Shown here: piece by piece, positions 1 to 64,000 of the stretch
Layout of the letters: every line of letters starts with the position of its first letter
Numbering within the stretch: position 1 is the stretch's first letter
Assembly: GCA_049303335.1 (NCBI GenBank)
Contig: JBAQNA010000022.1
Location: 1,135 to 65,134, forward strand
Length of the DNA stretch: 64,000 bases
Direction of reading: 5' to 3'
Source: Candidatus Aenigmatarchaeota archaeon
GTDB lineage: Archaea > Aenigmatarchaeota > Aenigmatarchaeia > Aenigmatarchaeales > DAIDAN01
Position numbers and translations under genes: made by a program
The notes under the pieces: model-generated
Databases searched by the model: none
What the model was told of the DNA's origin: nothing
Seen by the model: the letters and a program-made list of their open reading frames with translations, nothing else

Positions 1-526
1 GCACTGCGGCGCGGACTGCAACACGCCGCTGACGAACATGGTGCTTTACTCGCTGCCGCTGACCGTGCTGTTCGCGGGTTTCGCCGGTTTTGTCGCAATC
101 CCGGCGTTCTTTTTGCGCACGGGAAGCGAGATAAAAGGCGGGCTCATCGGCGGCTTTGTAAAAAGCCAGTCGAAAAAAATGGGCATAAACGCGCCAAAAA
201 CTTATCTTGCAAAATCGGGCAGGGCTGTCGCGTTCTCTTTCAGGTCGGTCTTCTCCGCAATATTCGTCTCGGAAAAACTTTTGTCGATGCTGAACAGGAA
301 GGAGCTTGAGGCCGTTCTTCTGCACGAGCTCGCGCACATAAGCTCGAAGTCGTCTGTGTTCAAGGTGTCCGCGTTCCTGATGAGCTTCTCGCCGCTGTCC
401 ATATTCAAATCCTTCGGCAGCGACCTCACGCTCGAGGAAAAAAAGGCTGACGCGTTTGTTGTCAAATCGCAGAAAACCGGAAAACATCTTTTGTCAGCAA
501 AAAGGAAAATGGAAAAAGCGCAATGA
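1..526 (+). CDS. M48/HtpX-like zinc metallopeptidase, 5' partial at window edge
   Basis: HExxH motif LLHELAHI in a hydrophobic protein. The frame is open back to window position 2, so the N-terminus is upstream. Confidence 0.5.
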   Translation, partial: HCGADCNTPLTNMVLYSLPLTVLFAGFAGFVAIPAFFLRTGSEIKGGLIGGFVKSQSKKMGINAPKTYLAKSGRAVAFSFRSVFSAIFVSEKLLSMLNRKELEAVLLHELAHISSKSSVFKVSAFLMSFSPLSIFKSFGSDLTLEEKKADAFVVKSQKTGKHLLSAKRKMEKAQ

Positions 527-544
527 AAAAAAGGTGAATTAAAC

Positions 545-685
545 ATGTTCGGACTTCCTGTCAAATGTCCCGTCTGCAAAATGGAGATAAAGAAGGGAAA
601 AGGAATAAGCCGCTTCGGAAAGGTTTTCTGCTCCGAGGAATGCGCGAAAGAATACGGGAAGCAGCAGGCAAAGAAACAAAAGTAG
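545..685 (+). CDS. small TRASH-type zinc-finger (metal-binding) protein, 46 aa
   Basis: Translates to MFGLPVKCPVCKMEIKKGKGISRFGKVFCSEECAKEYGKQQAKKQK. C-x2-C ... F-C-S-x2-C is the TRASH domain pattern. Below the ORF-track length cut-off. Sits in the copper/redox neighbourhood. Confidence 0.55.
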   Translation: MFGLPVKCPVCKMEIKKGKGISRFGKVFCSEECAKEYGKQQAKKQK

Positions 686-771
686 CCTGCAAATATTTTT
701 TTTCCGAAAACGCCTTTTTATACTCCCGCAGCTGTAACCATTACATTGTTTGTAAAGCTTCTTGTGGTAAA

Positions 772-1212
772 ATGAAAAACACGTCTGCAAAAAAAGGAGG
801 CGGCGCGCAGGGAAAAGCGGTGGCGGGAATGAACGCGGCCGCCGGCGGAGCAAGCATAATAAGCGCGCACAACGTATGCCACGCCGTATGCGAAGGTCTG
901 GTCGGGATTGCCGCGGTTTTCGGGATAACAGGAATGGGAATGCCGCTCGCGTTTCTGACTGATTACAACATTTATTTCTGGGCGATGGCTCTCGCGTTCC
1001 TGCTGATCGGGCTCGCGCTGCTTGTCAGCAAAAGGTGCATATCGAAAAACATGATGATGTTCAACGGCGGAATCGTTTTGGCAGGAGTGCCGTTTGCATT
1101 CCTGTCGCCGGTTCTTCCGGTTTTCTGGGCGGGAGGTTCCGTCTTAATTTTATTTAGCGCATACAGGTTTTTGAAACAGAAAATGTCGAAGAAAAACAAA
1201 AACTCAAGGTGA
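772..1212 (+). CDS. membrane protein with H-x2-C-H-x2-C motif (possible metal-binding); start moved to internal ATG
   Basis: ORF 565..1212 overlaps the TRASH gene at its 5' end; a plausible start is MKNTSAKK at 772. Several TM helices and motif HNVCHAVCEG. Confidence 0.4.
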   Translation: MKNTSAKKGGGAQGKAVAGMNAAAGGASIISAHNVCHAVCEGLVGIAAVFGITGMGMPLAFLTDYNIYFWAMALAFLLIGLALLVSKRCISKNMMMFNGGIVLAGVPFAFLSPVLPVFWAGGSVLILFSAYRFLKQKMSKKNKNSR

Positions 1213-1535
1213 AAAATATGTCAAAAGAAAAATCAAGCAAGAAAATCAGCAAGGAGAACATGCTGCTTTACGTGATTGCCGCAGCGGCGGTCGCCATTCT
1301 CGCGTGGGCTGTTCTAAGCATTCTCGGCACGGGAGTCGGAAGCGCGAATTACAACTACTATCAGCAGGCGAACGCAGGCGGGTGCGGCGACCTGAACGAT
1401 GTCGCGAACGTCCAGCACCTGAGCCATCACCCCTCGCAGTATGCGGACTGCATAAGGCAGGTCTCGCCTGAAATGTTCAAACAGGCCGTCGGAACGGACA
1501 AAAGCGCGTTCATGCAGCAGAACGGGATAACGTAG
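1209..1535 (+). CDS. hypothetical small membrane-anchored protein
   Basis: N-terminal Lys-rich region followed by one TM helix; two Cys; no recognisable domain. Confidence 0.35.
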   Translation: MKNMSKEKSSKKISKENMLLYVIAAAAVAILAWAVLSILGTGVGSANYNYYQQANAGGCGDLNDVANVQHLSHHPSQYADCIRQVSPEMFKQAVGTDKSAFMQQNGIT

Positions 1536-1658
1536 GTTCGGCAATCTGCATGTGATGTTTTATTCGCAAACCAGAAAGGCTTATATACTTGCAAAGCTTT
1601 ACAAATGCTGTAAAGCTTTAAGCAATTATTCTGAATAGAAAAAATTGAAGATGATAAA

Positions 1659-2894
1659 ATGAATTCCATCCGCCACGGATTGAGAAATGTTTACAGGAAA
1701 AAATCAAGAAGCGCTGTTCTCGTGCTTGTTCTGGCTTTGAGCATAAGCGCATTTGTAACGATGACGGCCGTTGACGAGAGCGTAGGCAAGCGGCTGCAGG
1801 ATGTCCAGAAAAACATAGGCACCCAGCTTGAATTGAGACCTGCGGGCTCTTACGGCCTCGCGCATTCGAGCGATGACAAAACTGCGCGATACCTGTCCGC
1901 AGGCCTGGTGGATAATATTAGCGGCAAGGATTTTGTAACTTCCGCCAAAGGCTATCTTTCGATGATGGGAGATTTTGCGGGCGAGCATGTCATTGTAATG
2001 GGAATCGAGCCGAACGCGCAGCTTGCAATATTCGGCGGGACAACAGGAAAAATAATTTCCGGGGAATCTCTAAGCTCATACGGAAAAGATGAGCGCGTGG
2101 TTCTTATCGGGGAGGGGTATGCAAAAAGGCACAATGCAAATATCGGCGACTCCGTAAAGCTGAAGGATTCCGATGTCAGGGTTGTAGGCATTTTTTCAAG
2201 CGACACCAGTTACGGGGACCACGGCATATTCACTCCGCTCGGGACAATGCAGGAAATTTTTAATCTTGAGGGAAAATTGTCATCCATTTTTGTTGACGTG
2301 AATTCAATGAGCAATGTCGGCTCCGCGATAGGGGAAATAAAGAACGCGACTTCGGGCGTGGATATAGTTGACAAAGACAAGGCATCAAGGGAAGTTGTCG
2401 TGGCATCGCTTGGCAGCATACGGGCGTCAAGCAGCATAGGCGCAACCTTCTCGCTTTTAATCGGCTCCGCAATAATATTTTTTATAATGCTGCTTGTAAC
2501 GCGCGAAAGAAAAAAGGAGATAGGAACGCTGAAGGCGATTGGCGCGTCAAACGGCGGAATTTTGAAACAGTTCATGGCGGAAACCATGATAATCGCGCTC
2601 GCGGCCGCCGTTGTCGGCATCATATTCGCAGCGGCCGGAGGAAGCGCAATCTCATCCAAACTTTTTTCTCCCGGAAATATTTTAAGCAACGGGCAAAATA
2701 ACCTGGGAAATCTTGGCGTTTATGCGGGAAGCGTTGATACGTACGCCATGTTGGCCCCGATTTCGTTCAACTTTTCCGCGGCAAATCTTGCGTATGTGTT
2801 TGCAGCGGCTGTCATGCTCAGCATAATAGGGGTGATTTATCCCGCGGCGCAGATATTCAGGATGAATCCATCAGAGGCGTTAAAGCATGGATAA
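1659..2894 (+). CDS. ABC transporter permease, FtsX/MacB-like (N-terminal TM, large extracytoplasmic domain, C-terminal 3-4 TM)
   Basis: Topology and length typical of MacB/FtsX permeases; overlaps the downstream ABC ATPase by 8 nt (operon). Confidence 0.75.
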   Translation: MNSIRHGLRNVYRKKSRSAVLVLVLALSISAFVTMTAVDESVGKRLQDVQKNIGTQLELRPAGSYGLAHSSDDKTARYLSAGLVDNISGKDFVTSAKGYLSMMGDFAGEHVIVMGIEPNAQLAIFGGTTGKIISGESLSSYGKDERVVLIGEGYAKRHNANIGDSVKLKDSDVRVVGIFSSDTSYGDHGIFTPLGTMQEIFNLEGKLSSIFVDVNSMSNVGSAIGEIKNATSGVDIVDKDKASREVVVASLGSIRASSSIGATFSLLIGSAIIFFIMLLVTRERKKEIGTLKAIGASNGGILKQFMAETMIIALAAAVVGIIFAAAGGSAISSKLFSPGNILSNGQNNLGNLGVYAGSVDTYAMLAPISFNFSAANLAYVFAAAVMLSIIGVIYPAAQIFRMNPSEALKHG

Positions 2895-3567
2895 TATTAT
2901 TGATGTCAGGGATGTGACAAAGGAATACGTTTCGGGAGACGGCAAGGCAAAGGTTCTTGACGGAATAACTTTTTCCGTCCCGCGAAGCGGCAAGTTCATA
3001 ACAATAGCGGGGTCGAGCGGAAGCGGAAAAACAACGCTGTTGAGCATGATAGGCGCTTTGGACAAGCCGACTTCGGGGCAGATTTTTATTGAGGGAACCG
3101 ATGTGACAAAAATGGGCGAGAGGCAGCTCACCATGCTGAGAAGGAAAAAAATGGGTTTTGTTTTTCAAACTTTCAACCTTCTTTCAAACCTGACTGCGCT
3201 GGAAAATGTCATGCTTCCGATGGAATATAATCATGCGGATGCGGGCGCTTCCAAGAGCAGGGCGGAGAATCTTTTGAAGGATGTCAAGATGATCCACAAG
3301 GCGGCGCAGTTTCCAAGCAAGCTGAGCGGAGGAGAATCGCAAAGGGTTGCAATCGCCCGCGCCCTGGCGAACGACCCTGATATAATATTGGCTGACGAGC
3401 CCACAGGAAACTTGGATTCCGCCACGGGGAGGGAAATAATTAGCCTGCTGAAAAATTTGGCGCATGAAAAGAACAAGACGGTTATAGTTGTCACGCATGA
3501 CGAGGGGATTATGAATTTATCAGACATCAAATTCCACATAAAAGACGGGAAGATTGCCAAACTCTAA
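2887..3567 (+). CDS. ABC transporter ATP-binding protein (MacB/LolD-like)
   Basis: Walker [10 protein letters not shown], signature [15 protein letters not shown], Walker [13 protein letters not shown]-loop VVTHD. Confidence 0.9.
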
Positions 3568-3596
3568 CGCGATTTAAAACACAAATAATTTATGAG

Positions 3597-4199
3597 ATGA
3601 TTGAATTGAATGTAAATAAAAAAGTTTTTGCATCTGTGATTTTGGTAGGACTTTTTGCCGGCATTGCTGTGTACGCATTGTCAGGCGCAAACAAGATTTC
3701 GGATTCTCCGCCAACAGGCAAGTTCCTGTTCAGCCAAGCGGTCGGGCAGAAAGCCCCCGATTTCAGCTTGGAAGGCATAGACGGAAAAATCACAAAGCTG
3801 AGCGATTACAAAGGAAAAAATGTCGTCCTGTTTTTCAACGAGGGCAGCATGTGCTATCCAGCATGCTGGGACCAGATGGCTGAATTCGGAAATGATGAAA
3901 GATTCAGCAGCAATAATGCAGCAACATTCTCCATATTGGTGGATTCAAAGAGCGAATGGCAGAAAATAATTGCGCAGGTGCCAAAACTTGAGAAAGCAAA
4001 AATTTTGTTTGACACTTCAAAATCAGTGTCAAAATCTTATGATGTCCTCTCGCTATCATCTTCAATGCACCGCGGTTCCTTCCCCGGACACACTTATTTC
4101 ATCATCGACAAGGAAGGCGTCATACGCTACACTTTGGATGACATACAGATGGCAATAAGGAATGACAAGCTGGCTTCTGAGATAGCAAAACTTTCTTAA
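3597..4199 (+). CDS. membrane-anchored thioredoxin-fold redoxin (TlpA/AhpC-TSA-like thiol-disulfide oxidoreductase)
   Basis: N-terminal TM anchor. Motifs KAPDFSLEGIDGK...LSDYKGKNVVLFF and a C-x3-C motif (CYPAC) are typical of the redoxin family. Confidence 0.65.
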   Translation: MIELNVNKKVFASVILVGLFAGIAVYALSGANKISDSPPTGKFLFSQAVGQKAPDFSLEGIDGKITKLSDYKGKNVVLFFNEGSMCYPACWDQMAEFGNDERFSSNNAATFSILVDSKSEWQKIIAQVPKLEKAKILFDTSKSVSKSYDVLSLSSSMHRGSFPGHTYFIIDKEGVIRYTLDDIQMAIRNDKLASEIAKLS

Positions 4200-4210
4200 G
4201 AGTTGATGGC

Positions 4211-5128
4211 ATGGAACTTCTTATCGGGGCATCTTTTATAACATCCTTTATCGCCGGGGTTGCCGCGCTTTTCGCGCCCTGCTGCATAAGCGTTCTGCTG
4301 CCCGCGTATCTTGGCTCGATATTCAGAGAAAAGAAAACCGTCATATTGATGACGTTTGTGTTCTTCCTCGGGTTGCTTGCGGTATTCATGCCTCTGGGTT
4401 TGGGGGCTGCCGCGCTAGGCCAATTTTTTAGCGAGTATCATAATCTGATTTATACAATCGGAAGTTTGTTGCTGCTATCCCTTGGATTGTCATTGCTGCT
4501 TGGCAGGCATTTTTCCCTTCCGTTTTCAATTCATCCGAAAACAAACACCCAGAAAGTACAGAATACAGGCTCGGTTTTCGGGTTGGGGGTTTTTTCCGGG
4601 TTTGCAACGCTCTGCTGCGCCCCAGTTCTGGCCGGGGCTCTTGCCCTGTCTGTGTTGCCCGGCTCCGTTTTATTGGGCGGCCTGTATACGCTTGCCTATG
4701 TCATCGGAATGGTGTCCCCGCTGTTTATCATCGCCTACTTCCTTGACAAGACAGACTTTACAAAGAAATTCATAGCGTTCAGGAAACATTTCTCATATTC
4801 CATTGCAGGAAAGCAGATATCTCTAACGATAGCGGAAATGATAGCAGGCTTTACCTTTCTTTTCATGGGAATCTTAATACTTTATCTTGCCCAAACCAGC
4901 CAGCTTGCCATGGGCGGCGGGGATTACCAAGTAATGTTTAACATTTATATGTCAAATCTGACGGATTCGGTAAACGGATACTTGGGATGGGTTCCGTGGG
5001 AAATATGGGTTGCAATTATTATTGCCGCGCTTGTTTTGATAATTAGGGCCGTTTTTGCCAGGCGGAGGAATGAGTCGAATCAATCTTCTGTAAAGAATCT
5101 GCAAAGTCTCGAAGAAGCTTCCAAATAA
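4211..5128 (+). CDS. ccdA: cytochrome c-type biogenesis / thiol-disulfide transporter CcdA (DsbD family)
   Basis: Multi-pass membrane protein with the paired Cys motifs APCC and TLCCAPVLAG characteristic of CcdA/DsbD; immediately downstream of the redoxin. Confidence 0.7.
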   Translation: MELLIGASFITSFIAGVAALFAPCCISVLLPAYLGSIFREKKTVILMTFVFFLGLLAVFMPLGLGAAALGQFFSEYHNLIYTIGSLLLLSLGLSLLLGRHFSLPFSIHPKTNTQKVQNTGSVFGLGVFSGFATLCCAPVLAGALALSVLPGSVLLGGLYTLAYVIGMVSPLFIIAYFLDKTDFTKKFIAFRKHFSYSIAGKQISLTIAEMIAGFTFLFMGILILYLAQTSQLAMGGGDYQVMFNIYMSNLTDSVNGYLGWVPWEIWVAIIIAALVLIIRAVFARRRNESNQSSVKNLQSLEEASK

Positions 5129-5141
5129 GAAAGAACAAAGA

Positions 5142-5558
5142 TCAGTTTCTGAATCCTTTTGCGCAGTATTTGCAGCAGAATGCAAAGCTCTTGTCGCGAA
5201 TCTTTTTTACAAAGCCGCCCCCGAAAATTTTGCAGCCGCAGTGCGCGCATTGCGTAAGGCTCGGCTCGATTGCAAGCTCAATAAGGCTTGAGAATTTTAC
5301 GAGCATGTTCTTTACAAACTTTTTCCCGGACGGCGTAAGGACGTATGTCTTTTTCTCCCGCGTTCCAGAACTCTCCACTTTAATATAGCCGGCTTTCTTC
5401 AGCCTGTTCAGAAACGGGTAAATCTCGCCGGCGCTTATTCTCTTGTCCAGCTTTCCGCTTAACTCCTTTATCAGCTCGTAGCCGTGCTTCTTTTTTTCGG
5501 ACAGAAGAAGAAGGGCATACAATTTTACAATGTTTGTTATTTTTACACTATCTTGCAT
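5142..5558 (-). CDS. PadR-family transcriptional regulator with C-terminal TRASH metal-binding domain (CopR/CopT-like metal sensor)
   Basis: N-terminal PadR wHTH (LLLSEKKKHGYELIKEL...YPFLNRLKKAGYI). C-terminal CAHCGC...FAFCCKYCAKGF is a TRASH motif. Confidence 0.65.
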   Translation of the reverse strand: MQDSVKITNIVKLYALLLLSEKKKHGYELIKELSGKLDKRISAGEIYPFLNRLKKAGYIKVESSGTREKKTYVLTPSGKKFVKNMLVKFSSLIELAIEPSLTQCAHCGCKIFGGGFVKKIRDKSFAFCCKYCAKGFRN

Positions 5559-5634
5559 AAGGCTTATTAATTCCCGAATGATATAAATATATCATATTTT
5601 GATATATCAAGACATAAAAATAAAAGGTGGTTAG

Positions 5635-5886
5635 ATGAGTTTGAATGCAAAAGCACTCGCCCTGTCTGGGGGAATTGTGTGGGGTTTGACAATATTCGGA
5701 ACAACTTTGCTGTCAACGGCAACGGGATTTGGGAAAGCGATGATGGAAGTGTATGGAAGCATCCATCCGGGATATAGTATAAGCTATGGAGGTGCATTTG
5801 TCGGACTGGCTTATGCGTTTGCCTGCGCTGCCGTGGGGTTGTTCGTTTTCGCAAAAGTCTACAACTATCTGGAAAAAAGATTTTGA
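5635..5886 (+). CDS. small hypothetical membrane protein
   Basis: Two predicted TM helices, Gly/Ala-rich. Confidence 0.35.
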   Translation: MSLNAKALALSGGIVWGLTIFGTTLLSTATGFGKAMMEVYGSIHPGYSISYGGAFVGLAYAFACAAVGLFVFAKVYNYLEKRF

Positions 5887-5953
5887 ATAAACGATTTTTT
5901 TTATTTTTTTCATTTTATCTTTTGTTTTAATCCGTTGCAATCAGGATGGTAAT

Positions 5954-6274
5954 ATGAAAGAAACATGCTGTGATGTGCTTGGAAAGGAACTAAAAGCAGG
6001 AAAGAATTTTTTGACAAACAAGACTGCTTCGGGAGAAAAGTGGATTCCTGCGTTCGTGCAGAAGGTTGACGCGAAAAAATGCATCGGCTGCGGCTCTTGT
6101 GTGAAAGTCTGCCTTGGAAATTGCTATGAACTGAAGGATATATTAATCAACGGAAAGAGGAAAAAGGTCAGCGTTGTCGCGCATCCGGAAAACTGCCTTG
6201 GCGACTGCCATTGCCACAAAGTCTGCCCGATAATCGGCGGGGCAATGGTCTGCATGCCAAAGGAGATAAAGTAG
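5954..6274 (+). CDS. 4Fe-4S ferredoxin-like Cys-rich protein
   Basis: CIGCGSCVKVC...CYE and CLGDCHCHKVCP Cys clusters. Confidence 0.5.
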   Translation: MKETCCDVLGKELKAGKNFLTNKTASGEKWIPAFVQKVDAKKCIGCGSCVKVCLGNCYELKDILINGKRKKVSVVAHPENCLGDCHCHKVCPIIGGAMVCMPKEIK

Positions 6275-6286
6275 CGAAACAAAAAG

Positions 6287-7213
6287 GTGAAAAACATAGC
6301 AATGAAAAATCCGAATTATTGGAAAAGCCATTATGTTGTTGAAACGGATGCGGAAGAAATTGAAAGGAACATCAGGCTAACAAGCTTTAGCTCGGGCGAT
6401 AAAAATTTTGGATTGGTATGTTTTGAAAAGGGCAAGCGTGCTCCTAATATTCTGATTTCACCCGGCTCGGGAGGACATTCGTATGTTTTCGCAGAACTCG
6501 GCTATCTGATGCATAAAAAGGGATACAATGTTTTTATCATGCCAAGACACGGCAGCGCTACCATTAATGAGCTGATGCAACGACATGAAGATGCTCTTGA
6601 ACATATTGCAAATAATTTTAATGAAAATATAGGAGTATTCGCCGAGGGTCTTGGAAGCTATGCAGTTTTTTATTTGGCATTAGCTCATGGCCCGATGAAA
6701 AGCATGGTGCTTCAGAACGGGCCGGCAATACTTACCGAAGATGAATTTCAGAAAGCATTTAGTGAGGGCGGCGGCGCGGCCAGAAGGCGGAAGTTAATTC
6801 TTCCTTTTGCAAAATTTTTGGCAAAAATCTTTCCGAGCCTGCCAGTGCCCATATCGCTGTATCTGGATTACAAGGATCTCATAGACACGAAAGAGGAAAA
6901 CCGGAAATTGGAAACGCGTCTGGTAAAAGAGGGTTATCTTAAAGACCCGGATTTCAACAAGTGGAATGCATTGTCTGCGATTATGTCTCTTGTCCTGACG
7001 CCTCCGCCGAATCCTCTTTCGGAGTTAAAGACGCCCGTGATGTTTATAGTTCCCGCGAGGGGCATATACCCGTCTTACGAAAAAGATTTATTTGGCCGGC
7101 TTCCTGCTGTCAAGAAAAAACTGGCTGAAGTCGACGGAAGCGTTTTTTGGATGGTTTCCCATCCCAAAGAGGCGGCAAAAATAATATGCAAACGGTTTGA
7201 TGAAACGTTGTAA
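6287..7213 (+). CDS. alpha/beta-hydrolase fold protein
   Basis: Length and motif pattern (ILISPGSGGHSYVF, nucleophile-elbow-like GLGSYA) consistent with alpha/beta hydrolases. Confidence 0.45.
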   Translation: MKNIAMKNPNYWKSHYVVETDAEEIERNIRLTSFSSGDKNFGLVCFEKGKRAPNILISPGSGGHSYVFAELGYLMHKKGYNVFIMPRHGSATINELMQRHEDALEHIANNFNENIGVFAEGLGSYAVFYLALAHGPMKSMVLQNGPAILTEDEFQKAFSEGGGAARRRKLILPFAKFLAKIFPSLPVPISLYLDYKDLIDTKEENRKLETRLVKEGYLKDPDFNKWNALSAIMSLVLTPPPNPLSELKTPVMFIVPARGIYPSYEKDLFGRLPAVKKKLAEVDGSVFWMVSHPKEAAKIICKRFDETL

Positions 7214-7224
7214 GGTTGCTAACT

Positions 7225-7740
7225 ATGAAATCGGATAAACCCAAAATCTACGAGCGGCATTACGAAGACAGCGCGCTGATTCCCGCAGGCGCTGCAGAGA
7301 TATTCGCCTTTATAGATGATCATGCCCGCGTCATGTCGCATATGAACAAGCCGTCGTGGATGATGGGCGGCGGGCGAGGTGACATTTCGTTTGACGCCGG
7401 ACACGGCCAAAAGGTCGGTTCCCATATTCGCATGAGCGGCAAGGTCTTTGGGATTACTGTTTTTGTTGATGAAGTTATCACGCGCTATGAGCCGCCTCGC
7501 ATAAAAATCTGGGAGACGGTCGGGATGCCAAACCTTCTGGTCGTTGGTCATTACCGCATGAAAGTCGGGATAGAGCCGCAGGAGGATGAGTCGTTACTGC
7601 GCTTGTCCATAGACTATAATTTGCCGAAGACAAATGCTTGGCTGGGAAAACTGTTCGGCAGGTATTACGCGAAATGGTGCGTACAGCGTGTAATCAAAGA
7701 CACGCGCAGTTATTTTATAAAAAAACAAAAATTAAATTAA
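7225..7740 (+). CDS. SRPBCC (START/polyketide-cyclase-like) family protein
   Basis: About 170 aa with the alternating beta-strand pattern typical of SRPBCC. First ATG at 7225; the ORF track begins with TTG at 7216. Confidence 0.4.
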
Positions 7741-7741
7741 A

Positions 7742-10282
7742 ATGATTATTATGAAAGACCCTGTTTGCGGAATGGATGTTGGCGAGAAGGCGGTAAAGCT
7801 CGTGAAAGGCGGAAAGGCATATTATTTCTGCAGCAACAGTTGCAGGGACAAATTCTTTGGGAAGGGAAAAGATGATGAAAAAATAAATTCCAAATCAAGC
7901 CATAATGATTCCCAAACAAATACGCAAACAAAAAAATTCTCCTGCAACATAACGGGAATGCACTGCGCGAGTTGTGCCCAGAATATTGAAAAGAGACTTA
8001 AGGGTGAAGAAGGCGTGGCGAGCGCGAGCGTGAGCTATTCCGCAGGCAGGGCTTCCGCTGAGTTCGATCCGGAAAAGACGAGCGAGCAAAAGCTTGCCGG
8101 AACGATAAACAGGATGGGTTACAAGGCTTTTTTTGCGGCTCCCGAATCCGGGGGGTTTGCGACAGACCCTGTCTGCGGCATGCGCGTGAGCAAGGCGAAC
8201 TCCATAAAAAAACAGTTTGACGGCAGGATACATTATTTCTGCAGCGAGGAATGCGTGAGAAAGTTCGAGTCCCCGGAGGAGGAATTAAAGAGCATGAAAA
8301 AGCGGGTCATGATAGCCCTTTCAGGAGTGCTGCTGCTTGCAGCGCTTCGTGTAATAGCCATGTTAACTCTTGCTGCGGGGGCTACTCTGATATCATGGGC
8401 GCCAATCCCTTCGCTTCCCTGGTTTACATGGGGATATTGGCTGTTCATACTCACAACACCGATACAGTTCATAGGGGGTTGGACATTCTACAAGGGCGCC
8501 TATAACGCGCTCAAAAACAGGAGCCTGAACATGGACTTTCTTATTGCAATGGGCACTTTGACGGCGTGGACATTCAGCTCGTTCGTGCTTTTCTTCCCCG
8601 GAGTCCTGCCTGTGAAAGAGAGGGATGTTTATTTTGAAGTTTCAGCCGTAATTATAGCGTTCGTGCTTCTTGGAAAATTCATGGAGGACTACATAAAAAA
8701 ACGCACATCCGCGGCGGTGAGAAAGCTTCTTGACCTGCGCCCGAAGACAGCGCGCGTGATGCGCGAGGGAAAAGAGGTTGAGATACTTGCAGAGGAAATC
8801 ATGACAGGCGAAATCGTTGTTGTCCGCCCAGGCGAGAAAATTCCGGTGGATGGCTTGGTGATAGAAGGTGAAAGCTCCGTTGACCAGTCCGTGGTAACAG
8901 GCGAAAGCGTGCCCGTGCTAAAGAAAAAAGGCGACGAGGTAATCGGCGCAACTTTGAACAAGCATGGCATGCTGAAGTTCAAGGCAACAAAGGTCGGCTC
9001 GGAAACTACGCTAATGCAGATAGTTAAAATGGTTGAAGAGGCGCAGGCGTCGAGCGCGCCGATACAGCGGTTGGCTGACAAAGTCTCATCCTATTTTGTG
9101 CCTGCAGTAATCGCGATTGCTCTCGCTTCGTTTTTCGGATGGTGGCTTATCGGCGGAAACTTTACAATGGCAATACTTGCGTTTGTGGCAGTCCTTATAA
9201 TTTCCTGTCCCTGCGCCCTTGGAATAGCAACTCCTGCCGCGCTCATGGTGGGCGTCGGAAAAGGCGCAGAAGCAGGCATACTGATACGCGGCGGGGAATA
9301 TCTTGAGCGGGCGCACAAATTGCAGACAGTTGTTTTCGACAAGACCGGAACGCTTACGAAAGGAAAGCCCGTTCTCACTGATGTGGTTGCCTATAATGTT
9401 TCTGAAAAGGGAGTCCTGCACCTTGCCGCTATCGCCGAGAAAAATTCGGAACATCCTTTGGCGGAGGCGATAGTAAACGGCGCGAAAGAAAAGGGAATAA
9501 AGATAGAGGAGGCGCAGCATTTCAAGGCAATTCCGGGAATGGGAATAGAGGCAAAGTTCGGAAAGATAGAAATCCTTCTTGGAAACAGGAAACTGATGGC
9601 TGACAAAAAAATAAACGCGGAAAAAATCACAGGTGATATGGAAAAGCTTGAGGGTGAGGGAAAGACCGTGATGATTCTCGCGGCGGACAATGTGATTTTG
9701 GGGCTTGTGGCTGTTGCCGACACGCTCAAGGAGCATTCTGCCGAGGCAGTGAAGGAACTTGGCGCAATCGGTATAGAGTCCGTGATGCTCACGGGCGATA
9801 ACGAGCGGACTGCAAATGCGATAGCTGAGCAGGTTGGCATAAAGCGGGTGATAGCAAATGTTCTCCCGCAGGAGAAGCTTGAAGTCATAAAAAAACTCCA
9901 AGCTGAAGGAAAGGTTGTTGCAATGGTCGGCGACGGGATAAACGACGCGCCAGCTCTTGCGCAGGCGGACATCGGGATAGCCATAGGCTCCGGAAGCGAT
10001 GTGGCAAAGGAGACCGGCGGGATAATCCTGATAAAGGACGATTTGAGGGATGTTGTAAAAGGGATAAAGCTCAGCAGGCTGACAATGAAAAAAATAAAGC
10101 AGAATCTTTTTTGGGCGCTCGCTTACAACACCGCGGCGATACCGCTTGCGGCTTTCGGTTTCTTGAATCCGATAATAGCCGCGGCCGCGATGGCGATGAG
10201 CTCGCTTACGGTTGTGATAAATTCCGCGCTCCTGAAAAGGATTAAAATGGAAAAACGGGAGCTTGCAGCGCCGGCGGCATAG
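7742..10282 (+). CDS. copA: copper-translocating P1B-type ATPase CopA with N-terminal TRASH-HMA-TRASH metal-binding domains
   Basis: Two TRASH motifs (DPVCGM...YYFCSNSC and DPVCGM...HYFCSEEC), an HMA motif GMHCASCA, the CPC ion motif ISCPCALG, phosphorylation site DKTGTLT, the HP motif and GDGINDAP. Confidence 0.95.
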
Positions 10283-10294
10283 GAGTGATTAAGC

Positions 10295-11080
10295 ATGGGA
10301 CTCATAGAAGAATATTTCTCCGGCGTGATGGGGCATCATTATACGGCGGTAGGAATTCTTTCTTACGGAATAATTTTTGCAGCGGCAGTTTATCTTGTCT
10401 ACGAATATCTTTTGAAGAGAATCGGCTTCAGGATTGACAGCAAATTCATGCTGTCCCTTGTGCCGTTCATCATATTCGGCGGCATCACGCGGGCGCTGAA
10501 GGACACGAACTTTTATCAGGGATTCTTTTTCATGTCGCCGGGAATATACATAACAATATTTTTCATAACGCTTTTGTCTTTGCTGCTGTCTATAGCCGCG
10601 GAAAAAAGATTCAAAAAACCTTACTGGATTTTCATGCTTGGTATAGGAGGCGCGCTTGTTTTGTTTGACATGATTCAGGTTGCTCTTATAGGGATAGAAA
10701 ATTGGACAGCGGTAGTAATGATTCTTGGCTTGTTTGCAGCTTGGGCTGCTGTTTTTGCAGGCGCGCATTTTCTGCTTCCAAAATTCAGCAAGATAAACGC
10801 GGGAATCGCATTCTCGCATGCTATGGACGCTTCGCAGAATTTTGTCGGCGTTGCCGTTTTCGGGTACTCGGCGCAGATGCCTTTGAATTTTGCCGCGGAA
10901 AGCTTTTTCGGCTCTTGGATAATCTTTCCGATAAAAATAAGCGTTGTGCTTGCCGTGCTGCTGCTCATAGACAAATATTCAAGCGACAAGGAATTCAACA
11001 CATGGCTCAAGCTTGCGATACTGATTCTCGGCTTGCCGATGGGATTCCGCGGAATGCTCAGGGTTGGAATGGGGGTGTGA
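10295..11080 (+). CDS. archaeal multi-pass membrane protein, DUF63-like
   Basis: About 7 TM helices, no catalytic motifs; resembles the archaeal DUF63 family by size and hydropathy. Confidence 0.4.
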   Translation: MGLIEEYFSGVMGHHYTAVGILSYGIIFAAAVYLVYEYLLKRIGFRIDSKFMLSLVPFIIFGGITRALKDTNFYQGFFFMSPGIYITIFFITLLSLLLSIAAEKRFKKPYWIFMLGIGGALVLFDMIQVALIGIENWTAVVMILGLFAAWAAVFAGAHFLLPKFSKINAGIAFSHAMDASQNFVGVAVFGYSAQMPLNFAAESFFGSWIIFPIKISVVLAVLLLIDKYSSDKEFNTWLKLAILILGLPMGFRGMLRVGMGV

Positions 11081-11084
11081 TTGT

Positions 11085-11217
11085 AAACTGCCGGCGTGCT
11101 CTATCCTTTCACCGGTTTCTGCTCAATCCGATAATCGCGGCCGCGGCGATGGCTTTCTCGTCAGTGTCCGTTGTCGGCAACTCCCTTCTCATGAAAAAGT
11201 GGAAACCGAGATTATGA
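11085..11217 (+). pseudogene. frameshifted remnant of a CopA-like P-type ATPase C-terminus
   Basis: Encodes AGVLYPFTG, then after a frame change [33 protein letters not shown]. Compare the intact CopA C-terminus [31 protein letters not shown] at about 10160-10260. The DNA is clearly paralogous. Confidence 0.6.
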
Positions 11218-11269
11218 ACTTTTTTTTGAGTGCGCGATAGATTTAAAAAGTTTTAGGCATTCATTTAAA

Positions 11270-11647
11270 ATGATTTTTATGACTAAACCCCAGAAATTGA
11301 GAAAGATCTTGGCTGAAGCCTATAGAGAACTCGGATATGGAAACCATAAACTGGAAATATTTGGGATCAATGGGCTGCCTGTTGCATCATTTGGAGTGAA
11401 AAGGGATGACATGCTTACTGTTTCTGGAAACATGTCTGCTTTTTATGATGATGCAAAAATAGCAGCACGAAGATTATTGCATCAGGATGCAGAATCTGTT
11501 GCCATAGAAATTGAAGACGGAAGCAGGTATTATGCAAAAATGATCGGAGGCAATAATATTCTTGGAATAGTTTCTGATTTGAAAAGTTTTGACGCTGTTA
11601 AGACCGTCTTGAATAAATATTCTTCGAAATTTATTGGAATCTTGTAG
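11270..11647 (+). CDS. hypothetical protein (possibly roadblock/LC7-like)
   Basis: 125 aa alpha/beta protein; weak resemblance only. Confidence 0.3.
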   Translation: MIFMTKPQKLRKILAEAYRELGYGNHKLEIFGINGLPVASFGVKRDDMLTVSGNMSAFYDDAKIAARRLLHQDAESVAIEIEDGSRYYAKMIGGNNILGIVSDLKSFDAVKTVLNKYSSKFIGIL

Positions 11648-11680
11648 CATATTTAACTTCTTCTTTTACAATATTAATTT

Positions 11681-12754
11681 ATGAGAGACCCTGAATGCGT
11701 TCTCGTGCGGCTCGGAGAGATAGCGCTGAAAAGCCCGCAGGTGCAGAGAAGGATGTTTGGAATGCTTTTGGACAACGTAAAAGCCGCTTTGGATGGGATA
11801 GAATACAAAATGGAGACAAATCCGAACAGAATTTTCATCTATACGAAACAGATTGATGAAGCAATGGAACGGATAAAAAAGATTTTTGGCGTTACATCAG
11901 TATCGCCTTGCTGGACTTGCTTCTCGGGTCTGAACGACATCCGAATGATTGCTTCGGACATGGCTTCCGATGTTTTGAAAATCAGCGAGAAGAATTCTTT
12001 CGCGATTCGCGCGCACCGCGTGGGAAGGCACAAATTTTCTTCAAAAGAGATAGCTGAGGAAGCCGGCGCGGCTGTGAAGCGCGTAACCGGGGCGCGCGTA
12101 GACCTTTCAAACCCCGACAGGGAAATATTCATCGAGGCGCGCTCGCGCAAGACTTATGCATTTGTTGAAAAGATCCCTGCCGTGGGCGGAATGCCAGTCG
12201 GCGTGAGCGGAGGAATAATCTCAATAATTGAAAGTCCGAACGATGTGATAGCATCCTGGCTAATGATGAAGCGCGGCTGCGAAATCATGGCGATAACAGA
12301 TGAAGAAAACATGAAGCTTGCTCAAAAACTGAAAGATTGGGACAAGCAATTGAATATTCTAACTTATGAAAAAAATATTTTGGAAAATTACCTGGCGAAT
12401 ATTCCCAGTGCGAAAAAAACATCTGCACGGAAAATCCTTTTAATAATGCTCGCTTCCCTTGTCGCGGAAAAGGAAGGCGCTCTCGGAATAAGCTCCGGAA
12501 TAGCTTCAGGTGCAAACCTGGGATTTATTGGACAGGTGAATGGAACATCAAGTGTGCCCGTGTACATGCCGCTTCTGCTTTATCCGGAAAAGGAATTGAA
12601 AGAAATTATGAAGATGATAGGGATAAAGGCAAAATCAATAAAAGAAAAACTTCAGGAGATTGATTTGGAAAAAATGAGCGCCGATATTGGAAATACTGCG
12701 GAACAAATGCTTAAATCTCTGAAAGAAGAAAATGTAGAGCATGAGGCAGGATGA
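11681..12754 (+). CDS. ThiI-like tRNA sulfurtransferase (THUMP domain plus adenylation domain with degenerate PP-loop)
   Basis: The N-terminal region looks THUMP-like. It carries VSGGIISIIESPNDVIASWLMMKRGCEI, whereas canonical ThiI has SGGIDSPVAAWLMMKRG. The Asp of SGGIDS is replaced and there is an insertion. Confidence 0.55.
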   Translation: MRDPECVLVRLGEIALKSPQVQRRMFGMLLDNVKAALDGIEYKMETNPNRIFIYTKQIDEAMERIKKIFGVTSVSPCWTCFSGLNDIRMIASDMASDVLKISEKNSFAIRAHRVGRHKFSSKEIAEEAGAAVKRVTGARVDLSNPDREIFIEARSRKTYAFVEKIPAVGGMPVGVSGGIISIIESPNDVIASWLMMKRGCEIMAITDEENMKLAQKLKDWDKQLNILTYEKNILENYLANIPSAKKTSARKILLIMLASLVAEKEGALGISSGIASGANLGFIGQVNGTSSVPVYMPLLLYPEKELKEIMKMIGIKAKSIKEKLQEIDLEKMSADIGNTAEQMLKSLKEENVEHEAG

Positions 12755-13175
12755 ATATCTAGAGAAGGGAAATGCGGAAACATCTTCTGGTTCTGAAGAT
12801 GACGGACAGAAGAAAATCACAGACGAGGAAATAAAATCCGCAATATTGTCGGTGATGAAAAAGCGCATTTCTGTCAGGTCACAGGAAGAGCTGGCTTCCC
12901 TTGTCGCAGACGAAATCAACGAAAACGTGCAGCCGCAGAAAATCAGGGTTCTCGCGCTCGAACTGCCGCAAATAGAGGTTCGCGTTCTCACGAAAAAGTC
13001 CAACCGCGAAAAGCCTTCAAACTGCCCTTCCTGCGGCAAGCTTCTGAAAGCGCTTTACGCGAAAAACCTTCTTGACCAGAAAGTTGTCGTTGGGCTGGAG
13101 TGCGAACGCTGCCTCTACCGCGGCACCCTGAAAAGCTTCGCTCCCTTCAGGTACGAGTTCGCGATAAAGAAATAG
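12741..13175 (+). CDS. hypothetical protein with C-terminal C-x2-C ... C-x2-C zinc ribbon
   Basis: CPSCGK...CERC near the C-terminus; acidic N-terminus. Confidence 0.4.
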   Translation: MRQDEYLEKGNAETSSGSEDDGQKKITDEEIKSAILSVMKKRISVRSQEELASLVADEINENVQPQKIRVLALELPQIEVRVLTKKSNREKPSNCPSCGKLLKALYAKNLLDQKVVVGLECERCLYRGTLKSFAPFRYEFAIKK

Positions 13176-13226
13176 AAATTTGTCAAACTTTATAAACCGC
13201 CTTTCACCTTCTTATTTGGGATAAAA

Positions 13227-13526
13227 ATGTTCGAAGCGGAAGGTAGCATCGGGATTTTTCTTTGGGGAGCCATACTCGGCTGGGTGCTGATTTTCTTCAT
13301 CACAAGGAACAAGAACGACATCAAGGGCGCGGTTCTTCTCATCGGGGCGATAGGCGGAACCACGGTTTTTACGTGGCTGAACGGCGGAATATTTGACGAA
13401 TATTTTCTCGGATTGTTTGCAGGCTTCGTCGCTAACATCATAGTCCGCGTGATAGGAAAGAAAATCGGAGGGAAGGCGGGTGAAGCAGTCGCGGAAGTGA
13501 CCGTGTACAGAAATCTGAGAATTTAA
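13227..13526 (+). CDS. small hypothetical membrane protein
   Basis: Two or three TM helices. Confidence 0.35.
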   Translation: MFEAEGSIGIFLWGAILGWVLIFFITRNKNDIKGAVLLIGAIGGTTVFTWLNGGIFDEYFLGLFAGFVANIIVRVIGKKIGGKAGEAVAEVTVYRNLRI

Positions 13527-13554
13527 ATTCTTGACATACAATCATATTATGATG

Positions 13555-13800
13555 CCGTCGTAGCGAAGCTCGGCTCAACGCGCCCGCCTCGAATAAGGTT
13601 TTCTTCTCGAAGAAAACCTTAAGCAAAAGAAGGAATATACAAACATATTATGAGAAAGCGGGTGTGCGCAAGCACACGCAGGTGAGCCCTTTTCTTTTCG
13701 GTGCGAAAGTGAAAAAGAAAAGCGCTCAAGCGGAAAAGAAAAAACAAGAAAAGGGCTCTGCGAATTCGAATTCGGGAAGAAATTCCTGCCGACGGCGCCA
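13555..13800 (+). ncRNA. highly structured intergenic element (candidate ncRNA, identity unknown)
   Basis: Contains a perfect hairpin aaggttttcttc-tcga-gaagaaaacctt, a GNRA hairpin gtgtgc-gcaa-gcacac, a long purine/pyrimidine hairpin gcccttttctttt...aaaagaaaagggc, and a cgaattcgaattcg palindrome. Same hairpin style as the rRNA/tRNA insertions. Confidence 0.3.
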
Positions 13801-13820
13801 AAAAATATAAAACGATTTTT

Positions 13821-14216
13821 ATGAAAAATAAAGTTGTTATCTGCAATAGCGCAATATTCCATAAAGACGCGGAAAAGTGGAAAGAAAAGTTGGAAGAAGG
13901 AGGATATGAAGTCATAAAAATACCGGAGCATGATATAAATTCCCTTAAAGACTATCGGAATGGCCATACGGAACATTACAGGAAAATCGCGGAAGCCGAC
14001 ATTCTGTTTGTCCTGAATCTCGAAAAGAGCGGAATCGCGAATTACATCGGTCCGAGCGTATTCGCGGAAATGGCGTTTGCAATCGGCTTGAACATAACGC
14101 TCGGGAAGAATATAGAAATTTTTTGCCTGAATCCGCTGCCGAAAAATCTTCCTTATTCGGACGAGCTGAACAAGTGGAAAGAACTTGGATGGATAAAATT
14201 CTGGAAAGAATGCTGA
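13821..14216 (+). CDS. nucleoside 2-deoxyribosyltransferase-like protein
   Basis: Rossmann-like MKNKVVICNS...ADILFVLNL...NYIGPSVFAEMAFAIGL resembles the Nuc_deoxyrib_tr family. Confidence 0.45.
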   Translation: MKNKVVICNSAIFHKDAEKWKEKLEEGGYEVIKIPEHDINSLKDYRNGHTEHYRKIAEADILFVLNLEKSGIANYIGPSVFAEMAFAIGLNITLGKNIEIFCLNPLPKNLPYSDELNKWKELGWIKFWKEC

Positions 14217-14235
14217 TAATAATTTATTTGTCTTA

Positions 14236-14499
14236 TCAAATGCTTCTTATCTTCTTTAGAAAATCCTCGCCTTTTTTTGTCAATTTGTAATGATTTTCAT
14301 ATCTATTTTTTACCAAGACAGGCATCACGTCTATCAAGCCGTTCTGCCTCAATATGTTGAGCTTTTTGGAAAGCGTTCTTTCGTTTTTGCATATGTCTTT
14401 CAGCTCGCTGAACCGTTTATGCTTCGCTAATGCGTTCAAAATTTCTAGAATATAAGGCTGCCCTACAAGCCTGATTGTTTCGATGTTGCCTTTATTCAT
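14236..14499 (-). CDS. HxlR-type winged-helix transcriptional regulator
   Basis: GQPYILEILNALAKHKRFSELKDICKNERTLSKKLNILRQNGLI is an HxlR-like wHTH. The start was moved to the internal ATG (MNKGNIETIRL); the longer ORF-track N-terminus is low-complexity. Confidence 0.55.
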   Translation of the reverse strand: MNKGNIETIRLVGQPYILEILNALAKHKRFSELKDICKNERTLSKKLNILRQNGLIDVMPVLVKNRYENHYKLTKKGEDFLKKIRSI

Positions 14500-14582
14500 A
14501 CTATAGTAAGCTATAGCAATAAAGTATAATGTATCGAAAAGTATAGTAAGCTTTATATTAGTATAGTTAGAAATTACTTGAT

Positions 14583-15299
14583 ATGTCAGATAAACAAGCC
14601 GGAAACAAGAAGATGAAAATCCTTGACGTCGGCTGCGGTTCAAACAAATCCAAGTCGGAAGGAGATGAAGTTATAGGAATAGATTTTGACAAAAGACTTA
14701 AGCCGGACGTCGTTTGGGATTTGAACAATATTCCTTATCCCTTCAAGGACAGCGAATTTGACGAGATAACAAGCACTCATTGCATTGAGCATCTGAACTA
14801 TTCCTCAAAAGACCCGGATGATATTTTGAAAGAATTATGGAGAATTACAAAACACAACGGCTTGATAAAAATAAAGGTTCCGCATTTTTCGAGCACAGCC
14901 GCTTGGGGGCATTGGCAGCACAAAAGGCCGTTTGCGGCATTCGCCTCAATTCTTCACATTAATGACAAGTTAAAAGATTATTTCAAGATTGAAAAAATGG
15001 AGCTGCATTACGCAACAACTTACTCGACAGATGCAAAGAAAACTCTTTCCAAAGTTATCGACTTTTTTGCAAATATGAATCTGTGGTTTTGCGAAAGAAT
15101 GTGGCTTTATTATGTCGGAGGCTTTCAGGAAGTTGAAATGTGGCTGAAAGTCAGAAAATCCGATGAAACGGACAAATGCGAAGCAAACGAAAAGGCGTGG
15201 AAATACCACAGAGGCTGCCCGAAAAGGTGGAGTTGCAAAAGAATGAATTCAGAACAGTGCAACGAGACTTATGCAGAAATGAAAAGCAGAATTTATTAA
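14583..15299 (+). CDS. class I SAM-dependent methyltransferase
   Basis: Motif I ILDVGCGSN and motif II-like VIGIDFD, followed by a Rossmann fold. Confidence 0.65.
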   Translation: MSDKQAGNKKMKILDVGCGSNKSKSEGDEVIGIDFDKRLKPDVVWDLNNIPYPFKDSEFDEITSTHCIEHLNYSSKDPDDILKELWRITKHNGLIKIKVPHFSSTAAWGHWQHKRPFAAFASILHINDKLKDYFKIEKMELHYATTYSTDAKKTLSKVIDFFANMNLWFCERMWLYYVGGFQEVEMWLKVRKSDETDKCEANEKAWKYHRGCPKRWSCKRMNSEQCNETYAEMKSRIY

Positions 15300-15308
15300 A
15301 TTCAATCT

Positions 15309-15581
15309 TCACATCGGCACGCCGAACGCGTCTGATAGTTTTTCAATCTTCTTTATCTCGGAGACGAACTTCTCGCCTTTCTTGGTTATCCTGTAGACGA
15401 TTCCCTTTCCCTCCACAGCCTCGATGAATCCGCCCTCAATCAGAGTGGCAAGGTGCTTTTTCATCCTCGGGTGCGAGAGGTTTGCCTTGTAAAGAATGTG
15501 CGTGGGCTTCACCCCGCCGCCGTCCCTGACAATCTTCAGTATGTCCGCGAGTATCGAAAGCCTCGACCTTTTAACGTTCAA
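15309..15581 (-). CDS. small winged-helix DNA-binding protein
   Basis: 90 aa with a helix-turn-helix and wing pattern (ILADILKIV...HILYKANLSHPRMKKHLATLIEGGFIE). Confidence 0.45.
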   Translation of the reverse strand: MNVKRSRLSILADILKIVRDGGGVKPTHILYKANLSHPRMKKHLATLIEGGFIEAVEGKGIVYRITKKGEKFVSEIKKIEKLSDAFGVPM

Positions 15582-16194
15582 TCTTATTCACCCTCGTGAG
15601 CATTGCAAGAAGCGACACAAATCCGGAAAGAAGCGATATCTGCGCGACTACGTACACGAACGCGTTGTGCGAAGTGAACAGCGAAAGCAGGTGGTATGCC
15701 CCCATGAGCGCGAACGCCAGCATCACCAGAAGCGCGTTCGTGTTCCTGTTGAGCGCGTAATTCGCGGCGCTCTTGAATACCACATACGAAAGAATGAAAA
15801 GCGACAGGACCTGGAAATACGGGAAGCCTATGCTCCAGAACGGAAGGAATATCGGGAACTTCAGCTTTTCCGGAAGGTACATCACCGCAAGGAGCCCGTA
15901 CGCAAAAATGGAGCTCGCGTAATAAATCCAGAAGCCGAAATCGTCGGCCCAGGACGCGCCATCCTCGAATACCGATGCGCTTGATGTCGAGAGCGTCAGC
16001 AGCGTTGTTATGCCGAGCGTAAGCAGCCCCATGCCAAGAACCGCAAAGCTCGCGTGAAGATAGAAATGCGGTTTTTTCGATGTTACGTTGTAGAGCTTGA
16101 ACGCGTTAAAGCTGACAAGAAACGCGATCGCCGCGGAAAGAATGTACATGACGGAGTCGAATCCGAAAAACCACGACGGCACGAGTATGATCAT
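15571..16194 (-). CDS. hypothetical multi-pass membrane protein
   Basis: 6-7 TM helices, no motifs. Confidence 0.4.
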   Translation of the reverse strand: MIILVPSWFFGFDSVMYILSAAIAFLVSFNAFKLYNVTSKKPHFYLHASFAVLGMGLLTLGITTLLTLSTSSASVFEDGASWADDFGFWIYYASSIFAYGLLAVMYLPEKLKFPIFLPFWSIGFPYFQVLSLFILSYVVFKSAANYALNRNTNALLVMLAFALMGAYHLLSLFTSHNAFVYVVAQISLLSGFVSLLAMLTRVNKIER

Positions 16195-16497
16195 TCATTA
16201 TCACTGTTTTCAGATGTGAAGGCTGACGTATTTGCCTTATGAACCTCAAGTCCAGATTTCCGTTTCACAAGCGGCTTATATGCCTTTTGCGAATTCTCTA
16301 ATACTGAAATGCCACCTGCCAAAAAACAAAACGGGGTGATGAACAAGATATGGCGGAAAAGATTCCGCCAAAAACAACTCGCAGCTTCGTTCCAAGTCCC
16401 TCTTCACGGAGGGACTCTAATCGCTTAATTTTCTTGCTTCTTCAAAGTATTTAAAAATTAATTCTGACGCCCAGAAAGCCATAAAAATAAAAAAAAT

Positions 16498-16571
16498 TGG
16501 TGCGCCGGACGGGATTTGAACCCGTGTCGCGAGCTTGGCAAGCTCGTATCCTGCCACTAGACTACCAGCGC
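16498..16571 (-). tRNA. tRNA-Gly (GCC), CCA encoded
   Basis: The minus strand reads GCGCUGG UA GUCUAGUGGCAGGAUACGAGCUUGCCAAGCUCG...GGGUUCAAAUCCCGUCCGGCGCACCA. The anticodon loop is UUGCCAA and the T-loop is canonical. Confidence 0.85.
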
Positions 16572-16642
16572 ATTGCTAGATAAATTATCTATGAAACTTA
16601 AATAAATACGCATTTGAATTTGAAATCTTTTTATTCCGGAAA

Positions 16643-17518
16643 ATGCAGAATAAGACCATGAAAAACCTGAAAATCATCGACGTTAACACGCATCCCTCCT
16701 TCTCGGAAAACGACTTCAAGACGGACGCGAAACAGATAGGCATAGACTTCACGCTTAACGGGCTCCTGAAGGATTTCAAGAAATACAACGTTTACCGCGC
16801 GGTAGCGATGCCGAGATTTTCGCACAACTGCGTCGGCGAGAGGATTTCCCACACCGACCGCAACGACGAAATAATCCAGATTGTGAAAAAACATCCGGAC
16901 AAATTCTTGGGCGTTGCCACGCTGCAGCCGAGCGAGTTCGCGGAAAAGGATATGGAGACCATAGAGAAAGGAATCAACGACGGATATTTCAAGGCGCTGA
17001 AGCTTTATCTCGGCTACGAATATTTCTATCCGAACAGCGAGGAATGCGCGCCGATATACGAGTTTGCGCAGAGGATGGGCGTGCCCGTATTCTTCCATAC
17101 GGGCGACACCTGGAGCAAATTCTCGCGCGTGAAATACGCGCACCCGCTTGCGATAGACGACGTCGCGTGCTCCTTCCCGAAGGTGAAGCTCGTCATCTGC
17201 CATTTCGGGAATCCCTGGATAGCGGATGCGACGGAAGTCATTTACAAAAACAGCAACGTCTTCACCGACCTTTCCGGGCTGGTGGTTTACAGCAACAGCG
17301 TGTACAGGAAGCAGTACGAAAAGCTGAAAATCCGGCAGGTTTCCGAGGCGATATATTTTGACGACAACAATGCCAACAAGGTCATGTTCGGAACCGACTA
17401 TCCGATCGTCGGGTACGAATATTACACAAAACTCATTTCAAGGCTGGAAATTGGAAAGAAGGACTTGAGAAAAATATTCTTCGAGAACGCGCGGAAGCTG
17501 TTCGGGCTGAAAAAATGA
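16643..17518 (+). CDS. amidohydrolase-2 family metal-dependent hydrolase (TIM barrel)
   Basis: IIDVNTHP...FFHTGD...AHP...VICHFGNPW...FGTDYP is the His/Asp metal-ligand pattern of Amidohydro_2. Confidence 0.65.
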   Translation: MQNKTMKNLKIIDVNTHPSFSENDFKTDAKQIGIDFTLNGLLKDFKKYNVYRAVAMPRFSHNCVGERISHTDRNDEIIQIVKKHPDKFLGVATLQPSEFAEKDMETIEKGINDGYFKALKLYLGYEYFYPNSEECAPIYEFAQRMGVPVFFHTGDTWSKFSRVKYAHPLAIDDVACSFPKVKLVICHFGNPWIADATEVIYKNSNVFTDLSGLVVYSNSVYRKQYEKLKIRQVSEAIYFDDNNANKVMFGTDYPIVGYEYYTKLISRLEIGKKDLRKIFFENARKLFGLKK

Positions 17519-18864
17519 TTTTTCCGAAGATGCAACAGCGCCAACAAAATTATTCTGATAATATGCCAAACAAGAAAAGAACAAAACGAAAGGGCCTGAA
17601 GTTCCTGATTGTCGATGCCGAGGGGCTGATGTCTGACATGGCAAGGCAGCTGAAAGGGGAGGGCAACGAAGTCAGGATGCACATAACGCAGAAAAAATGG
17701 CAGGACATAGCGGGCGGGATCGCAGAGAAAGTGGATGACTGGAAAGCCCATAAGGACTGGGCTGACGTGATTCTTTTTTCATACTGCGGGTTTGGAAAAG
17801 AGCAGGAAGAGCTGAGAGGGAAAGGCTGCAAAGTTGTTGGAGGCTCCTCGCTGGAAGTTATAGAGACGGACAGGCACGAGGGCGTCAGGATGCTGGAGCG
17901 GATCGGGATAAAGCCAATCCCGTCCGCGGAATTCGAATCTTTCAAAAAGGCAAGGGAATTTATAAGACAGAACCCCGCAAGGTACGTGTTCAAGCCGTGC
18001 GGCGTAATGGAGGATGACAAGGAATCGACATTCGTGGGAAGGGAAAATGACGGCTCCGACGTGCTGCATGCGCTGAACAAGTTCGAGAAGATATGGAAAG
18101 GAAAAGCCTGCTTCATGCTCCAAAGATTCGTGGAAGGCATAGAAGTCGGCGTGGCCTGCTATTTTAACGGGAAAAACTGGGTCAAGCCCGTGCACATAAA
18201 TTTCGAGCATAAAAAGCTGATGCCTGGAGAGATAGGACCGAATACGGGGGAACAAGGAACGGTTTTTTATTTTGTGGATGACTGCCCCTTGTTTGACATG
18301 ACGCTGAATAAAATGACAGAAATCCTGAGAGAGAAAAATCACGTCGGGATTGTGGATCTGAGCATGATTATAAACGAAAAGGGCATTCACCCGCTCGAGT
18401 TCTGCATCAGGAACGGCTATCCCGCGTTACAGATTGAGGCGGCATCCCTTGACATTCCGTGGGGAAAATTTTATTCAGGCTTGTCCGACGGAAAAGACGC
18501 AAGATTCAAAGTCAGAAAACCTTTTTCCGTCGGCGTCGTAGTTTCGGTTCCGCCATATCCTTACGAAAGCAGGGAATTGTTCGAAAAAATTTCAGCGGGG
18601 CAGGCAATCCTCGTCAAGGAGAAAGAAAAATTTGTCAGGTACGCGGATGTCAAAATAAAAAACGGAAGTCTGGTTCCCGCGGGCGATATGGGTTATTTGC
18701 TTGTCTGTGTGGGAATCGGGAATACGCTTGAGCAGGCCATAAATGATGCGTATGATACGGTTGGGAAGGTGGACGCGAAAGACATGATGTACAGGAACGA
18801 CATAGGAAAGAAAGTTGTTGAAGGAAAGTGGATTGACAAGCTGAGGAAATGGAAATATTTATGA
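17515..18864 (+). CDS. ATP-grasp enzyme related to phosphoribosylamine--glycine ligase (PurD-like)
   Basis: NFEHKKLMPGEIGPNTGEQG matches the PurD motif (D/E)HKR-x4-GPNTGGMG. The N-terminal pre-ATP-grasp region has a Rossmann fold. ATGA start/stop overlap with the upstream amidohydrolase. Confidence 0.55.
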   Translation: MIFPKMQQRQQNYSDNMPNKKRTKRKGLKFLIVDAEGLMSDMARQLKGEGNEVRMHITQKKWQDIAGGIAEKVDDWKAHKDWADVILFSYCGFGKEQEELRGKGCKVVGGSSLEVIETDRHEGVRMLERIGIKPIPSAEFESFKKAREFIRQNPARYVFKPCGVMEDDKESTFVGRENDGSDVLHALNKFEKIWKGKACFMLQRFVEGIEVGVACYFNGKNWVKPVHINFEHKKLMPGEIGPNTGEQGTVFYFVDDCPLFDMTLNKMTEILREKNHVGIVDLSMIINEKGIHPLEFCIRNGYPALQIEAASLDIPWGKFYSGLSDGKDARFKVRKPFSVGVVVSVPPYPYESRELFEKISAGQAILVKEKEKFVRYADVKIKNGSLVPAGDMGYLLVCVGIGNTLEQAINDAYDTVGKVDAKDMMYRNDIGKKVVEGKWIDKLRKWKYL

Positions 18865-18926
18865 GATGACTTATAGCCGGGAGCAAAGCCCTTTATATCC
18901 AAAAACATTAAATACTTACTTTTAGA

Positions 18927-19421
18927 ATGAAAATAGAAAGGGTTGTTCTTATGCCGTTCTGGTCAAAGCCGCAAAAGAAGGATATCGAGGCAGTGAAGCA
19001 GGCTGTTGTCCCGCAGGAAAGGCCGCAGCCAATGGATATGCCGAAGTTCGACCTCGGGAAACTTCCCGAGAGGCCGCGCTTTGCCCCGCTTTTTATCAAG
19101 ATTGACAGGTATCAGGAAATCCTTAATTCCATTGAAAATCTGAAGTCAATACTGCTCGGCGTGCGCGACTTGCTGAACCTGATGCAGCAGCTTGACAGGA
19201 TAAAAATCGAGTCCGAGACGCTTCTCAACAAGAACATACAGGAAGTCATCCTGATTATTTCCAACATGGACAAGGAATTCATCAGGCCGAAAGGCGTCAG
19301 CGTGGAGGATTCCGTGCAGGATGCGCGCGACAGCGCGGGGTATGAAAAAGTCGGGAACTACATAGGCGACCTGCAAAGGGAGCTTGACAACCTCAAGTCG
19401 CAGCTGCAGGATCTAAGATAA
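18927..19421 (+). CDS. hypothetical coiled-coil protein
   Basis: ORF with a heptad-rich C-terminus; no motif. Confidence 0.35.
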   Translation: MKIERVVLMPFWSKPQKKDIEAVKQAVVPQERPQPMDMPKFDLGKLPERPRFAPLFIKIDRYQEILNSIENLKSILLGVRDLLNLMQQLDRIKIESETLLNKNIQEVILIISNMDKEFIRPKGVSVEDSVQDARDSAGYEKVGNYIGDLQRELDNLKSQLQDLR

Positions 19422-19627
19422 TTTCTTTTTCCGCCTTTCAGTTAGTTTTAAATTCTTCTAAAAGTAAGGTGTTTTTGATTAAACTTTTTTCACCTGGGCA
19501 CGAAAACGTTTTACGTTTTCGGCTCCGCCAAAAATGCGCAGCATTTTTGTGCGTGAGCAACAGCAATATTAGTATGCGAAGCATCAATAATATCAACTGC
19601 TGCTAACTTTCACTAAAAAAAGTTTAC

Positions 19628-19809
19628 GCGGAGATAGCCAATCACCCTTTTTTGCTGGCGCAAAAAAGCGCGACCGGAAAAGGGCGGACAAAGCCAGGTC
19701 TAAGGCGCAAGGCTTAGGAACAGGTTTCCTTTTCGTGCGAAGCTCAGAGACCTGAATTGAGACACCTTGTGGGTTAGTCCCTTCGTCAGTTCAAATCTGA
19801 CTCTCCGCA
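19628..19809 (+). tRNA. tRNA-like gene (about 180 nt) with internal insertions; encoded CCA; identity unresolved
   Basis: The 5' GCGGAGA pairs perfectly with 3' TCTCCGC, followed by A-CCA. A canonical T-arm (cgtcag ttcaaat ctgac) is present and a long variable-arm-like hairpin suggests Leu/Ser type. It contains the hairpin cccttttttgctggcgcaaaaaagcgcg, which is also present in RNase P RNA. Confidence 0.4.
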
Positions 19810-19869
19810 CCAATTGATTTTGCAGGAACATCTTATGCTTTTTATATTCTTTGCGTTGCATTATATTTT

Positions 19870-20143
19870 GCAGAAGATGGCCGCGGTGGTGTAACGGCAT
19901 CGGGTGAAAACCCTGCACGTTAAAGCACAAGAGCCTGTGGAAAACCTTTTCTTTTTAAAAAGAAAAGGTTTATCAAAAGAAAACAAAATAGAAAAAAGGC
20001 TTTATCATGCACAAAAAACTGAAAGTTTTTTGGCACGCCGAAAATCTTTCAGATTTTCGTGCGAAAAAGAAACAGTATTGTTTCGGAATATTACAGAAAG
20101 CTCTTAGACCGAGTTCGAATCTCGGCCGTGGCCCCACTCACAT
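19870..20143 (+). tRNA. intron-containing tRNA-like gene (about 180-nt insertion), CCA encoded; identity unresolved
   Basis: The 5' GCCGCGG pairs with 3' CCGTGGC (one G-U), then C-CCA. T-arm ccgag-ttcgaat-ctcgg; the 5' part resembles an archaeal D-arm. The insert is the purine-rich hairpin type. Its 3' exon lies 14 nt upstream of cmk. Confidence 0.45.
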
Positions 20144-20156
20144 TGAAAGTGTTTTT

Positions 20157-20702
20157 ATGAAAAACGTGATATGCATATCCGGGCAGCCCGCATGCGGCAC
20201 AAGCACGGTCGCAAGGATTATCGCCGAGAAATTGGGATTGGAATATTTTTCTCCGGGGCAGTATTTCAAGAAGCATTCTTCGGGAAAGGAGACGGAGTCC
20301 GCAATAAACGTATGGAAAACGGAGAAAGGCTCAAGCAAGGATTTTCACAACGATATTGACAGGATTCAGTCGGAAATTGCCGAAAAAGGGAATGTTGTCA
20401 TAGACGGGAAGCTTTCAATAAGGATGATAAAGAACGCGGACCTAAAGGTCTGGCTGAAGGCTGACATTGACAAGAGGGCTGGAAGGGTTGTCAAAAGGGA
20501 TTTCATAAGTCTTGAATCGGCGCTCGCAAAGGTGAAAGAGCGAGAGGAATTGGAGAGAGTTAACTGGAAGAATATCTACGGCTTTGACTATTTCGAGCAG
20601 GAGAATGAGGCCGACCTGGTCGTTGACAACACCGAGCTTTCCGCGGAGGAAACCGCGCAAAAGATTCTGGAGTTCTGGGAAAGCAGGACGGAAAGGATTT
20701 AA
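20157..20702 (+). CDS. cmk: archaeal-type cytidylate kinase
   Basis: P-loop ISGQPACGTSTVARIIAEKLG, with the length and pattern of archaeal CMP kinases. Start set at 20157, because the longer ORF-track frame runs through the tRNA exon. Confidence 0.75.
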   Translation: MKNVICISGQPACGTSTVARIIAEKLGLEYFSPGQYFKKHSSGKETESAINVWKTEKGSSKDFHNDIDRIQSEIAEKGNVVIDGKLSIRMIKNADLKVWLKADIDKRAGRVVKRDFISLESALAKVKEREELERVNWKNIYGFDYFEQENEADLVVDNTELSAEETAQKILEFWESRTERI

Positions 20703-20725
20703 AGATTAAAGGCTTTAATAAAGCC

Positions 20726-21340
20726 ATGAATGAAGAATCTGTTCTTGCTGGTTATTGCCTGCCTGATTCCGAAATAAAGGAATTGATGAAAAATGGCGTA
20801 ATAACAAACGGTAGCGCGAACTTGGTTGAACAGTCCGGCGTTGACCTGACATTATATAAAATATACGGATATTCTGGTCCTGGCTTTATAGGAAAAAATG
20901 AAAGGATACTTCCTGAAAAAAAGGAGATTGAGCCCGTTGGAGGAAAATATGAACTGATGAAAGGCAAATATTATGACATAATCTTCAATGAGGGATGCAA
21001 ATTTCCAAACAATATTTCCGCGATAATAAATCCAAAGAGCAGCACAAACAGATGCGGCACTTGGGTAACGAGAAGATTCTTGGATAAAGAATATACAATA
21101 ACAAGCGGCTTTTATGATCCCGGCTACAAAGCCGACCATATAGCGGCACTGTTGATAGTTAACAATGATTATGATTTTAAAACAGAGACCGGAGCCCCGC
21201 TCGCCAAAATGATGTTTTTTAAATCATTAACACCTGTCATAAAGTCGTATAACAAAAAGAGAACGAAATCCAGTAATGGCGAGATAGCGACAGATGGGTG
21301 TAAAATCCTTAATATGCAAAAAACTATGGATGATTTCTAG
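20726..21340 (+). CDS. dCTP deaminase/dUTPase-superfamily protein
   Basis: Overall resemblance to archaeal Dcd (SGVDLTL...; GFYDPGYKADHIAALLIVNND resembles GWIDAGFKG...). Not verified. Confidence 0.45.
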   Translation: MNEESVLAGYCLPDSEIKELMKNGVITNGSANLVEQSGVDLTLYKIYGYSGPGFIGKNERILPEKKEIEPVGGKYELMKGKYYDIIFNEGCKFPNNISAIINPKSSTNRCGTWVTRRFLDKEYTITSGFYDPGYKADHIAALLIVNNDYDFKTETGAPLAKMMFFKSLTPVIKSYNKKRTKSSNGEIATDGCKILNMQKTMDDF

Positions 21341-21676
21341 CAGCCGCGATAGAAATAGCGCTGGATAAAACAGGGCTCTCGACTTCTGAAAACCTTTAAA
21401 AGGTTCGGCGAAACCTATTTAAATATGTATCTTCATCAAAGGATACTACTTCACGGGTGTATTGCGGCCGGAGCGAGACAAGATTTTTGTCTGCAATGAA
21501 AAACCATCCTTGCATCCCGAGGAATCGGCTGCGCACAAAGGCGCGGTGTGGCAAACATGAGGATTAAATTATGTTTTTTCCGATGTGGGCGAAAGATTGG
21601 TGATACTCTGTTTAGTAGATTAGCAGGGATTCATAAAAACAAGTTGTAATTCACAACTTAGTGTGTTCTTTAACTA

Positions 21677-23848
<2,172 letters not shown>

Positions 23849-23947
23849 AAATTTAATAATGTGTACTGCTAACAGAGCACTAAATAAAACTTTCAGAATT
23901 AGACATAAAAAGAGTTGGAATTTTTACACAAATAAGAAGGTGATAAA

Positions 23948-24202
23948 ATGTTGGATGTTGAAAATTATGATGTAATATACAAATTGGGAGGAATAGCCGC
24001 AAGTGCTGTAACGGCATATTTTGCAGCCCAAATAATTAATTACAATCTTACAAAAAATTTTATGCCAAAGGATTCAGGAGTAGCAATAGGAGAAGCTAAA
24101 AAATTGCTAGAAGAAAGAAATACAAACATAGATAAAATATTGAGATTAAGCGAAAGAATGTTTTATAAACAATTCTTGAAGAAAAACAATATTGATTTTT
24201 AG
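23948..24202 (+). CDS. small ORF in the 16S-tRNA spacer (hypothetical)
   Basis: 84 aa, AT-rich, one hydrophobic segment; it could instead be non-coding spacer. Confidence 0.2.
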   Translation: MLDVENYDVIYKLGGIAASAVTAYFAAQIINYNLTKNFMPKDSGVAIGEAKKLLEERNTNIDKILRLSERMFYKQFLKKNNIDF

Positions 24203-24292
24203 TAATCCGTTTTTTATTATTTTGTTTTTTCTGAAGTTTCATCATACCAGTCCGTGTATATTTAAATCTTGAATTGCAAAACAATTTTCAAT

Positions 24293-24461
24293 GGGCTGGT
24301 AGATCAACGGAAGCAACCCTTTCCGCTCGCTTTGCTCGCGCAAAGCGTTGACGGAAATTTCCGATATCGCTACCCTTGCAAGGTAGAGGTTCTGGGTTCA
24401 AATGAGTTTTTCTAAAAAGCTCAAGCAAAAATATGCTGTGAAAATCCCAGCCAGTCCACCA
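24293..24461 (+). tRNA. tRNA-Ala (TGC) in the rRNA spacer, interrupted by two insertions (D-loop and T-loop), CCA encoded
   Basis: Acceptor GGGCTGG/CCAGTCC with G3-U70. Anticodon stem ctacc/ggtag with loop cttgcaa. T-stem ctggg/cccag, with a roughly 40-nt insertion between the T-loop and the 3' T-stem strand. Ends A-CCA. Confidence 0.6.
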
Positions 24462-24899
24462 TATGCTTAAATAGCTGCGATATGAAACTAATCTTGCCGA
24501 ATATTTTGCGGTGAATTTGTATGCGTAACAAAACATCTTGCATTGGCGCGCTTTTCTAGAAATCTTCACCGAATTTATCGGATTTTTTCAGAACCGGTTT
24601 TTCTGTTGGAAATAATCTTTCGCTCACATCCTGCTCTTCATTTATCATATTCATTTTTTGGAAATGCGTGCACATCGCTGCTTTCGCGGCGGTGGAAGTG
24701 TTGATGGCAATGATTGCTTTCCCGAAAAGGGAGGGCACAATTGAACACCTATTGAATCCGAAAGGATTATGAAAAAACGGTTATCCATTGAGCCGCGCCA
24801 AATTTATTTGGCAAAGCGAAAAATTTATTTTTCGCGATGAAACTGGCAAAGGCAAGGACTGGCAGACGCAGCGACATTAAGTTGTTGCTCGCCTGCCGG

Positions 24900-27800
24900 T
24901 CAGGTCTGTGGGATAAGAATTGAAACAATAAGCCGTATGGCGGATGGCTTGGCTCTGAACAACGATGAAGGCCGCAGCAAACTGCGATAAGCACGGGGTA
25001 GGCGTATGCAGCCTTCGAACCCGTGATAGCCTAATGCGACTTCGCGCCTGCTTCGGCAGGCATTCGCGGAAGAGATTGCATCAAGCCTGCGAAAGTGAAT
25101 CCGCCGGATTAAAGCATTTAAGTAAGCGGAAGAAGAGAAAGAAAATCGATTCCGTTAGTAAGGGCGACTGAAAGCGGAACAGGACAAACCGAACCCGCCC
25201 GGAAACGGAGCGGGAATGTGGAGTTTGGACTCGGGCACTTCTTAACTTTCCAGCCCAAAGTTCCCTGGAATGGGACGCGACAAAGCGTGACAGCCGCGTA
25301 GGGGGACGGGAGAAAGAAGATTCCGGGTATCCAGAGTATCGTTCTTCGGATATAGAGCGAGAAGGCGGGTGCCATCAGTACCCAATCCTAAATATGTCCA
25401 GAGTCCGATAGCGCAATAGTAAGGTGACTGAAAGCTGAAAAGTACTCTTCACCGAGGGTGAAAAGAACCTGAAACCATACGGCGATAGTCTTTTATGGCA
25501 TGGAAGGTGCGCCTGCGAATGAACGCACCGCGAGGTGCAAGTAAGAGCGGGCGCTTACAGTGTCATAGAATTCGTTTCGAAACACGAGGCAGGGAGTTTG
25601 TTTCTGTGGCGAGGTTAATCCGGTTAGCGGAGAAGCCAAAGCGAAAGCAATAGGCGCGTAGCCGCGCAAGCGGCGTGGCGCGAGGTCTGAAAGGGCCTGC
25701 AGTCACAGGGACAAGACCCGAAACCGCTTGATCTAACCCTGGATAGGGCGAAGCGCGACGAAAGTTGCGTGGAGGCCCGGTACCGATGTTGGGCGCAACC
25801 ACTCGGGTGATTTGGGGTTAGGGGTGAAAAGCCAATCGAAAGCGGTAATATCTGGTTCCTTCCGAAATGCATATAGTGCAGCCTCATCCGAGGCAGCTGG
25901 CGGGGTAAAGCACTGATTGGGGAGTTAAGGAGCGAAAGTTCCGGCTTTCCTGTCAAACTCATAATCCGTTAGCGCCGTAGACGATGGGAGTGAGGGCACT
26001 GGGGTAAGCTCGGTGTCCGAAAGGGGAACAACCCAGCCTAAGGTTAAGGTCCCTAAATCTTAGCTAAGTCGCGAAAGTGGTGCTGGTTCAAAAACAGGAG
26101 GGGCGTAGGCTTAGAAGCAGCCATCGCATAATCAACGCGTAAAGCCCTTTTCTTTTTTGGTAACGAACTTGTAAAAAAGAAAAGCGCTTGCGGAAAAGAA
26201 AAACAAAAAAAAAGAAAAATCGGAAATAAAAACAAATAAAATCTTTTCCGGAAAGCGCGAAAGAAAAAGGCTCGCGAAACAGCGGACCTCTCGAGAATCA
26301 GTGCGCTGAAAATGGACGGGAGTAAGTTAAGTACCGATACCTTAGATATCGAAAGATATAGCGTAGGAAGGCGCTCCGTGCGGGCAGAAGCATCTGCGAG
26401 AGCGGGTGTGGACCGCATGGAGATGAAAATCCTGCCGGTAGTAGCAGCAACAGTTAGGTGAGAATCCTAATCGTCTAAGAGGCAAGGTTTTCCCGGCAAC
26501 GTTTTTCGGCCGGGAGTTAGTCGATCCTAAGTCCAATCTTAACTGAACTGGACGAAAGGGAAGCAGGTTAATACTCCTGCACCACGGGCATACGCGCGGT
26601 AACGCAAGTCCGAGCGCGGACGCTTCCGGACAAGCCGGCGCAAGTTAAGCGTTTAAATCCGGGGAGTTTCGTCATGAAGAGAACCGGATGAAGGCGTTAA
26701 CAGCTCTGCTGTATTGCGGAGTCCGGCCCATTTCAGGAGCCCATGAAAACGCGCGCGGAAAGAATTGCTCGTGTCCGTACCAAGAACCAACACAGGTGCC
26801 CTACGCTGAGAAAGCGAAGACGTCTCGGGATACACCATTTTAGGGAACTCGGCAAATTAGCTCCGTACCTTCGGTATAAGGAGTGCCTGGCCAGGGATTG
26901 GCCAGGTTTCAATAGCATGGGAGGAGCGACTGTTTAACAAAAACGCAGCCGACTGCTAAAGAGAAATCTTGCGTACAGTCGGTGAGGCCTGCCCAGTGCG
27001 AGTGTGTTAAAACCGGTTTCAACCGGTCCAAGCCCTCGTAAACGGCGGCGGTAACTCTGACCGTCTTAACGTCGGTCATTTTAGTCGCGAAAGCGGCGAT
27101 GAAAAAAATCAATCAATGCCGATTGAGATATAGGTAGCGTAAATGTTAGGTCCTAAATCCGAAATTATCAAATCGGGAATTTTCAGAATTGGAATTAACA
27201 GTCGGAGATGGACAGAGTTTTGCTCAACAGAAGCCACGAAAGCGGAAACGACTGTGTTATTAGAATCTCTTTTTTAAAAGAGACCTAACAGCGCATTCCC
27301 TTGTCGATTAATTGTCGACCCGCATGAATGGCTTAACGACTCCTCTACTGTCCCAAGATGGAACCCGGCGAACCTGCTATTGTGGTGAATAGGCCACAGA
27401 CCCTCAGAGGGAAGAGAAGACCCCGTGGAGCTCTGCGGCAGCCTGTCGTTGCTGTGCGGTCGCGGTCTCATAGCGTAGGCAGGAGCCGTTAAGCGTTGGA
27501 TTTCGGTCCAACGATAGGCGACAATGTAACACTGCCATCTCGTGACTGTATGGCTAACCTCGTTTTCGGGGAACACCGATTGGTAGGCCGCTCGGCTGGG
27601 GCGACGCGAACAAGTAGGAAATTATACCATTAAAATCCATTACCTGTTTGTCGCGCCTTATGTACGCCCTTGAGAGGAAAAAAGCTTTTTTCTTTTGAAA
27701 GAAAAAAGCTTTATCAAAAAAGAAACATTATACCTTATATCAAGGGCGCCCAAAGTTCTGCTCATTCCGGTCAGAAATCGGAAGTAGAGTGTAAGCGCAA

Positions 27801-29190
27801 AAGCAGGACTGACTGGATTCCGCACATCAAGGAATCCAGAGACGAAAGTCTGGGCTAACGATACGCCGAGTGTTCCTGATGGATTTCGGTGACTTCAGAA
27901 AAGCTACCCCGGGGATACGGGTTGGCGCGGAGCAAAGCGGGTCTTCTTGGAAAAAAATATTAATCTTAAATAGATTTATCGCTAGTTGTAAGATGGTGAA
28001 CAATATGTGTAAAGAATGCGGTGTAACTCTAAATGAATATGAAGAAGCATTAAGAACTATTGAAAGAGTAAAACCTAATTTATTGGAGATGAGCGATACT
28101 GCTCGCGCGGCAGATACAAATTTGCAATTATTGCAAAAACAACATATGAGTCATATCACAACAAAAGATAATTTTTCTTTTTTCACATTTTTCCAGGAAG
28201 GCCCGAAGCCCGTACCAACCCGCCAAATAACCGAGTCGTGGCGGGCGAGAGCTCCTAATTCTCACATCTCTAGATGTATTTCACAGAGAGATGGCAATGA
28301 GCAAATCGACTTTTTGAAATGGGTGATTTTCCGGCTGTTTAACGATGAGCGCATATTCGATTTAGCGAGTTAAACGAATTTTGAAGTAACTGATTTATTT
28401 TTAGAAGTTTTCAGATTTAGAAATACAAGAAATAAGGCAGTTATAGAGAAAATGATAGAAATAATTATGTTAGCCGGAATCCTATTTCAAGACGAGAACC
28501 CGCGCGTTGCTACCTCGCTGTCGGCTCCCCCTCTCCTGGTCGTGCAGTAAGCCCTTTTCTGTATCGAGCGTGCAAAAAGCGCTTGCGGAAAAGGTCCTGA
28601 ATGCGACCAAGGGTACAGGTGTTCACTGGTTAAAAGGGGACGTTAGCTGGGTTCAGAACGTCGTGATTCGTTGTGGGTTTTCATTTTACATGCGAAAGCA
28701 ATATTTCCGGTAAGGCGTGAGCATAATGACTTTACCGTCCCAAAATGAGCGGCACTAGCCGCGATGAATTTAGGAGTAGCTTATGAGTGCTGCCAATTTC
28801 CAGGCAACACGCTTTACCTTTTCAAACTTTCCTGGAATTCAGATGCGATTATCCACATCGAACGACATAGACAGTTCGGTCTTTATCTTCCGAGGGTGCA
28901 AAACCTGACCCGAAGGATGCCCAAGTACGAAAGGAACGTGCATCCGTGGCCACTGGTTGACCGGTTATCGTAATGGTAACGCCGGGCAGCTACGCCATAA
29001 TCGTTAACCGCTGAAGGCATGACAGCTGGAGCTAAATGTTCGGCTGTGCCGAACTAAGCGGGAAACGATCGGGAAAAATAGGTGGATGCTGACGGATAGA
29101 TCATCCGTTTAATGGGGCAGTGGTGTACGCACGAAGCCAAAAGCGACGTGTTCAGCCTTCTGCTCCCAATAGCGCAGTTTCAATTCTCTC
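24900..29190 (+). rRNA. 23S rRNA, about 4.3 kb (ends approximate), with multiple insertions
   Basis: Begins GGCGGATGGCTTGGCTC..GATGAAGG..GCGATAAGC. Conserved blocks recognised: GGAAAGACCCCGTGGAGCT, the CCCCGGGGATA region, GCTGGGTTCAGAACGTCGTGA and CGAACTAAGCGGGAAAC. Insertions at about 26140-26290, 27080-27300, 27660-27740 and 27935-28480. Confidence 0.8.
27993..28373 (+). CDS. ORF inside the 23S domain-V insertion (possible degenerate intron-encoded protein)
   Basis: A roughly 550-nt low-GC insert interrupts the 23S right after the conserved CCCCGGGGATA block. Its longest frame begins MVNNMCKECGVTLNEYEEALRT. No LAGLIDADG motif was recognised. Confidence 0.25.
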   Translation: MVNNMCKECGVTLNEYEEALRTIERVKPNLLEMSDTARAADTNLQLLQKQHMSHITTKDNFSFFTFFQEGPKPVPTRQITESWRARAPNSHISRCISQRDGNEQIDFLKWVIFRLFNDERIFDLAS

Positions 29191-29420
29191 AAAATGAGCT
29201 TTTCTTTTTACGCACGAAAACTTCGTTTTCGGCGCCCCTAAAAAGCTTCGCTTTTTATGGGAAAAGAAAAGCTCAAGCAAAAGAAAACATTTTGAAAAAG
29301 CTTGAGCAAAAAGAAAACTCTAAAAACGACCTGACCAATCGCGCGAAAGCGCGAGTCCTTGCCTTTGCCAGTTAATTTTTTCTTTAGAATTTTCTGGGTT
29401 AGCGGTAGCTGTATAAAATA

Positions 29421-30548
29421 TTATGATGGTAGTCTTAGGTTAAAAAATCTATAGACCTTAAAAGTTAAGAAAACTATTACAAATCTTGTTATTAATTCGG
29501 CAATTTCAAATATCGGGTCTTCTAAAGGGGAGAAATATAAACTTAATAAAAATACAGGCATATAGCTTATGAAATGCGTTGCAGATAATCTTATAAAATC
29601 ATTTTTGATTCGTATTTTCAATAAATCAATAATTGCTTTTCCTAACAAAAACATAATTACTCCATTAAATAAAATACCGAATAACCAAGTATCTATGACT
29701 TCAAACTCTCCGGCAACTATTGTAACACTAATGGCATAAAATATACCCCAGAAAAACCCGAATTTTATATATTTAAGATAATTTTTAAACCAACCACTTT
29801 CTCCAACATCTTCAAAAGATGAAATCTTTCTTTCAGATGATAAATTAGATTCTAGTATGTTAAGAATCTTATCAATCTCATTTTTTTCAAGTCTAATCCT
29901 ATTTTTCTTATTCTCAATAACTTTACATAAGTCTCCTATCTTAACAATATCGGATTGCGTTTTTTCAATTTGTAAATTTGCATCAGGATTTGTAAAAACC
30001 ACAATTGTGTTAATCCAAGGCTTGAATTTTTCAGAAAATATATTTTTCTCGGAAATAAACTCTTTTAATCTTACGGCATTTCTATCTGCTTGTTTTATTG
30101 GATTTTTCAAATCTGATACGTAATACCCGCCTTTAAGATTCATCTTTTCTTGCGTCCATTTGCCATTTTCATATTTTATGTTTCCTTTATGATTCTTTGT
30201 CTCGATTACAAAAATACCATTTTTACCTATAACTATATGGTCTATATTTCCTTCTGTATTTGGTAATCTGACATCATTTAATACGAAGAAATCTTTATCC
30301 AGTTTCTTTAATTCATCTATAACAGCTTCCTCTCCTTTTGCGCCCAAATTCCATGTGATATATTTGCTAAAATAAACTAACGATATGAAGAAAAATATTA
30401 AGCCTGAAAATAATCCATATAATGCAATAGGATAGTCGGAAATTAACCCAAAAAATGCAGTCAATATCGCAAATAAAAACAAGAATAAACCACGGTTTCT
30501 ATTTAGATTGGAAAATGTTCTTGAGAATAATTCATGATTGTTTGACAT
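29421..30548 (-). CDS. membrane-anchored NERD-domain (nuclease-related) protein
   Basis: NERD signature GEEAVIDELKKL...DFFVLNDVRLP...GNIDHIVIGKNGIFVIETKNHKG; TM helices at the N- and C-terminal ends; low-GC gene. Confidence 0.65.
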   Translation of the reverse strand: MSNNHELFSRTFSNLNRNRGLFLFLFAILTAFFGLISDYPIALYGLFSGLIFFFISLVYFSKYITWNLGAKGEEAVIDELKKLDKDFFVLNDVRLPNTEGNIDHIVIGKNGIFVIETKNHKGNIKYENGKWTQEKMNLKGGYYVSDLKNPIKQADRNAVRLKEFISEKNIFSEKFKPWINTIVVFTNPDANLQIEKTQSDIVKIGDLCKVIENKKNRIRLEKNEIDKILNILESNLSSERKISSFEDVGESGWFKNYLKYIKFGFFWGIFYAISVTIVAGEFEVIDTWLFGILFNGVIMFLLGKAIIDLLKIRIKNDFIRLSATHFISYMPVFLLSLYFSPLEDPIFEIAELITRFVIVFLTFKVYRFFNLRLPS

Positions 30549-30613
30549 AATATTAAACTGTTATTCTTACTTATCAATGTAACCTTTTTATACTTCACAC
30601 GCGAACTTCTTTT

Positions 30614-30894
30614 TAATGAGTTGGAAAGACAGCTGTCGCGGCTTTTTTCCGCCGGCCCTTTTTGCTGGCGCAAAAAGCGCCGTGAGGTCAAGTTCCGTCC
30701 ACCGAAACCCCGATTCTGTCGGGGCTGCTGCCCAGTTGAAAAATGAATCGGCAGGGTGCAAGACCAAGTAGGCTGCGATGACCAAAGAGCAGCGGGTAGG
30801 TTGCTTAGACGAATGCTGTCCATGGCGGTTGAAAGAAGGTTCCGTTTGGAGCCGGACTCGCCGAACACAAGACGGGCTAATTCCAACTCATTAA
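30614..30894 (+). ncRNA. rnpB: RNase P RNA (compact, archaeal type)
   Basis: P1 helix ttaatgagttggaa / ttccaactcattaa. GGAAAG near the 5' end. GGGTAGGTTGCTTAGACGAATGCTGTCCA resembles the GGGUAGGCUGCUUGAG...AGAUGAAUGACUGUCCAC block. Contains the hairpin ccctttttgctggcgcaaaaagcgcc. The overlapping minus-strand ORFs were rejected. Confidence 0.6.
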
Positions 30895-30916
30895 TTTCTT
30901 TCAATATCTAATACAA

Positions 30917-31975
30917 TTATATTATCTGCTTCATCACAACCGTGTCGTCGGGCGCGAATGCCTTGCTCCAGATGCGAACCTCGTCGATTGTGCCGTTGAA
31001 ATAAGCTACGAAGTAACTCGCCCCAATTTTTAATGAAGCGTTTGAAGCATATAATCCCGAAGAATATGGCACAGGCGTTTTGTCAACAACGCCATTTACA
31101 TAAAGATTTATTACAGTTCCATCATAAGCCGCAATTATATTTTTCCATATATTGTCTGATATATTTGTAGTTCCTGTTATGTATTTGTCCCACGTTGTGC
31201 CTGTGGCGCTAAATCCCATTTTTGCCAATCCGCTGGAATCTATTTGCAATCCCCAACTCCTCTGATTTCCTGCTGGGAGAGCTTTATTCATAATATCTAT
31301 ATTTGATTTATTAGTTTTAACCCACACACTCACCGTAATCGCATTTGTGATATTAAGGCTCGCCGCATTCCCCGCATTAACATAATCGTTTGCGCCGTCA
31401 AATTGCAATCCTTCTCTGAACCTTCCTTCAGCCCAGCCGCTTGTCGCGTTTCCAGTCGTGTTCATGTTGGTCAATGCTCCGACATTTCCATTTCCCGAAT
31501 TGTCATAAGTTATTGCGCCAGTTCCTTCGTCAAAGTTCCACGAACCGGCAAGTCCGTCGGGATTCGGTATTATCTCGACAAGCGCCAGCGCAACCGCGGC
31601 GCCGTTTGTTATTTTCAAACTATGCTTTCCGAACGGCACCTGCCACAGTCCCGAAACATTCACAACACTCGAGTTTCCCTCCATTATCGTGTTTGTGCTC
31701 GCGTCCAGTGCGACATCATCAATCATCACAACCAGCGACTTGTTCTCAATCACCCCTTTCCCGCAATTTCTCAGCGTTATCTGGTTTCCGATTATGTTGT
31801 CAACCTGCATGCACATCGAGAGCTGTGCCGTTAACTGCGAAGCCTGCTCCGAGCCGGAAGAAGTTGTTTGCGAAGCCATTGTCGAGGAGAAAACATAGAA
31901 CACTCCAACCAGAGAAACGGTGATCATTAATAACATGACGGTGGCGATGACGGCGGAGATGGCTTTTGATTGCAT
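30917..31975 (-). CDS. archaeal type-IV-pilin-like surface protein with concanavalin-A-like (LamG) domain
   Basis: N-terminus MQSKAISAVIATVMLLMITVSL is a class III signal peptide. Thr/Ser/Asn-rich; the LamG-like C-terminus ends ...GTIDEVRIWSKA. Confidence 0.55.
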   Translation of the reverse strand: MQSKAISAVIATVMLLMITVSLVGVFYVFSSTMASQTTSSGSEQASQLTAQLSMCMQVDNIIGNQITLRNCGKGVIENKSLVVMIDDVALDASTNTIMEGNSSVVNVSGLWQVPFGKHSLKITNGAAVALALVEIIPNPDGLAGSWNFDEGTGAITYDNSGNGNVGALTNMNTTGNATSGWAEGRFREGLQFDGANDYVNAGNAASLNITNAITVSVWVKTNKSNIDIMNKALPAGNQRSWGLQIDSSGLAKMGFSATGTTWDKYITGTTNISDNIWKNIIAAYDGTVINLYVNGVVDKTPVPYSSGLYASNASLKIGASYFVAYFNGTIDEVRIWSKAFAPDDTVVMKQII

Positions 31976-32085
31976 AAAGAAAGAAATAAAGAAGGGAAAA
32001 TATAAAGATTAATATTGAACAAAACAAAAGAATTTAAACCAAAGAAACAAAGTAGAATATAATATAAAATGCAAAAGGTTTTCAT

Positions 32086-32385
32086 ATGGCGGAACAAAGG
32101 GAGGCCGCGCCTTCGGGAATCGGCGGGCTCGTCAGGTACGAGGAGGAGAAGAGCAAGGTGCTCATGAAGCCCGATTATATTTTCGCGGCGGTTGCGGTCA
32201 TATCCGAAGTCGAACTTGTCATTCAGGGGCTGTTTTTCATAGCCGCGGCGTTCGGCGTCCTGTTCGGCCTGATGTTCTATTGGATGTACAAGGGCAGGAT
32301 TGAGAAAACGCATCCTGTCAAGGTTCAGACCGCTGTAAGTGCGCCTGCGCCGCAGCAGCCGGCTCAGCAGAATTCCGTGCAATAA
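32086..32385 (+). CDS. preprotein translocase Sec61-beta (archaeal SecG)-like protein with C-terminal extension
   Basis: GGLVRYEEEKSKVLMKPDYIFAAVAVI plus a TM helix matches the Sec61-beta core motif (GLVRYxxEE...P...). Confidence 0.5.
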   Translation: MAEQREAAPSGIGGLVRYEEEKSKVLMKPDYIFAAVAVISEVELVIQGLFFIAAAFGVLFGLMFYWMYKGRIEKTHPVKVQTAVSAPAPQQPAQQNSVQ

Positions 32386-32414
32386 TAGAACTTTTAAATC
32401 TAAAGAAACAATAA

Positions 32415-32858
32415 TTGCATATGAGAATTTTTATAAGTTTTTCTAAAGAAGGTATAAAATATGCAGAGAAAGTAAATACTTTTTTCGAAGTAAACGGATG
32501 TAGTCCGTTTCTAGCAACAAAAAATATCGCTCCTGGAGAATTTGGGTGGATAAGAATTGGAAAAGAAATAAATAGTTCAGATTTAATTATATTTATAATC
32601 ACAGAAAGTAGTCAAAGTTCCACAAGCCAAATGTCTGAAATTTCGTTGTCTATGAATTTAGGAAAGCATATTATATCTTGTGTTAAAGATGGAATTGAGT
32701 TATCTGAACTAATTATTCTAGAAGCGCGTAATATTCTCAAGTTTGAAGATTCAAATCTAGAGTCAATATGTCATAAGATCTTATCTAATATAAACAATGG
32801 AAGATATTCTAAAGAAATAAAACCATCTTCTTCCTTACCAGAAGGTAAAGAGGTGTGA
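32415..32858 (+). CDS. TIR-domain protein (ThsB-like, stand-alone)
   Basis: RIFISFSKEG ... LIIFIITESSQSSTSQMSEISLS follows the TIR pattern (a beta-A IFISYS-like motif and a beta-C/alpha-C Ser/Glu region). 147 aa; low-GC gene. Confidence 0.6.
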   Translation: MHMRIFISFSKEGIKYAEKVNTFFEVNGCSPFLATKNIAPGEFGWIRIGKEINSSDLIIFIITESSQSSTSQMSEISLSMNLGKHIISCVKDGIELSELIILEARNILKFEDSNLESICHKILSNINNGRYSKEIKPSSSLPEGKEV

Positions 32859-33625
32859 ATATGATAGATGAAAATGAAATAAGAGAGTTTTCAGAAGCAA
32901 TTATTGAGACCTACAAGAATTTATCAATATTAAAAGAAATCAGTCAGATTATTGAATATTCTGACGGAATTAAATGTGATTTCATTCAGATAGGGGAAAG
33001 AGTATTGTTGCCTAAAGAATTCTTTAAGAAGGGCAATAATATTGATAATAGATTTTTAGGTGGTGATTTTGCTAGGTCTGTTATATGGGGTGAGGAAAAT
33101 TTCATAATTAATCAATTGACAGAGTTAGCAGAAAAAGGCAAAATACTCTCAGTTCAGATAAAAGATTTCTCTTATCCTACTATTGTTCAATATATCTTGC
33201 GTGTTGATAATCCTACTGATATATTCATACCTATAGACCTTGAACCCTATTATATGAAAGTTCATGATTGGATAAAAGAAGGAAATGCTGGATATGAAGG
33301 AAGTCAATTATATATATTTGCTGGAGAAAAAAAAATAAGAGTACATTGGTCAACAAAATATACACCTTTTGACAGTATTATCGTACTAGATAGAGATGGT
33401 GTTAAAATAGTACAAAAAAGGTTTGAAGATATAAAAATACCAAAAGAGTTTATAACTCCAATATATAGTTATAAAAAGAGTGAACCTTTTAGAATTGATT
33501 TTGCAGAATCTGATAAACCGGATCATTTTGACTGTTATATTAGAAGTGTATTCGCTATATATGAAATAGAAAAAGAATCTATTTATGTAATAAAGTTGCC
33601 TAAGGATGAAAAATCTAAAAAGTAA
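32855..33625 (+). CDS. hypothetical protein translationally coupled to the TIR gene (candidate effector/sensor)
   Basis: ATGA start/stop overlap with the TIR gene; same low-GC composition; 256 aa, no motif recognised. Confidence 0.45.
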   Translation: MNMIDENEIREFSEAIIETYKNLSILKEISQIIEYSDGIKCDFIQIGERVLLPKEFFKKGNNIDNRFLGGDFARSVIWGEENFIINQLTELAEKGKILSVQIKDFSYPTIVQYILRVDNPTDIFIPIDLEPYYMKVHDWIKEGNAGYEGSQLYIFAGEKKIRVHWSTKYTPFDSIIVLDRDGVKIVQKRFEDIKIPKEFITPIYSYKKSEPFRIDFAESDKPDHFDCYIRSVFAIYEIEKESIYVIKLPKDEKSKK

Positions 33626-33673
33626 ATATATAGTACATTTTTCTTTTTATCTTACTTCTCCTAATTCTTCTTT

Positions 33674-34495
33674 ATGAAACCGCTCATCAAGCTCGGCACC
33701 GCCGGCATTCCCCTTTCTTGCGAAAAGCGCGACACTGTTTCGGGAATAAAAAAAGTCGCGGAGCTCGGCTTGCAGGCGCTGGAGGTCGAGTTCGTGCGCG
33801 GCGTGAGCATGTCGCTGCCAAAAGCCAAGGAAGTCGGGAAAGCCGCGGCAGAATCCGGAATCGGGCTTTCAATCCACGCGCCGTATTACATAAACCTTGC
33901 GAGCGGGGAAAAAGCGATAATCGCGGCGAGCAAGAAGCGCGTTCTCGATTCGCTGGAGCGCGGCGCCGCGATGGACGCGAAAATCGTGGTGGTTCACGCG
34001 GGCTATTACGGAAAAAATCGCGATGAAGCCGTGAAAATGATAGCCGAAGCCTGCGCAGAGATTGCGGAAAGGATAGAAAAGAACAAATGGGACATAATTT
34101 TCGGGATCGAAACGAGCGGGAAGCAGGGGCAGTTCGGGCCGCTGGAGGAGATTGTTGCGTTGTGTGAAAAATCAAAGCATTGCGCGCCGGTGATAGATTT
34201 TGCGCACCTGTTCGCGCGGCAGGCGGGAATCATTGATTACGGGAAAGTTCTTGATTCTGTAAAACATTACAGGCACTTGCACTGCCATTTTTCGGGAATA
34301 AATTACAGCGTTGTCGGAGTTGGAAAAGGAAACGAGCGCAACCACGAGCCGATCGGGAAGCCGCCGTTCGAACCGCTCGCGGAAGAGCTTTTGAAGCGCG
34401 GCGCGGACATCACGATAATCTGCGAAAGTCCGTTGCTTGAGAATGACGCGCTGAAGATGAAGAATGCACTTGAGAAATTGGAACACTCGTTTTGA
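33674..34495 (+). CDS. nfo: endonuclease IV (Nfo) family AP endonuclease, TIM barrel
   Basis: LGTAGIPLSC...LEVEF...HAPYYINLAS...VVHAGYY...DFAHL matches the Nfo metal-ligand His/Glu/Asp pattern. Confidence 0.75.
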   Translation: MKPLIKLGTAGIPLSCEKRDTVSGIKKVAELGLQALEVEFVRGVSMSLPKAKEVGKAAAESGIGLSIHAPYYINLASGEKAIIAASKKRVLDSLERGAAMDAKIVVVHAGYYGKNRDEAVKMIAEACAEIAERIEKNKWDIIFGIETSGKQGQFGPLEEIVALCEKSKHCAPVIDFAHLFARQAGIIDYGKVLDSVKHYRHLHCHFSGINYSVVGVGKGNERNHEPIGKPPFEPLAEELLKRGADITIICESPLLENDALKMKNALEKLEHSF

Positions 34496-34603
34496 CGCCG
34501 CGTCAGGCTTATAAATGGGTGAAACGAATTGTTTTTTGCGAGAGGCTGTTTTATACGAACCGCGCTCTGGCAGCAAAACTAATTCCTTGTTAAAGCTGGT
34601 CTT

Positions 34604-35425
34604 ATGGTTATGGAATACATTTCGCAGGCTTGGGACGCGTACAAAAGAAACTTCTGGCAGATAATCGGCGGACTGCTTCTTGTCATGCTCATAACTTTCG
34701 GAATAATCATAATCGGCGCGCTGCCGCTTCTTGCAAGCTTCATACAATATTACGGCGGAGTTTCTTCCCCGACAACCGCGGCATTTGCAAACTTTATTTC
34801 GGACAGCGCCGCGCAGATAGCGATATTCATTGCAGGCATACTGGCGGCTTTCATGGCTGCGGTTGCGCTTAACGCGGGATATGTAAAAATGCTTGCGGAT
34901 TCGCTGAAAGGCAAGGCCGAGATAAGCACGATATTCGAGACTGCGAAAGAGAAGTTCTGGACAATACTCGGGGCGAACATTCTCACATTGCTTATAGTTT
35001 CTGCGCTGGCGCTCGTCCTGCTGGTTCCGCCTTTCCTGATTATGGCATCGTCTTCAATCGAAACGTCCGATGTCTCGGGGATTTTCGCGGTTTTGGGCGC
35101 GCTTCTATGGTTTTTTGCGGGCTTGATAATTTTTATACTCGCGGTGCTGCCGTTTACCCTGGTAGAACAGGCGGTTGTGATAGGAAATCACGGCGTTGTC
35201 GATTCCGTGAAGAAAAGCTTTTCCGTCGTGAAAGGCAACTATCTGCAATTCCTTGCGTTGGTTGTCATTTTGGGCGTAGTAAGCGGCGTTGTCTCGCTGG
35301 TTCCGCTGATGGGCGACTTGATAAACCTCTTTGTGGTAACGCCCATTATGCTGCTGTCTTACACGATTTTCTATCTGGCGAAAACGGGAAAAACCGGAGC
35401 AAGAAAACCGAAACGGAAGCGATAA
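34604..35425 (+). CDS. hypothetical multi-pass membrane protein, tandem paralog 1
   Basis: N-terminus YISQAWDAYKRNFWQIIGGLL; paralogous to the next gene along its whole length. Confidence 0.5.
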   Translation: MVMEYISQAWDAYKRNFWQIIGGLLLVMLITFGIIIIGALPLLASFIQYYGGVSSPTTAAFANFISDSAAQIAIFIAGILAAFMAAVALNAGYVKMLADSLKGKAEISTIFETAKEKFWTILGANILTLLIVSALALVLLVPPFLIMASSSIETSDVSGIFAVLGALLWFFAGLIIFILAVLPFTLVEQAVVIGNHGVVDSVKKSFSVVKGNYLQFLALVVILGVVSGVVSLVPLMGDLINLFVVTPIMLLSYTIFYLAKTGKTGARKPKRKR

Positions 35426-35426
35426 T

Positions 35427-36308
35427 ATGGTAACAAGATACTTGTCGGAATCGTGGGACGCGTACAAAAGAAACTTCTGGCAGATAGTCGGTGGACTGCT
35501 TATTATTACATTGGTGATGTCCGGGATAATCATAGTCAGCGCGCTGCCCATCGTTGCAAAGCTCATAGGATATTTATCAGCGTCTTCCAACGTGCAGTCG
35601 GCATTGTTTCAGTTTCTCATGGACGGCGGCGTGCAGTTTTCCGCTGCCTTGCTTGTCGCAGGCGTAATAGTCGCATTGATAATAAGCACCGCGCTTGAAG
35701 CCGGATTTGTAAGAATGCTTGCGGACGCGCTGAAGGGAAAAGCCGAGATAGGCGTCATGATTTCCACGGCAAGGGAAAAATTCTGGACGATAATCGGCGC
35801 TAACGTTCTTGCCGGCGTGGCAAGGTTTGCGCTTTTCCTTGTTTTTATATTTCCGCCGTTTATGGCGATAATGTATGAGTCTGTTTATAATCTCAGCAAT
35901 TATCTTTATGCTCCTGATATCGGCACGATGCTCTGGTTTTACGGAGGCTTGGTAATCTATATGCTTCTTGTTTTGCCTTTTACCCTCGTGAATCAGGCGG
36001 TTGTTGTAGGAAATCATAATGCCGTTGATTCCGTAAAGAAAAGCTTTTCCGTCGTGAAAGCGAATTACCTGCAGTTCCTCGGGCTGACCGTTCTCGTGTC
36101 CCTGATAGCTATGTTGGTTGCGATTGTTCCCGTATTGGGCTCGCTCGCAAACTTCTTTGTGGTAACGCCTGTTGCGGCGCTCGCCTACACCGCGTTCTAT
36201 CTTGCAAAGGCGAGGGAATCCGGAAGAGCTGCAATCGGAAAAAGAGGAACCGCAAAAAGAAATTCTGTAAGGGGAAGAAAGAGAACCGGCAGAGCGAAAA
36301 GGAAATGA
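35427..36308 (+). CDS. hypothetical multi-pass membrane protein, tandem paralog 2 (Arg/Lys-rich tail)
   Basis: N-terminus YLSESWDAYKRNFWQIVGGLL; shares the blocks MLADxLKGKAEI and VVIGNHxxVDSVKKSFSVVKxNYLQF with paralog 1. Confidence 0.5.
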   Translation: MVTRYLSESWDAYKRNFWQIVGGLLIITLVMSGIIIVSALPIVAKLIGYLSASSNVQSALFQFLMDGGVQFSAALLVAGVIVALIISTALEAGFVRMLADALKGKAEIGVMISTAREKFWTIIGANVLAGVARFALFLVFIFPPFMAIMYESVYNLSNYLYAPDIGTMLWFYGGLVIYMLLVLPFTLVNQAVVVGNHNAVDSVKKSFSVVKANYLQFLGLTVLVSLIAMLVAIVPVLGSLANFFVVTPVAALAYTAFYLAKARESGRAAIGKRGTAKRNSVRGRKRTGRAKRK

Positions 36309-36372
36309 TTTTTGCGGCATATGAGCAGAATATAGTAACGCAAAATCTTAGCAGCTTGACAGGTTAATCATA

Positions 36373-37161
36373 TCAGTTTTCTTTATCGTTTTCATTTTCC
36401 TTGCTTGCTTCAGCCGGGCTTTCCTTGTTTTCGTTTTTGTTCTCCGCAGGTTTTTCCCCGCTTTTCAGCTCCACCATTATCTCCTGGAAAAGCTCGCCCT
36501 GCTCGTAGCCTATCTTTCCTTCCTGCGCGAGGTGGAGCATAGGCATCAGCGTCTTCACGATTTTCTCGCGCTTCCAGTCCGCGACAAGCTTTGAGAATTC
36601 CACCTTGCCGTTTTCCAGCTCCGAAAGGATTCCCTTTATCTGCGCGAGCAGCTTGTCAATCCTTTCGTTGATGTCATCGGGCTCGATTGCGAGCACTTGG
36701 CCGACTATCGCCTTTTGCCTGTCCTTTCTCGCTGTCCTGCGCTCCTGCACATCGAAAGCCTTTCTCAAAGCGCCGATCAGTTCCGTGAGGCTGACGTTTT
36801 TCAGCGGCACCCTTTTTATCGGCGGGTCAAGCGGCGGAACCCCGGCGAGCTGGCGGAGCAAGTCCGCTTCTTTCTGGTTCTTGTCCGGCGACTCGGGTAT
36901 CAGTATTTTCAGCTCCTTCTCCGCGAGAATGTCCGACTTCATCCGAAGCAGGATTGCAGCTATCAGTATGAACCGCGCGGGCACGCGCAGGTCGTTTTCC
37001 ATCTTTTGGATGTGCTCGATATAGAAAGAGAAGGCGTCCGCGAGCTTCACGATGTCAATCGACCACGGCTCCATTCCCTCCTCTGCCACGATTTTGACAA
37101 TCACGTCCTCCCAGCTCGGCTCGACAACCATCAGCCTTATCATCTGCTCGTTGGATAACAT
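36373..37161 (-). CDS. scpA: segregation and condensation protein A (kleisin ScpA)
   Basis: N-terminal ScpA motif (EGMEPWSIDIVKLADAF, RFILIAAILLRMKS), a winged-helix C-terminus and an acidic tail. Confidence 0.7.
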   Translation of the reverse strand: MLSNEQMIRLMVVEPSWEDVIVKIVAEEGMEPWSIDIVKLADAFSFYIEHIQKMENDLRVPARFILIAAILLRMKSDILAEKELKILIPESPDKNQKEADLLRQLAGVPPLDPPIKRVPLKNVSLTELIGALRKAFDVQERRTARKDRQKAIVGQVLAIEPDDINERIDKLLAQIKGILSELENGKVEFSKLVADWKREKIVKTLMPMLHLAQEGKIGYEQGELFQEIMVELKSGEKPAENKNENKESPAEASKENENDKEN

Positions 37162-37233
37162 AACATCTTTTCGGGTTAAGAAGTTAAAAAGGTTTCAAGA
37201 AAACATTTTAATAAGCGTTGTCATAATTATGCT

Positions 37234-37554
37234 ATGAATCTTGACGAATTGAAAATCAGGCTGAAAGAGTATAAGCCAGAAGACATTATTTTTTCGCATC
37301 ATGCTGAAATCAGGCTGCTTCAAAGAAACATTCCGAGAAAGATTATGGAAGACAGCATAACAAATCCAGTAAACCTGATAGATTTTATAGAGGAAGAACC
37401 AGAAAGGCAGAAATACAGGCTTATATTTGAATTAAGCCATAACAGGAATCTCATAGTTGTTGCCGCGCTCGGCGCAAGAATAAGCGTCATAACCGCGCTA
37501 ATCAGGTATAGAAAATGGATGAGACCTATAAATTTAAAGGATAGAAAACAATAA
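37234..37554 (+). CDS. DUF4258-like small protein (putative toxin of a TA-like pair)
   Basis: 106 aa; pattern IIFSHHAEIRLLQRNI...; adjacent to a DUF2283-like gene. Confidence 0.4.
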   Translation: MNLDELKIRLKEYKPEDIIFSHHAEIRLLQRNIPRKIMEDSITNPVNLIDFIEEEPERQKYRLIFELSHNRNLIVVAALGARISVITALIRYRKWMRPINLKDRKQ

Positions 37555-37558
37555 GTTA

Positions 37559-37891
37559 ATGGTTAAAAATATGATAAAAGAAACTTATTTTGACTATGAC
37601 AGGGAGAACGATTCTTTGTTCATTTACAAGAAAGAGACTGTAAAGGGCAGCATTGATGTCGGGAATTATGTGGTGGACTTCACGCACGAGGGCAATGTCG
37701 CCGGAATAGAGATAATGAACGCCAGCGAGGTTATGAGAAACCTGAAAGTGGAAAATATCGAAAAGTTTCTGGAGAACATAAAACAGATCACAATCAAGTC
37801 GGTGCAGAAGCGCGATTCCGTTGTTATCTATTTTGCCATTTCTTCCGACACGCAGATAAGTTCGTCAATAGCGATTCCCGTTTGCAGATGA
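37559..37891 (+). CDS. DUF2283-like small protein (putative antitoxin partner)
   Basis: YFDYDRENDSLFIYKKE...GIEIMNAS resembles DUF2283; 4-nt spacing from the upstream gene. Confidence 0.4.
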   Translation: MVKNMIKETYFDYDRENDSLFIYKKETVKGSIDVGNYVVDFTHEGNVAGIEIMNASEVMRNLKVENIEKFLENIKQITIKSVQKRDSVVIYFAISSDTQISSSIAIPVCR

Positions 37892-37912
37892 AATTGAAAT
37901 ATTATTAAATTT

Positions 37913-38401
37913 ATGAAACTTTCCATCGAGCTTGTGCCGTCAACATCTTGGTATAACAATCTTCGGAAAGCCCTCCCGAAAGAGGAGTGGGACAGAATCA
38001 GGAAGAAGTGTTATGCCAACGCAGGCTTCAGGTGTGAGATTTGCGGAGCGAAAGGAATGTTGAACTGCCACGAAATATGGAAGTATGACGATGCGAATAA
38101 TATTCAGAAATTAGAAGGCTTTATCGCGCTCTGCGAATTATGTCACCATATCAAGCATATCGGGCTTTCCAATATTCTTGCTTCCGAGGGAAAGTTGGAC
38201 ATGAAAAGGGTTATCGCGCATTTCATGAAAGTGAACGGCTGCGACAGAGGGGCTTTTGAAGCGCACGAGAAAGAGGCGTTCGGCGAATGGGAAAAGCGTT
38301 CAGCGCACGACTGGAAAGTCGTGCTGGGAGAATATGAAGGAATGATAAGCGGGAAAGAAAATGAAAAAGAAAACAAAGATTCGCTGAAGAGATTTTTGTG
38401 A
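37913..38401 (+). CDS. HNH-like zinc-finger protein
   Basis: CEICGAKGMLNCHEIW...LCELCHHIKH is a CxxC...H...CxxCH arrangement like the HNH/His-Me finger. Confidence 0.4.
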   Translation: MKLSIELVPSTSWYNNLRKALPKEEWDRIRKKCYANAGFRCEICGAKGMLNCHEIWKYDDANNIQKLEGFIALCELCHHIKHIGLSNILASEGKLDMKRVIAHFMKVNGCDRGAFEAHEKEAFGEWEKRSAHDWKVVLGEYEGMISGKENEKENKDSLKRFL

Positions 38402-38469
38402 TTTTCATTTCACGGCTTCTTTATAGCAAAGCAGATATTTTTATAATCTAATATACAATATCATTAACT

Positions 38470-39105
38470 ATGAACAAAAAACATCTCTGGGTTTTGGCAA
38501 GGCTTATGATAATCGTCATACCTGTTATTCTTGCATTTTTCATTTTATTTAATCCCTATGAAAGGATACCTTTGTCTAGAGAAAAAATTTTAGAAAATGT
38601 TACAATGATTAAGGTATCAGAAGATGTAATATTTCAACCATCACTTAAAAATGCAATTCGTGGAGTTTTTGATGTTCCTTTTGATTTAAAATGGTATGAC
38701 ATTTGTTTTGTAAATAATGATACAAAAATAATTTTTGAGAATGGAGAGACGGATAAAAATGTAAGTGTTTCTCTTAATTTTAACTATAATCAAACAATTC
38801 TTATCATTCCTTATGGAGAAACCAAATGTATACTTTACAAGTTTAATAAAGATTTTACATATTATTGGAGATTTGAAGCTCCTATTAATTTTACTAGAAT
38901 AGCAGAAACTTCAAAAGAAGAGCGTATTTACATAAACGAAACCCATTATCTTAAACGAAAAGGGACATGGTCTTTGCATCCTGATGTTGATTCATATGCA
39001 AAACCTGAGATGAGTAGTATAATTGTTAAAAATATTTTATTTTTCTTCGCATGGTTTAGTTTTTATAATGATAGAAATTATAAATTTTGTAAGATTTGGA
39101 ATTAA
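38470..39105 (+). CDS. hypothetical membrane-anchored protein (low-GC island)
   Basis: N-terminal TM helix, Asn/Lys-rich; GC visibly lower than the neighbours. Confidence 0.35.
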   Translation: MNKKHLWVLARLMIIVIPVILAFFILFNPYERIPLSREKILENVTMIKVSEDVIFQPSLKNAIRGVFDVPFDLKWYDICFVNNDTKIIFENGETDKNVSVSLNFNYNQTILIIPYGETKCILYKFNKDFTYYWRFEAPINFTRIAETSKEERIYINETHYLKRKGTWSLHPDVDSYAKPEMSSIIVKNILFFFAWFSFYNDRNYKFCKIWN

Positions 39106-39133
39106 TAAGAAGAAATAAGAATTATATATTTGA

Positions 39134-40651
39134 TTGTTTATTATTCATATTATGAATAATAAATTTTATAAGGATTTAGATAAAGTAAACGAAGAGATGA
39201 TAAAGTTTCTTAACAGCTATTCAAAGTCAAATATCCTTCAGAAGTTTTATATTTCAAGTTTTAAATCATTTTTTTATGGAAATTTGATAAATGCTTTTTT
39301 TACCAATTTGAATGCAGAAAATATTGAGGAACTTCAATTGCCGAAAGACAAAGTTTTGGAAATTAAAAAGAAATACAGAAACGTAATAAAACAAATTAAA
39401 TTAGCAACATCTTTAAAATTAAACAAAATAGATGAAAAATATTACAATGCATTCAAAAATCAGATAAAAAAGGATTTTCCAGTATTTGTAAAATTAATTG
39501 ATAGAATCGAGAGAAGCATTAACATAAATAAAGCGAAAAATTTCTTAAAGAAAAAAGAGAAAAAGATTAAAAAATCAGGAAACTCCAATAGTGATATTAA
39601 TTCTTTTTTTATAATCAAATCTTTAGAAGCATGTATTAAAAAGGAAAGAGGTCTTCCAAACATAAATAAAATAGACAGAATAATGAGAGTTTTTATCAAA
39701 AAACTTTTGCCTAAATTCTCCAAAGCAGTAGTGAAAAATCTAAAAAAGAACAGTAAAGAAATGTTAAATTCACAGAGAACTTATCAAGGTGGATTTGAAT
39801 ATAAACTTTATGTTCGGTGGAAGGAATCAATTGATTTACTAGAATGTTTAATCAGAATCTCAATGGAATCTGGAGAAGAACATAGAAACAAAATATCTAA
39901 ATCAAATGATAAAACAAATGATTATAAAAGAGTAGCTTTAATAAAAATTCATGCGAGAGCTGTTCATATTGCAAATGAAATTCTTATATTATTAAAATCC
40001 GGATATCCTGATGGCGCCAATGCGAGATGGCGAACACTTCATGAGTTGGCAGTAATTTCTTTTTTCTTATCTGCTAATAATAGCGAAGTGTCGCAAAGGT
40101 ATCTTGAACATGAAATGATAAAGAAATTCAAAGAGGCAAAAGATTATAGAAATTATTATAAAAAATTAGGGTTTCCTTCATTTGGGAGAAAAGATTTTAA
40201 TAGATTGAAGAAAGAGAAAGAAAAATTATGTAATAAATATAACGATAAATTTCAAGGAGAATACGGATGGATTCCGAGTAAAATATTGTCAGACAGAAAT
40301 TTTAGAACATTAGAGAAGCATGTAAGATTAGATAGGCTTCATCCATTTTATAATCTTTCCAATGATGCTGTCCATGGTGGTCCTAAAGGATTCTATCGTT
40401 TAGGGCTTATGAATGCATGGCAAGATAAATTACATTTAGTTGGTGCAAGCAATTATGGTCTTGCATTACCCATTCAAAATACTGTGATTTCTCTGTTGCA
40501 CGTAACTGTCTGTTTGCTTGGTTTAGAACCAGATTTCGAGAGTCTTATGCAAATGCAAATCATATGTATTTATGTCGATGAAATATGTCCCATTGCAGCT
40601 AAAATTCAAAAACAAATAGAGAAAGAAGAAGCTTCTAAGATTTCACCATAA
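39134..40651 (+). CDS. hypothetical 505-aa protein with possible HEPN-like Rx4H motif (Abi-like candidate)
   Basis: Very Lys-rich N-terminal half. The C-terminal half has ANARWRTLHELAVISFF (R-x4-H). Low-GC gene. Confidence 0.4.
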   Translation: MFIIHIMNNKFYKDLDKVNEEMIKFLNSYSKSNILQKFYISSFKSFFYGNLINAFFTNLNAENIEELQLPKDKVLEIKKKYRNVIKQIKLATSLKLNKIDEKYYNAFKNQIKKDFPVFVKLIDRIERSININKAKNFLKKKEKKIKKSGNSNSDINSFFIIKSLEACIKKERGLPNINKIDRIMRVFIKKLLPKFSKAVVKNLKKNSKEMLNSQRTYQGGFEYKLYVRWKESIDLLECLIRISMESGEEHRNKISKSNDKTNDYKRVALIKIHARAVHIANEILILLKSGYPDGANARWRTLHELAVISFFLSANNSEVSQRYLEHEMIKKFKEAKDYRNYYKKLGFPSFGRKDFNRLKKEKEKLCNKYNDKFQGEYGWIPSKILSDRNFRTLEKHVRLDRLHPFYNLSNDAVHGGPKGFYRLGLMNAWQDKLHLVGASNYGLALPIQNTVISLLHVTVCLLGLEPDFESLMQMQIICIYVDEICPIAAKIQKQIEKEEASKISP

Positions 40652-40700
40652 AAAATAAATTAAAAGATTTTATTGATACCTTTTCATAGAAATTCTTTTC

Positions 40701-43184
40701 CTATCCCGGCATCTTTATCCCGACCAGCTTGCTCTCGCCGTTTTCCATTGAGACGCCGTAGACGCAGTCCGCCTGCTGGATTGTCAGGTCGTTGTGGCTT
40801 ATCATTATGAACTGCGCGCCTTCCGCGTATTTTTTCACAAGCTCCACGATTTTCCGCGAGTTGGGCTTGTCAAGCGCTGCGTCAACCTCGTCAAGAATGT
40901 AGAAAGGCGCTGGCCTGAAGCGCTGCACAGCGAAAAGGAACGCGAGCGCCACGAGCGTTTTTTCGCCGCCTGACATTGAGTCGATGTTCAGCAGCCTTTT
41001 TCCCGCGGGCGAAGCTTCTATCACAAGCCCGGAATCGAGGCTGTCCTCCTCGAGATGCAGGTCTGCCTCCCCGCCCGTCAAATCGTGGAACACGGTCTTG
41101 AATTGTTCCGAGACCGCGGCAAGAGTTTTCGAGAAAGTTTCCTTGCGCTTGCTTTCTATTTCAATCATTATGTAAAGAATCTTGTCCCTTTCCGCGGAAA
41201 GCTTGTCCACCCTTTCCTTCAGTTCGTTGTAGACCGCGCTCTGCTGCGCGAACTCCTCCACGGCCTTCATGTTTATGGGTCCCAACCTTTGTATCGCTGT
41301 AAACGTCTCCCGCAGCTTCGCCTCAAGAATCTCAATCTTTTCCTCCAGGATATTTTCTTTCTTGTAATTGTTGAACTCGAGCTTCAAATTGTCAAGCTCC
41401 GCCTCCAGCCTTGCCTTCTGGATTTTCAGCCTGTTGATGTCTGACTGTATGATGAGCCGCTTTTCATAAACCGCCTTCCTTTTTTCCCTTGTGCTTTGCA
41501 TTTCCTTTGAAAGCGATTCGCGCCGCTTCTCAATGTCCGAGAATTCCGTGCTTCCTTTTTCCTCCTCGTTTTGCAGGAGGCGAAGCTGTTTTTCCAATCC
41601 TGCAAGTCCTTCATCAATTTTTGCAGTCTCGTCTTCCAATACTTCTTTCTGCGTCTGGTATTTTTTCATCTCCCCTGCCTCGAAAAACGATTTCCTGTCC
41701 TTGTGATAGAAGCCGCCTATCATCGCGCCGCTTTTTTCCACGAGGTCGCCGTCAAGCGTCACATACCTTTTTCCGAAGCCCAGCTGCTTGGCGGTCTCAA
41801 TCCTGTCAACGATTACGGTGTCCCCGAAAATGAAAGAGAATGTGTTGGAATATTTTTGGTCAAAATCAACCAGATTAATTGCCAAGTCAATGACGCCGTC
41901 GCCTTTCGGCAATTCCCCAAATCTCGGCTTTATCTTGTCCAGCGGAAGGAAAGTCGCCCTGCCGATTTTGTTCTGCTTAAGGAATTTTATGCACTCCACA
42001 GCGATAGCGCTGTCCGCGACAACAATGTCGTGCAAATGCGCTCCTGCGGCAACTTCTATCGCAGTCTGGTATTCGGAAGAAACTTTTGAAAGGCTTGCAA
42101 TCGTTCCATAAACTCCGGTCCTTCCCATTCTCATTATCTCCTGCACGGGCCTGCTCGCTGATTGTTCCAAACTTCTTTGCTGCAGCATGTTCAGCTTCTC
42201 AATGATGTTGTTTATCCTTTCAATCTCAATCTTGTTGCTCTCGATCTTGTTTTTCTTCAGAAGTATTTCCGAGCGCAGCTTTTCCACTTCCTTTATTATC
42301 GAAATGTCTTTCGAGCGGTTGAACATCTTTTTTTCAAGCTCCCCCAATTCCTTTTCCTTTTCCGAGAGCCCGTTTTCCTCGCCCTGGAATTCCTTGTCCA
42401 ATTCGGCGGACGATGCTTCCTTTTCCTTTATTTTCCCGTCAAGAAGATTCATCGCGCTCTCGGCCTCGCTAAGCTTTTTGTGCGCCACTGACGCGCGAAA
42501 AACGTCAAGCTCCTTTGAAAGCTTTTGGTATTCTTCTGCGGCTTTGCTCTCCTGCTCAAGTTTTGATATCTGCGCTGCGCGCTCCGTCAGCACGATGGAC
42601 GACTCCTTCAGCCTGTTCTCGACCGTGAGAAGCTCGCGCTGCGCCTTCGTGCGCTTGTCGTCAAACTCCGCTATTCCGGAAATCTCGTCAATAATTTCTC
42701 GCCGCCCGAGCGGAGACATCTCTATTATTTCCGTCACGTTTCCCTGCAGGATTATGTTGTGTCCGTCCGGTTGGATGTTCGCGGCGTGCAGAACCTCGAG
42801 GATCTTTTCCCTTGTAACCGTGTGCCCGTTCAACTTGTAAATCGAGACGCCTTTCCTGTTTATTTTTCTTGAGACAACTATCTGCGCGTCCTCCATCGGG
42901 AATTTTTTGTCCGAGTTGTCAAAGAATATCGCGACCTTCGCGAACTCCGCGGCTTGCTTTCCCTTTCCGCCGTTGAAAATCACTTCAAGCATTTTGTCAG
43001 CGCGCAAACCCTTTGCGGAACTGCGTCCGAGAACGAAGCAGACCGCGTCAGCGGTGTTGCTCTTGCCGGAGCCGTTCGGCCCGCATATTGTGGAAAAATT
43101 GCTCGGGAAAGTCATCAGCGTCTTCTTCGCGAACGACTTGAATCCCTGCATCTCGATTTTGTCAATACGAACCATGATTACCAC
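40701..43184 (-). CDS. smc: chromosome segregation protein SMC (compact, 827 aa)
   Basis: Walker A GPNGSGKSN; hinge GVYGTIASL...ATFLPLDKI; signature LSGGEKTLVALAFLFAV; Walker B FYILDEVDAALD. The coiled-coil arms are shorter than in canonical 1150-aa SMC. Confidence 0.85.
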   Translation of the reverse strand: MVIMVRIDKIEMQGFKSFAKKTLMTFPSNFSTICGPNGSGKSNTADAVCFVLGRSSAKGLRADKMLEVIFNGGKGKQAAEFAKVAIFFDNSDKKFPMEDAQIVVSRKINRKGVSIYKLNGHTVTREKILEVLHAANIQPDGHNIILQGNVTEIIEMSPLGRREIIDEISGIAEFDDKRTKAQRELLTVENRLKESSIVLTERAAQISKLEQESKAAEEYQKLSKELDVFRASVAHKKLSEAESAMNLLDGKIKEKEASSAELDKEFQGEENGLSEKEKELGELEKKMFNRSKDISIIKEVEKLRSEILLKKNKIESNKIEIERINNIIEKLNMLQQRSLEQSASRPVQEIMRMGRTGVYGTIASLSKVSSEYQTAIEVAAGAHLHDIVVADSAIAVECIKFLKQNKIGRATFLPLDKIKPRFGELPKGDGVIDLAINLVDFDQKYSNTFSFIFGDTVIVDRIETAKQLGFGKRYVTLDGDLVEKSGAMIGGFYHKDRKSFFEAGEMKKYQTQKEVLEDETAKIDEGLAGLEKQLRLLQNEEEKGSTEFSDIEKRRESLSKEMQSTREKRKAVYEKRLIIQSDINRLKIQKARLEAELDNLKLEFNNYKKENILEEKIEILEAKLRETFTAIQRLGPINMKAVEEFAQQSAVYNELKERVDKLSAERDKILYIMIEIESKRKETFSKTLAAVSEQFKTVFHDLTGGEADLHLEEDSLDSGLVIEASPAGKRLLNIDSMSGGEKTLVALAFLFAVQRFRPAPFYILDEVDAALDKPNSRKIVELVKKYAEGAQFIMISHNDLTIQQADCVYGVSMENGESKLVGIKMPG

Positions 43185-43250
43185 TGGAATATTGTTTCCG
43201 GACTATAATAAATCCGATACAGAAATAATATTGCAGTTTATCTCTTTTAA

Positions 43251-43808
43251 GTGTTTTTTGTAAAAGCTAAAAATCCCCGTCAAAAAGCATTTAAGCCTGA
43301 AATTTTATCTTGTTCTATGGTTAACAGCGAGTCCGTGTCGGGATGGACCATAATAAACTCCACGATGGTTGCGGTTTCTTTGACGCTGCTAGTTCTTGTT
43401 ATCGGCTTGATTGACAGGGTGCCGAAAATATCGCTGTATCTTATGCTTCCGAGTTTCGTCATGTTCTTGAACGCGATTTTTGCGAACAATAAAATTCTTG
43501 AGAAGATTTCGGACAAAAAGCACGCGCAGAAATGGGACGATTTCGCAACCGCCTGCTTTGACGCTGGACTGACTTTCCTGATTTCCGCGTTCGCGGTCTT
43601 GAGCTACAAGGTCGTGGACATAGTCTCCGCCGCGATATTCCTCGCGTTCGTCTGGGGCGTCGCGATAGCCTTCAACGTCTACAACGGCATGAGGGGAAAA
43701 TACCTCCTGAAAAGGTTCTCGAGAAACCACATCATCGTCTGGTTCGCGATAGAATTCTTTTTCTTGCTGCTCATTCTGGCGGACTATTTCGGGATGGCGG
43801 TACTTTAG
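43251..43808 (+). CDS. hypothetical membrane protein
   Basis: 4-5 TM helices; no motifs. Confidence 0.35.
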   Translation: MFFVKAKNPRQKAFKPEILSCSMVNSESVSGWTIINSTMVAVSLTLLVLVIGLIDRVPKISLYLMLPSFVMFLNAIFANNKILEKISDKKHAQKWDDFATACFDAGLTFLISAFAVLSYKVVDIVSAAIFLAFVWGVAIAFNVYNGMRGKYLLKRFSRNHIIVWFAIEFFFLLLILADYFGMAVL

Positions 43809-43874
43809 GGAAGCCAACGTTCGCAGGGTGAAATCTTTATATTTGGTTCTGACAAAACTTCAGAATAAGAAGAG

Positions 43875-44102
43875 GTGTGCTTTTTGGCGGACTTGATTTC
43901 ATTGATTGCGGGGCTTGACCAGTATGCCTTGGCAGCGCTTGCCGTTTCCGTCCTTTTGAGAGGGCTTCTTTTGCTTGTTTTTCCGAAACATACTGCTGAC
44001 ATAGCTGTAAAACTTGCTAAAATGAAAACCGGGAAAATGAGAATCCTGGGACTCGTCAGCGCGACAATCGGCATCATCGCGCTTTACATCGCGGCGGCGT
44101 GA
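43875..44102 (+). CDS. small hypothetical membrane protein
   Basis: 75 aa, two TM helices. Confidence 0.3.
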   Translation: MCFLADLISLIAGLDQYALAALAVSVLLRGLLLLVFPKHTADIAVKLAKMKTGKMRILGLVSATIGIIALYIAAA

Positions 44103-44242
44103 AGGGAAAGAAGCGCCGCTTTTTTTAAAACGTATTCCGCAGTTGTTTTATTTTCCGAACTTTCTTGGCTGCTTGCAAAACATACAAGCATTTCACATGT
44201 TCAAGAATCATTCTTAAATACTTCTGCTGAAAAGTTAGTTTT

Positions 44243-45949
44243 ATGAGAATCGCGATAATCGATTACGAGAAGTGCAAGCCGGAGTCGTGCGGAAAGGAGT
44301 GCGAAAGCTTTTGCCCGCGCGTGCGCGCAGGCGACGAGACCGTAAAATTCGGGGAAAACGGAAAGCCTGTCATCGACGAGGGAAGCTGCATAGGCTGCGG
44401 CATCTGCGTGAAAAAGTGCCCGCGCGACGCGATAAAAATCGTCAACACCCCGGAACAGCTGAACGAGCAGCCCCTGTACAGGTTCGGGAAAAACAGCTTC
44501 GCGCTGTTTAGATTGCCGTTTCCCGTGAAAGGCGAAGTCGTTGGCTTGCTCGGTCAGAACGGTCTCGGAAAAACTTCTGCGCTGAAGATTCTCACGGGCG
44601 ACATAAAGCTCGTGCAAACTCACGAGAGCCTTGCGAGAATGTTCCGCGGAACCGAGCTTCAGGAATATCTGGAGAAAATGTTCTTGAAAAAGCTGAAAAC
44701 CGTGCTGAAACCGCAGATGCTTTTCTCGAACAGCAAGAGCATTGTCTCGGATGTCCTGCAGAAAAGCGACGAGCGGGGAATGATGAAAGAAATAGTCGGC
44801 GCGCTCGAGCTGCAAAGCTTTCTGGACAGGAAAATAGAAAACCTTTCCGGCGGGGAATTGCAAAGGCTCGCCATAGCGTCTGCCGCGCTGCGCAAAGCGG
44901 ACGTGTACTATTTTGACGAGCCCTCGTCTTTTCTTGACGCGAGGCAGAGGATTAACGCTGCGAAAATAATTCGCTCGCTCGCGAAGGATGCAGCTGTTAT
45001 GGTCGTCGAGCACGACTTGGCATCGCTCGATTTTTTGGCTGACAAGATTCACATATTCTACGGCGAACCCGGCTGCTATGGAATCGTGTCGAAGCCTTAC
45101 GGCGTGAGAGTGGGGATAAACGCGTTTCTTGACGGCTTTATCCGCGAGGACAACGTGAGGATTCACGAGCCCGTTGATTTCTCGTTCACGAAAAACGTGG
45201 AGCAGACCGAAAGATATCTTGAGTTCGGAGAATTGAAAAAGAAGCTTGACGGATTCTCGCTGATTGTGGAAGGCGGTGAAATAAGGAAAAAGGAGATTAT
45301 CGGGATATTCGGCGCGAACGGCTTGGGAAAGACCACCTTCGCGAGAATTCTTGCTGGAGAAATAAAACCTGACGCGGGGGAAGTTGAAGGAATAAGCATC
45401 TCATATAAACCGCAATACCTTTCTTCAGAATTTGACGGAACCGTTCTTGAACTCTTGGAATCAACAGTCCGCCTGTCTGATGATTTCAAATCCGCTGTTC
45501 TGCGCCCGCTCGGCATTGACGGGCTTTTCGAGAACAGCGTGAAAAACCTTTCCGGCGGCGAAATGCAGAGGCTCGCGATAGCGCTCTGCCTCGGGAAGGA
45601 AGCCGACCTTTACCTGCTGGACGAGCCTTCCGCCTATCTTGACTCGATGCAGAGAATGGTAGCCGCGAAAATCATCAGGAGAATTGCGGAGAAAAGCGCC
45701 GCGGTCGTGATTGACCACGATTTGCTTTTCCTGAACTACATTTCCGACAGGGCAATGCTTTTCACGGGCGAATCGGGAAAGTCCGGCTTTGCAAAGCAGT
45801 GCAATCTCGCCGACGGAATGAACGAGTTCCTGAAAACGCTTGACATAACTTTCAGGAAGGAGAAGGAAACGGGCAGGCCTCGCGCAAACAAGCCGGGCTC
45901 GCAGAAGGATGAGGAGCAGAAGGCGAAGGGAAATTATTTTCTGGGCTGA
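44243..45949 (+). CDS. abcE1: ribosome recycling ATPase ABCE1 (RNase L inhibitor homolog)
   Basis: N-terminal FeS domain (CKPESCGKECESFCP...CIGCGICVKKCP) plus two ABC cassettes (GQNGLGKTS and GANGLGKTT; two LSGGE signatures). Confidence 0.9.
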   Translation: MRIAIIDYEKCKPESCGKECESFCPRVRAGDETVKFGENGKPVIDEGSCIGCGICVKKCPRDAIKIVNTPEQLNEQPLYRFGKNSFALFRLPFPVKGEVVGLLGQNGLGKTSALKILTGDIKLVQTHESLARMFRGTELQEYLEKMFLKKLKTVLKPQMLFSNSKSIVSDVLQKSDERGMMKEIVGALELQSFLDRKIENLSGGELQRLAIASAALRKADVYYFDEPSSFLDARQRINAAKIIRSLAKDAAVMVVEHDLASLDFLADKIHIFYGEPGCYGIVSKPYGVRVGINAFLDGFIREDNVRIHEPVDFSFTKNVEQTERYLEFGELKKKLDGFSLIVEGGEIRKKEIIGIFGANGLGKTTFARILAGEIKPDAGEVEGISISYKPQYLSSEFDGTVLELLESTVRLSDDFKSAVLRPLGIDGLFENSVKNLSGGEMQRLAIALCLGKEADLYLLDEPSAYLDSMQRMVAAKIIRRIAEKSAAVVIDHDLLFLNYISDRAMLFTGESGKSGFAKQCNLADGMNEFLKTLDITFRKEKETGRPRANKPGSQKDEEQKAKGNYFLG

Positions 45950-46227
45950 ATAATTTTGTAAAGATTTTCGAGGCTCTGTTTTTCCAATTCGAATCTTCCT
46001 GTTCCGACTTGAGAGCTGATGCGGTTGGAACAGTAATGCCTGCCACCGCGCATGTAACAATGAAACCAGTTCAATTTCAATTCTTTCAGACCTTCCGAAA
46101 TGTATTGGTCTGAAAACTCTATGAAAAAGTCATTATCGATGCTTTTAAAAACTGTTGCATATTTTTTCATTAAGCCGCAATCTACCAAGAAATACTTCTT
46201 TCTAATGCTCAAAATTGCAGATTTCAT
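45934..46227 (-). CDS. hypothetical small protein (low GC), convergent with and overlapping the abcE1 3' end
   Basis: 97 aa; HCYMRGGRHYC Cys/His cluster; low GC. Confidence 0.25.
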   Translation of the reverse strand: MKSAILSIRKKYFLVDCGLMKKYATVFKSIDNDFFIEFSDQYISEGLKELKLNWFHCYMRGGRHYCSNRISSQVGTGRFELEKQSLENLYKIIQPRK

Positions 46228-46272
46228 AATATCACATATTTATTAACAACCGCAAAGCATTTATTTGTTCGC

Positions 46273-46644
46273 ATGCAGAGTAAAGGAGGCGCTAATATGG
46301 ACACAATCAAAAAACCCGCGGATAACAGGCAAACCATGATGAAGAAGCGGCTTCCCGCGAAGGAAAAGCTCGTCTCTGAAATCCGGCAGAACGACATACG
46401 GGTGCGGATTCTCGGGACAGTAATAGACAAGAGCGAGGGTGCGATAGTGCTTGACGACGGCTCGGGAAGGCTTGAAGTGGTGACCGAAGGGCAGGCTCCG
46501 GAGATGGGAAAGATGGTGAGAGTTATAACGAGAATTCTGCCAATGACCGGCGGGTTCGAGGCGCGGGCGGAGTGCGTGCAGGACATGACCGGCTTTGACG
46601 TGGAGCTTTACAGGCGCGCGCGGGACGTTGCGAACAGGGTTTGA
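46273..46644 (+). CDS. OB-fold nucleic-acid-binding protein
   Basis: IRVRILGTVIDKSEGAIVLDDGSGRLEVV is a classic OB-fold anticodon-binding/RPA-like strand pattern. Confidence 0.45.
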   Translation: MQSKGGANMDTIKKPADNRQTMMKKRLPAKEKLVSEIRQNDIRVRILGTVIDKSEGAIVLDDGSGRLEVVTEGQAPEMGKMVRVITRILPMTGGFEARAECVQDMTGFDVELYRRARDVANRV

Positions 46645-46845
46645 GGCGATTTAATGGGCAAAATAGAAAGACTGTTTTTCAGACCTGGTGGATGGTATTC
46701 TCCCAAACAGGCAGTTGCTTATTATTTTTTTAAGCAATTTGAGGATTATTTACTGAAAAACGCTGACGGGAAAACAAAATCATCTTGATTTTAAATACTT
46801 GAGCGTGCAAAAAGACAAAGACGAGAAAACACAAGACGGGATTCT

Positions 46846-47079
46846 ATGTCATATATGTTTGAAGTATTGGAAAAAATACGGATGCAGATATATCCTACTG
46901 GAACAAACGCTTCTAAAACAGTTTATAATAAAGGCAAACCTGAAGAAAAACCGTTTGCATCAATAGAAGGAAGAACAAGGAAAGAAATAGTCGATGATGC
47001 GATTGAAGCTATAAAAAAATACGGCTTAATCGAGATAGGGGTTGGAGCGATGGTAAAAAATATTAGCGCTGGAGATTAA
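46846..47079 (+). CDS. hypothetical small protein
   Basis: 77 aa, low GC, no motif. Confidence 0.25.
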   Translation: MSYMFEVLEKIRMQIYPTGTNASKTVYNKGKPEEKPFASIEGRTRKEIVDDAIEAIKKYGLIEIGVGAMVKNISAGD

Positions 47080-47124
47080 GAATTAATGATTAATAATTAT
47101 TAAAATTCCTAAAAAGGTGGTTTT

Positions 47125-47871
47125 ATGTTCAATGCGGAGCTTTCGGATGCAAAGGTTTTGAGGGACAGCATAGACGCGATTTCGCAGATTATCGACGAGG
47201 GAAGCTTCAAGCTAAAGAAGGACGGCATCGAGCTGCTCGCGACTGACAGGGCGATGGTCGCCGCGGTGAATTTCCGCCTCGCATCGTCGGCATTTAACAA
47301 GTACGAGTGCGACAAGGAAACGTCGATAGGACTGAACCTCTCGAACTTTTTGATGGTTCTGAAGCGCGCTTCCGGCTCGGTGGGAATGAAGCTGAACGAG
47401 GACGCGAGCAAGCTCGAGCTGACGGTAACGGGCGACTCCGTGAGAAACTTTTCAATACCGCTTTTAACGCTTTCTTCGGATGATATCCCGCCGATAACGC
47501 AGCTGGAGTTTCCCGCGTCGGCGGAAATAAAGTCCGCAATACTGGAGGACGGCATAGCGGACGCTGACATAATCGCGGACTCGATTGTCATAGAGATGAG
47601 CGCGAACGGCCTGCAGATGCGCGCAGAGGGCGACTCGTCGAAGACTGACTTGAACGTCGAGAAGGGCAATGAATCGCTGATAAGCATTGACGCGAAAGAC
47701 ACGGTGAAAGCGAGATATCCGCTCGACTACCTGAAGAAGTTCATCAAGGCTGCGAAAATCGCGGACACGGCGAAAATCCAGTTCGGGAACGACTTCCCGA
47801 TGAAGCTCGAGCTGAAAGGCGGCGACGTCTATCTCGCGATGGTTCTGGCGCCGAGAGTCGAGGAGGCGTGA
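47125..47871 (+). CDS. pcn: DNA polymerase sliding clamp PCNA
   Basis: 248 aa; two-domain beta-clamp pattern and an acidic C-terminus; resembles archaeal PCNA along its length. Confidence 0.85.
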   Translation: MFNAELSDAKVLRDSIDAISQIIDEGSFKLKKDGIELLATDRAMVAAVNFRLASSAFNKYECDKETSIGLNLSNFLMVLKRASGSVGMKLNEDASKLELTVTGDSVRNFSIPLLTLSSDDIPPITQLEFPASAEIKSAILEDGIADADIIADSIVIEMSANGLQMRAEGDSSKTDLNVEKGNESLISIDAKDTVKARYPLDYLKKFIKAAKIADTAKIQFGNDFPMKLELKGGDVYLAMVLAPRVEEA

Positions 47872-47911
47872 AAAGCGGGCGATAATATGTAAATAATAAG
47901 GGTGATAAAAA

Positions 47912-48088
47912 ATGGCAAAGGTTGATGTAGGTTTGTATGTTGTTATGGCTATTCTTGGTATAGGATTTATTTTATCACTTCAAGAAACATTGAAAAATCC
48001 TACACAGATAAACTTGTATATTACGGCAGGAACGTTTGTTGGTACAGCAATTCTTGTAGCTATTGCAATAATAAAAGGTAAAAGATAA
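47912..48088 (+). CDS. small membrane protein (58 aa)
   Basis: MAKVDVGLYVVMAILGIGFILSL...; two TM helices; below the ORF-track cut-off. Confidence 0.25.
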   Translation: MAKVDVGLYVVMAILGIGFILSLQETLKNPTQINLYITAGTFVGTAILVAIAIIKGKR

Positions 48089-48128
48089 TCAACCTCAAGA
48101 AACACTGAAGAGCCACAGAATTGTTTTT

Positions 48129-49358
48129 TCACTCGGCTTTTCCTTCCAAAAGCTCTTCAACCGTCCTTAAAATGATTTCCAAACCGTCCTGATTTTTCAC
48201 TCTCGCAACTTCTTCGCGAGCGCCTTTTCCAAAAGAATATGCTGCGATATATCCCTTCTTCTTTTTTATCCTTCGCATCGCGGTCTCGAAATTATCCACA
48301 ACATTCCTCCCCACGCCTTCGCTTTGCTTGACTTGAATCGGATAGCCTCCTAAAAGCTGCGGCGTAAAGCCGTCTATTCCCATATCCCCGCTTTTCTTGT
48401 CGCTTACCCTGCCTAAAAATTTGCCTGCTACAACCCAGTTCTGGAACTCGAAAGGCGGAAGGCGTTTTACATAATTCAAATCAACATTTCCTCTTATCAG
48501 GTTTGCATCCATATTACATTCTCTCTGCAATCTTTTTTTGATTAGTTTGCAGGCTGTGGGACTTATGTCTATGCCAATCCATTTTCTTCCAAATTTTTGC
48601 GCTGAAATTATTGTAGTTCCGCAGCCGCAGAACGGGTCTAAAACAATATCGCCATCGTTGCTTGCCGCTTTGATAATTCTCTCAAGAAGCGTTAGCGGTT
48701 TTTGAGTAGGGTAGCCTGTTCTCTCTCTTGCCGCAGGATTTATTGCCTGAATGTCCGTCCACCAATCATTAGGCAGAGTCCCTTTGTCCAAATAGTAGCG
48801 ATATTCTTTTCCGAGCTTGATATTTCTCTGATATTGCCTGCCTTTTTCATCGGTAAGAATTGTTTCATGCATTGTGGAAGGGTCTCTTGGCAGAGCAACA
48901 GCATTATAATAAAAATTATATTTTTCCGTTTTGGAATACCAAAAAATAGTGTCATGTTTCTTTGGAAAAAAACCGGTTGCCCTTCCGCCTGTTTCATAAC
49001 ACCAAATTATCTCATTTACAAGATTATTATTGAATATTTTATCCAACAAAATCCGAAGGTGCGCGTTAGCGTGCCAGTCACAGTGCAAAAATAATGAGCC
49101 TGTTTTTTTCAATATTCTATGGCATTCCCTCAAGCGCGGCTCCATCCATGAGATATAATGCTCAACCCCGCCTTTCCATCTGTCCTGAAAAGCGCGAATC
49201 TCTGCGCCATCTTTCCATATCACTTCATATTGTCTATTTGAGAAAAACGGAGGGTCCGCGTAAATCAGGTCTATGCTTTCGTCGGGAAACTTGCTCATAA
49301 TTTCCAGATTATCGCCTTCGTAAATGCTGTTTATTTCCATAAAATCACTGCAAAACAA
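48129..49358 (-). CDS. DNA methyltransferase (beta-class N6A/N4C, DPPF motif) fused to a C-terminal Mrr-like PD-(D/E)xK nuclease domain
   Basis: Motif IV IYADPPFF is followed by motif I DPFCGCGTT (beta-class order). The C-terminus GDMGIDGF...IQVKQSEG fits Mrr_cat D...(D/E)xK. Confidence 0.7.
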   Translation of the reverse strand: MFCSDFMEINSIYEGDNLEIMSKFPDESIDLIYADPPFFSNRQYEVIWKDGAEIRAFQDRWKGGVEHYISWMEPRLRECHRILKKTGSLFLHCDWHANAHLRILLDKIFNNNLVNEIIWCYETGGRATGFFPKKHDTIFWYSKTEKYNFYYNAVALPRDPSTMHETILTDEKGRQYQRNIKLGKEYRYYLDKGTLPNDWWTDIQAINPAARERTGYPTQKPLTLLERIIKAASNDGDIVLDPFCGCGTTIISAQKFGRKWIGIDISPTACKLIKKRLQRECNMDANLIRGNVDLNYVKRLPPFEFQNWVVAGKFLGRVSDKKSGDMGIDGFTPQLLGGYPIQVKQSEGVGRNVVDNFETAMRRIKKKKGYIAAYSFGKGAREEVARVKNQDGLEIILRTVEELLEGKAE

Positions 49359-49466
49359 TTAATAATACCTATTTAATATAGCTGATGCTGGTTTAAATAT
49401 TTTTAAGACTGCCTGCTGAAAATCAGAAACGCAGTTGTTTTTAAGTTTTAAAATCATATTATTCTT

Positions 49467-50807
49467 ATGTTCAAGTTCCAGATTCTCAAGTATTACTCGC
49501 AGCCGTTCGTCCAGCAAAAAATATCCGAGTTCTCGAAAGGGCGCGAAGTTGTCGGCAGGCTGGAGGACGACCGCTATGCGCGGCGCCCCGACGTGATTCT
49601 TTATCCGCGCGACGTTTCCGAAAAGGTGAAGCAGGGCGCGGTAAGCTTCCACTGCTCGGTCGAGCGGTGGCACAACCCCATGCAGCTTTCCTCCGAGATG
49701 CGCGAGCCGGAAATGCGCGAGCTGCGCAGCGGCTGGGATTTCATAATCGACATCGACGCGAAGGCGAAGCTGGAGCACGCGAGGATTGCGGCGCAATCAG
49801 TCATTTCTTTTCTGAAGGATTTTGGAATAACACCAACGATAAAGTTCTCGGGAAGGCGCGGTTTTCATATCGGAGTGTCCGGCGAAGCGTTCCCGAAAAA
49901 AATGGATTTCTTGGAAGTGTCAAAATCCTATCCGGAGGCTCCGCGCGCGATGGCCGGCTTTATCAGGGAAAAGATTTCCGACAGGCTTATGGATTCCTTG
50001 GTAGGAATGGAGGGCGGCGTTGCCGCGCTGATGAAGACCGCGGACGCAAAGACGCTCTCGCCTTACGAGTTCATTGACATAGAAAAGGAATGGGGAAACC
50101 GCCACCTCTTCAGGATGCCGTATTCGCTGCACGAGAAGACCTGGCTCGCTTCGGTGCCGCTTTCGGAAAAACAGCTGAAAACTTTCGAGCCCTCGCAGGC
50201 AAAGCCGGAGAGCATAAAAAAATTCGACTCCGTATTCTTGAAAAACAAGGAAGGTGAAGCATCCGAGCTTCTGATGCAGGCGCTCGAATGGCAGTCAAAA
50301 ACGGTTCAGCCTGCATTGGTTCAGAAAAATGACAGGAAGCATTCCGAAATAAAGGCCGAGATTCCGGAGCAGTTTTTCCCGCCCTGCGTAAAAAATATTC
50401 TGGCGGGAATAGGCGACGGGAGGAAGCGCTCCGTTTTCACGCTGTCCGCGTTCCTGAAATACATGAACTGGACGCCGGAGCACATCGAGAAACGCGTGGA
50501 GGAATGGAACGGAAAAAACCCGTCTTCGATAAGCAACGCGACCATAAGGAGCCAGCTCAAGTGGCACCTGCGCCAGAACAGAAAAATATTCCCCGCGAAC
50601 TGCGACAGCGATTTGTTCTACAAGTCCATAGGCGTGTGCAATCCGGACAACACGTGCCATGGACTGAAGAACCCGATTAATTACGCGTTCCGAATGTATA
50701 GAAAACAGTTCAAGACAGCCGACATCGCGATAAAGAAGGACAGGAAAGTATTAAGGAGAGTCAGAAAGAAAAAAGAAGATAAAACTAATCAAATAACCCA
50801 GTCTTGA
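49467..50807 (+). CDS. fused DNA primase PriS-PriL (small catalytic subunit plus large-subunit Fe-S domain in one polypeptide)
   Basis: AEP motifs WDFIIDIDAK and KFSGRRGFHIG, with RMPYSLHEKT. The C-terminal domain carries the PriL-CTD motif FFPPCVKNIL...RKRSVFTLSAFL and downstream Cys residues CDSD...C...C. Confidence 0.7.
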   Translation: MFKFQILKYYSQPFVQQKISEFSKGREVVGRLEDDRYARRPDVILYPRDVSEKVKQGAVSFHCSVERWHNPMQLSSEMREPEMRELRSGWDFIIDIDAKAKLEHARIAAQSVISFLKDFGITPTIKFSGRRGFHIGVSGEAFPKKMDFLEVSKSYPEAPRAMAGFIREKISDRLMDSLVGMEGGVAALMKTADAKTLSPYEFIDIEKEWGNRHLFRMPYSLHEKTWLASVPLSEKQLKTFEPSQAKPESIKKFDSVFLKNKEGEASELLMQALEWQSKTVQPALVQKNDRKHSEIKAEIPEQFFPPCVKNILAGIGDGRKRSVFTLSAFLKYMNWTPEHIEKRVEEWNGKNPSSISNATIRSQLKWHLRQNRKIFPANCDSDLFYKSIGVCNPDNTCHGLKNPINYAFRMYRKQFKTADIAIKKDRKVLRRVRKKKEDKTNQITQS

Positions 50808-50976
50808 AATCCTGTTTTAATTTTTCAAAATCGCTTATGCCATACTTTCTTGCTAAGACTTTTTCATATGCTTTTATTGTTTCCTTAGAATAGCCTTTGT
50901 CCAAGCCTTCAAAATATTCTCTTGCAATGTCCCCCAACCCGCCAACGATGCCCATTTTCTTTTCTTCCCCTCGCAA
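50785..50976 (-). CDS. hypothetical small protein
   Basis: 63 aa; overlaps the primase 3' end. Confidence 0.2.
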   Translation of the reverse strand: MRGEEKKMGIVGGLGDIAREYFEGLDKGYSKETIKAYEKVLARKYGISDFEKLKQDFKTGLFD

Positions 50977-51024
50977 CCTTTTTCTTGAAAGATAATTTGC
51001 AAAGTACTAATGCGCCGGCACGCT

Positions 51025-51105
51025 TATAAACTTATCGCTTTCCGCGGCTTTGCTCCTAAACTCGGTTCTGCTCCTAATGTCGGAGTTTTGCTCCTAAAGT
51101 CGTTA
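51025..51105. repeat. triple tandem approximately 18-bp repeat (ttGCTCCTAAAnTCGG) preceded by the 16-mer CGCTTTCCGCGGCTTT; left boundary of the RM/IS island
   Basis: Reads ctttgctcctaaactcgg / ttctgctcctaatgtcgg / agttttgctcctaaagtcg. The 16-mer cgctttccgcggcttt recurs at about 57015. Confidence 0.5.
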
Positions 51106-51396
51106 GAGTTTTAATTTCGCTGGGTCAATACCAGCTTCCCTCATTCTTTTCAGTATTGCTTCTCTATCTATCGGCTTACCTTCTTTAAGCCGCTTTCTTA
51201 TTTCCTCTTTTGTTTTGTGGCAATTAGGGCAATCTTCCAGAACTTCATAGACTTCTTTTGATGTGTGATAGCCGCGAACCGCACCCATTGTTGCGGTGCG
51301 TGTTGTTTTCGTTGATATGACAGATGGCTTATGCCTAACCTTGATTTTAGCCTTCTCACAAAATGGGCAATCCATTAACAGTTCTTGTTCTAACAT
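51103..51396 (-). CDS. zinc-ribbon protein (CPFC ... CPNC)
   Basis: 97 aa; two CxxC pairs; basic residues. It is the first gene inside the island. Confidence 0.4.
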   Translation of the reverse strand: MLEQELLMDCPFCEKAKIKVRHKPSVISTKTTRTATMGAVRGYHTSKEVYEVLEDCPNCHKTKEEIRKRLKEGKPIDREAILKRMREAGIDPAKLKL

Positions 51397-51443
51397 AATT
51401 TTCTAATCAATTTTAAAGAATATAAGATTAATGAGCATGGCTT

Positions 51444-52385
51444 TTAGATATTTGAACTATAAGATAAGGATTTTATATAATCTTCCATAAATTTCCAGTC
51501 AGGGTCTCCTTTTTTATCTATAGGTAATTCTATTTCATCAAAATCTAATCTTTGCAGTCTTACTTGTCTACCAAAATTATATTTATATTGCAGTTCTTTT
51601 AGAATTGTTGCTAAAAATAAGCAAATATACTTATTGAGAGAAAGACTTTTTGGAATTAAAGTATGAACATTATCATCACTAAAATATTCATAATTATGAT
51701 AGAATACATTAAAAAACATATCAATTGTTAATTTATCTCTGAAAATCTTTTTACTGTCTTTAAATTCATCATAAGAAATATAATCAACAACCCCGTTATT
51801 TTCAGACGTTGCAGTAATTAGTGGGATTTTACCTTCTATTCTTTCTTCTTTTACCAATCTTTCACCTTTTTTAATGTTAAATAAATCAACAATCTTAAAA
51901 TTTTTCCAAGTTTTAACATTTAATTCAATTTTCTTAGAGATAATCGGTTCTTTTTTCAATTCATTGATTTTTAATGAATATATCCAAGAAGGAATTTTTT
52001 CTTTAGATGGAATTTCTAAATCTTTTAGTGTTTTATTAGCTTGTCTTCCATAAGAATATTTCCATGCATTTTGTTTTAAACACATACAATAATACCATAA
52101 TTCGCGTTCATTTAATTTTATTTTTGGTGTTAAGTATACTATATGAAACCCGCTATAATACGGTTCTTTTTGTAAAAAACTCGCCATCACAGAACCACCA
52201 CAAGAAACCGAAATAGTATTTGCAGGATTTGGCGTAATCCCTTCAATTAATTTGACTTTGCCAACAACACCATTATTTTTTTCAGTTCGGGCTACAAATG
52301 GAATACCATTAGAATCTTCTTCCATATTGGAAAATTCTAAATTAACACCATATTTTAAATTAAAATAGTCTTTTACTTTGACCAT
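51444..52385 (-). CDS. restriction-modification specificity subunit (HsdS/BcgIB-like, two short TRDs)
   Basis: Two repeated TRD-like halves (YFNLKYGVNLEF...IPFVARTEKNNGVVGKV and WKNFKIVDLFNIKKGERL...IPLITATSENNGVVDYI). 1-nt spacing to the upstream gene. Low GC. Confidence 0.65.
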   Translation of the reverse strand: MVKVKDYFNLKYGVNLEFSNMEEDSNGIPFVARTEKNNGVVGKVKLIEGITPNPANTISVSCGGSVMASFLQKEPYYSGFHIVYLTPKIKLNERELWYYCMCLKQNAWKYSYGRQANKTLKDLEIPSKEKIPSWIYSLKINELKKEPIISKKIELNVKTWKNFKIVDLFNIKKGERLVKEERIEGKIPLITATSENNGVVDYISYDEFKDSKKIFRDKLTIDMFFNVFYHNYEYFSDDNVHTLIPKSLSLNKYICLFLATILKELQYKYNFGRQVRLQRLDFDEIELPIDKKGDPDWKFMEDYIKSLSYSSNI

Positions 52386-54404
52386 TTAATCACCCGTATT
52401 TAAAAATTTAAAAGCAACAAAATCTTTTAATGTTTTCTCAAAATCTTTTTCATTTAATTTAGAATAATCTGTTTCCATATATGCTTCAACACACCATTCA
52501 TCATTGGCGGTTACATATTTCTTAACACTAAACCCTTCAATTTCTTCTTTATTTCTATAATTTTCTAACCAATATTTTTTTATTTCATTCCATTTATTTT
52601 TATAATCATCTCTTCCAGATTTTCTTTTTATAAATCCGTCATCTTTCCAATAACCAAAATAAGTCTTATAATTTGTTGGATGTTTTTCTTTTGCCTTAAA
52701 TACCATAATACAAGTATTAACCCCAACATTAGAGTTATGAAACAACTCTGTTGGCATAGAAAAAACGGCTTCCAGAGTATTTTCTCTTAACAATTTTTCT
52801 TTAAGTTCCAAACCGGTACCGCTTTGAGCTAAAGCACAGCTCATAGGAACAATAGCAATACATAAAGAACCCTTTTCAAGTAAATATAAATTATTTAATA
52901 CAAATTCTAACTCTTCTGGGTCAGTTTTAGTTGATTTGTATGGAGGATTAAGAAAGCCCGTATTAGGTTTAAATGTTTTTATTTTGTTAATTGTTTTTTC
53001 ATTGAAACATGAACCTTTAATCAAGTTACTTCTCCCATCTCCGTGAATAAACATATTAGAACATACCAAAGCAAAAATATCATGCTGAAACTCAACACCA
53101 ATTATTTGTTTATGTTTTATAATTTCTTCTTTCTTTGTATCTCCTGCGGCGTCCTCAATCATTTTTCTCATAGCACTTATCAGGAAACCCCCAGTTCCAC
53201 AGCAAGTATCTAAAACCACACTATCTTTATTTATATTGGCTATCTCCGAAAATAATTCGGTGATGTGTGGAGGAGTTAAAACAATTCCTAAACCCTTATC
53301 ATTATTAGCATATCTTAAAAATTCTATATAAAATTGTCCAAGAGTATCAAAATATTGATATGTTTTATTAAAATTATTTATCCTCAAATCTACTTCGGTT
53401 ATAATATCTCTTAATTCATTTTCTTCTTTTGAAAGTATTGTATGAGTTTTTATGAAACTGTATGTAGTTATAATATCAACTATATGTTCGTTTTGAACGT
53501 TTGTTAATTTATTTTTTATAGTATTGACAAGGCTTTCAGATAATTCTTTTGGTTTCTGAAATTTATAAGAATTACAAAAAGCTTTATCTTGTAATGCTAT
53601 AAGTATTCCGCTAATTAACAAACTCCTATTAGCTTCTGGAACTTTTATGGCGTGAAGTTTATCATTTAATATTTTTGAATATCTTAACAGTTCTTGAAAA
53701 TCTTGATTAAACTTCTTCTCATCTGATTTGTAGCCATTTATATAATCATACAAGGAAAAAAGTTTATCTTCTTTAAATATAGTATTTGCTTCTTTAACTC
53801 CTTTCAGTTGTAAAAAATGAGAAATTCTTATATTAGATTTTTCTTCTCCACTAATTGCTATAGACAAAACATCATACTCTTTAGAAAGAAAAGAAGAATA
53901 TAATAAAGCTCCATCAACAGCATAATCTTTATATTTATCTCCTTCTTTAGATTTATGATATTTTGTATTAGCTTTACATTCAACAACTATTATAAAATCT
54001 GGAATTTCTTTAAATTGAATTATAAATTCTGGGTAACCCTTCCCATTTCCACTTTTTGAAGCATTTTTTAATAATTTATCAATCTTTATATTTTTAGTGG
54101 CTTGTTCTTCAAATATTATGCTGTTAAACATCCCATCATTCTTAAAATGAGTTCTTACAAAGTCTTCAGTAATTCTTTCGTTTCTCATTTTTTCCCCCTC
54201 TTTAGATACTCTTCTATTGAGATTTGTATGACTTTCGACCTGTCTGTTGGGGCTGGTTTTGTTTGAGAACAATATTCGTCTAATTCTTTTAGAACTTGTT
54301 TGCTTATAGAAATAGTTGCCCTTGCCTTTACAACTTCTTTTTTCATGTAATAATTGAGAAGATTGTGACTTATAATCTTTAGTATGATTAGTATTACTTC
54401 TCAT
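52386..54404 (-). CDS. Type IIB/IIG restriction-modification enzyme A subunit (N-terminal PD-(D/E)xK nuclease plus gamma-class N6-adenine methyltransferase, BcgIA-like)
   Basis: Motif IV FLNPPYKS (NPPY) and motif I LDTCCGTGGFLISA. The N-terminus has PDFIIVVECK, a nuclease (E)xK-like pattern. Together with the 313-aa S subunit this matches BcgI A/B architecture. Confidence 0.7.
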   Translation of the reverse strand: MRSNTNHTKDYKSQSSQLLHEKRSCKGKGNYFYKQTSSKRIRRILFSNKTSPNRQVESHTNLNRRVSKEGEKMRNERITEDFVRTHFKNDGMFNSIIFEEQATKNIKIDKLLKNASKSGNGKGYPEFIIQFKEIPDFIIVVECKANTKYHKSKEGDKYKDYAVDGALLYSSFLSKEYDVLSIAISGEEKSNIRISHFLQLKGVKEANTIFKEDKLFSLYDYINGYKSDEKKFNQDFQELLRYSKILNDKLHAIKVPEANRSLLISGILIALQDKAFCNSYKFQKPKELSESLVNTIKNKLTNVQNEHIVDIITTYSFIKTHTILSKEENELRDIITEVDLRINNFNKTYQYFDTLGQFYIEFLRYANNDKGLGIVLTPPHITELFSEIANINKDSVVLDTCCGTGGFLISAMRKMIEDAAGDTKKEEIIKHKQIIGVEFQHDIFALVCSNMFIHGDGRSNLIKGSCFNEKTINKIKTFKPNTGFLNPPYKSTKTDPEELEFVLNNLYLLEKGSLCIAIVPMSCALAQSGTGLELKEKLLRENTLEAVFSMPTELFHNSNVGVNTCIMVFKAKEKHPTNYKTYFGYWKDDGFIKRKSGRDDYKNKWNEIKKYWLENYRNKEEIEGFSVKKYVTANDEWCVEAYMETDYSKLNEKDFEKTLKDFVAFKFLNTGD

Positions 54405-54494
54405 ACTAATACATATTGTATCATACTATTAATACTAATCATACTATATATTTTCGCAGAAATTCTTATCTTAAAAACTTTTCAGAAATACAAC

Positions 54495-54644
54495 TCACGC
54501 TTTTTTCTTCATCTCCTCGTCTATCTTTTTCTGGACGAAGTGGGAGAGGTTGATGTAGTGGTCTTCTATATATTTGGCTTGATGAGGGAATAATGTTATG
54601 TTCTTTTTGACCGCCTTTTCTTCCTCTTTTTTCTTCTTTGTCAT
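54495..54644 (-). CDS. small basic protein (possible RHH/regulator) adjacent to the transposase
   Basis: MTKKKKEEEKAVKKNITLFPHQAKYIEDHYINLSHFVQKKIDEEMKKKA. The upstream extension in the ORF track is a Tyr/Thr low-complexity artefact of TA-rich repeats. Confidence 0.25.
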   Translation of the reverse strand: MTKKKKEEEKAVKKNITLFPHQAKYIEDHYINLSHFVQKKIDEEMKKKA

Positions 54645-54760
54645 ATTATACGTATAATAGGTATGAGTATATATACTTGTGTATGTATACATATAATACG
54701 TATTATGTGTATAATAGAAATACAGAAACATAACAATCAAAAAACAAAAGAGGCGATTTA

Positions 54761-55972
54761 ATGCAAAACCAAAATTCAGCTAACATGACAAGAGAGCAGA
54801 AAGGATTAGAGATAGCAAAAACTTCCCAAATAACAAAGAATGAAAAGGGATATTGGAAAGTGCCAAGCCAGTCGGGGCATGGCTACTATCTTGTGAATCT
54901 TAACAAGCATGAGCCAGAATGTTCTTGCCCAGACTGCGAATTAAGAAAGCTGAAATGCAAGCACATTTTCGCGGTAGAATTTTATCTGAAAAGGGAAATT
55001 GACAGCACGGGCAACATGACAGAAACAAAGGCAGTAAAGATAACTTATTCGCAGAATTGGGAAGCATACAACAAAGCACAAACAAGCGAGTTAAGGCTCT
55101 TTGATGTTCTGCTTAAAGACTTGGTTAATGATGTGGAAGAGCCAAAACAGCACATGGGAAGAAAGAGATTAGACATTAAGGATACCATGTTTTGCGCAAT
55201 ACAAAAAGTCTATTCCCAGCTTTCAAGCAGAAGGGCATACTCGCTTTATGCAAACGCAAAAGAAAAGGAAAAGATAAAGAACGCTCCGAATTTCAACGCA
55301 ATAAACAAGTTCCTTAACCGCGAGGATATAACGCCGATACTACACAATTTGCTGACATTAACGGCTTTGCCTCTAAAAAGCGTGGAAACGACTTTTGCCC
55401 CAGACAGTTCTGGTTTCAGAACCACACAATTTAACGAATACTGCAAAGAAAAGCATGGCACGGACAAATATCATATATGGGTAAAGGCGCATATCCTTGT
55501 CGGGACTAAAACAAATATCGTGGCGAGTGCAAGAATAACCGAAGGGGAAAGTGCTGATTGTCCGCAGTTCGCACCTATGGTTAATGAAGCCCATGACAAC
55601 GGCTTTGAGATAAAAGAGATAACAGCGGACAAGGCTTATTCAAGCCGTGATAACTACTCTTTGGCTCAAAGCATAGGAGCAACCGCCTTTATCCCTTTTA
55701 AATCAAACGCTACGGGAAAATCAAGAGGCTCTATGATTTGGGGGCAGATGTATCACTACTTCATGTATAGGCATGATGAGTTTATGCAACACTACCACCA
55801 GCGAAGTAATGTAGAAAGTGCCTTCAACATGATTAAGGCGAAATTCGGCGACAAGTTAAGAAGCAAAAATTATGTGGCACAACAAAATGAACTTTTATGC
55901 AAACTGATAGCCCACAATATCGTTGTGCTGATACATGAGATACACGAACTCGGGATAAAGCCCGAGTTCTGA
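54761..55972 (+). mobile_element. IS4/IS5-like DDE transposase with N-terminal SWIM zinc finger (IS element ORF)
   Basis: SWIM CSCPDCELRKLKCKHIFAV. DDE region ...ADKAYSSRDN... and the C-terminal YHQRSNVESAFNMIKAKFG (conserved E) are typical of DDE_Tnp_1. TA-rich imperfect repeats lie upstream at 54400-54760. Confidence 0.7.
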
Positions 55973-56042
55973 AAGGCATTTTTAAATTATATACTCTAAA
56001 CTATATATTACATTATAAAAACTGTCTTAATACGGCGAACAT

Positions 56043-56387
56043 ATGGTTTATAAAGCTTTAAAAGGGTTAGATTCTAAACGAAAGTATAAATTAAGTATAG
56101 TCAAGGTTTTAAAGATGCAAACACCAGAACAAATAGAGAAACTCACAAAGAGTATTGATATTGAATTAGTAAATTCTGAAGATTTAAGAGCTGATATTAG
56201 AGATGGTTGGGATTTACCAGCTACTGGATTGGTTATAAAAAAAACAACAAGAAATTCTCCAGGAATGCCAGATTATACTTTTATAGGAGTAGATGGCACT
56301 GCTTTTATAAAAAACATTGAAGCTTTAGCTTCTAAAATTAATGTTGCAAAGCTTTGCGAGGATTTACGTAAAGAATTAATAAAATGA
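56043..56387 (+). CDS. hypothetical protein (island cargo)
   Basis: 114 aa, low GC. Confidence 0.3.
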   Translation: MVYKALKGLDSKRKYKLSIVKVLKMQTPEQIEKLTKSIDIELVNSEDLRADIRDGWDLPATGLVIKKTTRNSPGMPDYTFIGVDGTAFIKNIEALASKINVAKLCEDLRKELIK

Positions 56388-56419
56388 TACTCTTATTCTC
56401 ATTATTTTGAAGTGATACT

Positions 56420-56938
56420 GTGTTTATCTTTATTATTTCTCCAGATATTTTGATAGACTTATTACACGGGGGAGAAACTGAAAGAATTTTTACTGTATTG
56501 GCTGCATTAGAAAGGCGTAGAAATTGCACGACAGAAACGAAGAAATTTAGATGTTTTGTTCCGCAAAATATTCATAATAAGGTTTTAGTTTTAAGAGCTA
56601 TGAATGTTATGAGTGATGCAATGGATGACACAACAAATATGATTTTCAAAAACGAATTGGAATATATATCAACCGTTTTTTTCGGTTTGGAAAAATCAGA
56701 GGATGGCATTCCAAGCACTTCAGATGCATATTATATATCAACAATAGAACTTGCAAGAGACTTTTCTGATAAAGCAAATGTCGAAGTCTTTATTGTATCA
56801 TCAGAGCATGATAAGGTTACAACAGCAATTAAAACCATTTCAGCAGAACTTACACAATGGATGAAAGCTCATAAAATTGGAAATTTATCATTTACGAGCA
56901 TTGATATCAGCGAAACAATTCTTAAGATGCAAAGTTAA
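56420..56938 (+). CDS. hypothetical protein (island cargo)
   Basis: 172 aa, low GC, no motif recognised. Confidence 0.3.
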   Translation: MFIFIISPDILIDLLHGGETERIFTVLAALERRRNCTTETKKFRCFVPQNIHNKVLVLRAMNVMSDAMDDTTNMIFKNELEYISTVFFGLEKSEDGIPSTSDAYYISTIELARDFSDKANVEVFIVSSEHDKVTTAIKTISAELTQWMKAHKIGNLSFTSIDISETILKMQS

Positions 56939-56949
56939 AAAGTAATTAT

Positions 56950-57045
56950 TCTGCACCTAAAGTCCGAAATCTGCACTTTTAGTCGTGGTTTTTGGCTACT
57001 TTAAGTGCAAAGCCGCTTTCCGCGGCTTTTGCCGCTTTGCAAAAG
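56950..57045. repeat. right-boundary repeat array (ctgcacctaaagtccg / ctgcacttttagtcgtgg / ...) ending with the 16-mer CGCTTTCCGCGGCTTT
   Basis: Shares the exact 16-mer cgctttccgcggcttt and a tgcNcctaaagtcCg unit with the 51025-51105 array. Confidence 0.5.
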
Positions 57046-57074
57046 ATTATAAAATCGCGAGTTCAACTGATATT

Positions 57075-58754
57075 ATGAAAAAATCCGAAAGCGGAAGTAC
57101 CAGCCAGATAAAAACGGAAATCGAGAAAGCGCTTGAGAAAGCCGTCGGCAAGAAGCTCGCGCTGCAGGAAGCCGCGGAAGGCCACGGCGATTTTGCGCTG
57201 CCCTGCTTCGAGCTCGCGCGCGAGCTGCGAAAAAGTCCGCAGGCGATAGCCGAGGATTTTGCAAAAAAGATAAAAATGCCGAGCGCGGCGGTGAAAGCCG
57301 AAGGCGGATATTTGAACTTTTACATCGATTGGAAAATTTTCGGGCAGGAACTTCTGGAAAGCGTCGGCGAGAAATACGGCTCGGGAAACGGCGGAAAAAA
57401 GATTCTCATTGACACATTTCAGCCAAATCCGTTCAAGGCTGTCCATATCGGGCACTTAAGGAACGGCTCGGTGGGCGACAGCATAAGAAGGATACTGGAA
57501 TTCGAGGGAAACAAAGTTTCGACGGTCAGCTTTATGGGCGACGTGGGCGCGCATATAGCGAAATGGCTTTGGTATTACAACAAGTTCCACAACGGTAAAG
57601 TTCCGGAAAAAAACGTCAGCAAATGGGCGGGGGAAATCTATGCGACAGCGACAAAAAAAATGGAGGAAATGGAAGAATACGAGAAAGAGGTGAAGGAAGT
57701 AAACAAAAAGCTGGACGGCAGGGAGCCGAAACTCACAAAGCAGTGGAAAGAACTAAGGGATGTTTTCTTTCAGGATTTTCTGAGAATAGCGAAAGAGCTC
57801 GGCCTGAGGCTTGACGATTACATACCGGAAAGCGTGTCCGAGGAGCCGGGAAAAAAACTGGTGATGAAGTTTTTCAGTGAAGGCAGGCTGAAGAAAAGCG
57901 ACGGCGCGATTGTAATCGACTTGGAAAAATGCGGACTCGGCGTTTTTATCCTGCTGAAGAGCGACGGCACCGCGCTTTATTCGACGAAGGATTTCGGGCT
58001 GTTCGAGCTGAAAAGGAAGAAGTTCAAGTTTGACAAGTCACTGTATGTTGTCGCGTCCGAGCAGGATTTTTATTTCAGGCAGCTTTTCAAGGCTTTCGAG
58101 TTTTTGGAAATGCCCGGCTGGGAAAAATGCTTTCACGTGTCCCACGGAATCGTGAAGTTGCAGGAGGGAAAAATGTCCTCGCGGCTCGGCACGGTTGTGC
58201 TCTACGAGGACCTGCGGGACGAGGCGATAAAAAGGGTTCTGAAAATTATAGAGGAAAAAAATCCGGAGCTGCCGAATAAAGAAGCGGTTGCGAAGAAAAT
58301 AGCGCTTGGGGCGCTGAAGTTCGCGATGCTTTTCGTTGAAAACTCGCGCGACATAGTTTTCGACTGGGAACGCGTGCTCGACTTTGAGGGAAGAAGCGGG
58401 CCGTATCTGCAGTACACTTATGCGAGGGCTTGCGGAATATTGCGGGACGCGTCCCTGCCGAAGAAATTCGACGCGAAGCTGCTCGCGGACGATGCCGAAG
58501 TGGCGCTAATGAAAAAGATTGCGCAGTTCCCGAACGCCGTAGCGGACGCAGCGAAGGATTATTCGCCGCACATAATCGCAAACTATGACATAGAGCTCGC
58601 GCAGGCTTTCAACACTTTCTACAACAAGCTGTCCGTGCTGAAAGCGGAAAGCAAGGAACTGCGCGATGCGAGGCTGAAGATTGTTGACGCGGCGAGAACC
58701 GTGCTGAAAAGCGGGCTGCAGCTGCTCGGGATTGACGCGCTCGAGAGGATGTAA
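57075..58754 (+). CDS. argS: arginine--tRNA ligase
   Basis: HIGH motif PFKAVHIGHLRNGSVGD; class-I Rossmann fold; KMSK-like GKMSSRLG; C-terminal DALR anticodon-binding region. Start set at 57075; the ORF-track N-terminal extension reads through the repeat array. Confidence 0.9.
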   Translation: MKKSESGSTSQIKTEIEKALEKAVGKKLALQEAAEGHGDFALPCFELARELRKSPQAIAEDFAKKIKMPSAAVKAEGGYLNFYIDWKIFGQELLESVGEKYGSGNGGKKILIDTFQPNPFKAVHIGHLRNGSVGDSIRRILEFEGNKVSTVSFMGDVGAHIAKWLWYYNKFHNGKVPEKNVSKWAGEIYATATKKMEEMEEYEKEVKEVNKKLDGREPKLTKQWKELRDVFFQDFLRIAKELGLRLDDYIPESVSEEPGKKLVMKFFSEGRLKKSDGAIVIDLEKCGLGVFILLKSDGTALYSTKDFGLFELKRKKFKFDKSLYVVASEQDFYFRQLFKAFEFLEMPGWEKCFHVSHGIVKLQEGKMSSRLGTVVLYEDLRDEAIKRVLKIIEEKNPELPNKEAVAKKIALGALKFAMLFVENSRDIVFDWERVLDFEGRSGPYLQYTYARACGILRDASLPKKFDAKLLADDAEVALMKKIAQFPNAVADAAKDYSPHIIANYDIELAQAFNTFYNKLSVLKAESKELRDARLKIVDAARTVLKSGLQLLGIDALERM

Positions 58755-58785
58755 AAGATTTAAATAGTATAGCTACAATTACATT

Positions 58786-59037
58786 TTGCGAGATGTGACA
58801 ATTATGGCAACAAACGTAAAAATCAGGGAGCTTCTCGGAAAGCCGATCATTTCGGACAGCGGAAGGAAGTTCGGAATTGTCGGCGACGTGGAATTTATCA
58901 CGGAATCCGGCGAGCTGATGAGCGTGAAAATCGTGGAATCGGGCGCGAAGGGAAAGGATGGCGACAAGAAAATACCTTTTTCCGCGGTAAAGAGCGTAGG
59001 CGACTTCGTGGTAATCTCGGAGAAGGATTTGGAATAG
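58786..59037 (+). CDS. PRC-barrel domain protein
   Basis: LLGKPIISDSGRKFGIVGDVEFITESGELMSVKI is the PRC-barrel pattern. Confidence 0.45.
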   Translation: MRDVTIMATNVKIRELLGKPIISDSGRKFGIVGDVEFITESGELMSVKIVESGAKGKDGDKKIPFSAVKSVGDFVVISEKDLE

Positions 59038-59084
59038 AATATTTTCAAAATACTAATCCTGTTTGTTTAAATAATTTTCTAAAA

Positions 59085-59735
59085 TTAAAGTTCCAGACTT
59101 TTCCACAAAATACGGCATGCATATGTGCGATATGGTGACCACTTCTTTGCGATTTCTTCAATCTCGTTTTTTGCGGCATCCTTGTCCAGCGAGTATAATT
59201 TTACTATTGCCTTTCTGAGGCCGAGGTCGCCGTGCGAAAACACATCCTCCCTTCCGAGCGTGAACATAAGGAACATTTGCGCGGTCCAAGGCCCGATTCC
59301 TTTCACTTGCATTAGCTTTTCAGCCGCCTGCGAATCATCCAGACGCTTTATGCTTTTTAAATCCAGTGTGCCGTCCGCGACTTTCTGCGCAAGGTCTTTG
59401 ACGAAGCCTGCCTTCGACCAGGAAGCGCCGGCGTTCCGTATCGCCTCTTCGGACAATTTGAGCGCGTATTCCGGCGTAATCTTTCCGTTTGGAAAGAGAT
59501 TTTCAAACCTGCCGAAAATCGTGCGCGCCGCATTTTTTGCAAGCTGCTGGCCGATGATTTCGTAGCACAATGAGCGGAAATATTCGCTTGTCTTGCGGAG
59601 CTCTATCGGCTCGATGACAACCTTTTTCGCAATGGAGAAAAGAACCTTGTCCTTTTTCTGAAAATGAGCGAGCGCCGCGCGAATTCTCGGATTCATAATT
59701 CTCATTGTACTGCGATTTATAAAAAGTTTCTTCAA
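59085..59735 (-). CDS. HhH-GPD superfamily DNA glycosylase (AlkA/3-methyladenine DNA glycosylase II-like)
   Basis: Helix-hairpin-helix LMQVKGIGPWTAQMFLMFTLGREDVFSHGDLGLRKA with the catalytic Asp position. Confidence 0.65.
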   Translation of the reverse strand: MKKLFINRSTMRIMNPRIRAALAHFQKKDKVLFSIAKKVVIEPIELRKTSEYFRSLCYEIIGQQLAKNAARTIFGRFENLFPNGKITPEYALKLSEEAIRNAGASWSKAGFVKDLAQKVADGTLDLKSIKRLDDSQAAEKLMQVKGIGPWTAQMFLMFTLGREDVFSHGDLGLRKAIVKLYSLDKDAAKNEIEEIAKKWSPYRTYACRILWKSLEL

Positions 59736-59740
59736 AGAAT

Positions 59741-60919
59741 TTATGCTGCAGCGATGGCAGGTCTCTTGACGCGATAATCCGGAAGCCGATTTAGCAAGCC
59801 GCCTTCCATATTCTCCATTATTGCGCTCGCGATGGAATATTCCATTTGATCTTTTTCTTTATCGCTCAATTCAGGAATGCCCAGTTCTGTCATTCCTTCA
59901 CTTCCGATTTTCGGGCAAAGTCCTGTCCAGACGTATTTAAACGGCAAATCTTCAACGTCTTTCGGTTTTATTATCTTGCTATTTTCGGCCATTTTATACA
60001 AATGTCCGTGAACATTATCTTTGCTCAAACCCAAGCCGGACAGGTCGCGGTCTATCCTTAACGGCGCCAAGATAGGAACATTCTCCAGCGAATTATTCAC
60101 AACCGGTATGACTAAATCAAGGAGAACGTCAGCGCCAACAGAAGGACCTGCCCCCTCGAGATGCTCATTGTATAATGCTCCCATTTTTCTTACTTCATTG
60201 CAGATTTGATTAACATTTTCTCCCCCCAACACTTCTTTGATCGGTTCCCCTCCGACGGTGCTGCAGTCCATTGCATGAACCATGGTATCATCATGCCCTC
60301 CGCACACGCCTTTGAAAGCAATGTCATATCTTGAATATTTTCCTTTCAAGTCAGGGTCGTTATCAATAAAGTCGCATATGGTCCCTTCAGTCCTCATCCA
60401 ATCCAGTCCGGCGCCGAATGAAAATATATTGTTCGGATTTGCTTCTTTTCCATATGCTTCCTCCATCCGCTCAAGCACATAAGGGCTGAGGCAGCCTACG
60501 CCGTTTACAAGGTTTCCTATCTTAGAATTTTTCAGCGAAATGTTATGATTCGGACAGTATTCCGTAATAAATTTCTTAATAGGTATGGAATTGTCTTTTG
60601 ACATTTTGCTTCTGGTCTCTCCAGGCAGCCTTTGGCGCCCCGTTGTTATTATTGTGATGTCCGGGTTTGGAACATTATCCGGGCCCGAATAAACGCGATA
60701 TTCTCTTCCAAGCGCCCTTCCGCTGTCCCTGAACTCTTTCGCCAGAAGCTCCGCTTTTCTTCTTTCCGGCTCCCCATGTTTCGGCTCCTTTGTATCCAAT
60801 AAATATATTTCTACATCTTCCTTCAGCATGTCAGGATTGGACAAGATAGTTCCTACTATATGCGTGGCAGTCTTTCCAACGCCGGCTATTGCGATATGAA
60901 CACTTGGCATACAAATCAT
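59741..60919 (-). CDS. lactate/malate dehydrogenase-family NAD-dependent oxidoreductase (long variant)
   Basis: Rossmann HIAIAGVGKTATHIVG; substrate-loop ITTGRQRLPGETR (compare ITAGxxRKPGMTR); catalytic His block GVCGGHDDTMVHAMDCSTVGGEPI (compare IGGHGDTMVPL...GG). 392 aa, with insertions. Confidence 0.55.
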   Translation of the reverse strand: MICMPSVHIAIAGVGKTATHIVGTILSNPDMLKEDVEIYLLDTKEPKHGEPERRKAELLAKEFRDSGRALGREYRVYSGPDNVPNPDITIITTGRQRLPGETRSKMSKDNSIPIKKFITEYCPNHNISLKNSKIGNLVNGVGCLSPYVLERMEEAYGKEANPNNIFSFGAGLDWMRTEGTICDFIDNDPDLKGKYSRYDIAFKGVCGGHDDTMVHAMDCSTVGGEPIKEVLGGENVNQICNEVRKMGALYNEHLEGAGPSVGADVLLDLVIPVVNNSLENVPILAPLRIDRDLSGLGLSKDNVHGHLYKMAENSKIIKPKDVEDLPFKYVWTGLCPKIGSEGMTELGIPELSDKEKDQMEYSIASAIMENMEGGLLNRLPDYRVKRPAIAAA

Positions 60920-61226
60920 CTTGAAAATCGTGAATCATCGGCGCGTGTCTTGCTTTCCGGTTACGGCAGTTATGTTCCAATCTTTAAATGCCTTTCGGCG
61001 ATGCCGCGCGCGTCAATAATGGAAAGTCGGCTCTGCAGAAATCCTGCATCATGCATTGAACTTCCATATCAGAACGGCTTTCTCGGCGATTCAGATGGGC
61101 GTCGATACCAACGTTCCTGATTTTTTCGTCCATAACGTGAATTTCCGCAGAGCCCGGAAAATCAAAACGCTTAAATAGACTTCTTCCGATATCTGTTTTT
61201 ACTGAATAATTTTTACCGGTGTCAAT

Positions 61227-63419
61227 ATGGTGGCGAAAGACGAGTATGTCGAGAAAGTGCAGGGTCTGATGAGCAACCCGAAGAACATCAGGAACATAGG
61301 CATAGTCAGCCACATCCACCACGGCAAGACAACGCTTACGGACAACCTCGTAGCCGGAGCGGGAATGATTTCATCGGAGCTCGTCGGGGAAAGGATGCTC
61401 ACCTGGATTGACGACCAGGAGCGCGAGCGCTTGATGACTATATACGGCGCAACCGTGACAATGGCCCACGAATTCGAGGGGCAGAAATATCTTATCAATC
61501 TTCTTGACACTCCGGGGCACGTTGACTTCGGCGCGGACGTGACGCAGGCGATGCGCGCTGTCGACGGAGCAGTCGTGATGGTCTGCGCTGTCGAGGGAAT
61601 AATGCCGCAGACCGAAACCGTTTTGAAGCAGGCGCTTGTCGAAAAAGTGAAGCCCATTCTTTTCATCAACAAGGTTGACCGCGCCATCAAGGAATTGAAG
61701 CTCACGCCGGAGCAGCTGCAGAAAAGGCTCGCCGCGATTGTCGTCGAGGTTAACAAATTTATCCAGCGCCACGTGCCGCCGGAATTCAAGGACAAGTGGA
61801 TTCCGCGCGTGGAAGACGGCTCGGTGGCGTTCGGCTCCGCTTACAAGAAGTGGGCGATCTCCGTGCCGTTCATGCAGAAATCTAAAATCACTTTCAAGGA
61901 AATTATCGAGCTGTGCGCGCAGGAAAAGGACGAGGAGCTCGCGCTGAAGGCGCCGATGCACAACGTTGTCCTCGACATGGTCATCACTCATTTGCCTTCG
62001 CCGCTGCAGGCGCAGCCTTACAGGGTCGGGAAATTGTGGAAGGGCGACATAAATACGGAAGTCGGGAGGCAGCTTTCCAACGCGGACCCGAACGGAAAGC
62101 TCGGCGCGGTGATAACGAAAATAGTTTACGACCCGCACGCGGGAATGATTTCGACCGCAAGAATTTTCTCCGGAAAAATTACCAAGGGCCAGGACATTTA
62201 TATGGTCAGGGCGAAGCGCATCGTGAAAGTCCAGCAGGTTACAACTTTTATAGCGGAGAAGCGCGTGCCCGTTGACGTTGTGCCCGCGGGAAACGTTGTC
62301 GGCTTGGTCGGATTGGCTGATGTGATAGTTGGCGAAACCATTTGCGACCCGTCGCAGCCGATTGAGGAGTTCGAGGCGATTAAACACATATTCGAGCCAG
62401 TTGTGACAAAATCAATCGAGCCGAAAAATCCGCAGGACCTGCCGAAGCTCATCAATATTCTCAAGACGCTCGGGAGGGAGGACCCGACTTTGAAAATTCA
62501 GATTAACCAGGAAACCGGCGAGACGCTTGTGTCCGGATTGGGCGAGCTCCATCTTGACGCGAAAGTGGAAAGGAAAATCCGCGAGAAAGGCGTTGAGATA
62601 AACGTGTCGCCGCCCATCGTGGTTTACCGCGAGACCATAAGCAAGCCTTCGCCCGTTGTCGAGGGAAAGAGCCCGAACAAGCACAACAAGTTCTATCTCG
62701 CGGTTGAGCCCGTTCCGGAGGCGCTTTACAAGGCGATGATAACGAACGACGTCCGCGATATGGAGGTGAAGGGGAAGAACGTGGAGCTGATAAAGAAGTT
62801 CCAGGACCTGGGGCTGAGCAAGGACGATTCGAAAGACGTGATGATGATTTACAACCACTGCCTGCTGCTTGACACCACGAAAGGATTGCAGTACATCAAC
62901 GAGGCGATGGAGCACATAAAGACCGGATTCCGCGAGGCGATTGACAACGGCCCGCTCGCAAAGGAGCCTGTAGCTGCGATAATGGTAAAGCTCTCGGACG
63001 CGAGCCTTCACGAGGATGCGGTTCACCGCGGTCCCGCGCAGGTCATACCGGCTGTTCGTTACGGAATCCAGCAGGCCATCCTGAAGGCGCAGGCAACGCT
63101 GCTTGAGCCGAAGCAGATTTTGAGGATTGACACTCCGCAGGATTATATCGGAAACGTGTCGGGCGAAGTGAGCAACAAGCGCGGCGAGATAATAGACGTT
63201 GAGCAGGAGGAATACTCGGCTGTCATAACGGTCAAGCTGCCGGTCGCGGAAATGTTCGGCTTCGAGTCCGCGCTGAAAAGCGCGACCGCGGGCAAGGGAT
63301 TCCAGAGCATGATGGACGTCGTTTTCGAGAGGCTGCCCAACGACATCAAGGAGTCCGTGATAATGAAAATCCGCGAGCGCAAGGGTCTCTCAAAGGAAGT
63401 GCCGAAAGCGGAGATATAG
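61227..63419 (+). CDS. fusA: translation elongation factor 2 (aEF-2)
   Basis: G1 HIHHGKTTLTD; G3 DTPGHVDF; G4 NKVDR; the diphthamide-region VHRGPAQVIPA; 730 aa. Confidence 0.95.
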   Translation: MVAKDEYVEKVQGLMSNPKNIRNIGIVSHIHHGKTTLTDNLVAGAGMISSELVGERMLTWIDDQERERLMTIYGATVTMAHEFEGQKYLINLLDTPGHVDFGADVTQAMRAVDGAVVMVCAVEGIMPQTETVLKQALVEKVKPILFINKVDRAIKELKLTPEQLQKRLAAIVVEVNKFIQRHVPPEFKDKWIPRVEDGSVAFGSAYKKWAISVPFMQKSKITFKEIIELCAQEKDEELALKAPMHNVVLDMVITHLPSPLQAQPYRVGKLWKGDINTEVGRQLSNADPNGKLGAVITKIVYDPHAGMISTARIFSGKITKGQDIYMVRAKRIVKVQQVTTFIAEKRVPVDVVPAGNVVGLVGLADVIVGETICDPSQPIEEFEAIKHIFEPVVTKSIEPKNPQDLPKLINILKTLGREDPTLKIQINQETGETLVSGLGELHLDAKVERKIREKGVEINVSPPIVVYRETISKPSPVVEGKSPNKHNKFYLAVEPVPEALYKAMITNDVRDMEVKGKNVELIKKFQDLGLSKDDSKDVMMIYNHCLLLDTTKGLQYINEAMEHIKTGFREAIDNGPLAKEPVAAIMVKLSDASLHEDAVHRGPAQVIPAVRYGIQQAILKAQATLLEPKQILRIDTPQDYIGNVSGEVSNKRGEIIDVEQEEYSAVITVKLPVAEMFGFESALKSATAGKGFQSMMDVVFERLPNDIKESVIMKIRERKGLSKEVPKAEI

Positions 63420-63421
63420 AA

Positions 63422-63829
63422 TTATTTTTCTTTATTCTTTTTCTCCCAGACACTTTTCATAAAATCCGGATTCCAAGGTTTCAATCCTTCCGAGAGGACA
63501 GATTCGGATAATTTCGCAATCTCCTCAAAAGAAGTGTCCTGCGGAAAAGCTTCGGCGGCGGCCTTTACTCCGCCGAGTTGAATGTTTATTTCGTTGTATG
63601 AAGAAAATAAATTTTCTTTAGTGAATTCTATTCCTTTCTTTTTGTAGTAATCAAGAACGTATTTTGCTGCGTGTATGGACGGATTAATATTTTGCAGAGG
63701 TTTATTTTCCAGAATTATTTTCGAGACAAAACCCAGAAAGAACGTGTAGCCGTTGTGCTTGTCCAAGTCGCGCAGATAATTTTCCGCGACTTTTTTATCG
63801 TATTCGAAATAGTCTATCATAACAAACAT
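63422..63829 (-). CDS. hypothetical protein
   Basis: 135 aa, Lys-rich, no motif. Confidence 0.35.
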   Translation of the reverse strand: MFVMIDYFEYDKKVAENYLRDLDKHNGYTFFLGFVSKIILENKPLQNINPSIHAAKYVLDYYKKKGIEFTKENLFSSYNEINIQLGGVKAAAEAFPQDTSFEEIAKLSESVLSEGLKPWNPDFMKSVWEKKNKEK

Positions 63830-63842
63830 TCATTGCCAAATT

Positions 63843-64000
63843 TTATATCCTTGAATTCTTGTCCAGCTTTTTATACATCTCCTCGACGCTTTTGCTGTTT
63901 ATTCTTTTTCCGAAGCAGAAGTGCGGCACGAGCGCGCCGCTGAAGGTTTTCGGGATGTGCATCAGCTCGTGAATCAAAATCTTGTCCTGCTCCACCTTGC
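63843..64000 (-). CDS. HExxH metal-dependent peptidase-like protein, 5' partial (runs off window)
   Basis: The minus-strand frame reads ...VEQDKILIHELMHIPKTFSGALVPHFCFGKRINSKSVEEMYKKLDKNSRI*; HELMH is a zincin-like motif. Confidence 0.4.
   Translation of the reverse strand, partial: KVEQDKILIHELMHIPKTFSGALVPHFCFGKRINSKSVEEMYKKLDKNSRI

What the first reader, a model, noticed from the sequence alone, without database searches (positions are those of the whole stretch)
27935..28480. A roughly 550-nt low-GC insertion carrying an ORF in 23S domain V (peptidyl-transferase region)
The 23S is interrupted right after the conserved CCCCGGGGATA block, where rRNA introns are known to sit (23S domain V). 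The insert holds a roughly 127-aa frame (MVNNMCKECGVTLNEYEEALRT...). Known archaeal 23S introns encode LAGLIDADG homing endonucleases, but I see no LAGLIDADG motif here. This is either a degenerate or novel intron-encoded protein, or a non-coding expansion that happens to be open.
Basis: partly seen in the sequence, partly recalled or inferred. Interest (0 to 1): 0.6.

Follow-up and report, generated by a model that had tools for sequence, protein, structure and literature searches.

The report
Three archaeal introns, one spurious ORF
The "550-nt insert with an ORF" in this DPANN archaeon's 23S rRNA gene is really three separate archaeal-type introns split by 28-nt and 6-nt pieces of true rRNA, and the open reading frame runs across all of them, is not conserved in relatives and is almost certainly not a gene.

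Summary
The interruption after CCCCGGGGAU(A) is real, but it is not one insert. Uninterrupted 23S genes of related Aenigmarchaeota show three inserts. I1 is 27917-28228 (312 nt, between U2449 and A2450, in the peptidyl-transferase loop). I2a is 28257-28304 (48 nt) and I2b is 28311-28498 (188 nt), both in helix 89. They are separated by a 28-nt exon and a 6-nt micro-exon (AUCGAC). Removing them reproduces a relative's uninterrupted sequence exactly.

Each insert can form a bulge-helix-bulge-type motif that puts the junctions between the 2nd and 3rd nucleotide of 3-nt bulges. The pairing is kept across 19 junction variants of I1 and 7 variants of I2b. The window's own I1 has a weakened central helix (2 of 4 pairs). 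Longer I1 relatives at the same site encode a LAGLIDADG homing endonuclease. No group I or II signal was found.

The 126-aa ORF (27993-28373) crosses I1, an exon, I2a, the micro-exon and part of I2b. Its only database relatives are itself and a frameshifted 55-aa call. Three relatives lack or break it, and its substitutions are not codon-like. Its openness is statistically unusual but unsupported by conservation.

Verdict: new members of a known kind (ORF-less archaeal rRNA introns), and a mis-annotated hypothetical protein.

The parts
27907..27916 (+). End of the upstream 23S exon, CCCCGGGGAU. The last nucleotide corresponds to E. coli U2449 by my own count from the known modified positions. 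GGGG (27911-27914) is the exon strand of the central helix of I1's junction motif.
   Evidence: cmscan alignment to RF02540; uninterrupted relatives; pairing register.
27917..28228 (+). Intron I1, 312 nt, GC 0.37, in the peptidyl-transferase central loop (site L2449). The predicted cuts are GGGGAU|A and ..CCAAAU|A. In the window alone the junction could shift by up to 3 nt because of an AUA repeat. L018-type copies narrow it to AU|A or AUA|.
   Evidence: Absent from L001, L007, L010, L011, L013 and L014. The fold is a long stem with z = -4.9. Family register. L018-type junctions.
27918..27950 (+). 5' strand of the conserved I1 core. CGGGUUGG (27918-27925) pairs with CCAACCCG (28215-28222). GGGUCUUCUUGG (27939-27950) pairs with CCAGGAAGGCCC (28193-28204).
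   Evidence: Nearly identical in L005, L027 and L038 although their interiors differ.
28193..28228 (+). 3' strand of the I1 core, followed by CCAA (28223-28226). CCAA is the intron strand of the central helix and pairs with only 2 of the 4 exon G's. The 3' bulge is A28227, U28228 | A28229.
28229..28256 (+). 28-nt exon AACCGAGUCGUGGCGGGCGAGAGCUCCU (E. coli 2450-2477: A2450, A2451 and the 5' strand of helix 89). GCUC (28251-28254) pairs with intron GAGC (28299-28302).
   Evidence: cmscan with high posterior. Identical in 12 relatives except position 2453. Register.
28257..28304 (+). Intron I2a, a 48-nt hairpin mini-intron at the tip of helix 89 (after U2477). It has a canonical 3-4-3 bulge-helix-bulge: bulge C,U|A, helix GCUC/GAGC, bulge A,A|A. 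The junction is ambiguous by 1 nt (A).
   Evidence: Present in window, L004, L005, L013, L027, L035 and L038, and absent from L002 and all uninterrupted alleles. The first pair of the flanking helix changes A-U to G-C in L004 and L035.
28305..28310 (+). 6-nt micro-exon AUCGAC (E. coli 2478-2483). A28305 is the third nucleotide of I2a's 3' bulge, UCG is the central helix of I2b, and AC starts I2b's 5' bulge.
   Evidence: Comparison with CUCCUAUCGACCCCGCGC in the uninterrupted relatives, and with L002, which has only I2b after UCGAC.
28311..28498 (+). Intron I2b, 188 nt, after C2483. The junction is unambiguous. The motif is bulge A,C|U; helix UCG (28306-28308) with CGA (28493-28495) plus an A.G mismatch; bulge A,A|C; and a 12-bp flanking helix, 28312-28323 with 28481-28492.
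   Evidence: (85.7% of cells paired against 37-60% for slid registers).
28499..28524 (+). Downstream exon resumes: CCCGCGCGUUGCUACCUCGCUGUCGG (3' strand of helix 89 and the 2497-2509 region).
   Evidence: The spliced product is an exact substring of L001.
27993..28373 (+). The 126-codon ORF (MVNNMCKECGV...). GenBank carries it from the second ATG as hypothetical protein WA139_03070. It runs through I1, the 28-nt exon, I2a, the micro-exon and the first 63 nt of I2b. I judge it spurious.
28338..28374 (+). K-turn-like motif inside I2b: C-stem UUUAAC/GUUAAA, bulge GAU, tandem G.A/A.G, then GC/GC. It contains the ORF's stop codon.
   Evidence: Read by eye from the sequences. Similar motifs occur in L004, L027/L038 and L035. 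Not tested statistically.

Best explanation
The interval holds three archaeal protein-spliced (bulge-helix-bulge, BHB-type) introns in domain V of the single 23S rRNA gene of a Candidatus Aenigmatarchaeota (DPANN) genome. I1 sits in the peptidyl-transferase loop between U2449 and A2450. I2a and I2b sit 28 nt further on, near the tip of helix 89, with only six exon nucleotides between them.

Inferred mechanism: in the pre-rRNA, the exon nucleotides next to each junction pair with the far end of the intron. This forms a 4-bp (or shortened) helix flanked by 3-nt bulges and closed by an intron-intron stem. The tRNA/rRNA splicing endonuclease EndA cuts after the second bulge nucleotide on each strand. 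The RtcB ligase then joins the exons and circularises the introns. The result is a peptidyl-transferase/helix 89 sequence identical to that of intron-free relatives.

I1 is an endonuclease-less derivative of a mobile intron family whose full-length members encode a LAGLIDADG_3 homing endonuclease. I2a is a minimal hairpin intron. I2b is an ORF-less remnant with a conserved structured core. The 126-aa ORF is an accidental open frame across introns and exons, called as a gene because rRNA annotation breaks down at the first intron.

Shown here: the insert boundaries, exact restoration of the rRNA, structure conservation, endonuclease-bearing homologues, and lack of ORF conservation. Inferred: cleavage by EndA, ligation, and circular introns.
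For: 1. Two cmscan runs place rRNA model positions about 2541-2565 inside the 'insert'.

2. Five relatives have the uninterrupted sequence GGGGAUAAC[C/A/U]GAGUCGUGGCGGGCGAGAGCUCCUAU[C/U]GACCCCGCGC. Deleting 27917-28228, 28257-28304 and 28311-28498 gives a 74-nt string that is an exact substring of L001.

3. The inserts vary independently among relatives. L006 has I1 only, L013 has I2a and I2b only, L002 has I1 and I2b, and several have none.

4. I1 family, 19 distinct junction constructs. The central helix (exon GGGG with intron CYYY) is 97% paired and the flanking helix is 86% paired. Overall 90.5% of cells are paired, against 47-72% for slid registers, and 0 of 500 shuffles reach the observed covariation.

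5. L018-type copies lack the AUA repeat and force the junction to AU|A or AUA|, which agrees with the bulge rule.

6. I2b's junction is unambiguous and falls exactly between bulge nucleotides 2 and 3 on both strands. UCG/CGA is invariant and the 12-bp helix covaries.

7. I2a has four Watson-Crick pairs (GCUC/GAGC) in all 7 copies, with an A-U to G-C compensatory change next to the bulge.

8. The L017 copy at the same site, with the same core, encodes a LAGLIDADG_3 protein (Pfam E = 1e-15). L021 and the partly recovered L012 carry near-identical ORFs that were not scanned separately.

9. There is no group I or II or other Rfam signal even at E <= 10.

10. ORF: the only hits among 5.8e9 clusters and 1.84e9 representatives are itself and a 55-aa call from L027. 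L027 has a +1 indel at 28106. L005 and L038 have unrelated I1 interiors. L005 has +1 indels in I2a and I2b. L027 and L038 have a different I2b interior. The 14 substitutions before the indel fall 3/7/4 on codon positions 1/2/3. A-to-G changes in a hairpin keep pairing as G.U. AlphaFold gives mean pLDDT 45.

11. The literature describes exactly these classes of archaeal rRNA intron: endonuclease-encoding, ORF-less remnant, and hairpins under about 50 nt that keep the BHB (PMC4496867). It also describes relaxed motifs accepted by broad-specificity EndAs, including DPANN enzymes (PMC5829648).
Against: The window's own I1 (shared with L005, L027 and L038) has CCAA where the family has CYYY. Its central helix is therefore only 2 bp, with a 6-nt 3' loop in the constrained fold. 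That is not a canonical substrate.

The unconstrained minimum-energy folds do not reproduce the bulges exactly. For I1 the values are -64.8 against -63.1 kcal/mol. For I2a plus I2b they are -78.8 against -72.5 kcal/mol, because I2a also pairs with the downstream exon.

No EndA or RtcB gene was seen among the ten window proteins scanned, and the rest of the genome is not available here. There are no RNA data, so splicing, ligation and circularisation are all inferred.

The openness of the frame is statistically unusual.
Confidence: 0.85

Rival explanations
1. The ORF, or its N-terminal part inside I1, encodes a real, novel, lineage-specific intron protein. It would be translated from the pre-rRNA or from the excised intron.
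For: An ATG ORF of 126 codons or more is rare in shuffles of this AT-rich region: 10 of 20000 forward, 58 of 20000 on both strands. All of I1 is stop-free in this frame, which happens in 33 of 50000 shuffles. The first 34 residues from MCKECG are about 76% identical to the L027 ORF (P0002).
Against: The frame passes through 34 nt of mature rRNA and three splice junctions. No relative keeps it: L027 is frameshifted at 28106, L005 and L038 have different I1 interiors, L005 has frameshifts in I2a and I2b, and L027 and L038 have a different I2b interior. Substitutions fall 3/7/4 on codon positions 1/2/3, which is not the third-position excess expected of coding sequence. There is no family, PDB or distant HMMER relative, and the structure prediction is low-confidence. 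The similarity to P0002 is what about 87% nucleotide identity gives in any frame. The first-stage reader selects for rare open frames, so a chance event at about the 1e-3 level is not surprising.
Confidence: 0.05
2. The inserts are expansion segments that stay in the mature 23S rRNA and are not spliced.
For: DPANN and CPR rRNA genes carry many insertions. This operon has at least six other LSU inserts and about 500 extra nt in the SSU. Some of these are shared by most relatives and could be true expansions.
Against: I1 lies between U2449 and A2450 in the core of the peptidyl-transferase centre, where a 312-nt insert is not structurally plausible (inference from ribosome structure knowledge). 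The inserts are present or absent among close relatives with nucleotide-exact restoration. The junctions carry conserved, covarying BHB-type structure. Homologues at the same site carry a homing endonuclease gene. The interiors are swapped freely between near-identical hosts.
Confidence: 0.03
3. One or more of the inserts are self-splicing group I (or group II) introns, as are now known in the LSU genes of other DPANN archaea.
For: Group I introns occur in DPANN LSU rRNA at positions 1923, 1931, 2500 and 2593 (PMC6125680). L2449 is a classic group I site in organelles and protists (the link to I-SceI is from my own knowledge). I1 at 312 nt is of group I size.
Against: No Intron_gpI or group II hit appears at gathering threshold, at E <= 0.01, at E <= 1, or at E <= 10 on the isolated 611 nt. 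The introns end in U, A and A rather than the terminal G of group I introns, and I2b follows a C rather than a U (sequence). At 48 nt, I2a is far too small to be a ribozyme.
Confidence: 0.03
4. The inserts are cut out without religation, as with bacterial intervening sequences, leaving a fragmented 23S rRNA.
For: Each insert is closed by a long stem, as in RNase III-processed intervening sequences. Fragmented rRNAs exist in several lineages (my own knowledge).
Against: Fragmentation would leave a free 28-nt piece and a free 6-nt piece in the catalytic core. A 6-nt fragment could hardly be retained (inference). The junction geometry matches the EndA rule rather than staggered cuts in a stem. 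EndA products are normally ligated by RtcB (PMC7714728, PMC4496867).
Confidence: 0.04

Closest known systems
Archaeal BHB introns of rRNA genes in Thermoproteales and Desulfurococcales (for example the Desulfurococcus mobilis 23S intron with I-DmoI, and Pyrobaculum and Thermoproteus 16S/23S introns; classes listed in PMC4496867)
   Same: They are protein-spliced introns in highly conserved rRNA sites. A bulge-helix-bulge forms between exon and intron, closed by an intron stem. Families mix LAGLIDADG-encoding copies, ORF-less remnants and hairpin introns under about 50 nt. Presence and absence vary between close relatives.
   Different: The host here is a mesophile-type, low-GC DPANN (Aenigmarchaeota) genome, not a crenarchaeal hyperthermophile. 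Three introns are packed into 35 nt of mature sequence, with a 6-nt micro-exon shared by two adjacent motifs. The window's I1 has a shortened central helix. No splicing data exist.
Group I introns at LSU position L2449 (yeast mitochondrial omega intron with I-SceI, from my own knowledge; myxomycete L2449 introns)
   Same: They use the same insertion site in GGGAU|AACAG of the peptidyl-transferase loop, and they are associated with LAGLIDADG endonucleases.
   Different: Those are self-splicing ribozymes. I1 has no group I core, has no terminal G, and carries a BHB-type junction.
Group I introns in DPANN LSU rRNA genes (Nawrocki, Jones and Eddy 2018, PMC6125680)
   Same: They are introns in the LSU rRNA of uncultivated DPANN archaea, found in metagenome assemblies. 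[quoted passage not shown]
   Different: Those lie at 1923, 1931, 2500 and 2593 and match the Rfam group I models. The three here lie at 2449, 2477 and 2483 and do not.
Insertion sequences in rRNA genes of CPR bacteria (PMC11270868)
   Same: Small-genome, episymbiont-type lineages whose rRNA genes are riddled with insertions. Many carry LAGLIDADG genes and many are ORF-less. They break automated rRNA annotation.
   Different: The CPR elements are bacterial and mostly group I or II-like. There is no EndA/BHB pathway.
Multiple-intron and non-canonical-intron pre-tRNAs with relaxed BHB (HBh', hBH, BHL) motifs (PMC5829648)
   Same: Relaxed motifs in which only one bulge is fully bracketed by helices, cut by broad-specificity EndA. 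Several introns can occur in one short RNA.
   Different: The substrate here is rRNA, and intron sizes reach 312 nt.

Membership tests
Archaeal BHB (EndA-dependent) intron | Removal restores an uninterrupted, conserved host RNA sequence. | tested here: met
   The in-silico spliced 74-mer is an exact substring of the uninterrupted L001. Five relatives lack all three inserts.
Archaeal BHB (EndA-dependent) intron | Two 3-nt bulges separated by a 4-bp helix at the exon-intron junctions, with the cuts inside the bulges (relaxed HBh'/hBH forms allowed): I2a. | tested here: met
   GCUC/GAGC gives 4 Watson-Crick pairs, with bulges CU|A and AA|A and a flanking helix of 3-6 bp, in all 7 copies.
Archaeal BHB (EndA-dependent) intron | The same motif: I2b. 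| tested here: met
   UCG/CGA is invariant with one A.G or A.A mismatch. Bulges are AC|N and AA|C. The 12-bp helix covaries. The unambiguous junction falls exactly at bulge position 2|3. This is the relaxed form, with a 3-bp central helix.
Archaeal BHB (EndA-dependent) intron | The same motif: I1. | tested here: inconclusive
   The family as a whole meets it: GGGG/CYYY is 97% paired and the bulges are AU|A. The window-type copy has CCAA, so only 2 of 4 pairs form. A constrained fold with a 2-bp helix and a 6-nt 3' loop lies 1.7 kcal/mol above the MFE.
Archaeal BHB (EndA-dependent) intron | Cleavage by EndA, ligation by RtcB and a circular intron in vivo. | not testable with these tools
   No RNA data. 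EndA and RtcB were not among the ten window proteins scanned. The rest of the genome was not available.
Group I intron | Conserved catalytic core (match to Rfam Intron_gpI), a U at the end of the 5' exon and a G at the end of the intron. | tested here: not met
   No hit at any threshold up to E = 10. The introns end in U, A and A, and I2b follows a C.
LAGLIDADG homing endonuclease (for the ORF) | One or two LAGLIDADG domains detectable by profile. | tested here: not met
   Pfam at E <= 10 gives only two sub-threshold coiled-coil-like hits. NCBIfam and PDB give none. tblastn with the L017 endonuclease finds no remnant in 27900-28520. The L017 copy of I1 does encode one.
Conserved protein-coding gene (for the ORF) | The reading frame is kept in homologous loci, substitutions concentrate at third codon positions, and homologues exist. 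| tested here: not met
rRNA expansion segment | Retained in the mature rRNA at a tolerated, peripheral site, and vertically inherited. | not testable with these tools
   Retention cannot be tested without RNA data. The site (2449/2450, in the core) and the patchy distribution argue against it.

The most novel reading that the evidence does not exclude
I1 is exactly 312 nt (104 codons) and has no stop codon in the ORF's frame, across the circularisation junction included (33 of 50000 shuffles do as well). If EndA and RtcB release it as a circle, the window's copy would be an endless ORF with internal ATGs. That could support rolling-circle translation of a small repeated, lineage-specific peptide (MCKECGV...NEYEEA.RTIE.VKPNL). 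A stop-containing 55-aa version would exist in L027.
Probability: 0.03. Interest if true: 0.75.

Novelty: new member of a known kind. Interest (0 to 1): 0.3.

Why it matters
Three practical and biological points follow.

1. It removes a false gene. GenBank's hypothetical protein WA139_03070 is rRNA intron and exon sequence. It also shows how the first intron makes covariance-model annotation end the 23S 1.2 kb too early: the global hit stopped at 27968.

2. It documents ORF-less and endonuclease-bearing BHB-type introns in Aenigmarchaeota 23S genes, at the catalytic heart of the ribosome. The sites are 2449, 2477 and 2483. Two adjacent splice motifs share a 6-nt micro-exon, which is an unusually tight packing and places strong demands on accurate cutting and ligation.

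3. The family of 22 I1 copies (19 distinct junction constructs) gives a ready comparative data set for relaxed BHB recognition by DPANN splicing endonucleases, and for the homing endonuclease gain and loss cycle.

None of this changes the known picture of archaeal introns.

Tried and rejected
- Treating the region as one insert. Rejected after the cmscan of the downstream half and the uninterrupted relatives.

- An alternative reading in which the first copy of a helix-89-like string (GGGGAUACGGGUUGGCGCGGAGCAAAG, 27911-27937) is the real rRNA. Rejected because it would delete A2451, and the relatives show the second copy is the exon.

- A flipped BHB for the window's I1, with the central helix formed by intron CGG and exon-2 CCG. 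It is 14 kcal/mol worse than the other layout and impossible in the A2453 family, so it was dropped.

- Pfam, NCBIfam, PDB sequence search, the word-indexed 5.8e9-cluster search and the full HMMER search of 1.84e9 representatives for the ORF. They found only the ORF itself plus the L027 call.

- AlphaFold on the single sequence gave pLDDT 45. It was uninformative, so no fold search was run.

- tblastn for remnants of the LAGLIDADG gene, or of the other I1-borne ORFs (L004, L005, L035), in the window's inserts found none.

- Rfam at permissive thresholds for group I or II introns or small RNAs in the inserts gave only chance-level hits. An sR44 C/D-box match had E = 0.58.

- Looking for EndA or RtcB among ten window proteins found none, only ordinary archaeal housekeeping genes.

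- The L005 I1 interior could not be read fully because the collection masks part of it with N.
Full report
**Observation.** The window carries an archaeal rRNA operon: SSU at 21677-23664 and LSU from 24916. The LSU match is interrupted directly after CCCCGGGGAUA (27907-27917). The sequence that follows is AT-rich. It contains an ATG ORF of 126 codons, 27993-28373 on the + strand, embedded in a 167-codon stop-free stretch.

The global covariance-model alignment is misleading here. It forces the 3' end of the LSU model into 27918-27968. When the downstream part is searched alone, the rest of the 23S (model positions 2146-2973) is found at 28190-29175.

**Organism and relatives.** The ORF's only hit among 5.8 billion protein clusters is itself. 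NCBI lists it as 'hypothetical protein WA139_03070, Candidatus Aenigmatarchaeota archaeon'. Neighbouring genes are ordinary archaeal housekeeping genes: ABCE1-like, ArgRS, primase small subunit, dCTP deaminase.

A scan of GTDB species genomes with the helix 89 string returned 12 archaeal 23S loci, seven of them labelled Aenigmatarchaeota. Five of them (L001, L007, L010, L011, L014) read without interruption: GCUACCCCGGGG AUAAC[C/A/U]GAGUCGUGGCGGGCGAGAGCUCCUA U[C/U]GAC CCCGCGCGUUGCUACCUCG. Against this reference the window has three inserts:

- I1, 27917-28228, 312 nt.
- I2a, 28257-28304, 48 nt.
- I2b, 28311-28498, 188 nt.

They are separated by a 28-nt exon (28229-28256) and a 6-nt micro-exon, AUCGAC (28305-28310). 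Deleting the three inserts gives a 74-nt string that is an exact substring of L001. In E. coli numbering the sites are 2449/2450, 2477/2478 and 2483/2484. I counted these myself, anchored on the known modified positions m2G2445, D2449, Psi2457, Cm2498 and m2A2503.

**Distribution.** The inserts vary independently among relatives:

- L006 has only I1 (151 nt).
- L013 has only I2a and I2b.
- L002 has I1 (292 nt) and a 62-nt I2b but no I2a.
- L004 and L035 have all three.
- L005, the closest relative (91-99% identical in the exons), has all three.

A metagenome scan with exon-1 plus AUAYGG gave 27 more loci. Together with the genome loci these give 22 distinct I1 copies of 110-643 nt with both ends recovered.

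**Junction structure.** I tested the archaeal bulge-helix-bulge rule: a 4-bp helix flanked by two 3-nt bulges (definition in PMC7714728 and PMC5829648). Cleavage after the second bulge nucleotide is from my own knowledge of pre-tRNA splicing.

*I1 family.* The exon GGGG pairs with the last four intron nucleotides: CUUC, CUCU, CCUC or CCCU. The bulges are A,U|A on both strands. An intron-intron helix starts directly after the 5' bulge. On 19 distinct junction constructs:

- The central helix is 97% paired and the flanking helix 86%.
- Overall 90.5% of cells pair, against 47-72% when the partner is slid by 1-3 nt.
- Four pairs show double-sided changes.
- 0 of 500 shuffles reach the observed covariation.

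Copies of the L018 type read ...CCUC AAAACAGAG, without the AUA repeat. This restricts the junction to AU|A or AUA|, in agreement with the rule.

*The window-type I1.* This type (window, L005, L027, L038) is the exception. It ends in CCAA, so only two of the four central pairs form. Its flanking helix is a perfect 8 bp (CGGGUUGG/CCAACCCG), and it co-occurs with C at position 2453. A fold constrained to this layout is -63.1 kcal/mol against an MFE of -64.8. A flipped layout is -50.7. The whole intron folds as a long stem with z = -4.9.

*I2a.* Exon GCUC pairs with intron GAGC, four Watson-Crick pairs in all seven copies. The bulges are C,U|A and A,A|A. The first pair of the flanking helix changes from A-U to G-C in L004 and L035. 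It is a canonical 3-4-3 motif on a 38-49-nt hairpin.

*I2b.* The junction is unambiguous from comparison with the uninterrupted alleles, and it falls exactly between bulge nucleotides 2 and 3 on both strands (A,C|U and A,A|C). UCG/CGA is invariant, with one mismatch at the outer position. A 12-bp helix follows. Overall 85.7% of cells pair against 37-60% when slid, and three pairs show double-sided changes.

*Tandem arrangement.* The two helix 89 motifs are adjacent and share the 6-nt micro-exon. Its A closes I2a's 3' bulge, UCG is I2b's central helix, and AC opens I2b's 5' bulge. A fold enforcing both at once is feasible at -72.5 kcal/mol. The MFE of -78.8 prefers an alternative pairing of I2a with the downstream exon.

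**Mobility.** The L017 copy of I1 (643 nt), at the same site and with the same core, encodes a LAGLIDADG_3 protein (Pfam E = 1.1e-15, above the curated cut-off). L021 (637 nt) and the partly recovered L012 copy carry near-identical ORFs containing the GLFDAEGS motif; I did not scan these two separately. The window's I1 contains no remnant of it.

Among the four window-type copies the cores are nearly identical, but the interiors are unrelated in L005 and L038 and homologous only in L027. This pattern, with a conserved splice core and an exchangeable interior, is what the homing endonuclease gain-loss cycle predicts. It matches the published classes of archaeal rRNA introns: endonuclease-encoding, ORF-less remnant, and hairpins under about 50 nt that keep the BHB (PMC4496867).

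**Other intron types.** No group I or II or any other Rfam family matches the inserts at gathering threshold, at E <= 0.01, at E <= 1, or at E <= 10 on the isolated 611 nt. This matters because group I introns are known in DPANN LSU genes, at 1923, 1931, 2500 and 2593 (PMC6125680). The intron ends (U, A, A) and the C before I2b also do not fit group I.

**The ORF.** It starts in the loop of I1. It reads through the 3' core of I1, the 28-nt exon (residues ...TRQITESWRARAPN...), I2a, the micro-exon and 63 nt of I2b. It stops inside a conserved stem of I2b. The evidence against it is as follows.

- It matches no Pfam, NCBIfam or PDB entry.
- A full HMMER search of 1.84 billion representatives finds only itself and a 55-aa call (P0002). 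That call is the L027 version of the I1 interior.
- L027 has a +1 indel at 28106 that changes the frame and ends the ORF after 55 residues.
- Of the 14 substitutions before that indel, 3, 7 and 4 fall on codon positions 1, 2 and 3. That is the opposite of a coding pattern.
- Two A-to-G changes in the UUUGCAA hairpin keep pairing as G.U.
- L005 and L038 lack this interior. L005 has +1 indels in I2a and I2b. L027 and L038 have a different I2b interior. None of the three relatives has an ORF equivalent to the 126-aa frame.
- AlphaFold on the single sequence gives mean pLDDT 45. This is uninformative, but it gives no support.

Against this stands one statistic. An ORF this long is rare in shuffles (10 of 20000 forward, 58 of 20000 on both strands). 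I1 as a circle has a stop-free frame, which occurs in 33 of 50000 shuffles. Because the first-stage reader picks out open frames, a chance event at about 1e-3 is an acceptable explanation. I keep the circular endless ORF only as a low-probability curiosity.

**Mechanism, with status.**

- Shown: the boundaries, exact restoration of the rRNA, conserved and covarying junction structure, endonuclease-bearing homologues, absence of ribozyme signatures, and non-conservation of the ORF.
- Inferred from the established archaeal pathway (PMC7714728, PMC4496867, PMC5829648): EndA cuts at the bulges, RtcB ligates the exons and circularises the introns. A broad-specificity EndA of the kind described for DPANN lineages is needed for the relaxed motifs.
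- Inferred from ribosome structure: a 312-nt insert between U2449 and A2450 cannot stay in a working peptidyl-transferase centre. A free 6-nt fragment could not be kept without ligation. This argues against retained expansion segments and against IVS-like fragmentation.

**Verdict.** This is a cluster of three BHB-type introns, which are new members of a well-known kind, in an Aenigmarchaeota 23S gene. The ORF is an annotation artefact. The points of modest interest are the packing of three introns into 35 nt of mature sequence at the catalytic centre, the 6-nt micro-exon shared by two splice motifs, and the degenerate central helix of the window's I1.

Noticed in passing
window 28518 (within ACCUCGCUGUCGG, 28512-28524); same position in the archaeal loci recovered downstream of the inserts (L001-L041): The 23S genes of this window and of the related archaeal loci recovered (most labelled Aenigmatarchaeota) have C where E. 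coli and the Rfam archaeal consensus have A2503. That is the near-universal, RlmN/Cfr-methylated adenine at the entrance of the exit tunnel. The change is shared by all of them, not an error of this contig.
   Followed up: partly
window 28232 (position 2453); L001, L010, L023 and others: Position 2453 next to the peptidyl-transferase A2451 varies within the group. It is C in the window-type loci and L001, U in L010 and L023, and A elsewhere. C2453 co-occurs with the I1 variant that has the weakened central helix, and it lets exon-2 CCG pair with exon-1 CGG in the constrained fold.
   Followed up: partly
window 28338-28374 (inside I2b): A K-turn-like motif: C-stem UUUAAC/GUUAAA, 3-nt bulge GAU, tandem G.A/A.G, then GC/GC. 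Equivalents occur in the otherwise different I2b interiors of L004, L027/L038 and L035. It may be an L7Ae-binding element. I read it by eye only.
   Followed up: no
window 28284-28299 and 28505-28520: The 3' half of mini-intron I2a (CAGAGAGAUGGCAAUG) is complementary to the downstream exon CGUUGCUACCUCGCUG (14 of 16 pairs). The core GCAAYG/CGUUGC complementarity is kept in all four I2a sequence types. The MFE of the region prefers this pairing to the double-BHB fold. The meaning is unknown. It could be an alternative pre-rRNA conformer, or a trace of the intron's origin.
   Followed up: partly
window about 27068-27285, 27600-27740, 28548-28602, 28667-28869, about 29020; SSU 21677-23664: The same operon has at least six more LSU inserts: 218 nt, 59 and 61 nt, 55 nt, about 204 nt directly after GAACGUCGUGA (the L2593 group I/I-CreI-type site), and 36 nt. 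The SSU has about 500 extra nt. Most relatives also carry 170-370 nt at the 28667 site. None matched a group I model. I did not analyse them for BHB motifs.
   Followed up: no
L005 (JAVHRC010000112.1), locus 6392-5666, 3843-2680 and 1281-646: The closest relative has three further large inserts (about 726, 1163 and 635 nt) at 23S positions where the window has none. So intron content differs strongly even between genomes whose exons are 91-99% identical.
   Followed up: no
window 24916-27968 against the true end at about 29175: The whole-window Rfam hit reports a 'complete' LSU ending at 27968, because the global alignment squeezes the last 440 model positions into the start of I1. Automated annotation would truncate the 23S by about 1.2 kb. 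This probably explains why the ORF was called as a protein in GenBank.
   Followed up: yes
L004 (I1 interior), L035 (I1 interior), L036: Other I1 copies carry unrelated ORFs of 77-109 aa with no Pfam match. For example, L004 has MAVELQSEKYSLDELDQ... and L035 has a lysine-rich 109-aa frame. Whether any is a real intron-borne gene is untested.
   Followed up: partly
L016 (OBEQ010496919.1): A different insert at the same GGGGAUA| site begins AUAUGGAAUGUGUCC. It carries an ORF whose sequence (...GTILGDGFLQK...) looks by eye like a LAGLIDADG endonuclease. It is possibly a group I-type intron in another lineage. I did not analyse it or scan it against Pfam.
   Followed up: no

Follow-up and report, generated by a model that had tools for sequence, protein, structure and literature searches.

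A DNA repeat of small archaeal introns in the variable P3 helix of a compact RNase P RNA gene from Candidatus Aenigmatarchaeota

The window analysed here is a stretch of 64,000 nucleotides from a Candidatus Aenigmatarchaeota archaeon of the DPANN group, and by homology its positions 30614-30894 on the forward strand are assigned to a real but compact archaeal RNase P RNA gene. It is 281 nt long when all 13 bp of P1 are counted, and its specificity domain is reduced. A neighbouring protein shows 100% identity to one recorded at NCBI under the name Candidatus Aenigmatarchaeota archaeon. When positions 30500-31000 were scanned permissively with Rfam, RNaseP_arch (RF00373) matched at 30616-30891 on the plus strand with 66.2 bits and an E-value of 3e-18, and model positions 1-288 are aligned end to end to the gene. 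This score lies below the curated Rfam gathering score of 84. A scan of the whole window at gathering score gave no RNase P match and just one tRNA, and permissive regional scans were therefore needed. The low score is explained by the reduced specificity domain and by insertions, not by absent homology. The related locus L120, which has a short P3, still reaches just 75.2 bits against RF00373, likewise below 84, suggesting that the RNase P RNA of this clade is truly atypical and not a false positive.

In the Rfam alignment P1, P2, P3 and P4 as well as CR-I, CR-IV and CR-V are present in order. P1 is a perfect 13-bp helix (30614-30626 with 30882-30894), P4 is predicted to be AGU.CCGUC/GACGG.GCU, and both are invariant in eight RNase P sequences. 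In the specificity domain approximately 45 nt stand in place of about 117 model positions, an extra insertion of approximately 40 nt precedes CR-V, and an insert of 35 nt is placed in the P3 loop. The block GGGUAGGUUGCUUAGACGAAUGCUGUCCA is found in the RNA, and CR-I is diverged, reading GAGGUCAAGUUCCGUCC with a 2-nt UC insertion that is absent from L121, L120, L124 and L126. A preliminary description of this DNA had proposed a compact RNase P RNA with a cleanly pairing P1, a recognizable GGGUAGG block and a diverged CR-I. All of these features were confirmed: the covariance-model search returned RF00373, albeit below the gathering score, and the assignment is supported by the significant E-value, the match to the whole model, the syntenic place of the gene in relatives and compensatory changes. 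Archaeal RNase P RNAs are divided into the structural types A, M and T. Like these types and RF00373, the gene has the P1-P4 core, P2 and CR-I, CR-IV and CR-V, and the whole model aligns, but it differs in its reduced specificity domain, the insertion before CR-V, the variable P3 insertion and scores of 66-75 bits within the clade.

The related loci and contigs of Ca. Aenigmatarchaeota that were compared with the window are denoted by L-numbers. Homologues were collected from syntenic contigs found through the conserved endonuclease IV gene and from a metagenome scan with a conserved 20-mer of the RNase P core, which returned three contigs only. Eight further distinct homologues were obtained (L118, L120, L121, L123, which is partial, L124, L125, L126 and L128); L119 and L122, duplicate assemblies of L118 and L121, were left out of this count. 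The cores of the homologues are approximately 90-100% identical. In the alignment, P2 carries a compensatory change from GACAGC/GCUGUC to GGCGGC/GCCGUC in L126, and the hairpin after CR-I (alignment columns 134-181) shows structure-preserving changes on both sides. The complete architecture of RNase P did not emerge from RNAalifold on eight sequences, which recovered P1, P4 and local hairpins. In sequence the gene is mosaic: its 3' segment is identical to that of L121 and L125 (76/76 positions, compared with 63/76 for L118), whereas its middle and hairpin segments are identical to those of L118 (90/90 and 25/25) and differ from L121. Recombination between lineages has thus been active at the RNase P locus.

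Upstream of the gene lies an AT-rich flank with approximately 27% GC at 29400-30600, and the upstream neighbour encodes a NERD-domain protein (Pfam E-value 4e-28), in agreement with the low-GC islands and the NERD gene on one side noted in the preliminary description. Two AT-rich islands (approximately 27-30% GC, 29421-30548 and 32415-33625) flank a native block of RNase P, LamG and endonuclease IV genes. One encodes a membrane protein with a NERD domain, the other a TIR-domain protein and an uncharacterized partner, and relatives carry other genes at both island positions. The islands are probably acquired defence-type genes.

P3 is the sole hypervariable part of the RNase P alignment, in relatives whose cores are near-identical. 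In the window, the helix with its lineage-specific extension, as delimited by the Rfam insert and the fold, spans 48 nt on the plus strand (30637-30684), compared with 22 nt in L120 and L128. The inserts of L121, L126 and L124 share both arms with the window, L118 and L125 have an unrelated P3 insert of 31 nt, and L123 has a long, branched, unrelated one. The lowest-energy fold of the window P3 is one continuous irregular hairpin of 48 nt (-25.1 kcal/mol, z -3.2), in which a U-run forms the apical loop and GCUGGCG-C-AAAAAG pairs with the upstream CUUUUUU-C-CGCCGGC. A local hairpin drawn earlier for this part of the RNA reaches only -14.0 kcal/mol including its basal stem.

Three further observations were made on insertions in this part of the ribozyme. 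The P3 inserts of L118 (gene at 9185-9468) and L125 (1898-2183) have apical loops GAA and UUC, which are reverse complements standing between identical stems, a signature of loop inversion in a DNA palindrome. In L128 (10-295) P3 is short, but the hairpin that follows has an insertion of 31 nt (UCUGAC...GUCAGA), which means that insertions are tolerated in another ribozyme loop too. The P3 extensions of L121 (gene at 9317-9602) and L126 (3220-3502) differ at 1 of 55 positions, although the flanking core differs far more, for example at 5 of 23 positions at the 5' end; either the P3 cassette was recently exchanged or it is under selection, as the near-identity fits recombination and would equally fit selection for function.

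The 20-mer CTTTTTGCTGGCGCAAAAAG occurs exactly twice in the window when up to three mismatches are allowed, at 30658-30677 within P3 and at 19648-19667, against an expectation of 0.01, and the two copies differ solely by one extra T and one extra A. The second copy lies in a gene on the plus strand at 19628-19812 (Rfam tRNA, 30.2 bits), called a tRNA-like gene in the preliminary description. The locus was correctly pointed out, and the gene itself is a genuine class II tRNA-Leu(UAG) that is interrupted twice and encodes its CCA. Its acceptor stem (GCGGAGA/UCUCCGC) is perfectly paired, and a T-arm and a long variable arm are present. An insertion of 51 nt in the D-loop (19642-19692, plus strand) has the boundary GCCAA/.../GCCAGG, ambiguous by at most 2 nt in the pairwise alignment with L023. 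The insertion is missing in the syntenic L023 gene (approximately 80% DNA identity), and without the 51 nt the D-arm is identical to that of L023, which fixes the insertion at 19642-19692. The D-loop insertion contains a full-length copy of the repeat, CCCUUUUUUGCUGGCGCAAAAAAGCGCGACCGGAAAAGGG, at 19645-19684 on the plus strand (nhmmer, 44.9 bits, E-value 2e-12, profile positions 1-36), which folds as one hairpin with -20.1 kcal/mol and z -3.35. A motif scan revealed no bulge-helix-bulge that would give the junction required by L023. The second interruption is a canonical 37/38 intron of 45 nt (19719-19763, plus strand), recognized by the Rfam alignment and a relaxed bulge-helix-bulge; the homologous intron in L023 has H1 CGCAAGG/CCUUGUG, H2 CUUA/UAAG and the bulges GG/A and AU/A.

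Several features of this tRNA region stand apart from the repeat. The end of the D-loop insertion, GCGGACAAAGCCA (19684-19696), is an 11/13 direct repeat of the exon start GCGGAGAUAGCCA (19628-19640), and the Rfam tRNA alignment starts at the second copy, where the acceptor stem has a C.C mismatch. Duplication of a target site, a partial duplication or an alternative 5' end could account for this. ARAGORN detected tRNA-Gly only, whether or not its intron mode was switched on. Another heavily interrupted tRNA lies at 19880-20137 (acceptor GGCCGCG/CGUGGCC, T-arm CCGAG-UUCGAAU-CUCGG, insertions of approximately 180 nt); it was found by neither ARAGORN nor Rfam and is conserved in L023. L023 is collinear with the window when reversed, apart from tRNA-Gly and tRNA-Leu, each of which is inverted in place relative to the flanking protein genes (16484-16612 and 19628-19815 in the window versus 7249-7376 and 4660-4785 in L023). 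These are two independent in situ flips of cassettes of approximately 130 bp between close relatives.

The repeat is a member of a wider family. Its bare palindrome, YTTTTTGCTGGCGCAAAAAR, was scanned in 185,579 species genomes and yielded, among the matches listed, mostly unrelated bacterial palindromes; the extended flanks are common to at least four Aenigmatarchaeota loci among the matches listed. A profile built from those loci recovered five full-length copies (36 profile positions, 42.9-48 bits) in the 207 kb of the window and related loci. The copies lie in the D-loop insertion of tRNA-Leu in the window, in the 530-loop insertion of the 16S rRNA of L023, in the 37/38 intron of tRNA-Gln(CUG) of L043 and of L058, and in the spacer between a DUF460 gene and an exosortase-family gene in L029. 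The last copy is antisense to both genes and gave no Rfam match. Outside the window the module is found in four MAG contigs representing three genomes, with at least one to two full copies per genome among the matches listed, and no copy was found in viral contigs. Thus, the repeat is confined to two places only within the window, a restriction that the preliminary description had held against its proposal; across related genomes this restriction does not hold.

The module is 36-40 nt long and quasi-palindromic, with the consensus CCC-U5/6-GCUGGCGC-A5/6-GCGCnnGC-GG-A4/6, and it is almost invariant across genomes whose DNA is just approximately 80% identical. It occurs in both orientations, if the reverse P3 extensions of L121, L126 and L124 are included, the number of copies being few. 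In all four gene insertions, which are 51-59 nt long, 3-5 nt separate the 5' boundary from the start of the module, and this fixed spacing and size identify the unit as a small-intron family. Each full copy folds into a single long hairpin whose apical loop is formed by the A-run (-18 to -21 kcal/mol, z -3.3 to -4.5). The inner stem shows no double-sided covariation among the five copies, only one-sided G-U to G-C changes and mismatches, so the fold of the module rests mainly on thermodynamics. From its sequence contexts, the module would be best described as the core of a small-intron family moving or recombining at the DNA level.

Two side observations concern the module sequence. The lengths of the T-run and the A-run co-vary (T5/A5 or T6/A6) in five of six copies, the stretch at 30658-30677 included. 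This keeps the local palindrome YTTTTTGC-TGGC-GCAAAAAR perfect, whereas the lowest-energy RNA fold leaves the two runs unpaired with each other; the co-variation may reflect maintenance of a palindrome at the DNA level. Many further occurrences of the module's 3' half, AAAAGCGCUUGCGGAAAAG, were noted in the purine-rich insertions and spacers that belong to rRNA operons and immediately downstream of RNase P in relatives (window 26180-26197 and 28570-28592; L118 5946, 6185, 7167, 8306 and 9560; L121 6765; L120 175; L124 2075).

The window also contains SSU and LSU rRNA genes of archaeal type, interrupted by numerous large insertions. In the 530 loop of the 16S rRNA an intron of 69 nt (22431-22499, plus strand) occupies the same site as the 59-nt module-carrying intron of L023. 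The boundaries, GGGUGCCA/...CACAU/GCCGCCGCGG, are the same in both, and the interior hairpin of the window intron differs. The L023 intron fits a strict hBHBh' motif (CGG/CCG, GUGC/GCAC, bulges CA/G and AU/G, AAGCCC/GGGCUU), and its excision restores the universal GUGCCAGCCGCCGCGG. The 530-loop insertions of the window and L023 thus resemble archaeal rRNA bulge-helix-bulge introns in their hBHBh' geometry and in the GUGCCAGCCGCCGCGG left after excision, but they are only 59-69 nt long, contain no ORF and have interiors that are swapped between close relatives for unrelated hairpin modules.

A second hairpin family, D6, with the arrangement CUUUUCUUU-loop-AAAGAAAAG-nnnnAUCAAAAGAAA, was observed in the interrupted tRNA (19946-19982), in the 16S 530-loop intron (22436-22472), in an LSU region (27687-27723) and in the spacer after the LSU gene (29250-29286). 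Since D6 occurs in tRNA, 16S and LSU insertions, it is general in this genome for insertions in tRNA and rRNA genes to have interior modules in common. The LSU rRNA covers 24916-29187, reaching approximately 29187 and not 27968, where the gathering-score match ends, and its 3' part contains insertions of 569, 55, 204 and 36 nt. In the Rfam alignment the SSU rRNA (21677-23664) has insertions of 22, 279, 77 and 54 nt, the one of 77 nt corresponding to the 69-nt 530-loop intron. ORFs in the rRNA regions of relatives match LAGLIDADG domains.

Compared with these copies, the one in RNase P is a fragment. The module-identical stretch GCCCTTTTTGCTGGCGCAAAAAGCGC (30655-30680, plus strand, 26 nt) forms the apical loop (CCUUUUU) and the 3' strand of P3, and it is 100% identical to the 16S intron of L023 and the tRNA-Gln intron of L043. 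With nhmmer it covers profile positions 1-26 of 36 (29.2 bits, E-value 1.6e-7), and the local alignment score of the window P3 against the module was reached by 0 of 500 shuffles. It lacks the 3' half of the module, is preceded by 13 nt of other sequence, and does not have the layout of the full copies, a module of 36-40 nt placed 3-5 nt inside an insertion of 51-59 nt. The 5' arm of the P3 extension, UUUUUUCCGCCGGC (30643-30656, plus strand), is common to L121, L124 and L126 and resembles the reverse complement of the module 3' half. In the reverse orientation the P3 extensions of the window, L121, L126 and L124 all match the module with scores reached by 0 of 500 shuffles, and nhmmer found minus-strand matches to P3 in L121 (16.4 bits) and the window (13.5 bits). 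In the forward orientation L121, L126 and L124 match weakly. The window P3 thus matches the module both ways and is the only one with a perfect forward stretch, although the two orientations of a quasi-palindrome are not sharply separable. The P3 inserts of L118 and L123 showed no match to the module in the shuffle test. The preliminary description had reported a hairpin recurring almost verbatim and proposed a mobile hairpin module. The sequence sharing is real (the 20-mer found twice, 0.01 expected) and the repeat is conserved in several genes and genomes, but the common hairpin is not borne out, as the RNase P copy is a 26-nt fragment that folds differently.

We consider it probable that P3 gained an unspliced helix expansion when a DNA-level repeat of the small-intron family became fixed there, and that recombination later overwrote part of this repeat. 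The RNA would keep an apparently normal catalytic core (P1, P2, P4 and CR-I, CR-IV and CR-V) next to its reduced specificity domain, and its P3 would have been lengthened from approximately 8 bp to approximately 20 bp by an insertion derived from the quasi-palindromic repeat of 36-40 nt. In this lineage the repeat appears to be the core of bulge-helix-bulge type introns of 51-59 nt in tRNA and 16S rRNA genes, where it would fold into an extended hairpin immediately downstream of the 5' splice site and supply the intron-internal helix. A copy of the module may first have been fixed in inverted orientation in the tolerant P3 loop, a state represented by L121, L124 and L126. In the window lineage the distal half would then have been overwritten through recombination or gene conversion with a forward intron copy, creating the perfect match of 26 nt. 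This two-step history of inverted fixation and forward conversion would be the simplest one. Most probably the mature RNA retains the insert, which would lengthen P3 coaxially in a passive role and would act neither as a K-turn nor as a dedicated protein site. The sequence comparisons establish that the gene is an RNase P RNA gene of mosaic structure, that its P3 is hypervariable, and that the repeat belongs to a family with other hosts; from them we infer the DNA-level spread, the gene-conversion step and the retention in the mature RNA.

If the P3 insert were instead itself a bulge-helix-bulge intron, the mobile intron family would have a further host in RNase P RNA. Cleavage by the splicing endonuclease at 30648/30649 and 30677/30678 would release an intron at 30649-30677, and the ligase would join CGCGGCUUUUUU to CGCCGUG and leave a 6-bp P3 with a 7-nt loop UUUUUUC, which resembles the short P3 loop of L120 and L128 (UUUAUU). 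A relaxed motif anchored on the P3 stem can be drawn, with H1 CGCGGC/GCCGUG, H2 UUUU/AAAA, H3 CGCCGGC/GCUGGCG, the bulges UU/C and AG/C and one extra C, and just 47 of 5000 shuffled interiors (approximately 1%) allow such an anchored motif. L124 has a strict motif in the homologous P3 arms and L123 one anchored on the P3 stem, although much more stable hairpins compete with it in L123. Introns are extremely abundant in the lineage, the presence or absence of inserts at the P3 site and the swapping of unrelated ones mirror the 16S 530-loop intron site, and splicing endonucleases of DPANN archaea, like those of Crenarchaeota, accept relaxed motifs (PMC3239211). However, the splice-competent register requires a slipped U/A-run and is 5.3 kcal/mol worse than the lowest-energy fold (-19.8 versus -25.1 kcal/mol). 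The motif is not conserved in the homologous extensions of L121 and L126, where even a relaxed bulge-helix-bulge is absent, nor does the unrelated L118/L125 insert at that site contain one. The RNase P copy also lacks both the module 3' half and the spacing of 3-5 nt from the 5' splice site seen in every real insertion, and a limited full-text literature search revealed no intron-containing RNase P RNA gene. The precise presence or absence of the insert at the same place (22-nt P3 in L120 and L128) agrees with splicing and is equally expected for a tolerated helix expansion. The motif scans have to be read with their limits: the strict scan misses the window's own tRNA-Leu anticodon intron and is therefore too stringent, and the relaxed scan with 2-bp helices is too noisy for use alone. 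Bona fide introns of the lineage often have degenerate motifs (none for the tRNA-Leu D-loop insert and none that is clean for tRNA-Gln), so the failure to find a motif is weak evidence against splicing. On balance, splicing of the window insert appears unlikely, and it is to the same degree doubtful that the variable RNase P inserts as a group (P3 of the window, L121, L124, L118 and L123, and the next hairpin of L128) are EndA-spliced introns. From the predicted folds and motifs, retention as a helix expansion is the most likely state of the P3 insert, ahead of splicing. If they were, this lineage would possess the first RNase P RNA genes with introns, and its small introns would pass freely among tRNA, rRNA and ribozyme genes, targeting hairpin loops.

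The sharing could also mark a site for a common protein, for example an L7Ae K-turn, on RNase P RNA and on pre-tRNA or excised introns. This would account for a module that is almost invariant between genomes of approximately 80% identity and for the nearly unchanged P3 extension that L121 and L126 keep despite their diverged cores. A K-turn consists of a canonical stem and a 3-nt bulge followed by tandem sheared G.A pairs (PMC4919917). Positions 30637-30684 contain no GA dinucleotide, and the lowest-energy fold has no 3-nt bulge; a K-turn in the P3 extension is thus ruled out on sequence, and the shared protein-binding element suggested in the preliminary description finds no K-turn signature there. 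The same 26 nt are, moreover, predicted to adopt different structures in the two contexts, and close relatives lack the element (L120 and L128) or carry unrelated inserts, which makes a common protein site very improbable. Still less credible is a chance or convergent likeness, without common origin, of low-complexity hairpins built of a U-run, GC-rich segments and an A-run. It is true that the bare palindrome is present in more than 100 unrelated bacterial contigs among the matches listed and that the window contains several other families of U/A-run hairpins. Yet the identity reaches past the palindrome (GCCC...GCGC, 26/26) and is common to Aenigmatarchaeota copies only, among the matches listed, with 0.01 occurrences expected in the window and 0 of 500 shuffles scoring as high.

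The preferred history, fixation of an intron-family repeat in P3 as an unspliced helix, has a parallel in Thermoproteales. A study from 2010, as summarized in PMC4090602, describes a 'large-scale intron transposition', in which like intron sequences occur at different tRNA positions and the spread is presumed to take place at the DNA level. The two cases are alike in the presumed DNA-level spread and in tRNAs with multiple introns. They differ in that the present lineage is a mesophilic DPANN group, that the present family crosses RNA classes (D-loop of tRNA-Leu, 37/38 position of tRNA-Gln and 530 loop of 16S rRNA), that one copy lies between genes, and that P3 of RNase P RNA incorporates a fragment or inverted copy. 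The case is thus an unusual variant of the known archaeal intron transposition and not a new kind of system; what is new is the DPANN lineage, the crossing of RNA classes, the intergenic copy and the fragment or inverted copy in RNase P RNA.

MITE-like and REP-like elements are miniature palindromic repeats. The module resembles them in being short, quasi-palindromic and conserved, in occurring in both orientations and in one intergenic spacer, and in the imperfect 13-nt direct repeat that flanks one copy, that in tRNA-Leu only. In contrast to them, it has no consistent target-site duplication, its copy number is very low (at least one to two per genome among the matches listed), and it is strongly tied to spliced insertions of stable-RNA genes.

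For genome annotation, the RNase P RNA of this clade escapes detection at the Rfam gathering score, and its heavily interrupted tRNAs are missed by standard tRNA finders, which affects both the annotation of MAGs and estimates of their completeness. For the biology of the family, archaeal intron transposition is extended from the tRNAs of Thermoproteales to tRNA, 16S rRNA, an intergenic site and RNase P RNA of a DPANN lineage. The P3 helix offers a concrete case in which an intron-derived sequence became, or sits in, a structural helix of a ribozyme, and the locus provides a tractable system for testing whether RNase P RNA genes can carry spliced introns.

Follow-up and report, generated by a model that had tools for sequence, protein, structure and literature searches.

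The smc-scpA interval of this Aenigmatarchaeota genome contains an island of very low GC content, which raises the question of what its two genes encode, and whether the larger product is a HEPN RNase of the abortive-infection type, as the initial annotation had speculated. The window denotes the whole 64,000-nucleotide stretch of DNA analysed. Over positions 38400-40650 the GC content is 19-33%, against 44% window-wide, and forms the window minimum; the 1-kb bin 39001-40000 is the lowest bin in the window (23.2%), and 300-nt windows of the island go down to 19%. The island holds a gene for a 211-aa protein (GC 26.9%) and a gene of the DUF5677 family (28.0%), in a window of 44.0% with scpA at 53% and smc at 50%, and these ORF and GC figures bear out the earlier description of a two-gene island with the lowest GC in the window. 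The longer ORF spans 39134-40651 (+) from a TTG, giving 505 aa, while an ATG at 39152, six codons downstream, gives 499 aa. This ATG is the start in the NCBI model (499 aa) and in all homologues, and the 499-aa form is the more likely true protein; residue numbering follows the 505-aa version throughout. The 505-aa protein has a pI of 9.7 and is Lys-rich as first described; lysine makes up 14.2% of it, and 20% of its N-terminal 164 residues.

The island lies between two conserved flanks. On the left is scpA (36373..37161, minus strand; SMC_ScpA, E = 7.2e-12), and on the right is smc (40701..43184, minus strand; SMC_N, E = 3.9e-70, plus the hinge domain). In the close relatives L115 and L116, scpA is 85-86% and smc 87-90% identical, and neither island gene is present. 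Other cargo occupies the smc-scpA interval there, among it a ParB-like gene, TrmB and a ParE toxin; the interval is a variable hotspot with different cargo in each related Aenigmatarchaeota genome. Absence of both genes from the two close relatives, together with the low GC, marks the island as foreign, in keeping with the initial remark that it carries no housekeeping signature. Upstream, a TA-like DUF4258/DUF2283 pair (37234..37891, plus strand; 106 and 110 aa; Pfam) is followed by an HNH endonuclease gene (37913..38401, plus strand; 162 aa; phrog_5200, E = 2e-45). The DUF2283 match is clear (E = 1.8e-10), and that to DUF4258, at 24.5 bits, is slightly below the 25-bit Pfam cut-off. Within the hotspot the pair is particular to this genome, with no homologue in L115 or L116; the ParE toxin of L116 occupies the equivalent place. 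The HNH gene has an orthologue, 85% identical, at the same position in L116, and is a resident of the smc-scpA interval. With a GC content of 45% it lies outside the low-GC island, and the family matches agree with the earlier placing of the pair and the HNH protein upstream of it. Flanking direct or inverted repeats and a tRNA were rejected as integration marks: the repeats amount to short AT-rich chance matches, and the sole tRNA lies at 16.5 kb. A promoter and terminator scan, whose consensus is bacterial and the genome archaeal, gave nothing informative.

The larger gene (39152..40651, plus strand; 499 aa) is identified by PF18928, phrog_27456 and the NCBI annotation. PF18928 aligns with residues 268-423 along positions 3-158 of its 166-position profile, scoring 95.8 bits where the gathering cut-off is 27.1 bits (E = 3.9e-27), and phrog_27456 covers residues 181-493 (E = 7.6e-51). 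The protein is 100% identical to a 499-aa 'DUF5677 domain-containing protein' of a Candidatus Aenigmatarchaeota MAG. Its AlphaFold2 model is all-alpha with a pLDDT of 91.5, its length and helix pattern agree with those of about 185 full-length homologues, and the family-invariant residues are all present (E282, G290, W299, R300, E304, W379, G442, H273, R275, R298 and H414). The protein consists of two regions. An N-terminal helical, Lys-rich extension (residues 7-169; 39152..39640, plus strand; K 20%, pI 9.9) is found only in the long-form subfamily of about 500 aa, and in the short forms (300-370 aa and about 420 aa) the alignment begins no earlier than about residue 175. A core conserved family-wide follows (residues ~170-505; 39641..40651, plus strand), and 79 of 79 diverse cores match PF18928. 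No reproducible Pfam match occurs in the extension; a match to SWT1_3rd (E = 0.025) was rejected as noise because it is found in only one of 22 members. Domain fusions, sought as a functional hint, were likewise set aside, as ten longer members carry DUF5677 only, plus one probable gene-call fusion with Peptidase_C15. With high confidence, the gene encodes a complete long-form protein of DUF5677, an uncharacterised family, and is of foreign origin.

The HEPN reading holds that the C-terminal half is a HEPN domain in which R298-x4-H303 is catalytic, making the protein an abortive-infection RNase. The R-x4-H motif noted at the outset is indeed present, within the signature motif DGANARWRTLHE, and is helical in the model. 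The pattern R-x4-6-H occurs four times in the protein, and at least once in 75% of composition-preserving shuffles (P = 0.75), so its presence alone is no more than chance would give. Conservation in homologues, the check proposed with the initial annotation, goes against the reading: the arginine holds (R298 in 78 of 81 diverse members), but the histidine does not. In the diverse set of 81, position 303 is occupied by His in 47 proteins, by Tyr in 29 and by other residues in 5; in the close subfamily it is His in 89 of 106 members. None of the other R-x4-6-H occurrences in the protein pairs two conserved residues. Profile comparison gives the same picture: neither the 79 diverse cores nor the 22 full-length members match a HEPN family at E values up to 5, and PADLOC, NCBIfam and PDB profile searches give no HEPN match. 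Fold searches with the model return only generic helical bundles; a HEPN fold is matched no better than designed bundles are, and the match is gone for a four-helix fragment ending in the motif. No sequence or fold evidence ties the DUF5677 protein specifically to HEPN. With the motif histidine failing the very conservation check meant for it and no HEPN profile matched, a HEPN abortive-infection RNase is highly improbable, and the proposal is corrected here for the window, where the gene already carries a DUF5677 annotation.

Conservation in the family lies elsewhere. Nine residues are invariant in 81 diverse members: W229, E282, L286, G290, W299, R300, E304, W379 and G442. A conserved helix, HARAVHIANEI (39950..39982, plus strand), contributes H273 (75/81), R275 (74/81) and E282 (81/81). 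The signature motif DGANARWRTLHE (D293 to E304; 40010..40045, plus strand) forms the N-terminus of a predicted helix spanning 292-313, with D293 in 76, A295 in 80, R298 in 78, and W299, R300 and E304 in all 81 members. A second conserved block, YNLSNDAVHGGPKG (40349..40390, plus strand), includes Y406 (75/80), H414 (78/80, and 106/106 in the long-form subfamily) and G419. If these residues cluster in space, as is assumed here, E282, W299, R300, E304 and W379, with the near-invariant H273, R275, D293, R298, Y406 and H414, point to one putative active or ligand-binding site. Judged from these alignments, the putative site appears to differ from that of HEPN and to be previously undescribed. Two other readings of these residues were rejected. 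A tyrosine-recombinase-like R/H/R/H/Y set was discarded, since the residues have neither the right order nor the right spacing and integrase fold matches are absent. The Fic/Doc motif, HxFx(D/E)GNGRxxR, has in (D/E)GNGRxxR an anion-binding loop that superficially resembles DGANARWR at the helix N-terminus, and a Fic/Doc-like loop was also dropped.

The 211-aa gene (38470..39105, plus strand) encodes a protein with one N-terminal transmembrane segment, assigned from the strong hydrophobicity of residues 5-30, as expected from its first description as membrane-anchored. It has no match in Pfam, PADLOC, NCBIfam or PHROG, and the named ones among its roughly 20 homologues are from Aenigmatarchaeota. 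Its position invites the idea that the two proteins form one system, a membrane sensor or anchor with its effector, since the genes are direct neighbours running in the same direction, have a gap of 46 nt between them (28 nt if measured to the mechanical TTG) and have very low GC in common. This two-gene system is contradicted because the two families do not co-occur. The homologues of the 211-aa protein lie in unrelated contexts, and in the three contexts (four loci) examined no DUF5677 gene is called nearby; the 358-aa gene downstream of the homologue in locus L090 is not homologous to DUF5677. Conversely, the genes upstream of DUF5677 in 83 other loci are unrelated to the 211-aa gene, including the one in locus L008, to which the 211-aa protein is not homologous. 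The 211-aa gene is a lineage-restricted, unrelated neighbour and not a conserved DUF5677 partner, and a joint system is extremely unlikely.

The DUF5677 family is large and widely dispersed, with 3,783 cluster representatives (50% identity clusters, E <= 1e-3) and members in archaea, bacteria, plasmids and prophages. Long-form homologues, 45-65% identical, occur in Aenigmatarchaeota, Heimdallarchaeota, Methanoperedens, Bathyarchaeia, Actinomycetota, Saccharibacteria, Gracilibacteria, Thermodesulfobacteriota, Aminicenantes and Dehalococcoidia. In Bacillus phage SPR the gene is spr_109, adjoining aimR; in E. coli it is a lambdoid-prophage moron between the replication genes and hokD / the nin region, present in 72 of 5,426 genomes. 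Thirteen plasmid records and 20 IMG/VR contigs carry it; among the plasmid records is one from E. coli that, at 4.9 Mb, has the size of a chromosome. In 39 of 67 loci the GC content of the gene is more than 5 points lower than that of its flanks; in none is it more than 5 points higher. No fixed partner emerges: across 83 loci, Pfam and PADLOC scans find no family common to the 148 nearest neighbours. The commonest are N6_Mtase (5), Eco57I (3), phage integrase (3), MmeI (2), CHAT (2) and transposase (2), and the PADLOC matches among neighbours are restriction-modification (RM) methyltransferases. RM and mobile-element genes are a small minority of the 148, the overlapping RM families not being summed; the majority have no annotation or are ordinary genes. 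In some loci the RM contact is close: DUF5677 stands on the same strand as NgoPII-Dcm-Vsr in L005/L006 and as Dcm-EcoRII-C-HhH-GPD in L008/L009, and in L084 its start overlaps the stop of an MmeI-type enzyme. One locus lies in a Vsr/Dcm/DEAD-helicase island, and an integrase or terminase is near some copies. A general Dcm/Vsr linkage, suggested by three of the first six contexts, was rejected when phmmer of all loci added only one locus. DUF5677 is an accessory gene that occurs singly and spreads by horizontal transfer.

In the preferred explanation, the DUF5677 gene was inserted recently into the smc-scpA hotspot, together with the unrelated 211-aa membrane-protein gene, because the close relatives L115 and L116 are without it and have other cargo instead. 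Its product would be a self-contained conflict effector, acting in defence against phages or mobile elements or in their exclusion. The conserved all-alpha core of about 330 aa may be an enzyme or a binding module, with the variable N-terminal region tuning the target or trigger; catalysis, if any, would proceed through the E/R/E/H constellation and not through a HEPN Rx4-6H dyad. The basic pI suggests that the protein acts on a nucleic acid or nucleotide. We infer a conflict or defence role tentatively, holding it plausible though somewhat short of probable, and any specific chemistry proposed now would be unlikely to prove right. A bolder version, possible but doubtful, is that DUF5677 represents a new all-alpha enzyme fold, to which no solved structure is recognisably related, and that the family is a widespread effector of immunity or exclusion, encoded by one gene and passed among archaea, bacteria and their viruses, in which E282, R298-W299-R300, E304 and H414 would be catalytic and mechanistically non-HEPN, with N-terminal modules for trigger or target.

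The same distribution could instead reflect a benefit to the element, with DUF5677 serving phages and plasmids as a counter-defence factor, for instance one that blocks or modulates restriction or another form of host immunity. The gene is encoded in the true phage genome SPR beside the arbitrium regulator, as well as on viral contigs and plasmids, it repeatedly adjoins RM genes, and the one published test identified showed no defence phenotype: of nine candidates, five reduced plaquing of six phages, and an Enterococcus-derived DUF5677 ORF expressed in E. faecalis was not one of these five (preprint PMC12632615). This result also weighs against the conflict-effector reading. Many copies, however, are chromosomal without a recognisable element nearby, and co-orientation or overlap with RM genes fits a co-working module better than an inhibitor. 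Anti-defence proteins tend to be small, fast-evolving and host-specific. For such proteins, a core of about 330 aa would be unusual, as would charged and aromatic residues that stay invariant between very distant hosts, and counter-defence is considered unlikely. The contacts with RM genes also allow a narrower role, in which the protein would assist cytosine-methylation RM modules or base-damage repair, working with enzymes that repair T:G or U:G mismatches. Such an enzyme lies next to the gene or close to it in five independent loci, namely Vsr in L004, L005/L006 and L067, the HhH-GPD glycosylase that follows Dcm and EcoRII-C in L008/L009, and a UDG-superfamily protein in phage SPR. Yet Dcm or Vsr lies within the fetched flanks in only four of about 85 loci, the window gene adjoins neither, and the association may merely reflect co-location in RM islands; this role is very unlikely.

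An ordinary cellular function outside conflict, whether regulatory, metabolic or structural, in a gene that is merely often transferred would account for the many housekeeping neighbours (transporters, DnaE, dehydrogenases). It would also suit the failure of defence models to match DUF5677, PADLOC-DB 2.0.0 giving no match at E <= 1 for the 505-aa protein, nor for the 211-aa, HNH, DUF2283 and DUF4258 proteins. Against it stand the patchy distribution across both domains, the foreign GC, the prophage-moron and plasmid locations and the absence from close relatives, which make an ordinary role rather unlikely. The conflict-effector explanation is preferred here at the tentative strength given above. 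DUF5677 is of note for its thousands of clusters, its cross-domain transfer and a sharply conserved putative site with no structural or functional precedent. If it is a defence or exclusion enzyme, its effector chemistry would be new and common to archaea and bacteria. In lambdoid prophages of E. coli and SPbeta-like phages of Bacillus it sits where accessory genes typically do, and both hosts allow quick tests; the smc-scpA cargo hotspot offers a landmark for accessory genes in these small Aenigmatarchaeota (DPANN) genomes.

Compared with known systems, DUF5677 departs from the HEPN RNases (AbiD/F, AbiV, MNT-HEPN toxins, PrrC/RloC-like proteins, and the Cas13 and Csm6 domains) in that the motif histidine is not conserved and the conserved site covers more than 200 residues, including W379 and H414. 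Within the family, the proteins of phage SPR, with 373 aa, and of the E. coli prophages, such as WP_000379313.1 with 341 aa, are short forms, unlike the window protein with its N-terminal region of about 170 aa. In contrast to prophage morons and single-gene exclusion and Abi genes, one DUF5677 member gave no protection when tested; with these same genes, DUF5677 has in common that it is a single gene of low GC, patchily distributed, and its places between the replication module and hokD / the nin region in E. coli prophages and beside aimR in SPR are of this kind.

Between scpA (36373-37161, minus strand) and smc (40701-43184, minus strand), which flank a variable interval, lies a 3.5-kb plus-strand block comprising DUF4258, DUF2283 and HNH genes, a 211-aa gene and a DUF5677 gene. 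The last two make up the island at 38400-40680: the 211-aa ORF occupies 38470-39105 (plus strand), and the large ORF, called as 505 aa from a TTG start, occupies 39134-40651 (plus strand). Since every homologue starts at the equivalent of the ATG at 39152, and the NCBI model of the identical protein measures 499 aa, the true product most likely comprises 499 aa from this ATG rather than 505 aa from the TTG at 39134. The GC content is 26.9% in the 211-aa gene and 28.0% in the 505-aa gene, against 44.0% for the whole window, 53% for scpA and 50% for smc. The lowest 1-kb bin of the window (39001-40000) reaches 23.2%, and the minimum in 300-nt windows is 19%. The 505-aa protein (pI 9.7) contains 14.2% Lys, rising to 20% over its first 164 residues, and the 211-aa protein has a single strong hydrophobic segment at its N-terminus. 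The initial annotation is thus borne out in describing an island with the lowest GC of the window, a Lys-rich large protein and a membrane-anchored neighbour.

In two close relatives, L115 and L116, smc is 87-90% and scpA 85-86% identical to the window genes, and the flanks are retained, including AP-endonuclease and DUF7847-like membrane genes. The cargo between them differs (intervals compared: window, 36373-43184; L115, 3384-8741; L116, 140-8681): L115 carries a ParB-like gene and two ORFs, and in L116 TrmB and three ORFs are joined by an HNH gene with 85% identity, a ParE toxin and one small ORF. With the same flanks and different cargo in three genomes, the smc-scpA interval is a variable cargo hotspot of this Aenigmatarchaeota lineage. 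The HNH gene is a resident of the interval, which accounts for its ordinary GC. Neither the DUF5677 gene nor the 211-aa gene is found in L115 or L116; both are recent arrivals of foreign origin, and the earlier reading of a low-GC island with no housekeeping signature was right. No flanking repeats or tRNA marking the insertion of the island were found. Within the block, the first gene of a TA-like pair, a 106-aa ORF at 37234-37554, scores 24.5 bits for DUF4258, just under the Pfam gathering threshold of 25 bits, and its DUF2283 partner is solid at 41.3 bits. The SMC of L116 (140-4309, 1,389 aa) is interrupted by an intein that includes a LAGLIDADG endonuclease domain, and the window SMC (827 aa) has no intein. 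At 34604-36308, the window encodes tandem paralogous multi-pass membrane proteins of 273 and 293 aa, whose homologues in L115 and L116 match DUF7847 and are single-copy at this place.

Defence or mobile genes also lie in other low-GC patches of the window: a NERD nuclease, a gene with a TIR domain, the M and S subunits of type I restriction-modification (RM) and a DDE transposase. In general, the low-GC islands of this genome have the look of acquired conflict cargo. One patch (32415-33625, plus strand) contains two ORFs joined by a stop-start overlap, the first with a TIR_2 domain (147 aa, E 1e-9) and the second (256 aa) lacking any Pfam match; the two may constitute a TIR-based defence pair. 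The NERD-domain nuclease (375 aa; 29421-30548, minus strand) lies near them. A third island (51444-55972, 27-32% GC) encodes a 313-aa type I RM specificity subunit, a 672-aa N6-methyltransferase and a 403-aa DDE/SWIM transposase, with no hsdR seen among the ORFs scanned.

The large protein belongs to DUF5677 (PF18928; residues 268-423, 95.8 bits against a cut-off of 27.1, E 3.9e-27) and also matches phrog_27456 (residues 181-493, E 7.6e-51), with zero matches in PADLOC and NCBIfam. An identical protein is deposited from a Candidatus Aenigmatarchaeota MAG as 'DUF5677 domain-containing protein'. The gene adds one more copy to a family that is already catalogued and annotated, and on which there is essentially no literature. 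An exhaustive profile search recovers 3,783 cluster representatives (50% identity) at E<=1e-3 and 1,743 at E<=1e-30. Members fall into three size classes, of ~300-370 aa (core only), ~420 aa and ~500 aa; the window protein is of the last, long form, with a Lys-rich helical N-terminal addition of ~170 residues. No informative fused domain is present in ten unusually long members. Long forms are 45-65% identical among Aenigmatarchaeota, Heimdallarchaeota, Methanoperedens and Bathyarchaeia, and the same identity extends to Actinomycetota, Saccharibacteria, Gracilibacteria, Thermodesulfobacteriota, Aminicenantes and Dehalococcoidia. This distribution can be explained only by repeated horizontal transfer between archaea and bacteria.

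The family is also carried by mobile elements. In Bacillus phage SPR, spr_109 is a DUF5677 gene flanked by a UDG-superfamily gene and aimR, and 20 IMG/VR contigs and 13 plasmid records contain the family, one of the latter being an evidently mislabelled 4.9-Mb E. coli chromosome (NZ_CP141089.1, 'plasmid unnamed1'; the DUF5677 region is missing from its gene table). The E. coli copy, found in 72 of 5,426 complete genomes, resides in a lambdoid prophage integrated beside rspB and so offers a convenient entry point for experiments. In the O128:H27 chromosome NZ_CP024243.1 (locus L094), the 341-aa gene (12109-13134) stands between hokD and a stretch with DUF977 and the replication genes, a classic moron position. 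In 39 of 67 loci, the GC of the DUF5677 gene lies more than 5 points under that of its flanks, and in none of the 67 is it more than 5 points over. A DUF5677 ORF adjoining serine recombinases in Bacillota was cloned in a preprint and is not listed among the five of nine candidates reducing plaquing (PMC12632615).

The occurrence as prophage morons and on plasmids, the RM genes close by and the cross-domain transfer tentatively suggest that DUF5677 takes part in conflicts of hosts with mobile elements. Within this role, a part in defence or exclusion is more probable than one in counter-defence, which is itself rather improbable; a function outside such conflicts is unlikely. The conserved core would be an enzyme or a ligand-binding module, and the basic charge would suit nucleic acids or nucleotides as substrates. 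Taken as a whole, the family is a reasonable and testable candidate for a new type of effector. DUF5677 is a solitary gene module, as no family is common to the 148 nearest neighbours at 83 loci. The commonest are N6_Mtase (5), Eco57I (3) and phage integrase (3), followed by MmeI, CHAT, DUF4238 and IS110 transposase (2 each); PADLOC matches among them are RM methyltransferases, and some loci have integrases or terminase close by. That DUF5677 and the 211-aa protein form a two-gene module is extremely improbable: the ~20 homologues of the 211-aa protein, the named ones all from Aenigmatarchaeota, sit in unrelated contexts, with no DUF5677 nearby at the loci examined. The 211-aa protein matches no family in Pfam, PADLOC, NCBIfam or PHROG, and its gene is a neighbour, not a partner. 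An accessory role in m5C RM or repair is favoured by a T:G or U:G mismatch repair enzyme beside or near DUF5677 in five independent loci: Vsr (L005, 7333-7737; L004, 9578-10003; L067, 2865-3398), HhH-GPD (L008, 7332-7976) and, in phage SPR, a UDG-superfamily protein (L010, 5094-5750), representing three non-homologous repair folds. The DUF5677 gene lies inside a same-strand NgoPII-Dcm-Vsr locus in L005 and L006, downstream of Dcm, EcoRII-C and then the HhH-GPD glycosylase in L008 and L009, and in a Vsr/Dcm/DEAD-helicase/MmeI-like island in L004; in L084, its start codon overlaps the stop of an MmeI-type enzyme. However, Dcm or Vsr adjacency is not general (4 of ~85 loci), and this role is very doubtful; the proximity of repair enzymes may only reflect m5C RM islands.

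An RNase of the HEPN type, proposed from an ANARWRTLHE (R-x4-H) motif, is likewise highly unlikely. The motif is indeed present, within DGANARWRTLHE encoded at 40010-40045, but R-x4-6-H occurs four times in the protein and at least once in 75% of composition-preserving shuffles, so its mere presence carries no weight. In 106 long forms, R298, W299 and R300 are invariant, and position 303 holds His in 89 sequences, with Tyr in 12, Arg in 4 and Cys in 1. In a diverse, genome-derived set of 81 members (25-65% identity), R298 is kept in 78, and W299, R300, E304 and E282 in all 81, but H303 is His in only 47 (Tyr in 29); judged by the criterion that the initial annotation itself set, the proposal fails on the His. 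At E<=5, DUF5677 is the sole Pfam family matched by every member of two sets, 79 diverse cores and 22 full-length proteins. None matches a HEPN-clan family, and the only other recurrent match is a weak, sub-threshold PRANC (10 of 79 cores, 3 of 22 full-length). Profile searches against all PDB sequences find nothing. In these profile searches, DUF5677 has no detectable relationship to HEPN or any solved structure. It carries charged and aromatic residues that are sharply conserved. Compared with a HEPN domain, its conserved positions, including W229, H273, R275, E282, W379, Y406, H414, G437 and G442, reach far past a HEPN-sized unit, which suggests one larger site made by several helices.

Follow-up and report, generated by a model that had tools for sequence, protein, structure and literature searches.

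In the MmeI, Type I S and Type III Mod families, a conserved scaffold is combined with a specificity element that is reassorted between relatives. Type ISP enzymes are chains of about 1,500 amino acids (aa; LlaBIII has 1,517) with an N-terminal nuclease and a gamma-class methyltransferase (MTase). FokI is not known to be modification-dependent, and E. coli Mrr carries a wH domain, in which its sensing of modification probably resides.

BpuSI and MmeI have an N-terminal nuclease and a C-terminal recognition domain. The Type IIG MTases annotated in REBASE are reported to be all of class A, beta-class enzymes being class B (preprint 10.1101/2023.12.13.571470). The N-terminal domain of MspJI is SRA-like (PMC12707154), and the Type ISP enzyme LlaGI has an SF2 helicase-like motor and a target-recognition domain (PMC2790908). 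Type III Mod proteins work with a separate Res subunit, and the activity of CcrM requires a C-terminal non-specific DNA-binding domain (PMC6787082).

Here we analyse a gene from a 64,000-nucleotide stretch of a Candidatus Aenigmatarchaeota archaeon contig (hereafter the window, whose positions we use throughout) that joins an MTase to an Mrr-type nuclease-like domain, and which we call MTase-Mrr. A preliminary description had proposed a beta-class MTase followed by an Mrr-like PD-(D/E)xK domain, and this stands as more than a chance motif match: Pfam PF01555 is matched over its full length, Mrr_cat scores above its threshold and the D...QxK residues are intact. Our preferred reading, which we hold tentatively and at slightly less than even weight, is that MTase-Mrr is a candidate restriction-modification (R-M) enzyme, solitary, mobile and single-chain, with a non-canonical layout.

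Results

Gene and translation start

The open reading frame at 48129..49358 on the minus strand is present exactly as it had been given, with 409 aa counted from a TTG at 49358. The most likely translation start is the ATG at 49340, since the nearest homologues are 403-404 aa long, the family alignment opens at the same Met and a TATA-like box lies upstream. With this start, the fusion gene spans 48129..49340 (minus strand; stop codon at 48129-48131) and encodes a product of 403 aa, to which all residue numbers refer. The box, TATATTAAAT, read from the sequence at 49371..49380 (minus strand), is placed 31-40 nt upstream of the ATG, within the divergent intergenic region common to the MTase-Mrr and primase genes, and may serve as a promoter element. 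All the motifs quoted in the preliminary description were located: DPPF at residues 29-32, DPFCGCGTT at 235-243, GDMGIDGF at 318-325 and IQVKQ at 335-339.

The methyltransferase part

Residues 1-112 (49005..49340, minus strand) make up the N-terminal catalytic half of the MTase, as delimited with PF01555 and an alignment to M.RsrI (1eg2), and include motif IV, DPPF, read from the sequence at 49245-49256 (minus strand). The AdoMet-binding half (residues 204-275; 48516..48731, minus strand) holds motif X and then motif I, DPFCGCGTT (48612-48638, minus strand). Motif IV, the variable region at residues 113-203 and motif I thus follow one another in the permuted order of the beta class. A linker of lower conservation (0.47) separates the MTase from the nuclease-like domain (residues 276-293; 48462..48515, minus strand).

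In the Pfam scan, PF01555 (N6_N4_Mtase) was matched from end to end of its profile (1-221/221; E=6.8e-54, 183.6 bits against a cutoff of 26.7), and generic methyltransferase-fold families overlapped the same region in the whole-protein scan. The best solved relatives, which cover the MTase part only, are M.RsrI (1eg2, E=1.3e-27), CcrM (E=1.3e-26) and MboIIA. The MTase motifs are intact in the fusion protein and conserved in the family, and the domain is a complete beta-class MTase that would be capable of methyl transfer. The modified base is probably N6-adenine, given the Asp of motif IV (DPPF) and the adenine specificity of the nearest named families. PADLOC and NCBIfam models recognise the methyltransferase alone in this protein, a point which favours reading the C-terminal domain as an accessory, an alternative to which we return below.

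The central region

Between the two MTase halves, at the place that target recognition occupies in beta-class enzymes, lies a hypervariable region (residues 113-203; 48732..49004, minus strand). Across a 22-sequence alignment, mean pairwise identity reaches 0.75 in the N-terminal catalytic half, 0.71 in the AdoMet half and 0.73 in the Mrr-like domain. Residues 113-203 stand at just 0.26, and this stretch varies between 85 and 153 aa in length. The variation is also discordant between the parts of the protein: one relative (P0095) is 69% identical to the window protein in the central region and 48% in the Mrr domain, whilst another (P0014) is 86% identical in the Mrr domain and 37% in the central region. 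These comparisons show a mosaic central region that is swapped between relatives, a conserved scaffold carrying an exchangeable specificity cassette, which is the pattern expected of R-M enzymes. The central region of the window protein loosely resembles its counterpart in M.RsrI.

The nuclease-like domain

The protein's C-terminal part (residues 294-403; 48132..48461, minus strand) is a domain of the Mrr/FokI PD-(D/E)xK type. It matches PF04471 (Mrr_cat) at 24.0 bits against a cutoff of 21 (E=4.6e-5), relatives reaching 26-45 bits, and over the same stretch it gives a sub-threshold score to PF22722 (NA-iREase1; 14.2 bits against a cutoff of 27). In several relatives PF22722, the "NACHT-associated inactive REase 1" family, outscores Mrr_cat. 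Profile comparison by hhalign with E. coli Mrr gave E=3.2e-4 and covered only the C-terminal catalytic part of Mrr (residues 112-261), with F299-Q300 aligned to F171-E172, D319 to D199, D323 to D203, Q336 to Q219 and K338 to K221.

The preliminary description would fail at two points, a non-nuclease fold or a lost D/E/K triad, and at both it held: the C-terminal domain has the restriction-endonuclease-like alpha/beta core, and motifs II and III are in register with Mrr. Its structural neighbours include FokI, MspJI and AspBHI, so that the closest folds are active cleavage modules. The AlphaFold2 model of the full-length protein has a mean pLDDT of 75, which drops below 50 for residues 309-331 and is low around 294-298; its interdomain geometry is therefore unreliable.

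Motifs I-III of Mrr-type nucleases were defined by Smith et al., and mutagenesis of LlaGI showed D74, D78 and K94 to be critical, whereas changes to the motif I Glu (E38A keeps partial activity) and the motif III Gln caused only partial defects (PMC2790908). The three critical LlaGI residues correspond to D319, D323 and K338 of the window protein. Motif II (D319-M-G-I-D323; 48372-48386) and motif III (Q336-V-K338; 48327-48335) are both intact, and the single deviation falls in motif I (48441-48446; all three on the minus strand), where F299-Q300 aligns in place of Phe-Glu, with E298 two residues upstream of the Gln; Mrr and LlaGI both have Glu here. On the sequence, a Gln at this position would weaken the case for catalysis and not exclude it, as LlaGI E38A is partially active.

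Conservation was counted over 80 aligned members, which are only about 30-56% identical to the query. F299 is present in 80/80 and position 300 is always Q or E (80/80; Q in 46, E in 34); D319 is kept in 79/80, G321 in 78/80, D323 and G324 in 80/80 each, and K338 in 79/80. Position 336 is more variable (Q in 50, S in 26, E in 2), which leaves an S-x-K version of motif III in 26/80.

How should this combination of conserved and varying motif positions be read? One possibility, which we judge to be rather unlikely although well ahead of the other alternatives discussed below, is that MTase-Mrr is a solitary orphan or element-borne MTase whose Mrr-like domain is a non-cutting accessory for DNA binding, clamping or dimerisation, with protective or epigenetic methylation as the only outcome. 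The Gln at motif I, the Ser at motif III in a third of the family and the good scores of relatives against an "inactive REase" family would favour such an accessory and count against the R-M reading; the accessory would also be favoured by the precedent of a beta-class relative, CcrM, with its required C-terminal DNA-binding domain (PMC6787082). We considered the CcrM domain as a possible Mrr-like homologue and rejected it, its fold being SAND/PWWP-like (PMC6787082); the precedent is therefore one of functional analogy only. Conservation of D/D/K would also fit a metal- or DNA-binding role that involves no cleavage. Nevertheless, it is not obvious that mere DNA binding would demand 99-100% conservation, over deep divergence, of precisely the Asp, Asp and Lys that are critical in LlaGI, and the kinship of the fold with active cleavage modules likewise argues for a nuclease.

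A second alternative was raised in the preliminary description, which noted that Mrr-type nucleases normally cut modified DNA and suggested a methylation-dependent system with self-protection. In such a Type IV-like protein the Mrr domain would attack modified foreign DNA, and the MTase would be self-protective or marking. The name of the Pfam family and its founder, the methyl-directed E. coli Mrr, speak for this idea, as do the structural neighbours MspJI and AspBHI, both modification-dependent. Yet the whole-protein Pfam scan passed from PF01555 directly to Mrr_cat and detected no modified-base reader domain: the MTase fills residues 1-275, and what remains is a bare catalytic module. Type IV architectures, with the wH domain of Mrr and the SRA-like domain of MspJI, lead us to infer that a separate reader domain, and not the catalytic module, confers modification dependence, and the same module serves in the R-M enzyme LlaGI, which does not depend on modification, and in FokI, which is not known to do so. 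The general habit of Mrr nucleases is thus not transferable to this protein, the same motifs driving an R-M enzyme in LlaGI (PMC2790908). Furthermore, a protein whose nuclease cut the product of its own active MTase would be self-destructive, and the MTase motifs are intact and conserved. We regard a methylation-dependent system as very improbable, the least probable of the explanations considered.

Family size and distribution

The preliminary description had called the fusion a less common architecture, a view that does not survive comparison with other genomes: the module falls into hundreds of clusters across Bacteria and Archaea, and the fusion occurs on a plasmid and in phages. The list of up to 8,000 candidate matches is headed by full-length homologues (99% coverage, 55-76% identity), whose source names point to DPANN archaea and most of which carry both Pfam domains. 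With one genome scanned for each species, at least 585 relatives came to light. The best 80 of these come from Chloroflexota, Actinomycetota, Alphaproteobacteria, Patescibacteria, Planctomycetota, Verrucomicrobiota, Cyanobacteria and others, with Bathyarchaeia, ANME-1 and Methanoperedens among the archaeal groups. In 10/10 scanned members from bacteria, phages and plasmids, PF01555 is followed by PF04471 and/or PF22722. Cultured strains with a homologue include Actinoplanes subtropicus NRRL B-24665 (L018, a frameshifted copy), Actinomadura sp. BRA 177, Allosphingosinicella vermicomposti KCTC 22446, Nostocoides veronense JCM 15592, Sphingomonas adhaesiva DSM 7418 and Mesorhizobium japonicum MAFF 303099 (pMLa). 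The MTase-Mrr fusion is a widespread architecture.

When a profile of the C-terminal module was searched against clusters made at 50% identity, 1,161 of them reached E<=1e-3 and at least 615 reached E<=1e-10, and the module sits nearly always at the C-terminal end of its protein. Among ten longer representatives, seven are MTase fusions; in the other three the module is attached to different N-termini, in one case with HEAT repeats. Such partners are expected for a portable effector domain and count against an accessory role in methylation. On the other side, few MTase-only derivatives occur among the 80 loci, and this near-universal retention would fit a domain needed for methylation.

All-against-all clustering of the open reading frames in the 80 loci, in which a restriction endonuclease, a helicase and a controller were sought, revealed no conserved neighbour; the clusters that do recur are shadow frames inside the MTase-Mrr gene or unrelated common families. 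The gene is therefore solitary, with no partner gene. A res gene is likewise absent both beside the window gene, whose neighbours encode PCNA and primase, and in the 80 related loci, and it follows that MTase-Mrr is not a Type III Mod.

The close homologues neighbour transposases, toxin-antitoxin genes or other defence-type genes, and those from DPANN archaea lie in settings unrelated to one another: one DPANN homologue adjoins an IS240-type transposase, a second lies near Csa3 and HNH genes, and a third adjoins a Dam-like MTase, a MORC-like ATPase, a transposase and SocA. A full-length relative resides on a Candidatus Megaera plasmid, and others, gp37 of Mycobacterium phage Amgine and gp48 of Streptomyces phage SarahRose, adjoin the integrase gene of a temperate actinophage. 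Phages are a common home for stand-alone protective MTases, and the phage-borne copies could simply be self-protecting enzymes, in keeping with a non-cutting accessory domain. The swapped hypervariable region and the patchy, mobile distribution resemble defence genes and so lean the other way, although anti-restriction MTases of phages and plasmids could match this pattern too.

Short "Mrr-only" proteins were considered as a natural two-gene M + R form of the system and rejected, as they are frameshifted copies (L082, L018, L066) or truncated ones: L081 is a remnant spanning residues 256-399, and L083, near a contig end, is probably another. Such decay is what one would expect of selfish or defence genes. 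Two proteins of similar description proved to be unrelated: gp28 of Mycobacteriophage Panchino, a prophage single-subunit restriction protein, is described as a Type I-like fusion of R, M and S, and HVO_A0006 of Haloferax, labelled a "methyltransferase-related PD-(D/E)XK protein", is one fragment of a Type IIG enzyme of the classical kind. No characterised fusion of an MTase to Mrr_cat, nor biochemical or genetic data on any member, turned up in the papers searched.

Insertion and exchange between PCNA and primase

In the window, MTase-Mrr sits between the PCNA and primase genes. Homologues of this PCNA indicate a DPANN archaeon as the source, those with names being mostly from Aenigmarchaeota and two from Nanoarchaeota. 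The preliminary description saw a region peppered with defence genes, which is true only in part: the gene content is mostly housekeeping (SMC, ABCE1, PCNA, a fused small and large primase, ArgRS and EF-2), to which a single genuine Type IIG+S island and an insertion sequence about 2 kb away are added. The same order of ABCE1, PCNA, MTase-Mrr, primase and ArgRS is found in a related genome, L092, whose PCNA is 90% identical. Two sister genomes, L093 (PCNA 81%) and L094 (PCNA 63%), have no MTase at this place, and PCNA is directly followed by primase or by an unrelated 87-aa frame.

Gene maps and an identity profile delimit the segment that is present in the window and L092 and absent from the two sisters to 47873..49457: homology to L093 ends at 47872 and restarts at 49458, and the insertion itself is roughly 1.4-1.6 kb long. 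Within it, the block of high identity between the window and L092 runs from 48078 to 49457, that is, the gene with its putative promoter region. The flanking genes of these two genomes have diverged to a dS of about 1.0-1.2 (80-83% nucleotide identity), whereas the MTase-Mrr gene has a dS of 0.19 (95.6% identity) and a dN/dS of 0.054, the Mrr part alone showing 6 synonymous and 0 non-synonymous differences. The GC content of the gene is 42%, against 52-55% for the flanking genes. From the empty site in the sisters, the low dS relative to the flanks, the low dN/dS and the lower GC content, we conclude that MTase-Mrr is an accessory cassette whose exchange took place well after the split of the two genomes and which purifying selection has since maintained. 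Whichever function holds, the locus offers a clean cassette exchange that can be dated, the two DPANN genomes being diverged and the intergenic slot fixed.

A cassette that is solitary, was transferred recently and is under strong purifying selection is also what a selfish addiction or abortive-infection module could look like. In such a module the nuclease would be silent under methylation and would attack the host chromosome upon gene loss, or if, for example, a viral inhibitor or a depletion of AdoMet stopped methylation. The frameshifted copies, which truncate both functions together, would agree with this, and indeed the idea overlaps with a single-chain R-M enzyme and differs from it only in the selective benefit. 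The sequence features do not distinguish addiction from ordinary restriction, and with fusion in cis it would be difficult for R and M to differ in stability, on which post-segregational killing classically rests. We therefore think an addiction module improbable, if somewhat less so than a methylation-dependent nuclease.

Discussion

We posit that the single-chain R-M candidate would be laid out as a beta-class MTase with an exchangeable central recognition region, joined by a flexible linker to a non-specific Mrr/FokI-type cleavage module at the C-terminus. The MTase part, probably dimeric like RsrI, MboIIA and CcrM, would locate the DNA site and use AdoMet to methylate the host's own copies of it. 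Where incoming DNA is unmodified, two bound molecules could bring their tethered nuclease modules together and cut near the site, a step that we model on FokI, MspJI and the Type IIG enzymes.

Several lines of evidence converge on this R-M reading. A complete MTase is joined to a domain in which the residues critical in LlaGI are kept almost throughout the family; the Mrr-like domain is as well conserved as the MTase core, around a central region that is divergent and mosaic; and the gene has no conserved neighbour, occurs in mobile settings, is accessory, leaves decayed copies and ends in a portable module. Besides the motif deviations discussed above, what would speak against it is that PADLOC sees no more in the protein than a Type II/III MTase, and that the reported class A membership of Type IIG enzymes in REBASE leaves a beta-class version with no precedent.

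Taking the family as a whole, it may constitute an unrecognised class of one-polypeptide R-M enzymes, in which a beta-class MTase targets a C-terminal FokI/Mrr-type cleavage domain and specificity is diversified by swapping of the recognition region, and which has spread over Archaea (especially DPANN), Bacteria, plasmids and temperate phages. We offer this wider proposal still more cautiously than the reading of the single protein. The architecture in itself is widespread and evident from any Pfam run; what would be new is an unrecognised compact R-M class, if functional.

Should the nuclease be active, MTase-Mrr would represent a new architectural class of single-chain R-M enzymes that is compact, at about 400 aa, and a large natural set of small enzymes would be at hand whose specificity is set by an exchangeable cassette of roughly 90-150 aa. 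Such enzymes would hold interest as reagents for restriction or nicking and in annotating methylomes. Defence models and genome annotation, which score these genes as methyltransferases only, would then be under-calling R-M in small DPANN genomes. Should the domain be non-cutting, we would instead be looking at a nuclease fold recruited as an obligatory MTase accessory.

Where, then, does MTase-Mrr stand among described systems? The MTase part has its closest sequence relatives (residues 1-277) in Type III Mod and in M.RsrI and CcrM, with which it shares the beta-class motif order and a central variable region; M.RsrI, unlike MTase-Mrr, has no nuclease-like C-terminal domain. E. coli Mrr, a Type IV enzyme, has a catalytic domain homologous to the C-terminus, with motifs II and III in register. 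It differs in its presumed N-terminal modified-base reader, no counterpart of which was detected in MTase-Mrr by the Pfam scan, in its motif I Glu in place of Gln, and in that the domain is here fused to an active-looking MTase. The Type ISP enzymes LlaGI and LlaBIII share the Mrr-type motifs, and none of their motor, N-terminal nuclease, gamma-class MTase or large size is found here. Type IIS FokI and BspD6I and the Type IIM/IV enzymes MspJI and AspBHI show a sequence identity of only 11-18%, and their reading modules are of other kinds: FokI reads via DNA-binding domains and MspJI via its SRA-like reader of modified bases, whereas in MTase-Mrr the reading module would be the MTase.

The Type IIG/IIC enzymes (MmeI, BpuSI, Eco57I and the neighbouring gene at 52386-54404) likewise carry nuclease and MTase in one polypeptide, and the likeness extends to a solitary gene, a conserved scaffold with a variable recognition element and a mobile, patchy distribution. 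Unlike them, MTase-Mrr has a beta-class (class B) MTase, an internal recognition region and a C-terminal nuclease-like domain. The PADLOC model REase_MTase_IIG was not among the best 25 of 87 matched models, all of these being MTase_II, MTase_III or orphan-MTase models, although the neighbouring gene, a positive control, matched the Type IIG model with E=7.8e-158. With no such match among these and a beta-class MTase where REBASE is reported to have class A, MTase-Mrr falls outside the catalogued Type IIG families. The suggestion of a possible Type IIG enzyme in the preliminary description is accordingly kept in its substance, a Type IIG-like one-polypeptide R-M enzyme being the best supported explanation, and set aside as a family assignment. 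By analogy of architecture, the closest working likeness of MTase-Mrr would be to a Type IIG enzyme, or else to an enzyme of the FokI type with an MTase as its reading head.

A variable slot between PCNA and primase

The intergenic slot between the PCNA and primase genes (47872-49467 in the window) differs in content from one related genome to the next: the MTase-Mrr cassette occupies it in the window and in the related genome L092, an unrelated 87-aa ORF does so in L093 (6744-7056), and in L094 (6750-6814) the slot is just some 60-75 nt long. Within the interval from PCNA to the MTase gene, a hydrophobic ORF of 58 aa can be read on the plus strand (47912-48088); as it is not conserved in L092, where there is an indel of ~86 nt, the ORF probably either is spurious or lies outside the cassette. 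The shared cassette itself is 95-100% identical between the window and L092, as against 82-87% in a single patch (48558-48737, about residues 201-261), where most of the amino-acid differences between the two proteins fall; this local divergence suggests a recombination mosaic within the MTase-Mrr gene.

Broken, phage-borne and re-headed relatives

Several MTase-Mrr homologues are interrupted. A single frameshift breaks those at L018 (8001-9349), L066 (8001-9237) and L082 (4204-5387), at about residues 316, 252 and 240 respectively, whilst only the last ~145 residues are left at L081 (4956-5381); the pieces of these broken homologues then have database entries of their own, named 'restriction endonuclease' or 'methyltransferase'. 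Full-length family members are carried by temperate actinophages, namely gp37 of Mycobacterium phage Amgine (L084, 3001-4632) and gp48 of Streptomyces phage SarahRose (L085, 2977-4623), both near integrase genes. In mycobacteriophages, the region near the integrase is often home to defence genes expressed from the prophage. The C-terminal domain of both phage proteins scores higher against PF22722 (NACHT-associated inactive REase 1) than against PF04471 (Mrr_cat).

The Mrr-like C-terminal module also occurs in three proteins (P0388, P0379 and P0428; module-profile E about 1e-36 to 1e-45) on N-termini of 400-500 aa that are not methyltransferases, one of the three containing HEAT repeats. It is possible that these N-termini represent other targeting heads for the same putative cutter.

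Neighbouring genes and islands

On the far side of the slot lies the primase gene (49467-50807, plus strand), whose single 446-aa product has Pfam matches to both subunit families, the small (PF01896, E=4.1e-9) and the large (PF04104, E=1.3e-4, just under the cutoff at 21.8 bits versus 22.4), and on these matches may be a fused PriS-PriL. Elsewhere, a low-GC island (about 28-29%) lies between the ScpA and SMC genes (37500-40700, including 39134-40651 on the plus strand). A DUF5677 protein of 505 aa is encoded there, along with small ORFs that match no family; PADLOC gave no hit in this island.

A further island (51444-54404, minus strand, together with 54761-55972, plus strand; GC 26-28%) encodes a canonical 672-aa Type IIG R-M enzyme (PADLOC REase_MTase_IIG, E=7.8e-158), with a gamma-type N6_Mtase and an N-terminal PD-ExK motif (...PDFIIVVECK...), followed by a DDE_Tnp_1/SWIM transposase. 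Since L092 and L093 have only one small ORF between primase and ArgRS, this island is a second insertion, independent of the MTase-Mrr cassette ~2 kb away. Adjoining it, a Cys-rich 97-aa protein (51103-51396, minus strand) resembles Lar, a restriction-alleviation protein, weakly and at a score below threshold (PF14354, E=8.9e-4; 19.9 bits, cutoff 28.6). In pairing its Type IIG enzyme with a separate 313-aa Type II specificity subunit (Specificity_II, E=2.6e-37), the island has a layout like that of BcgI.
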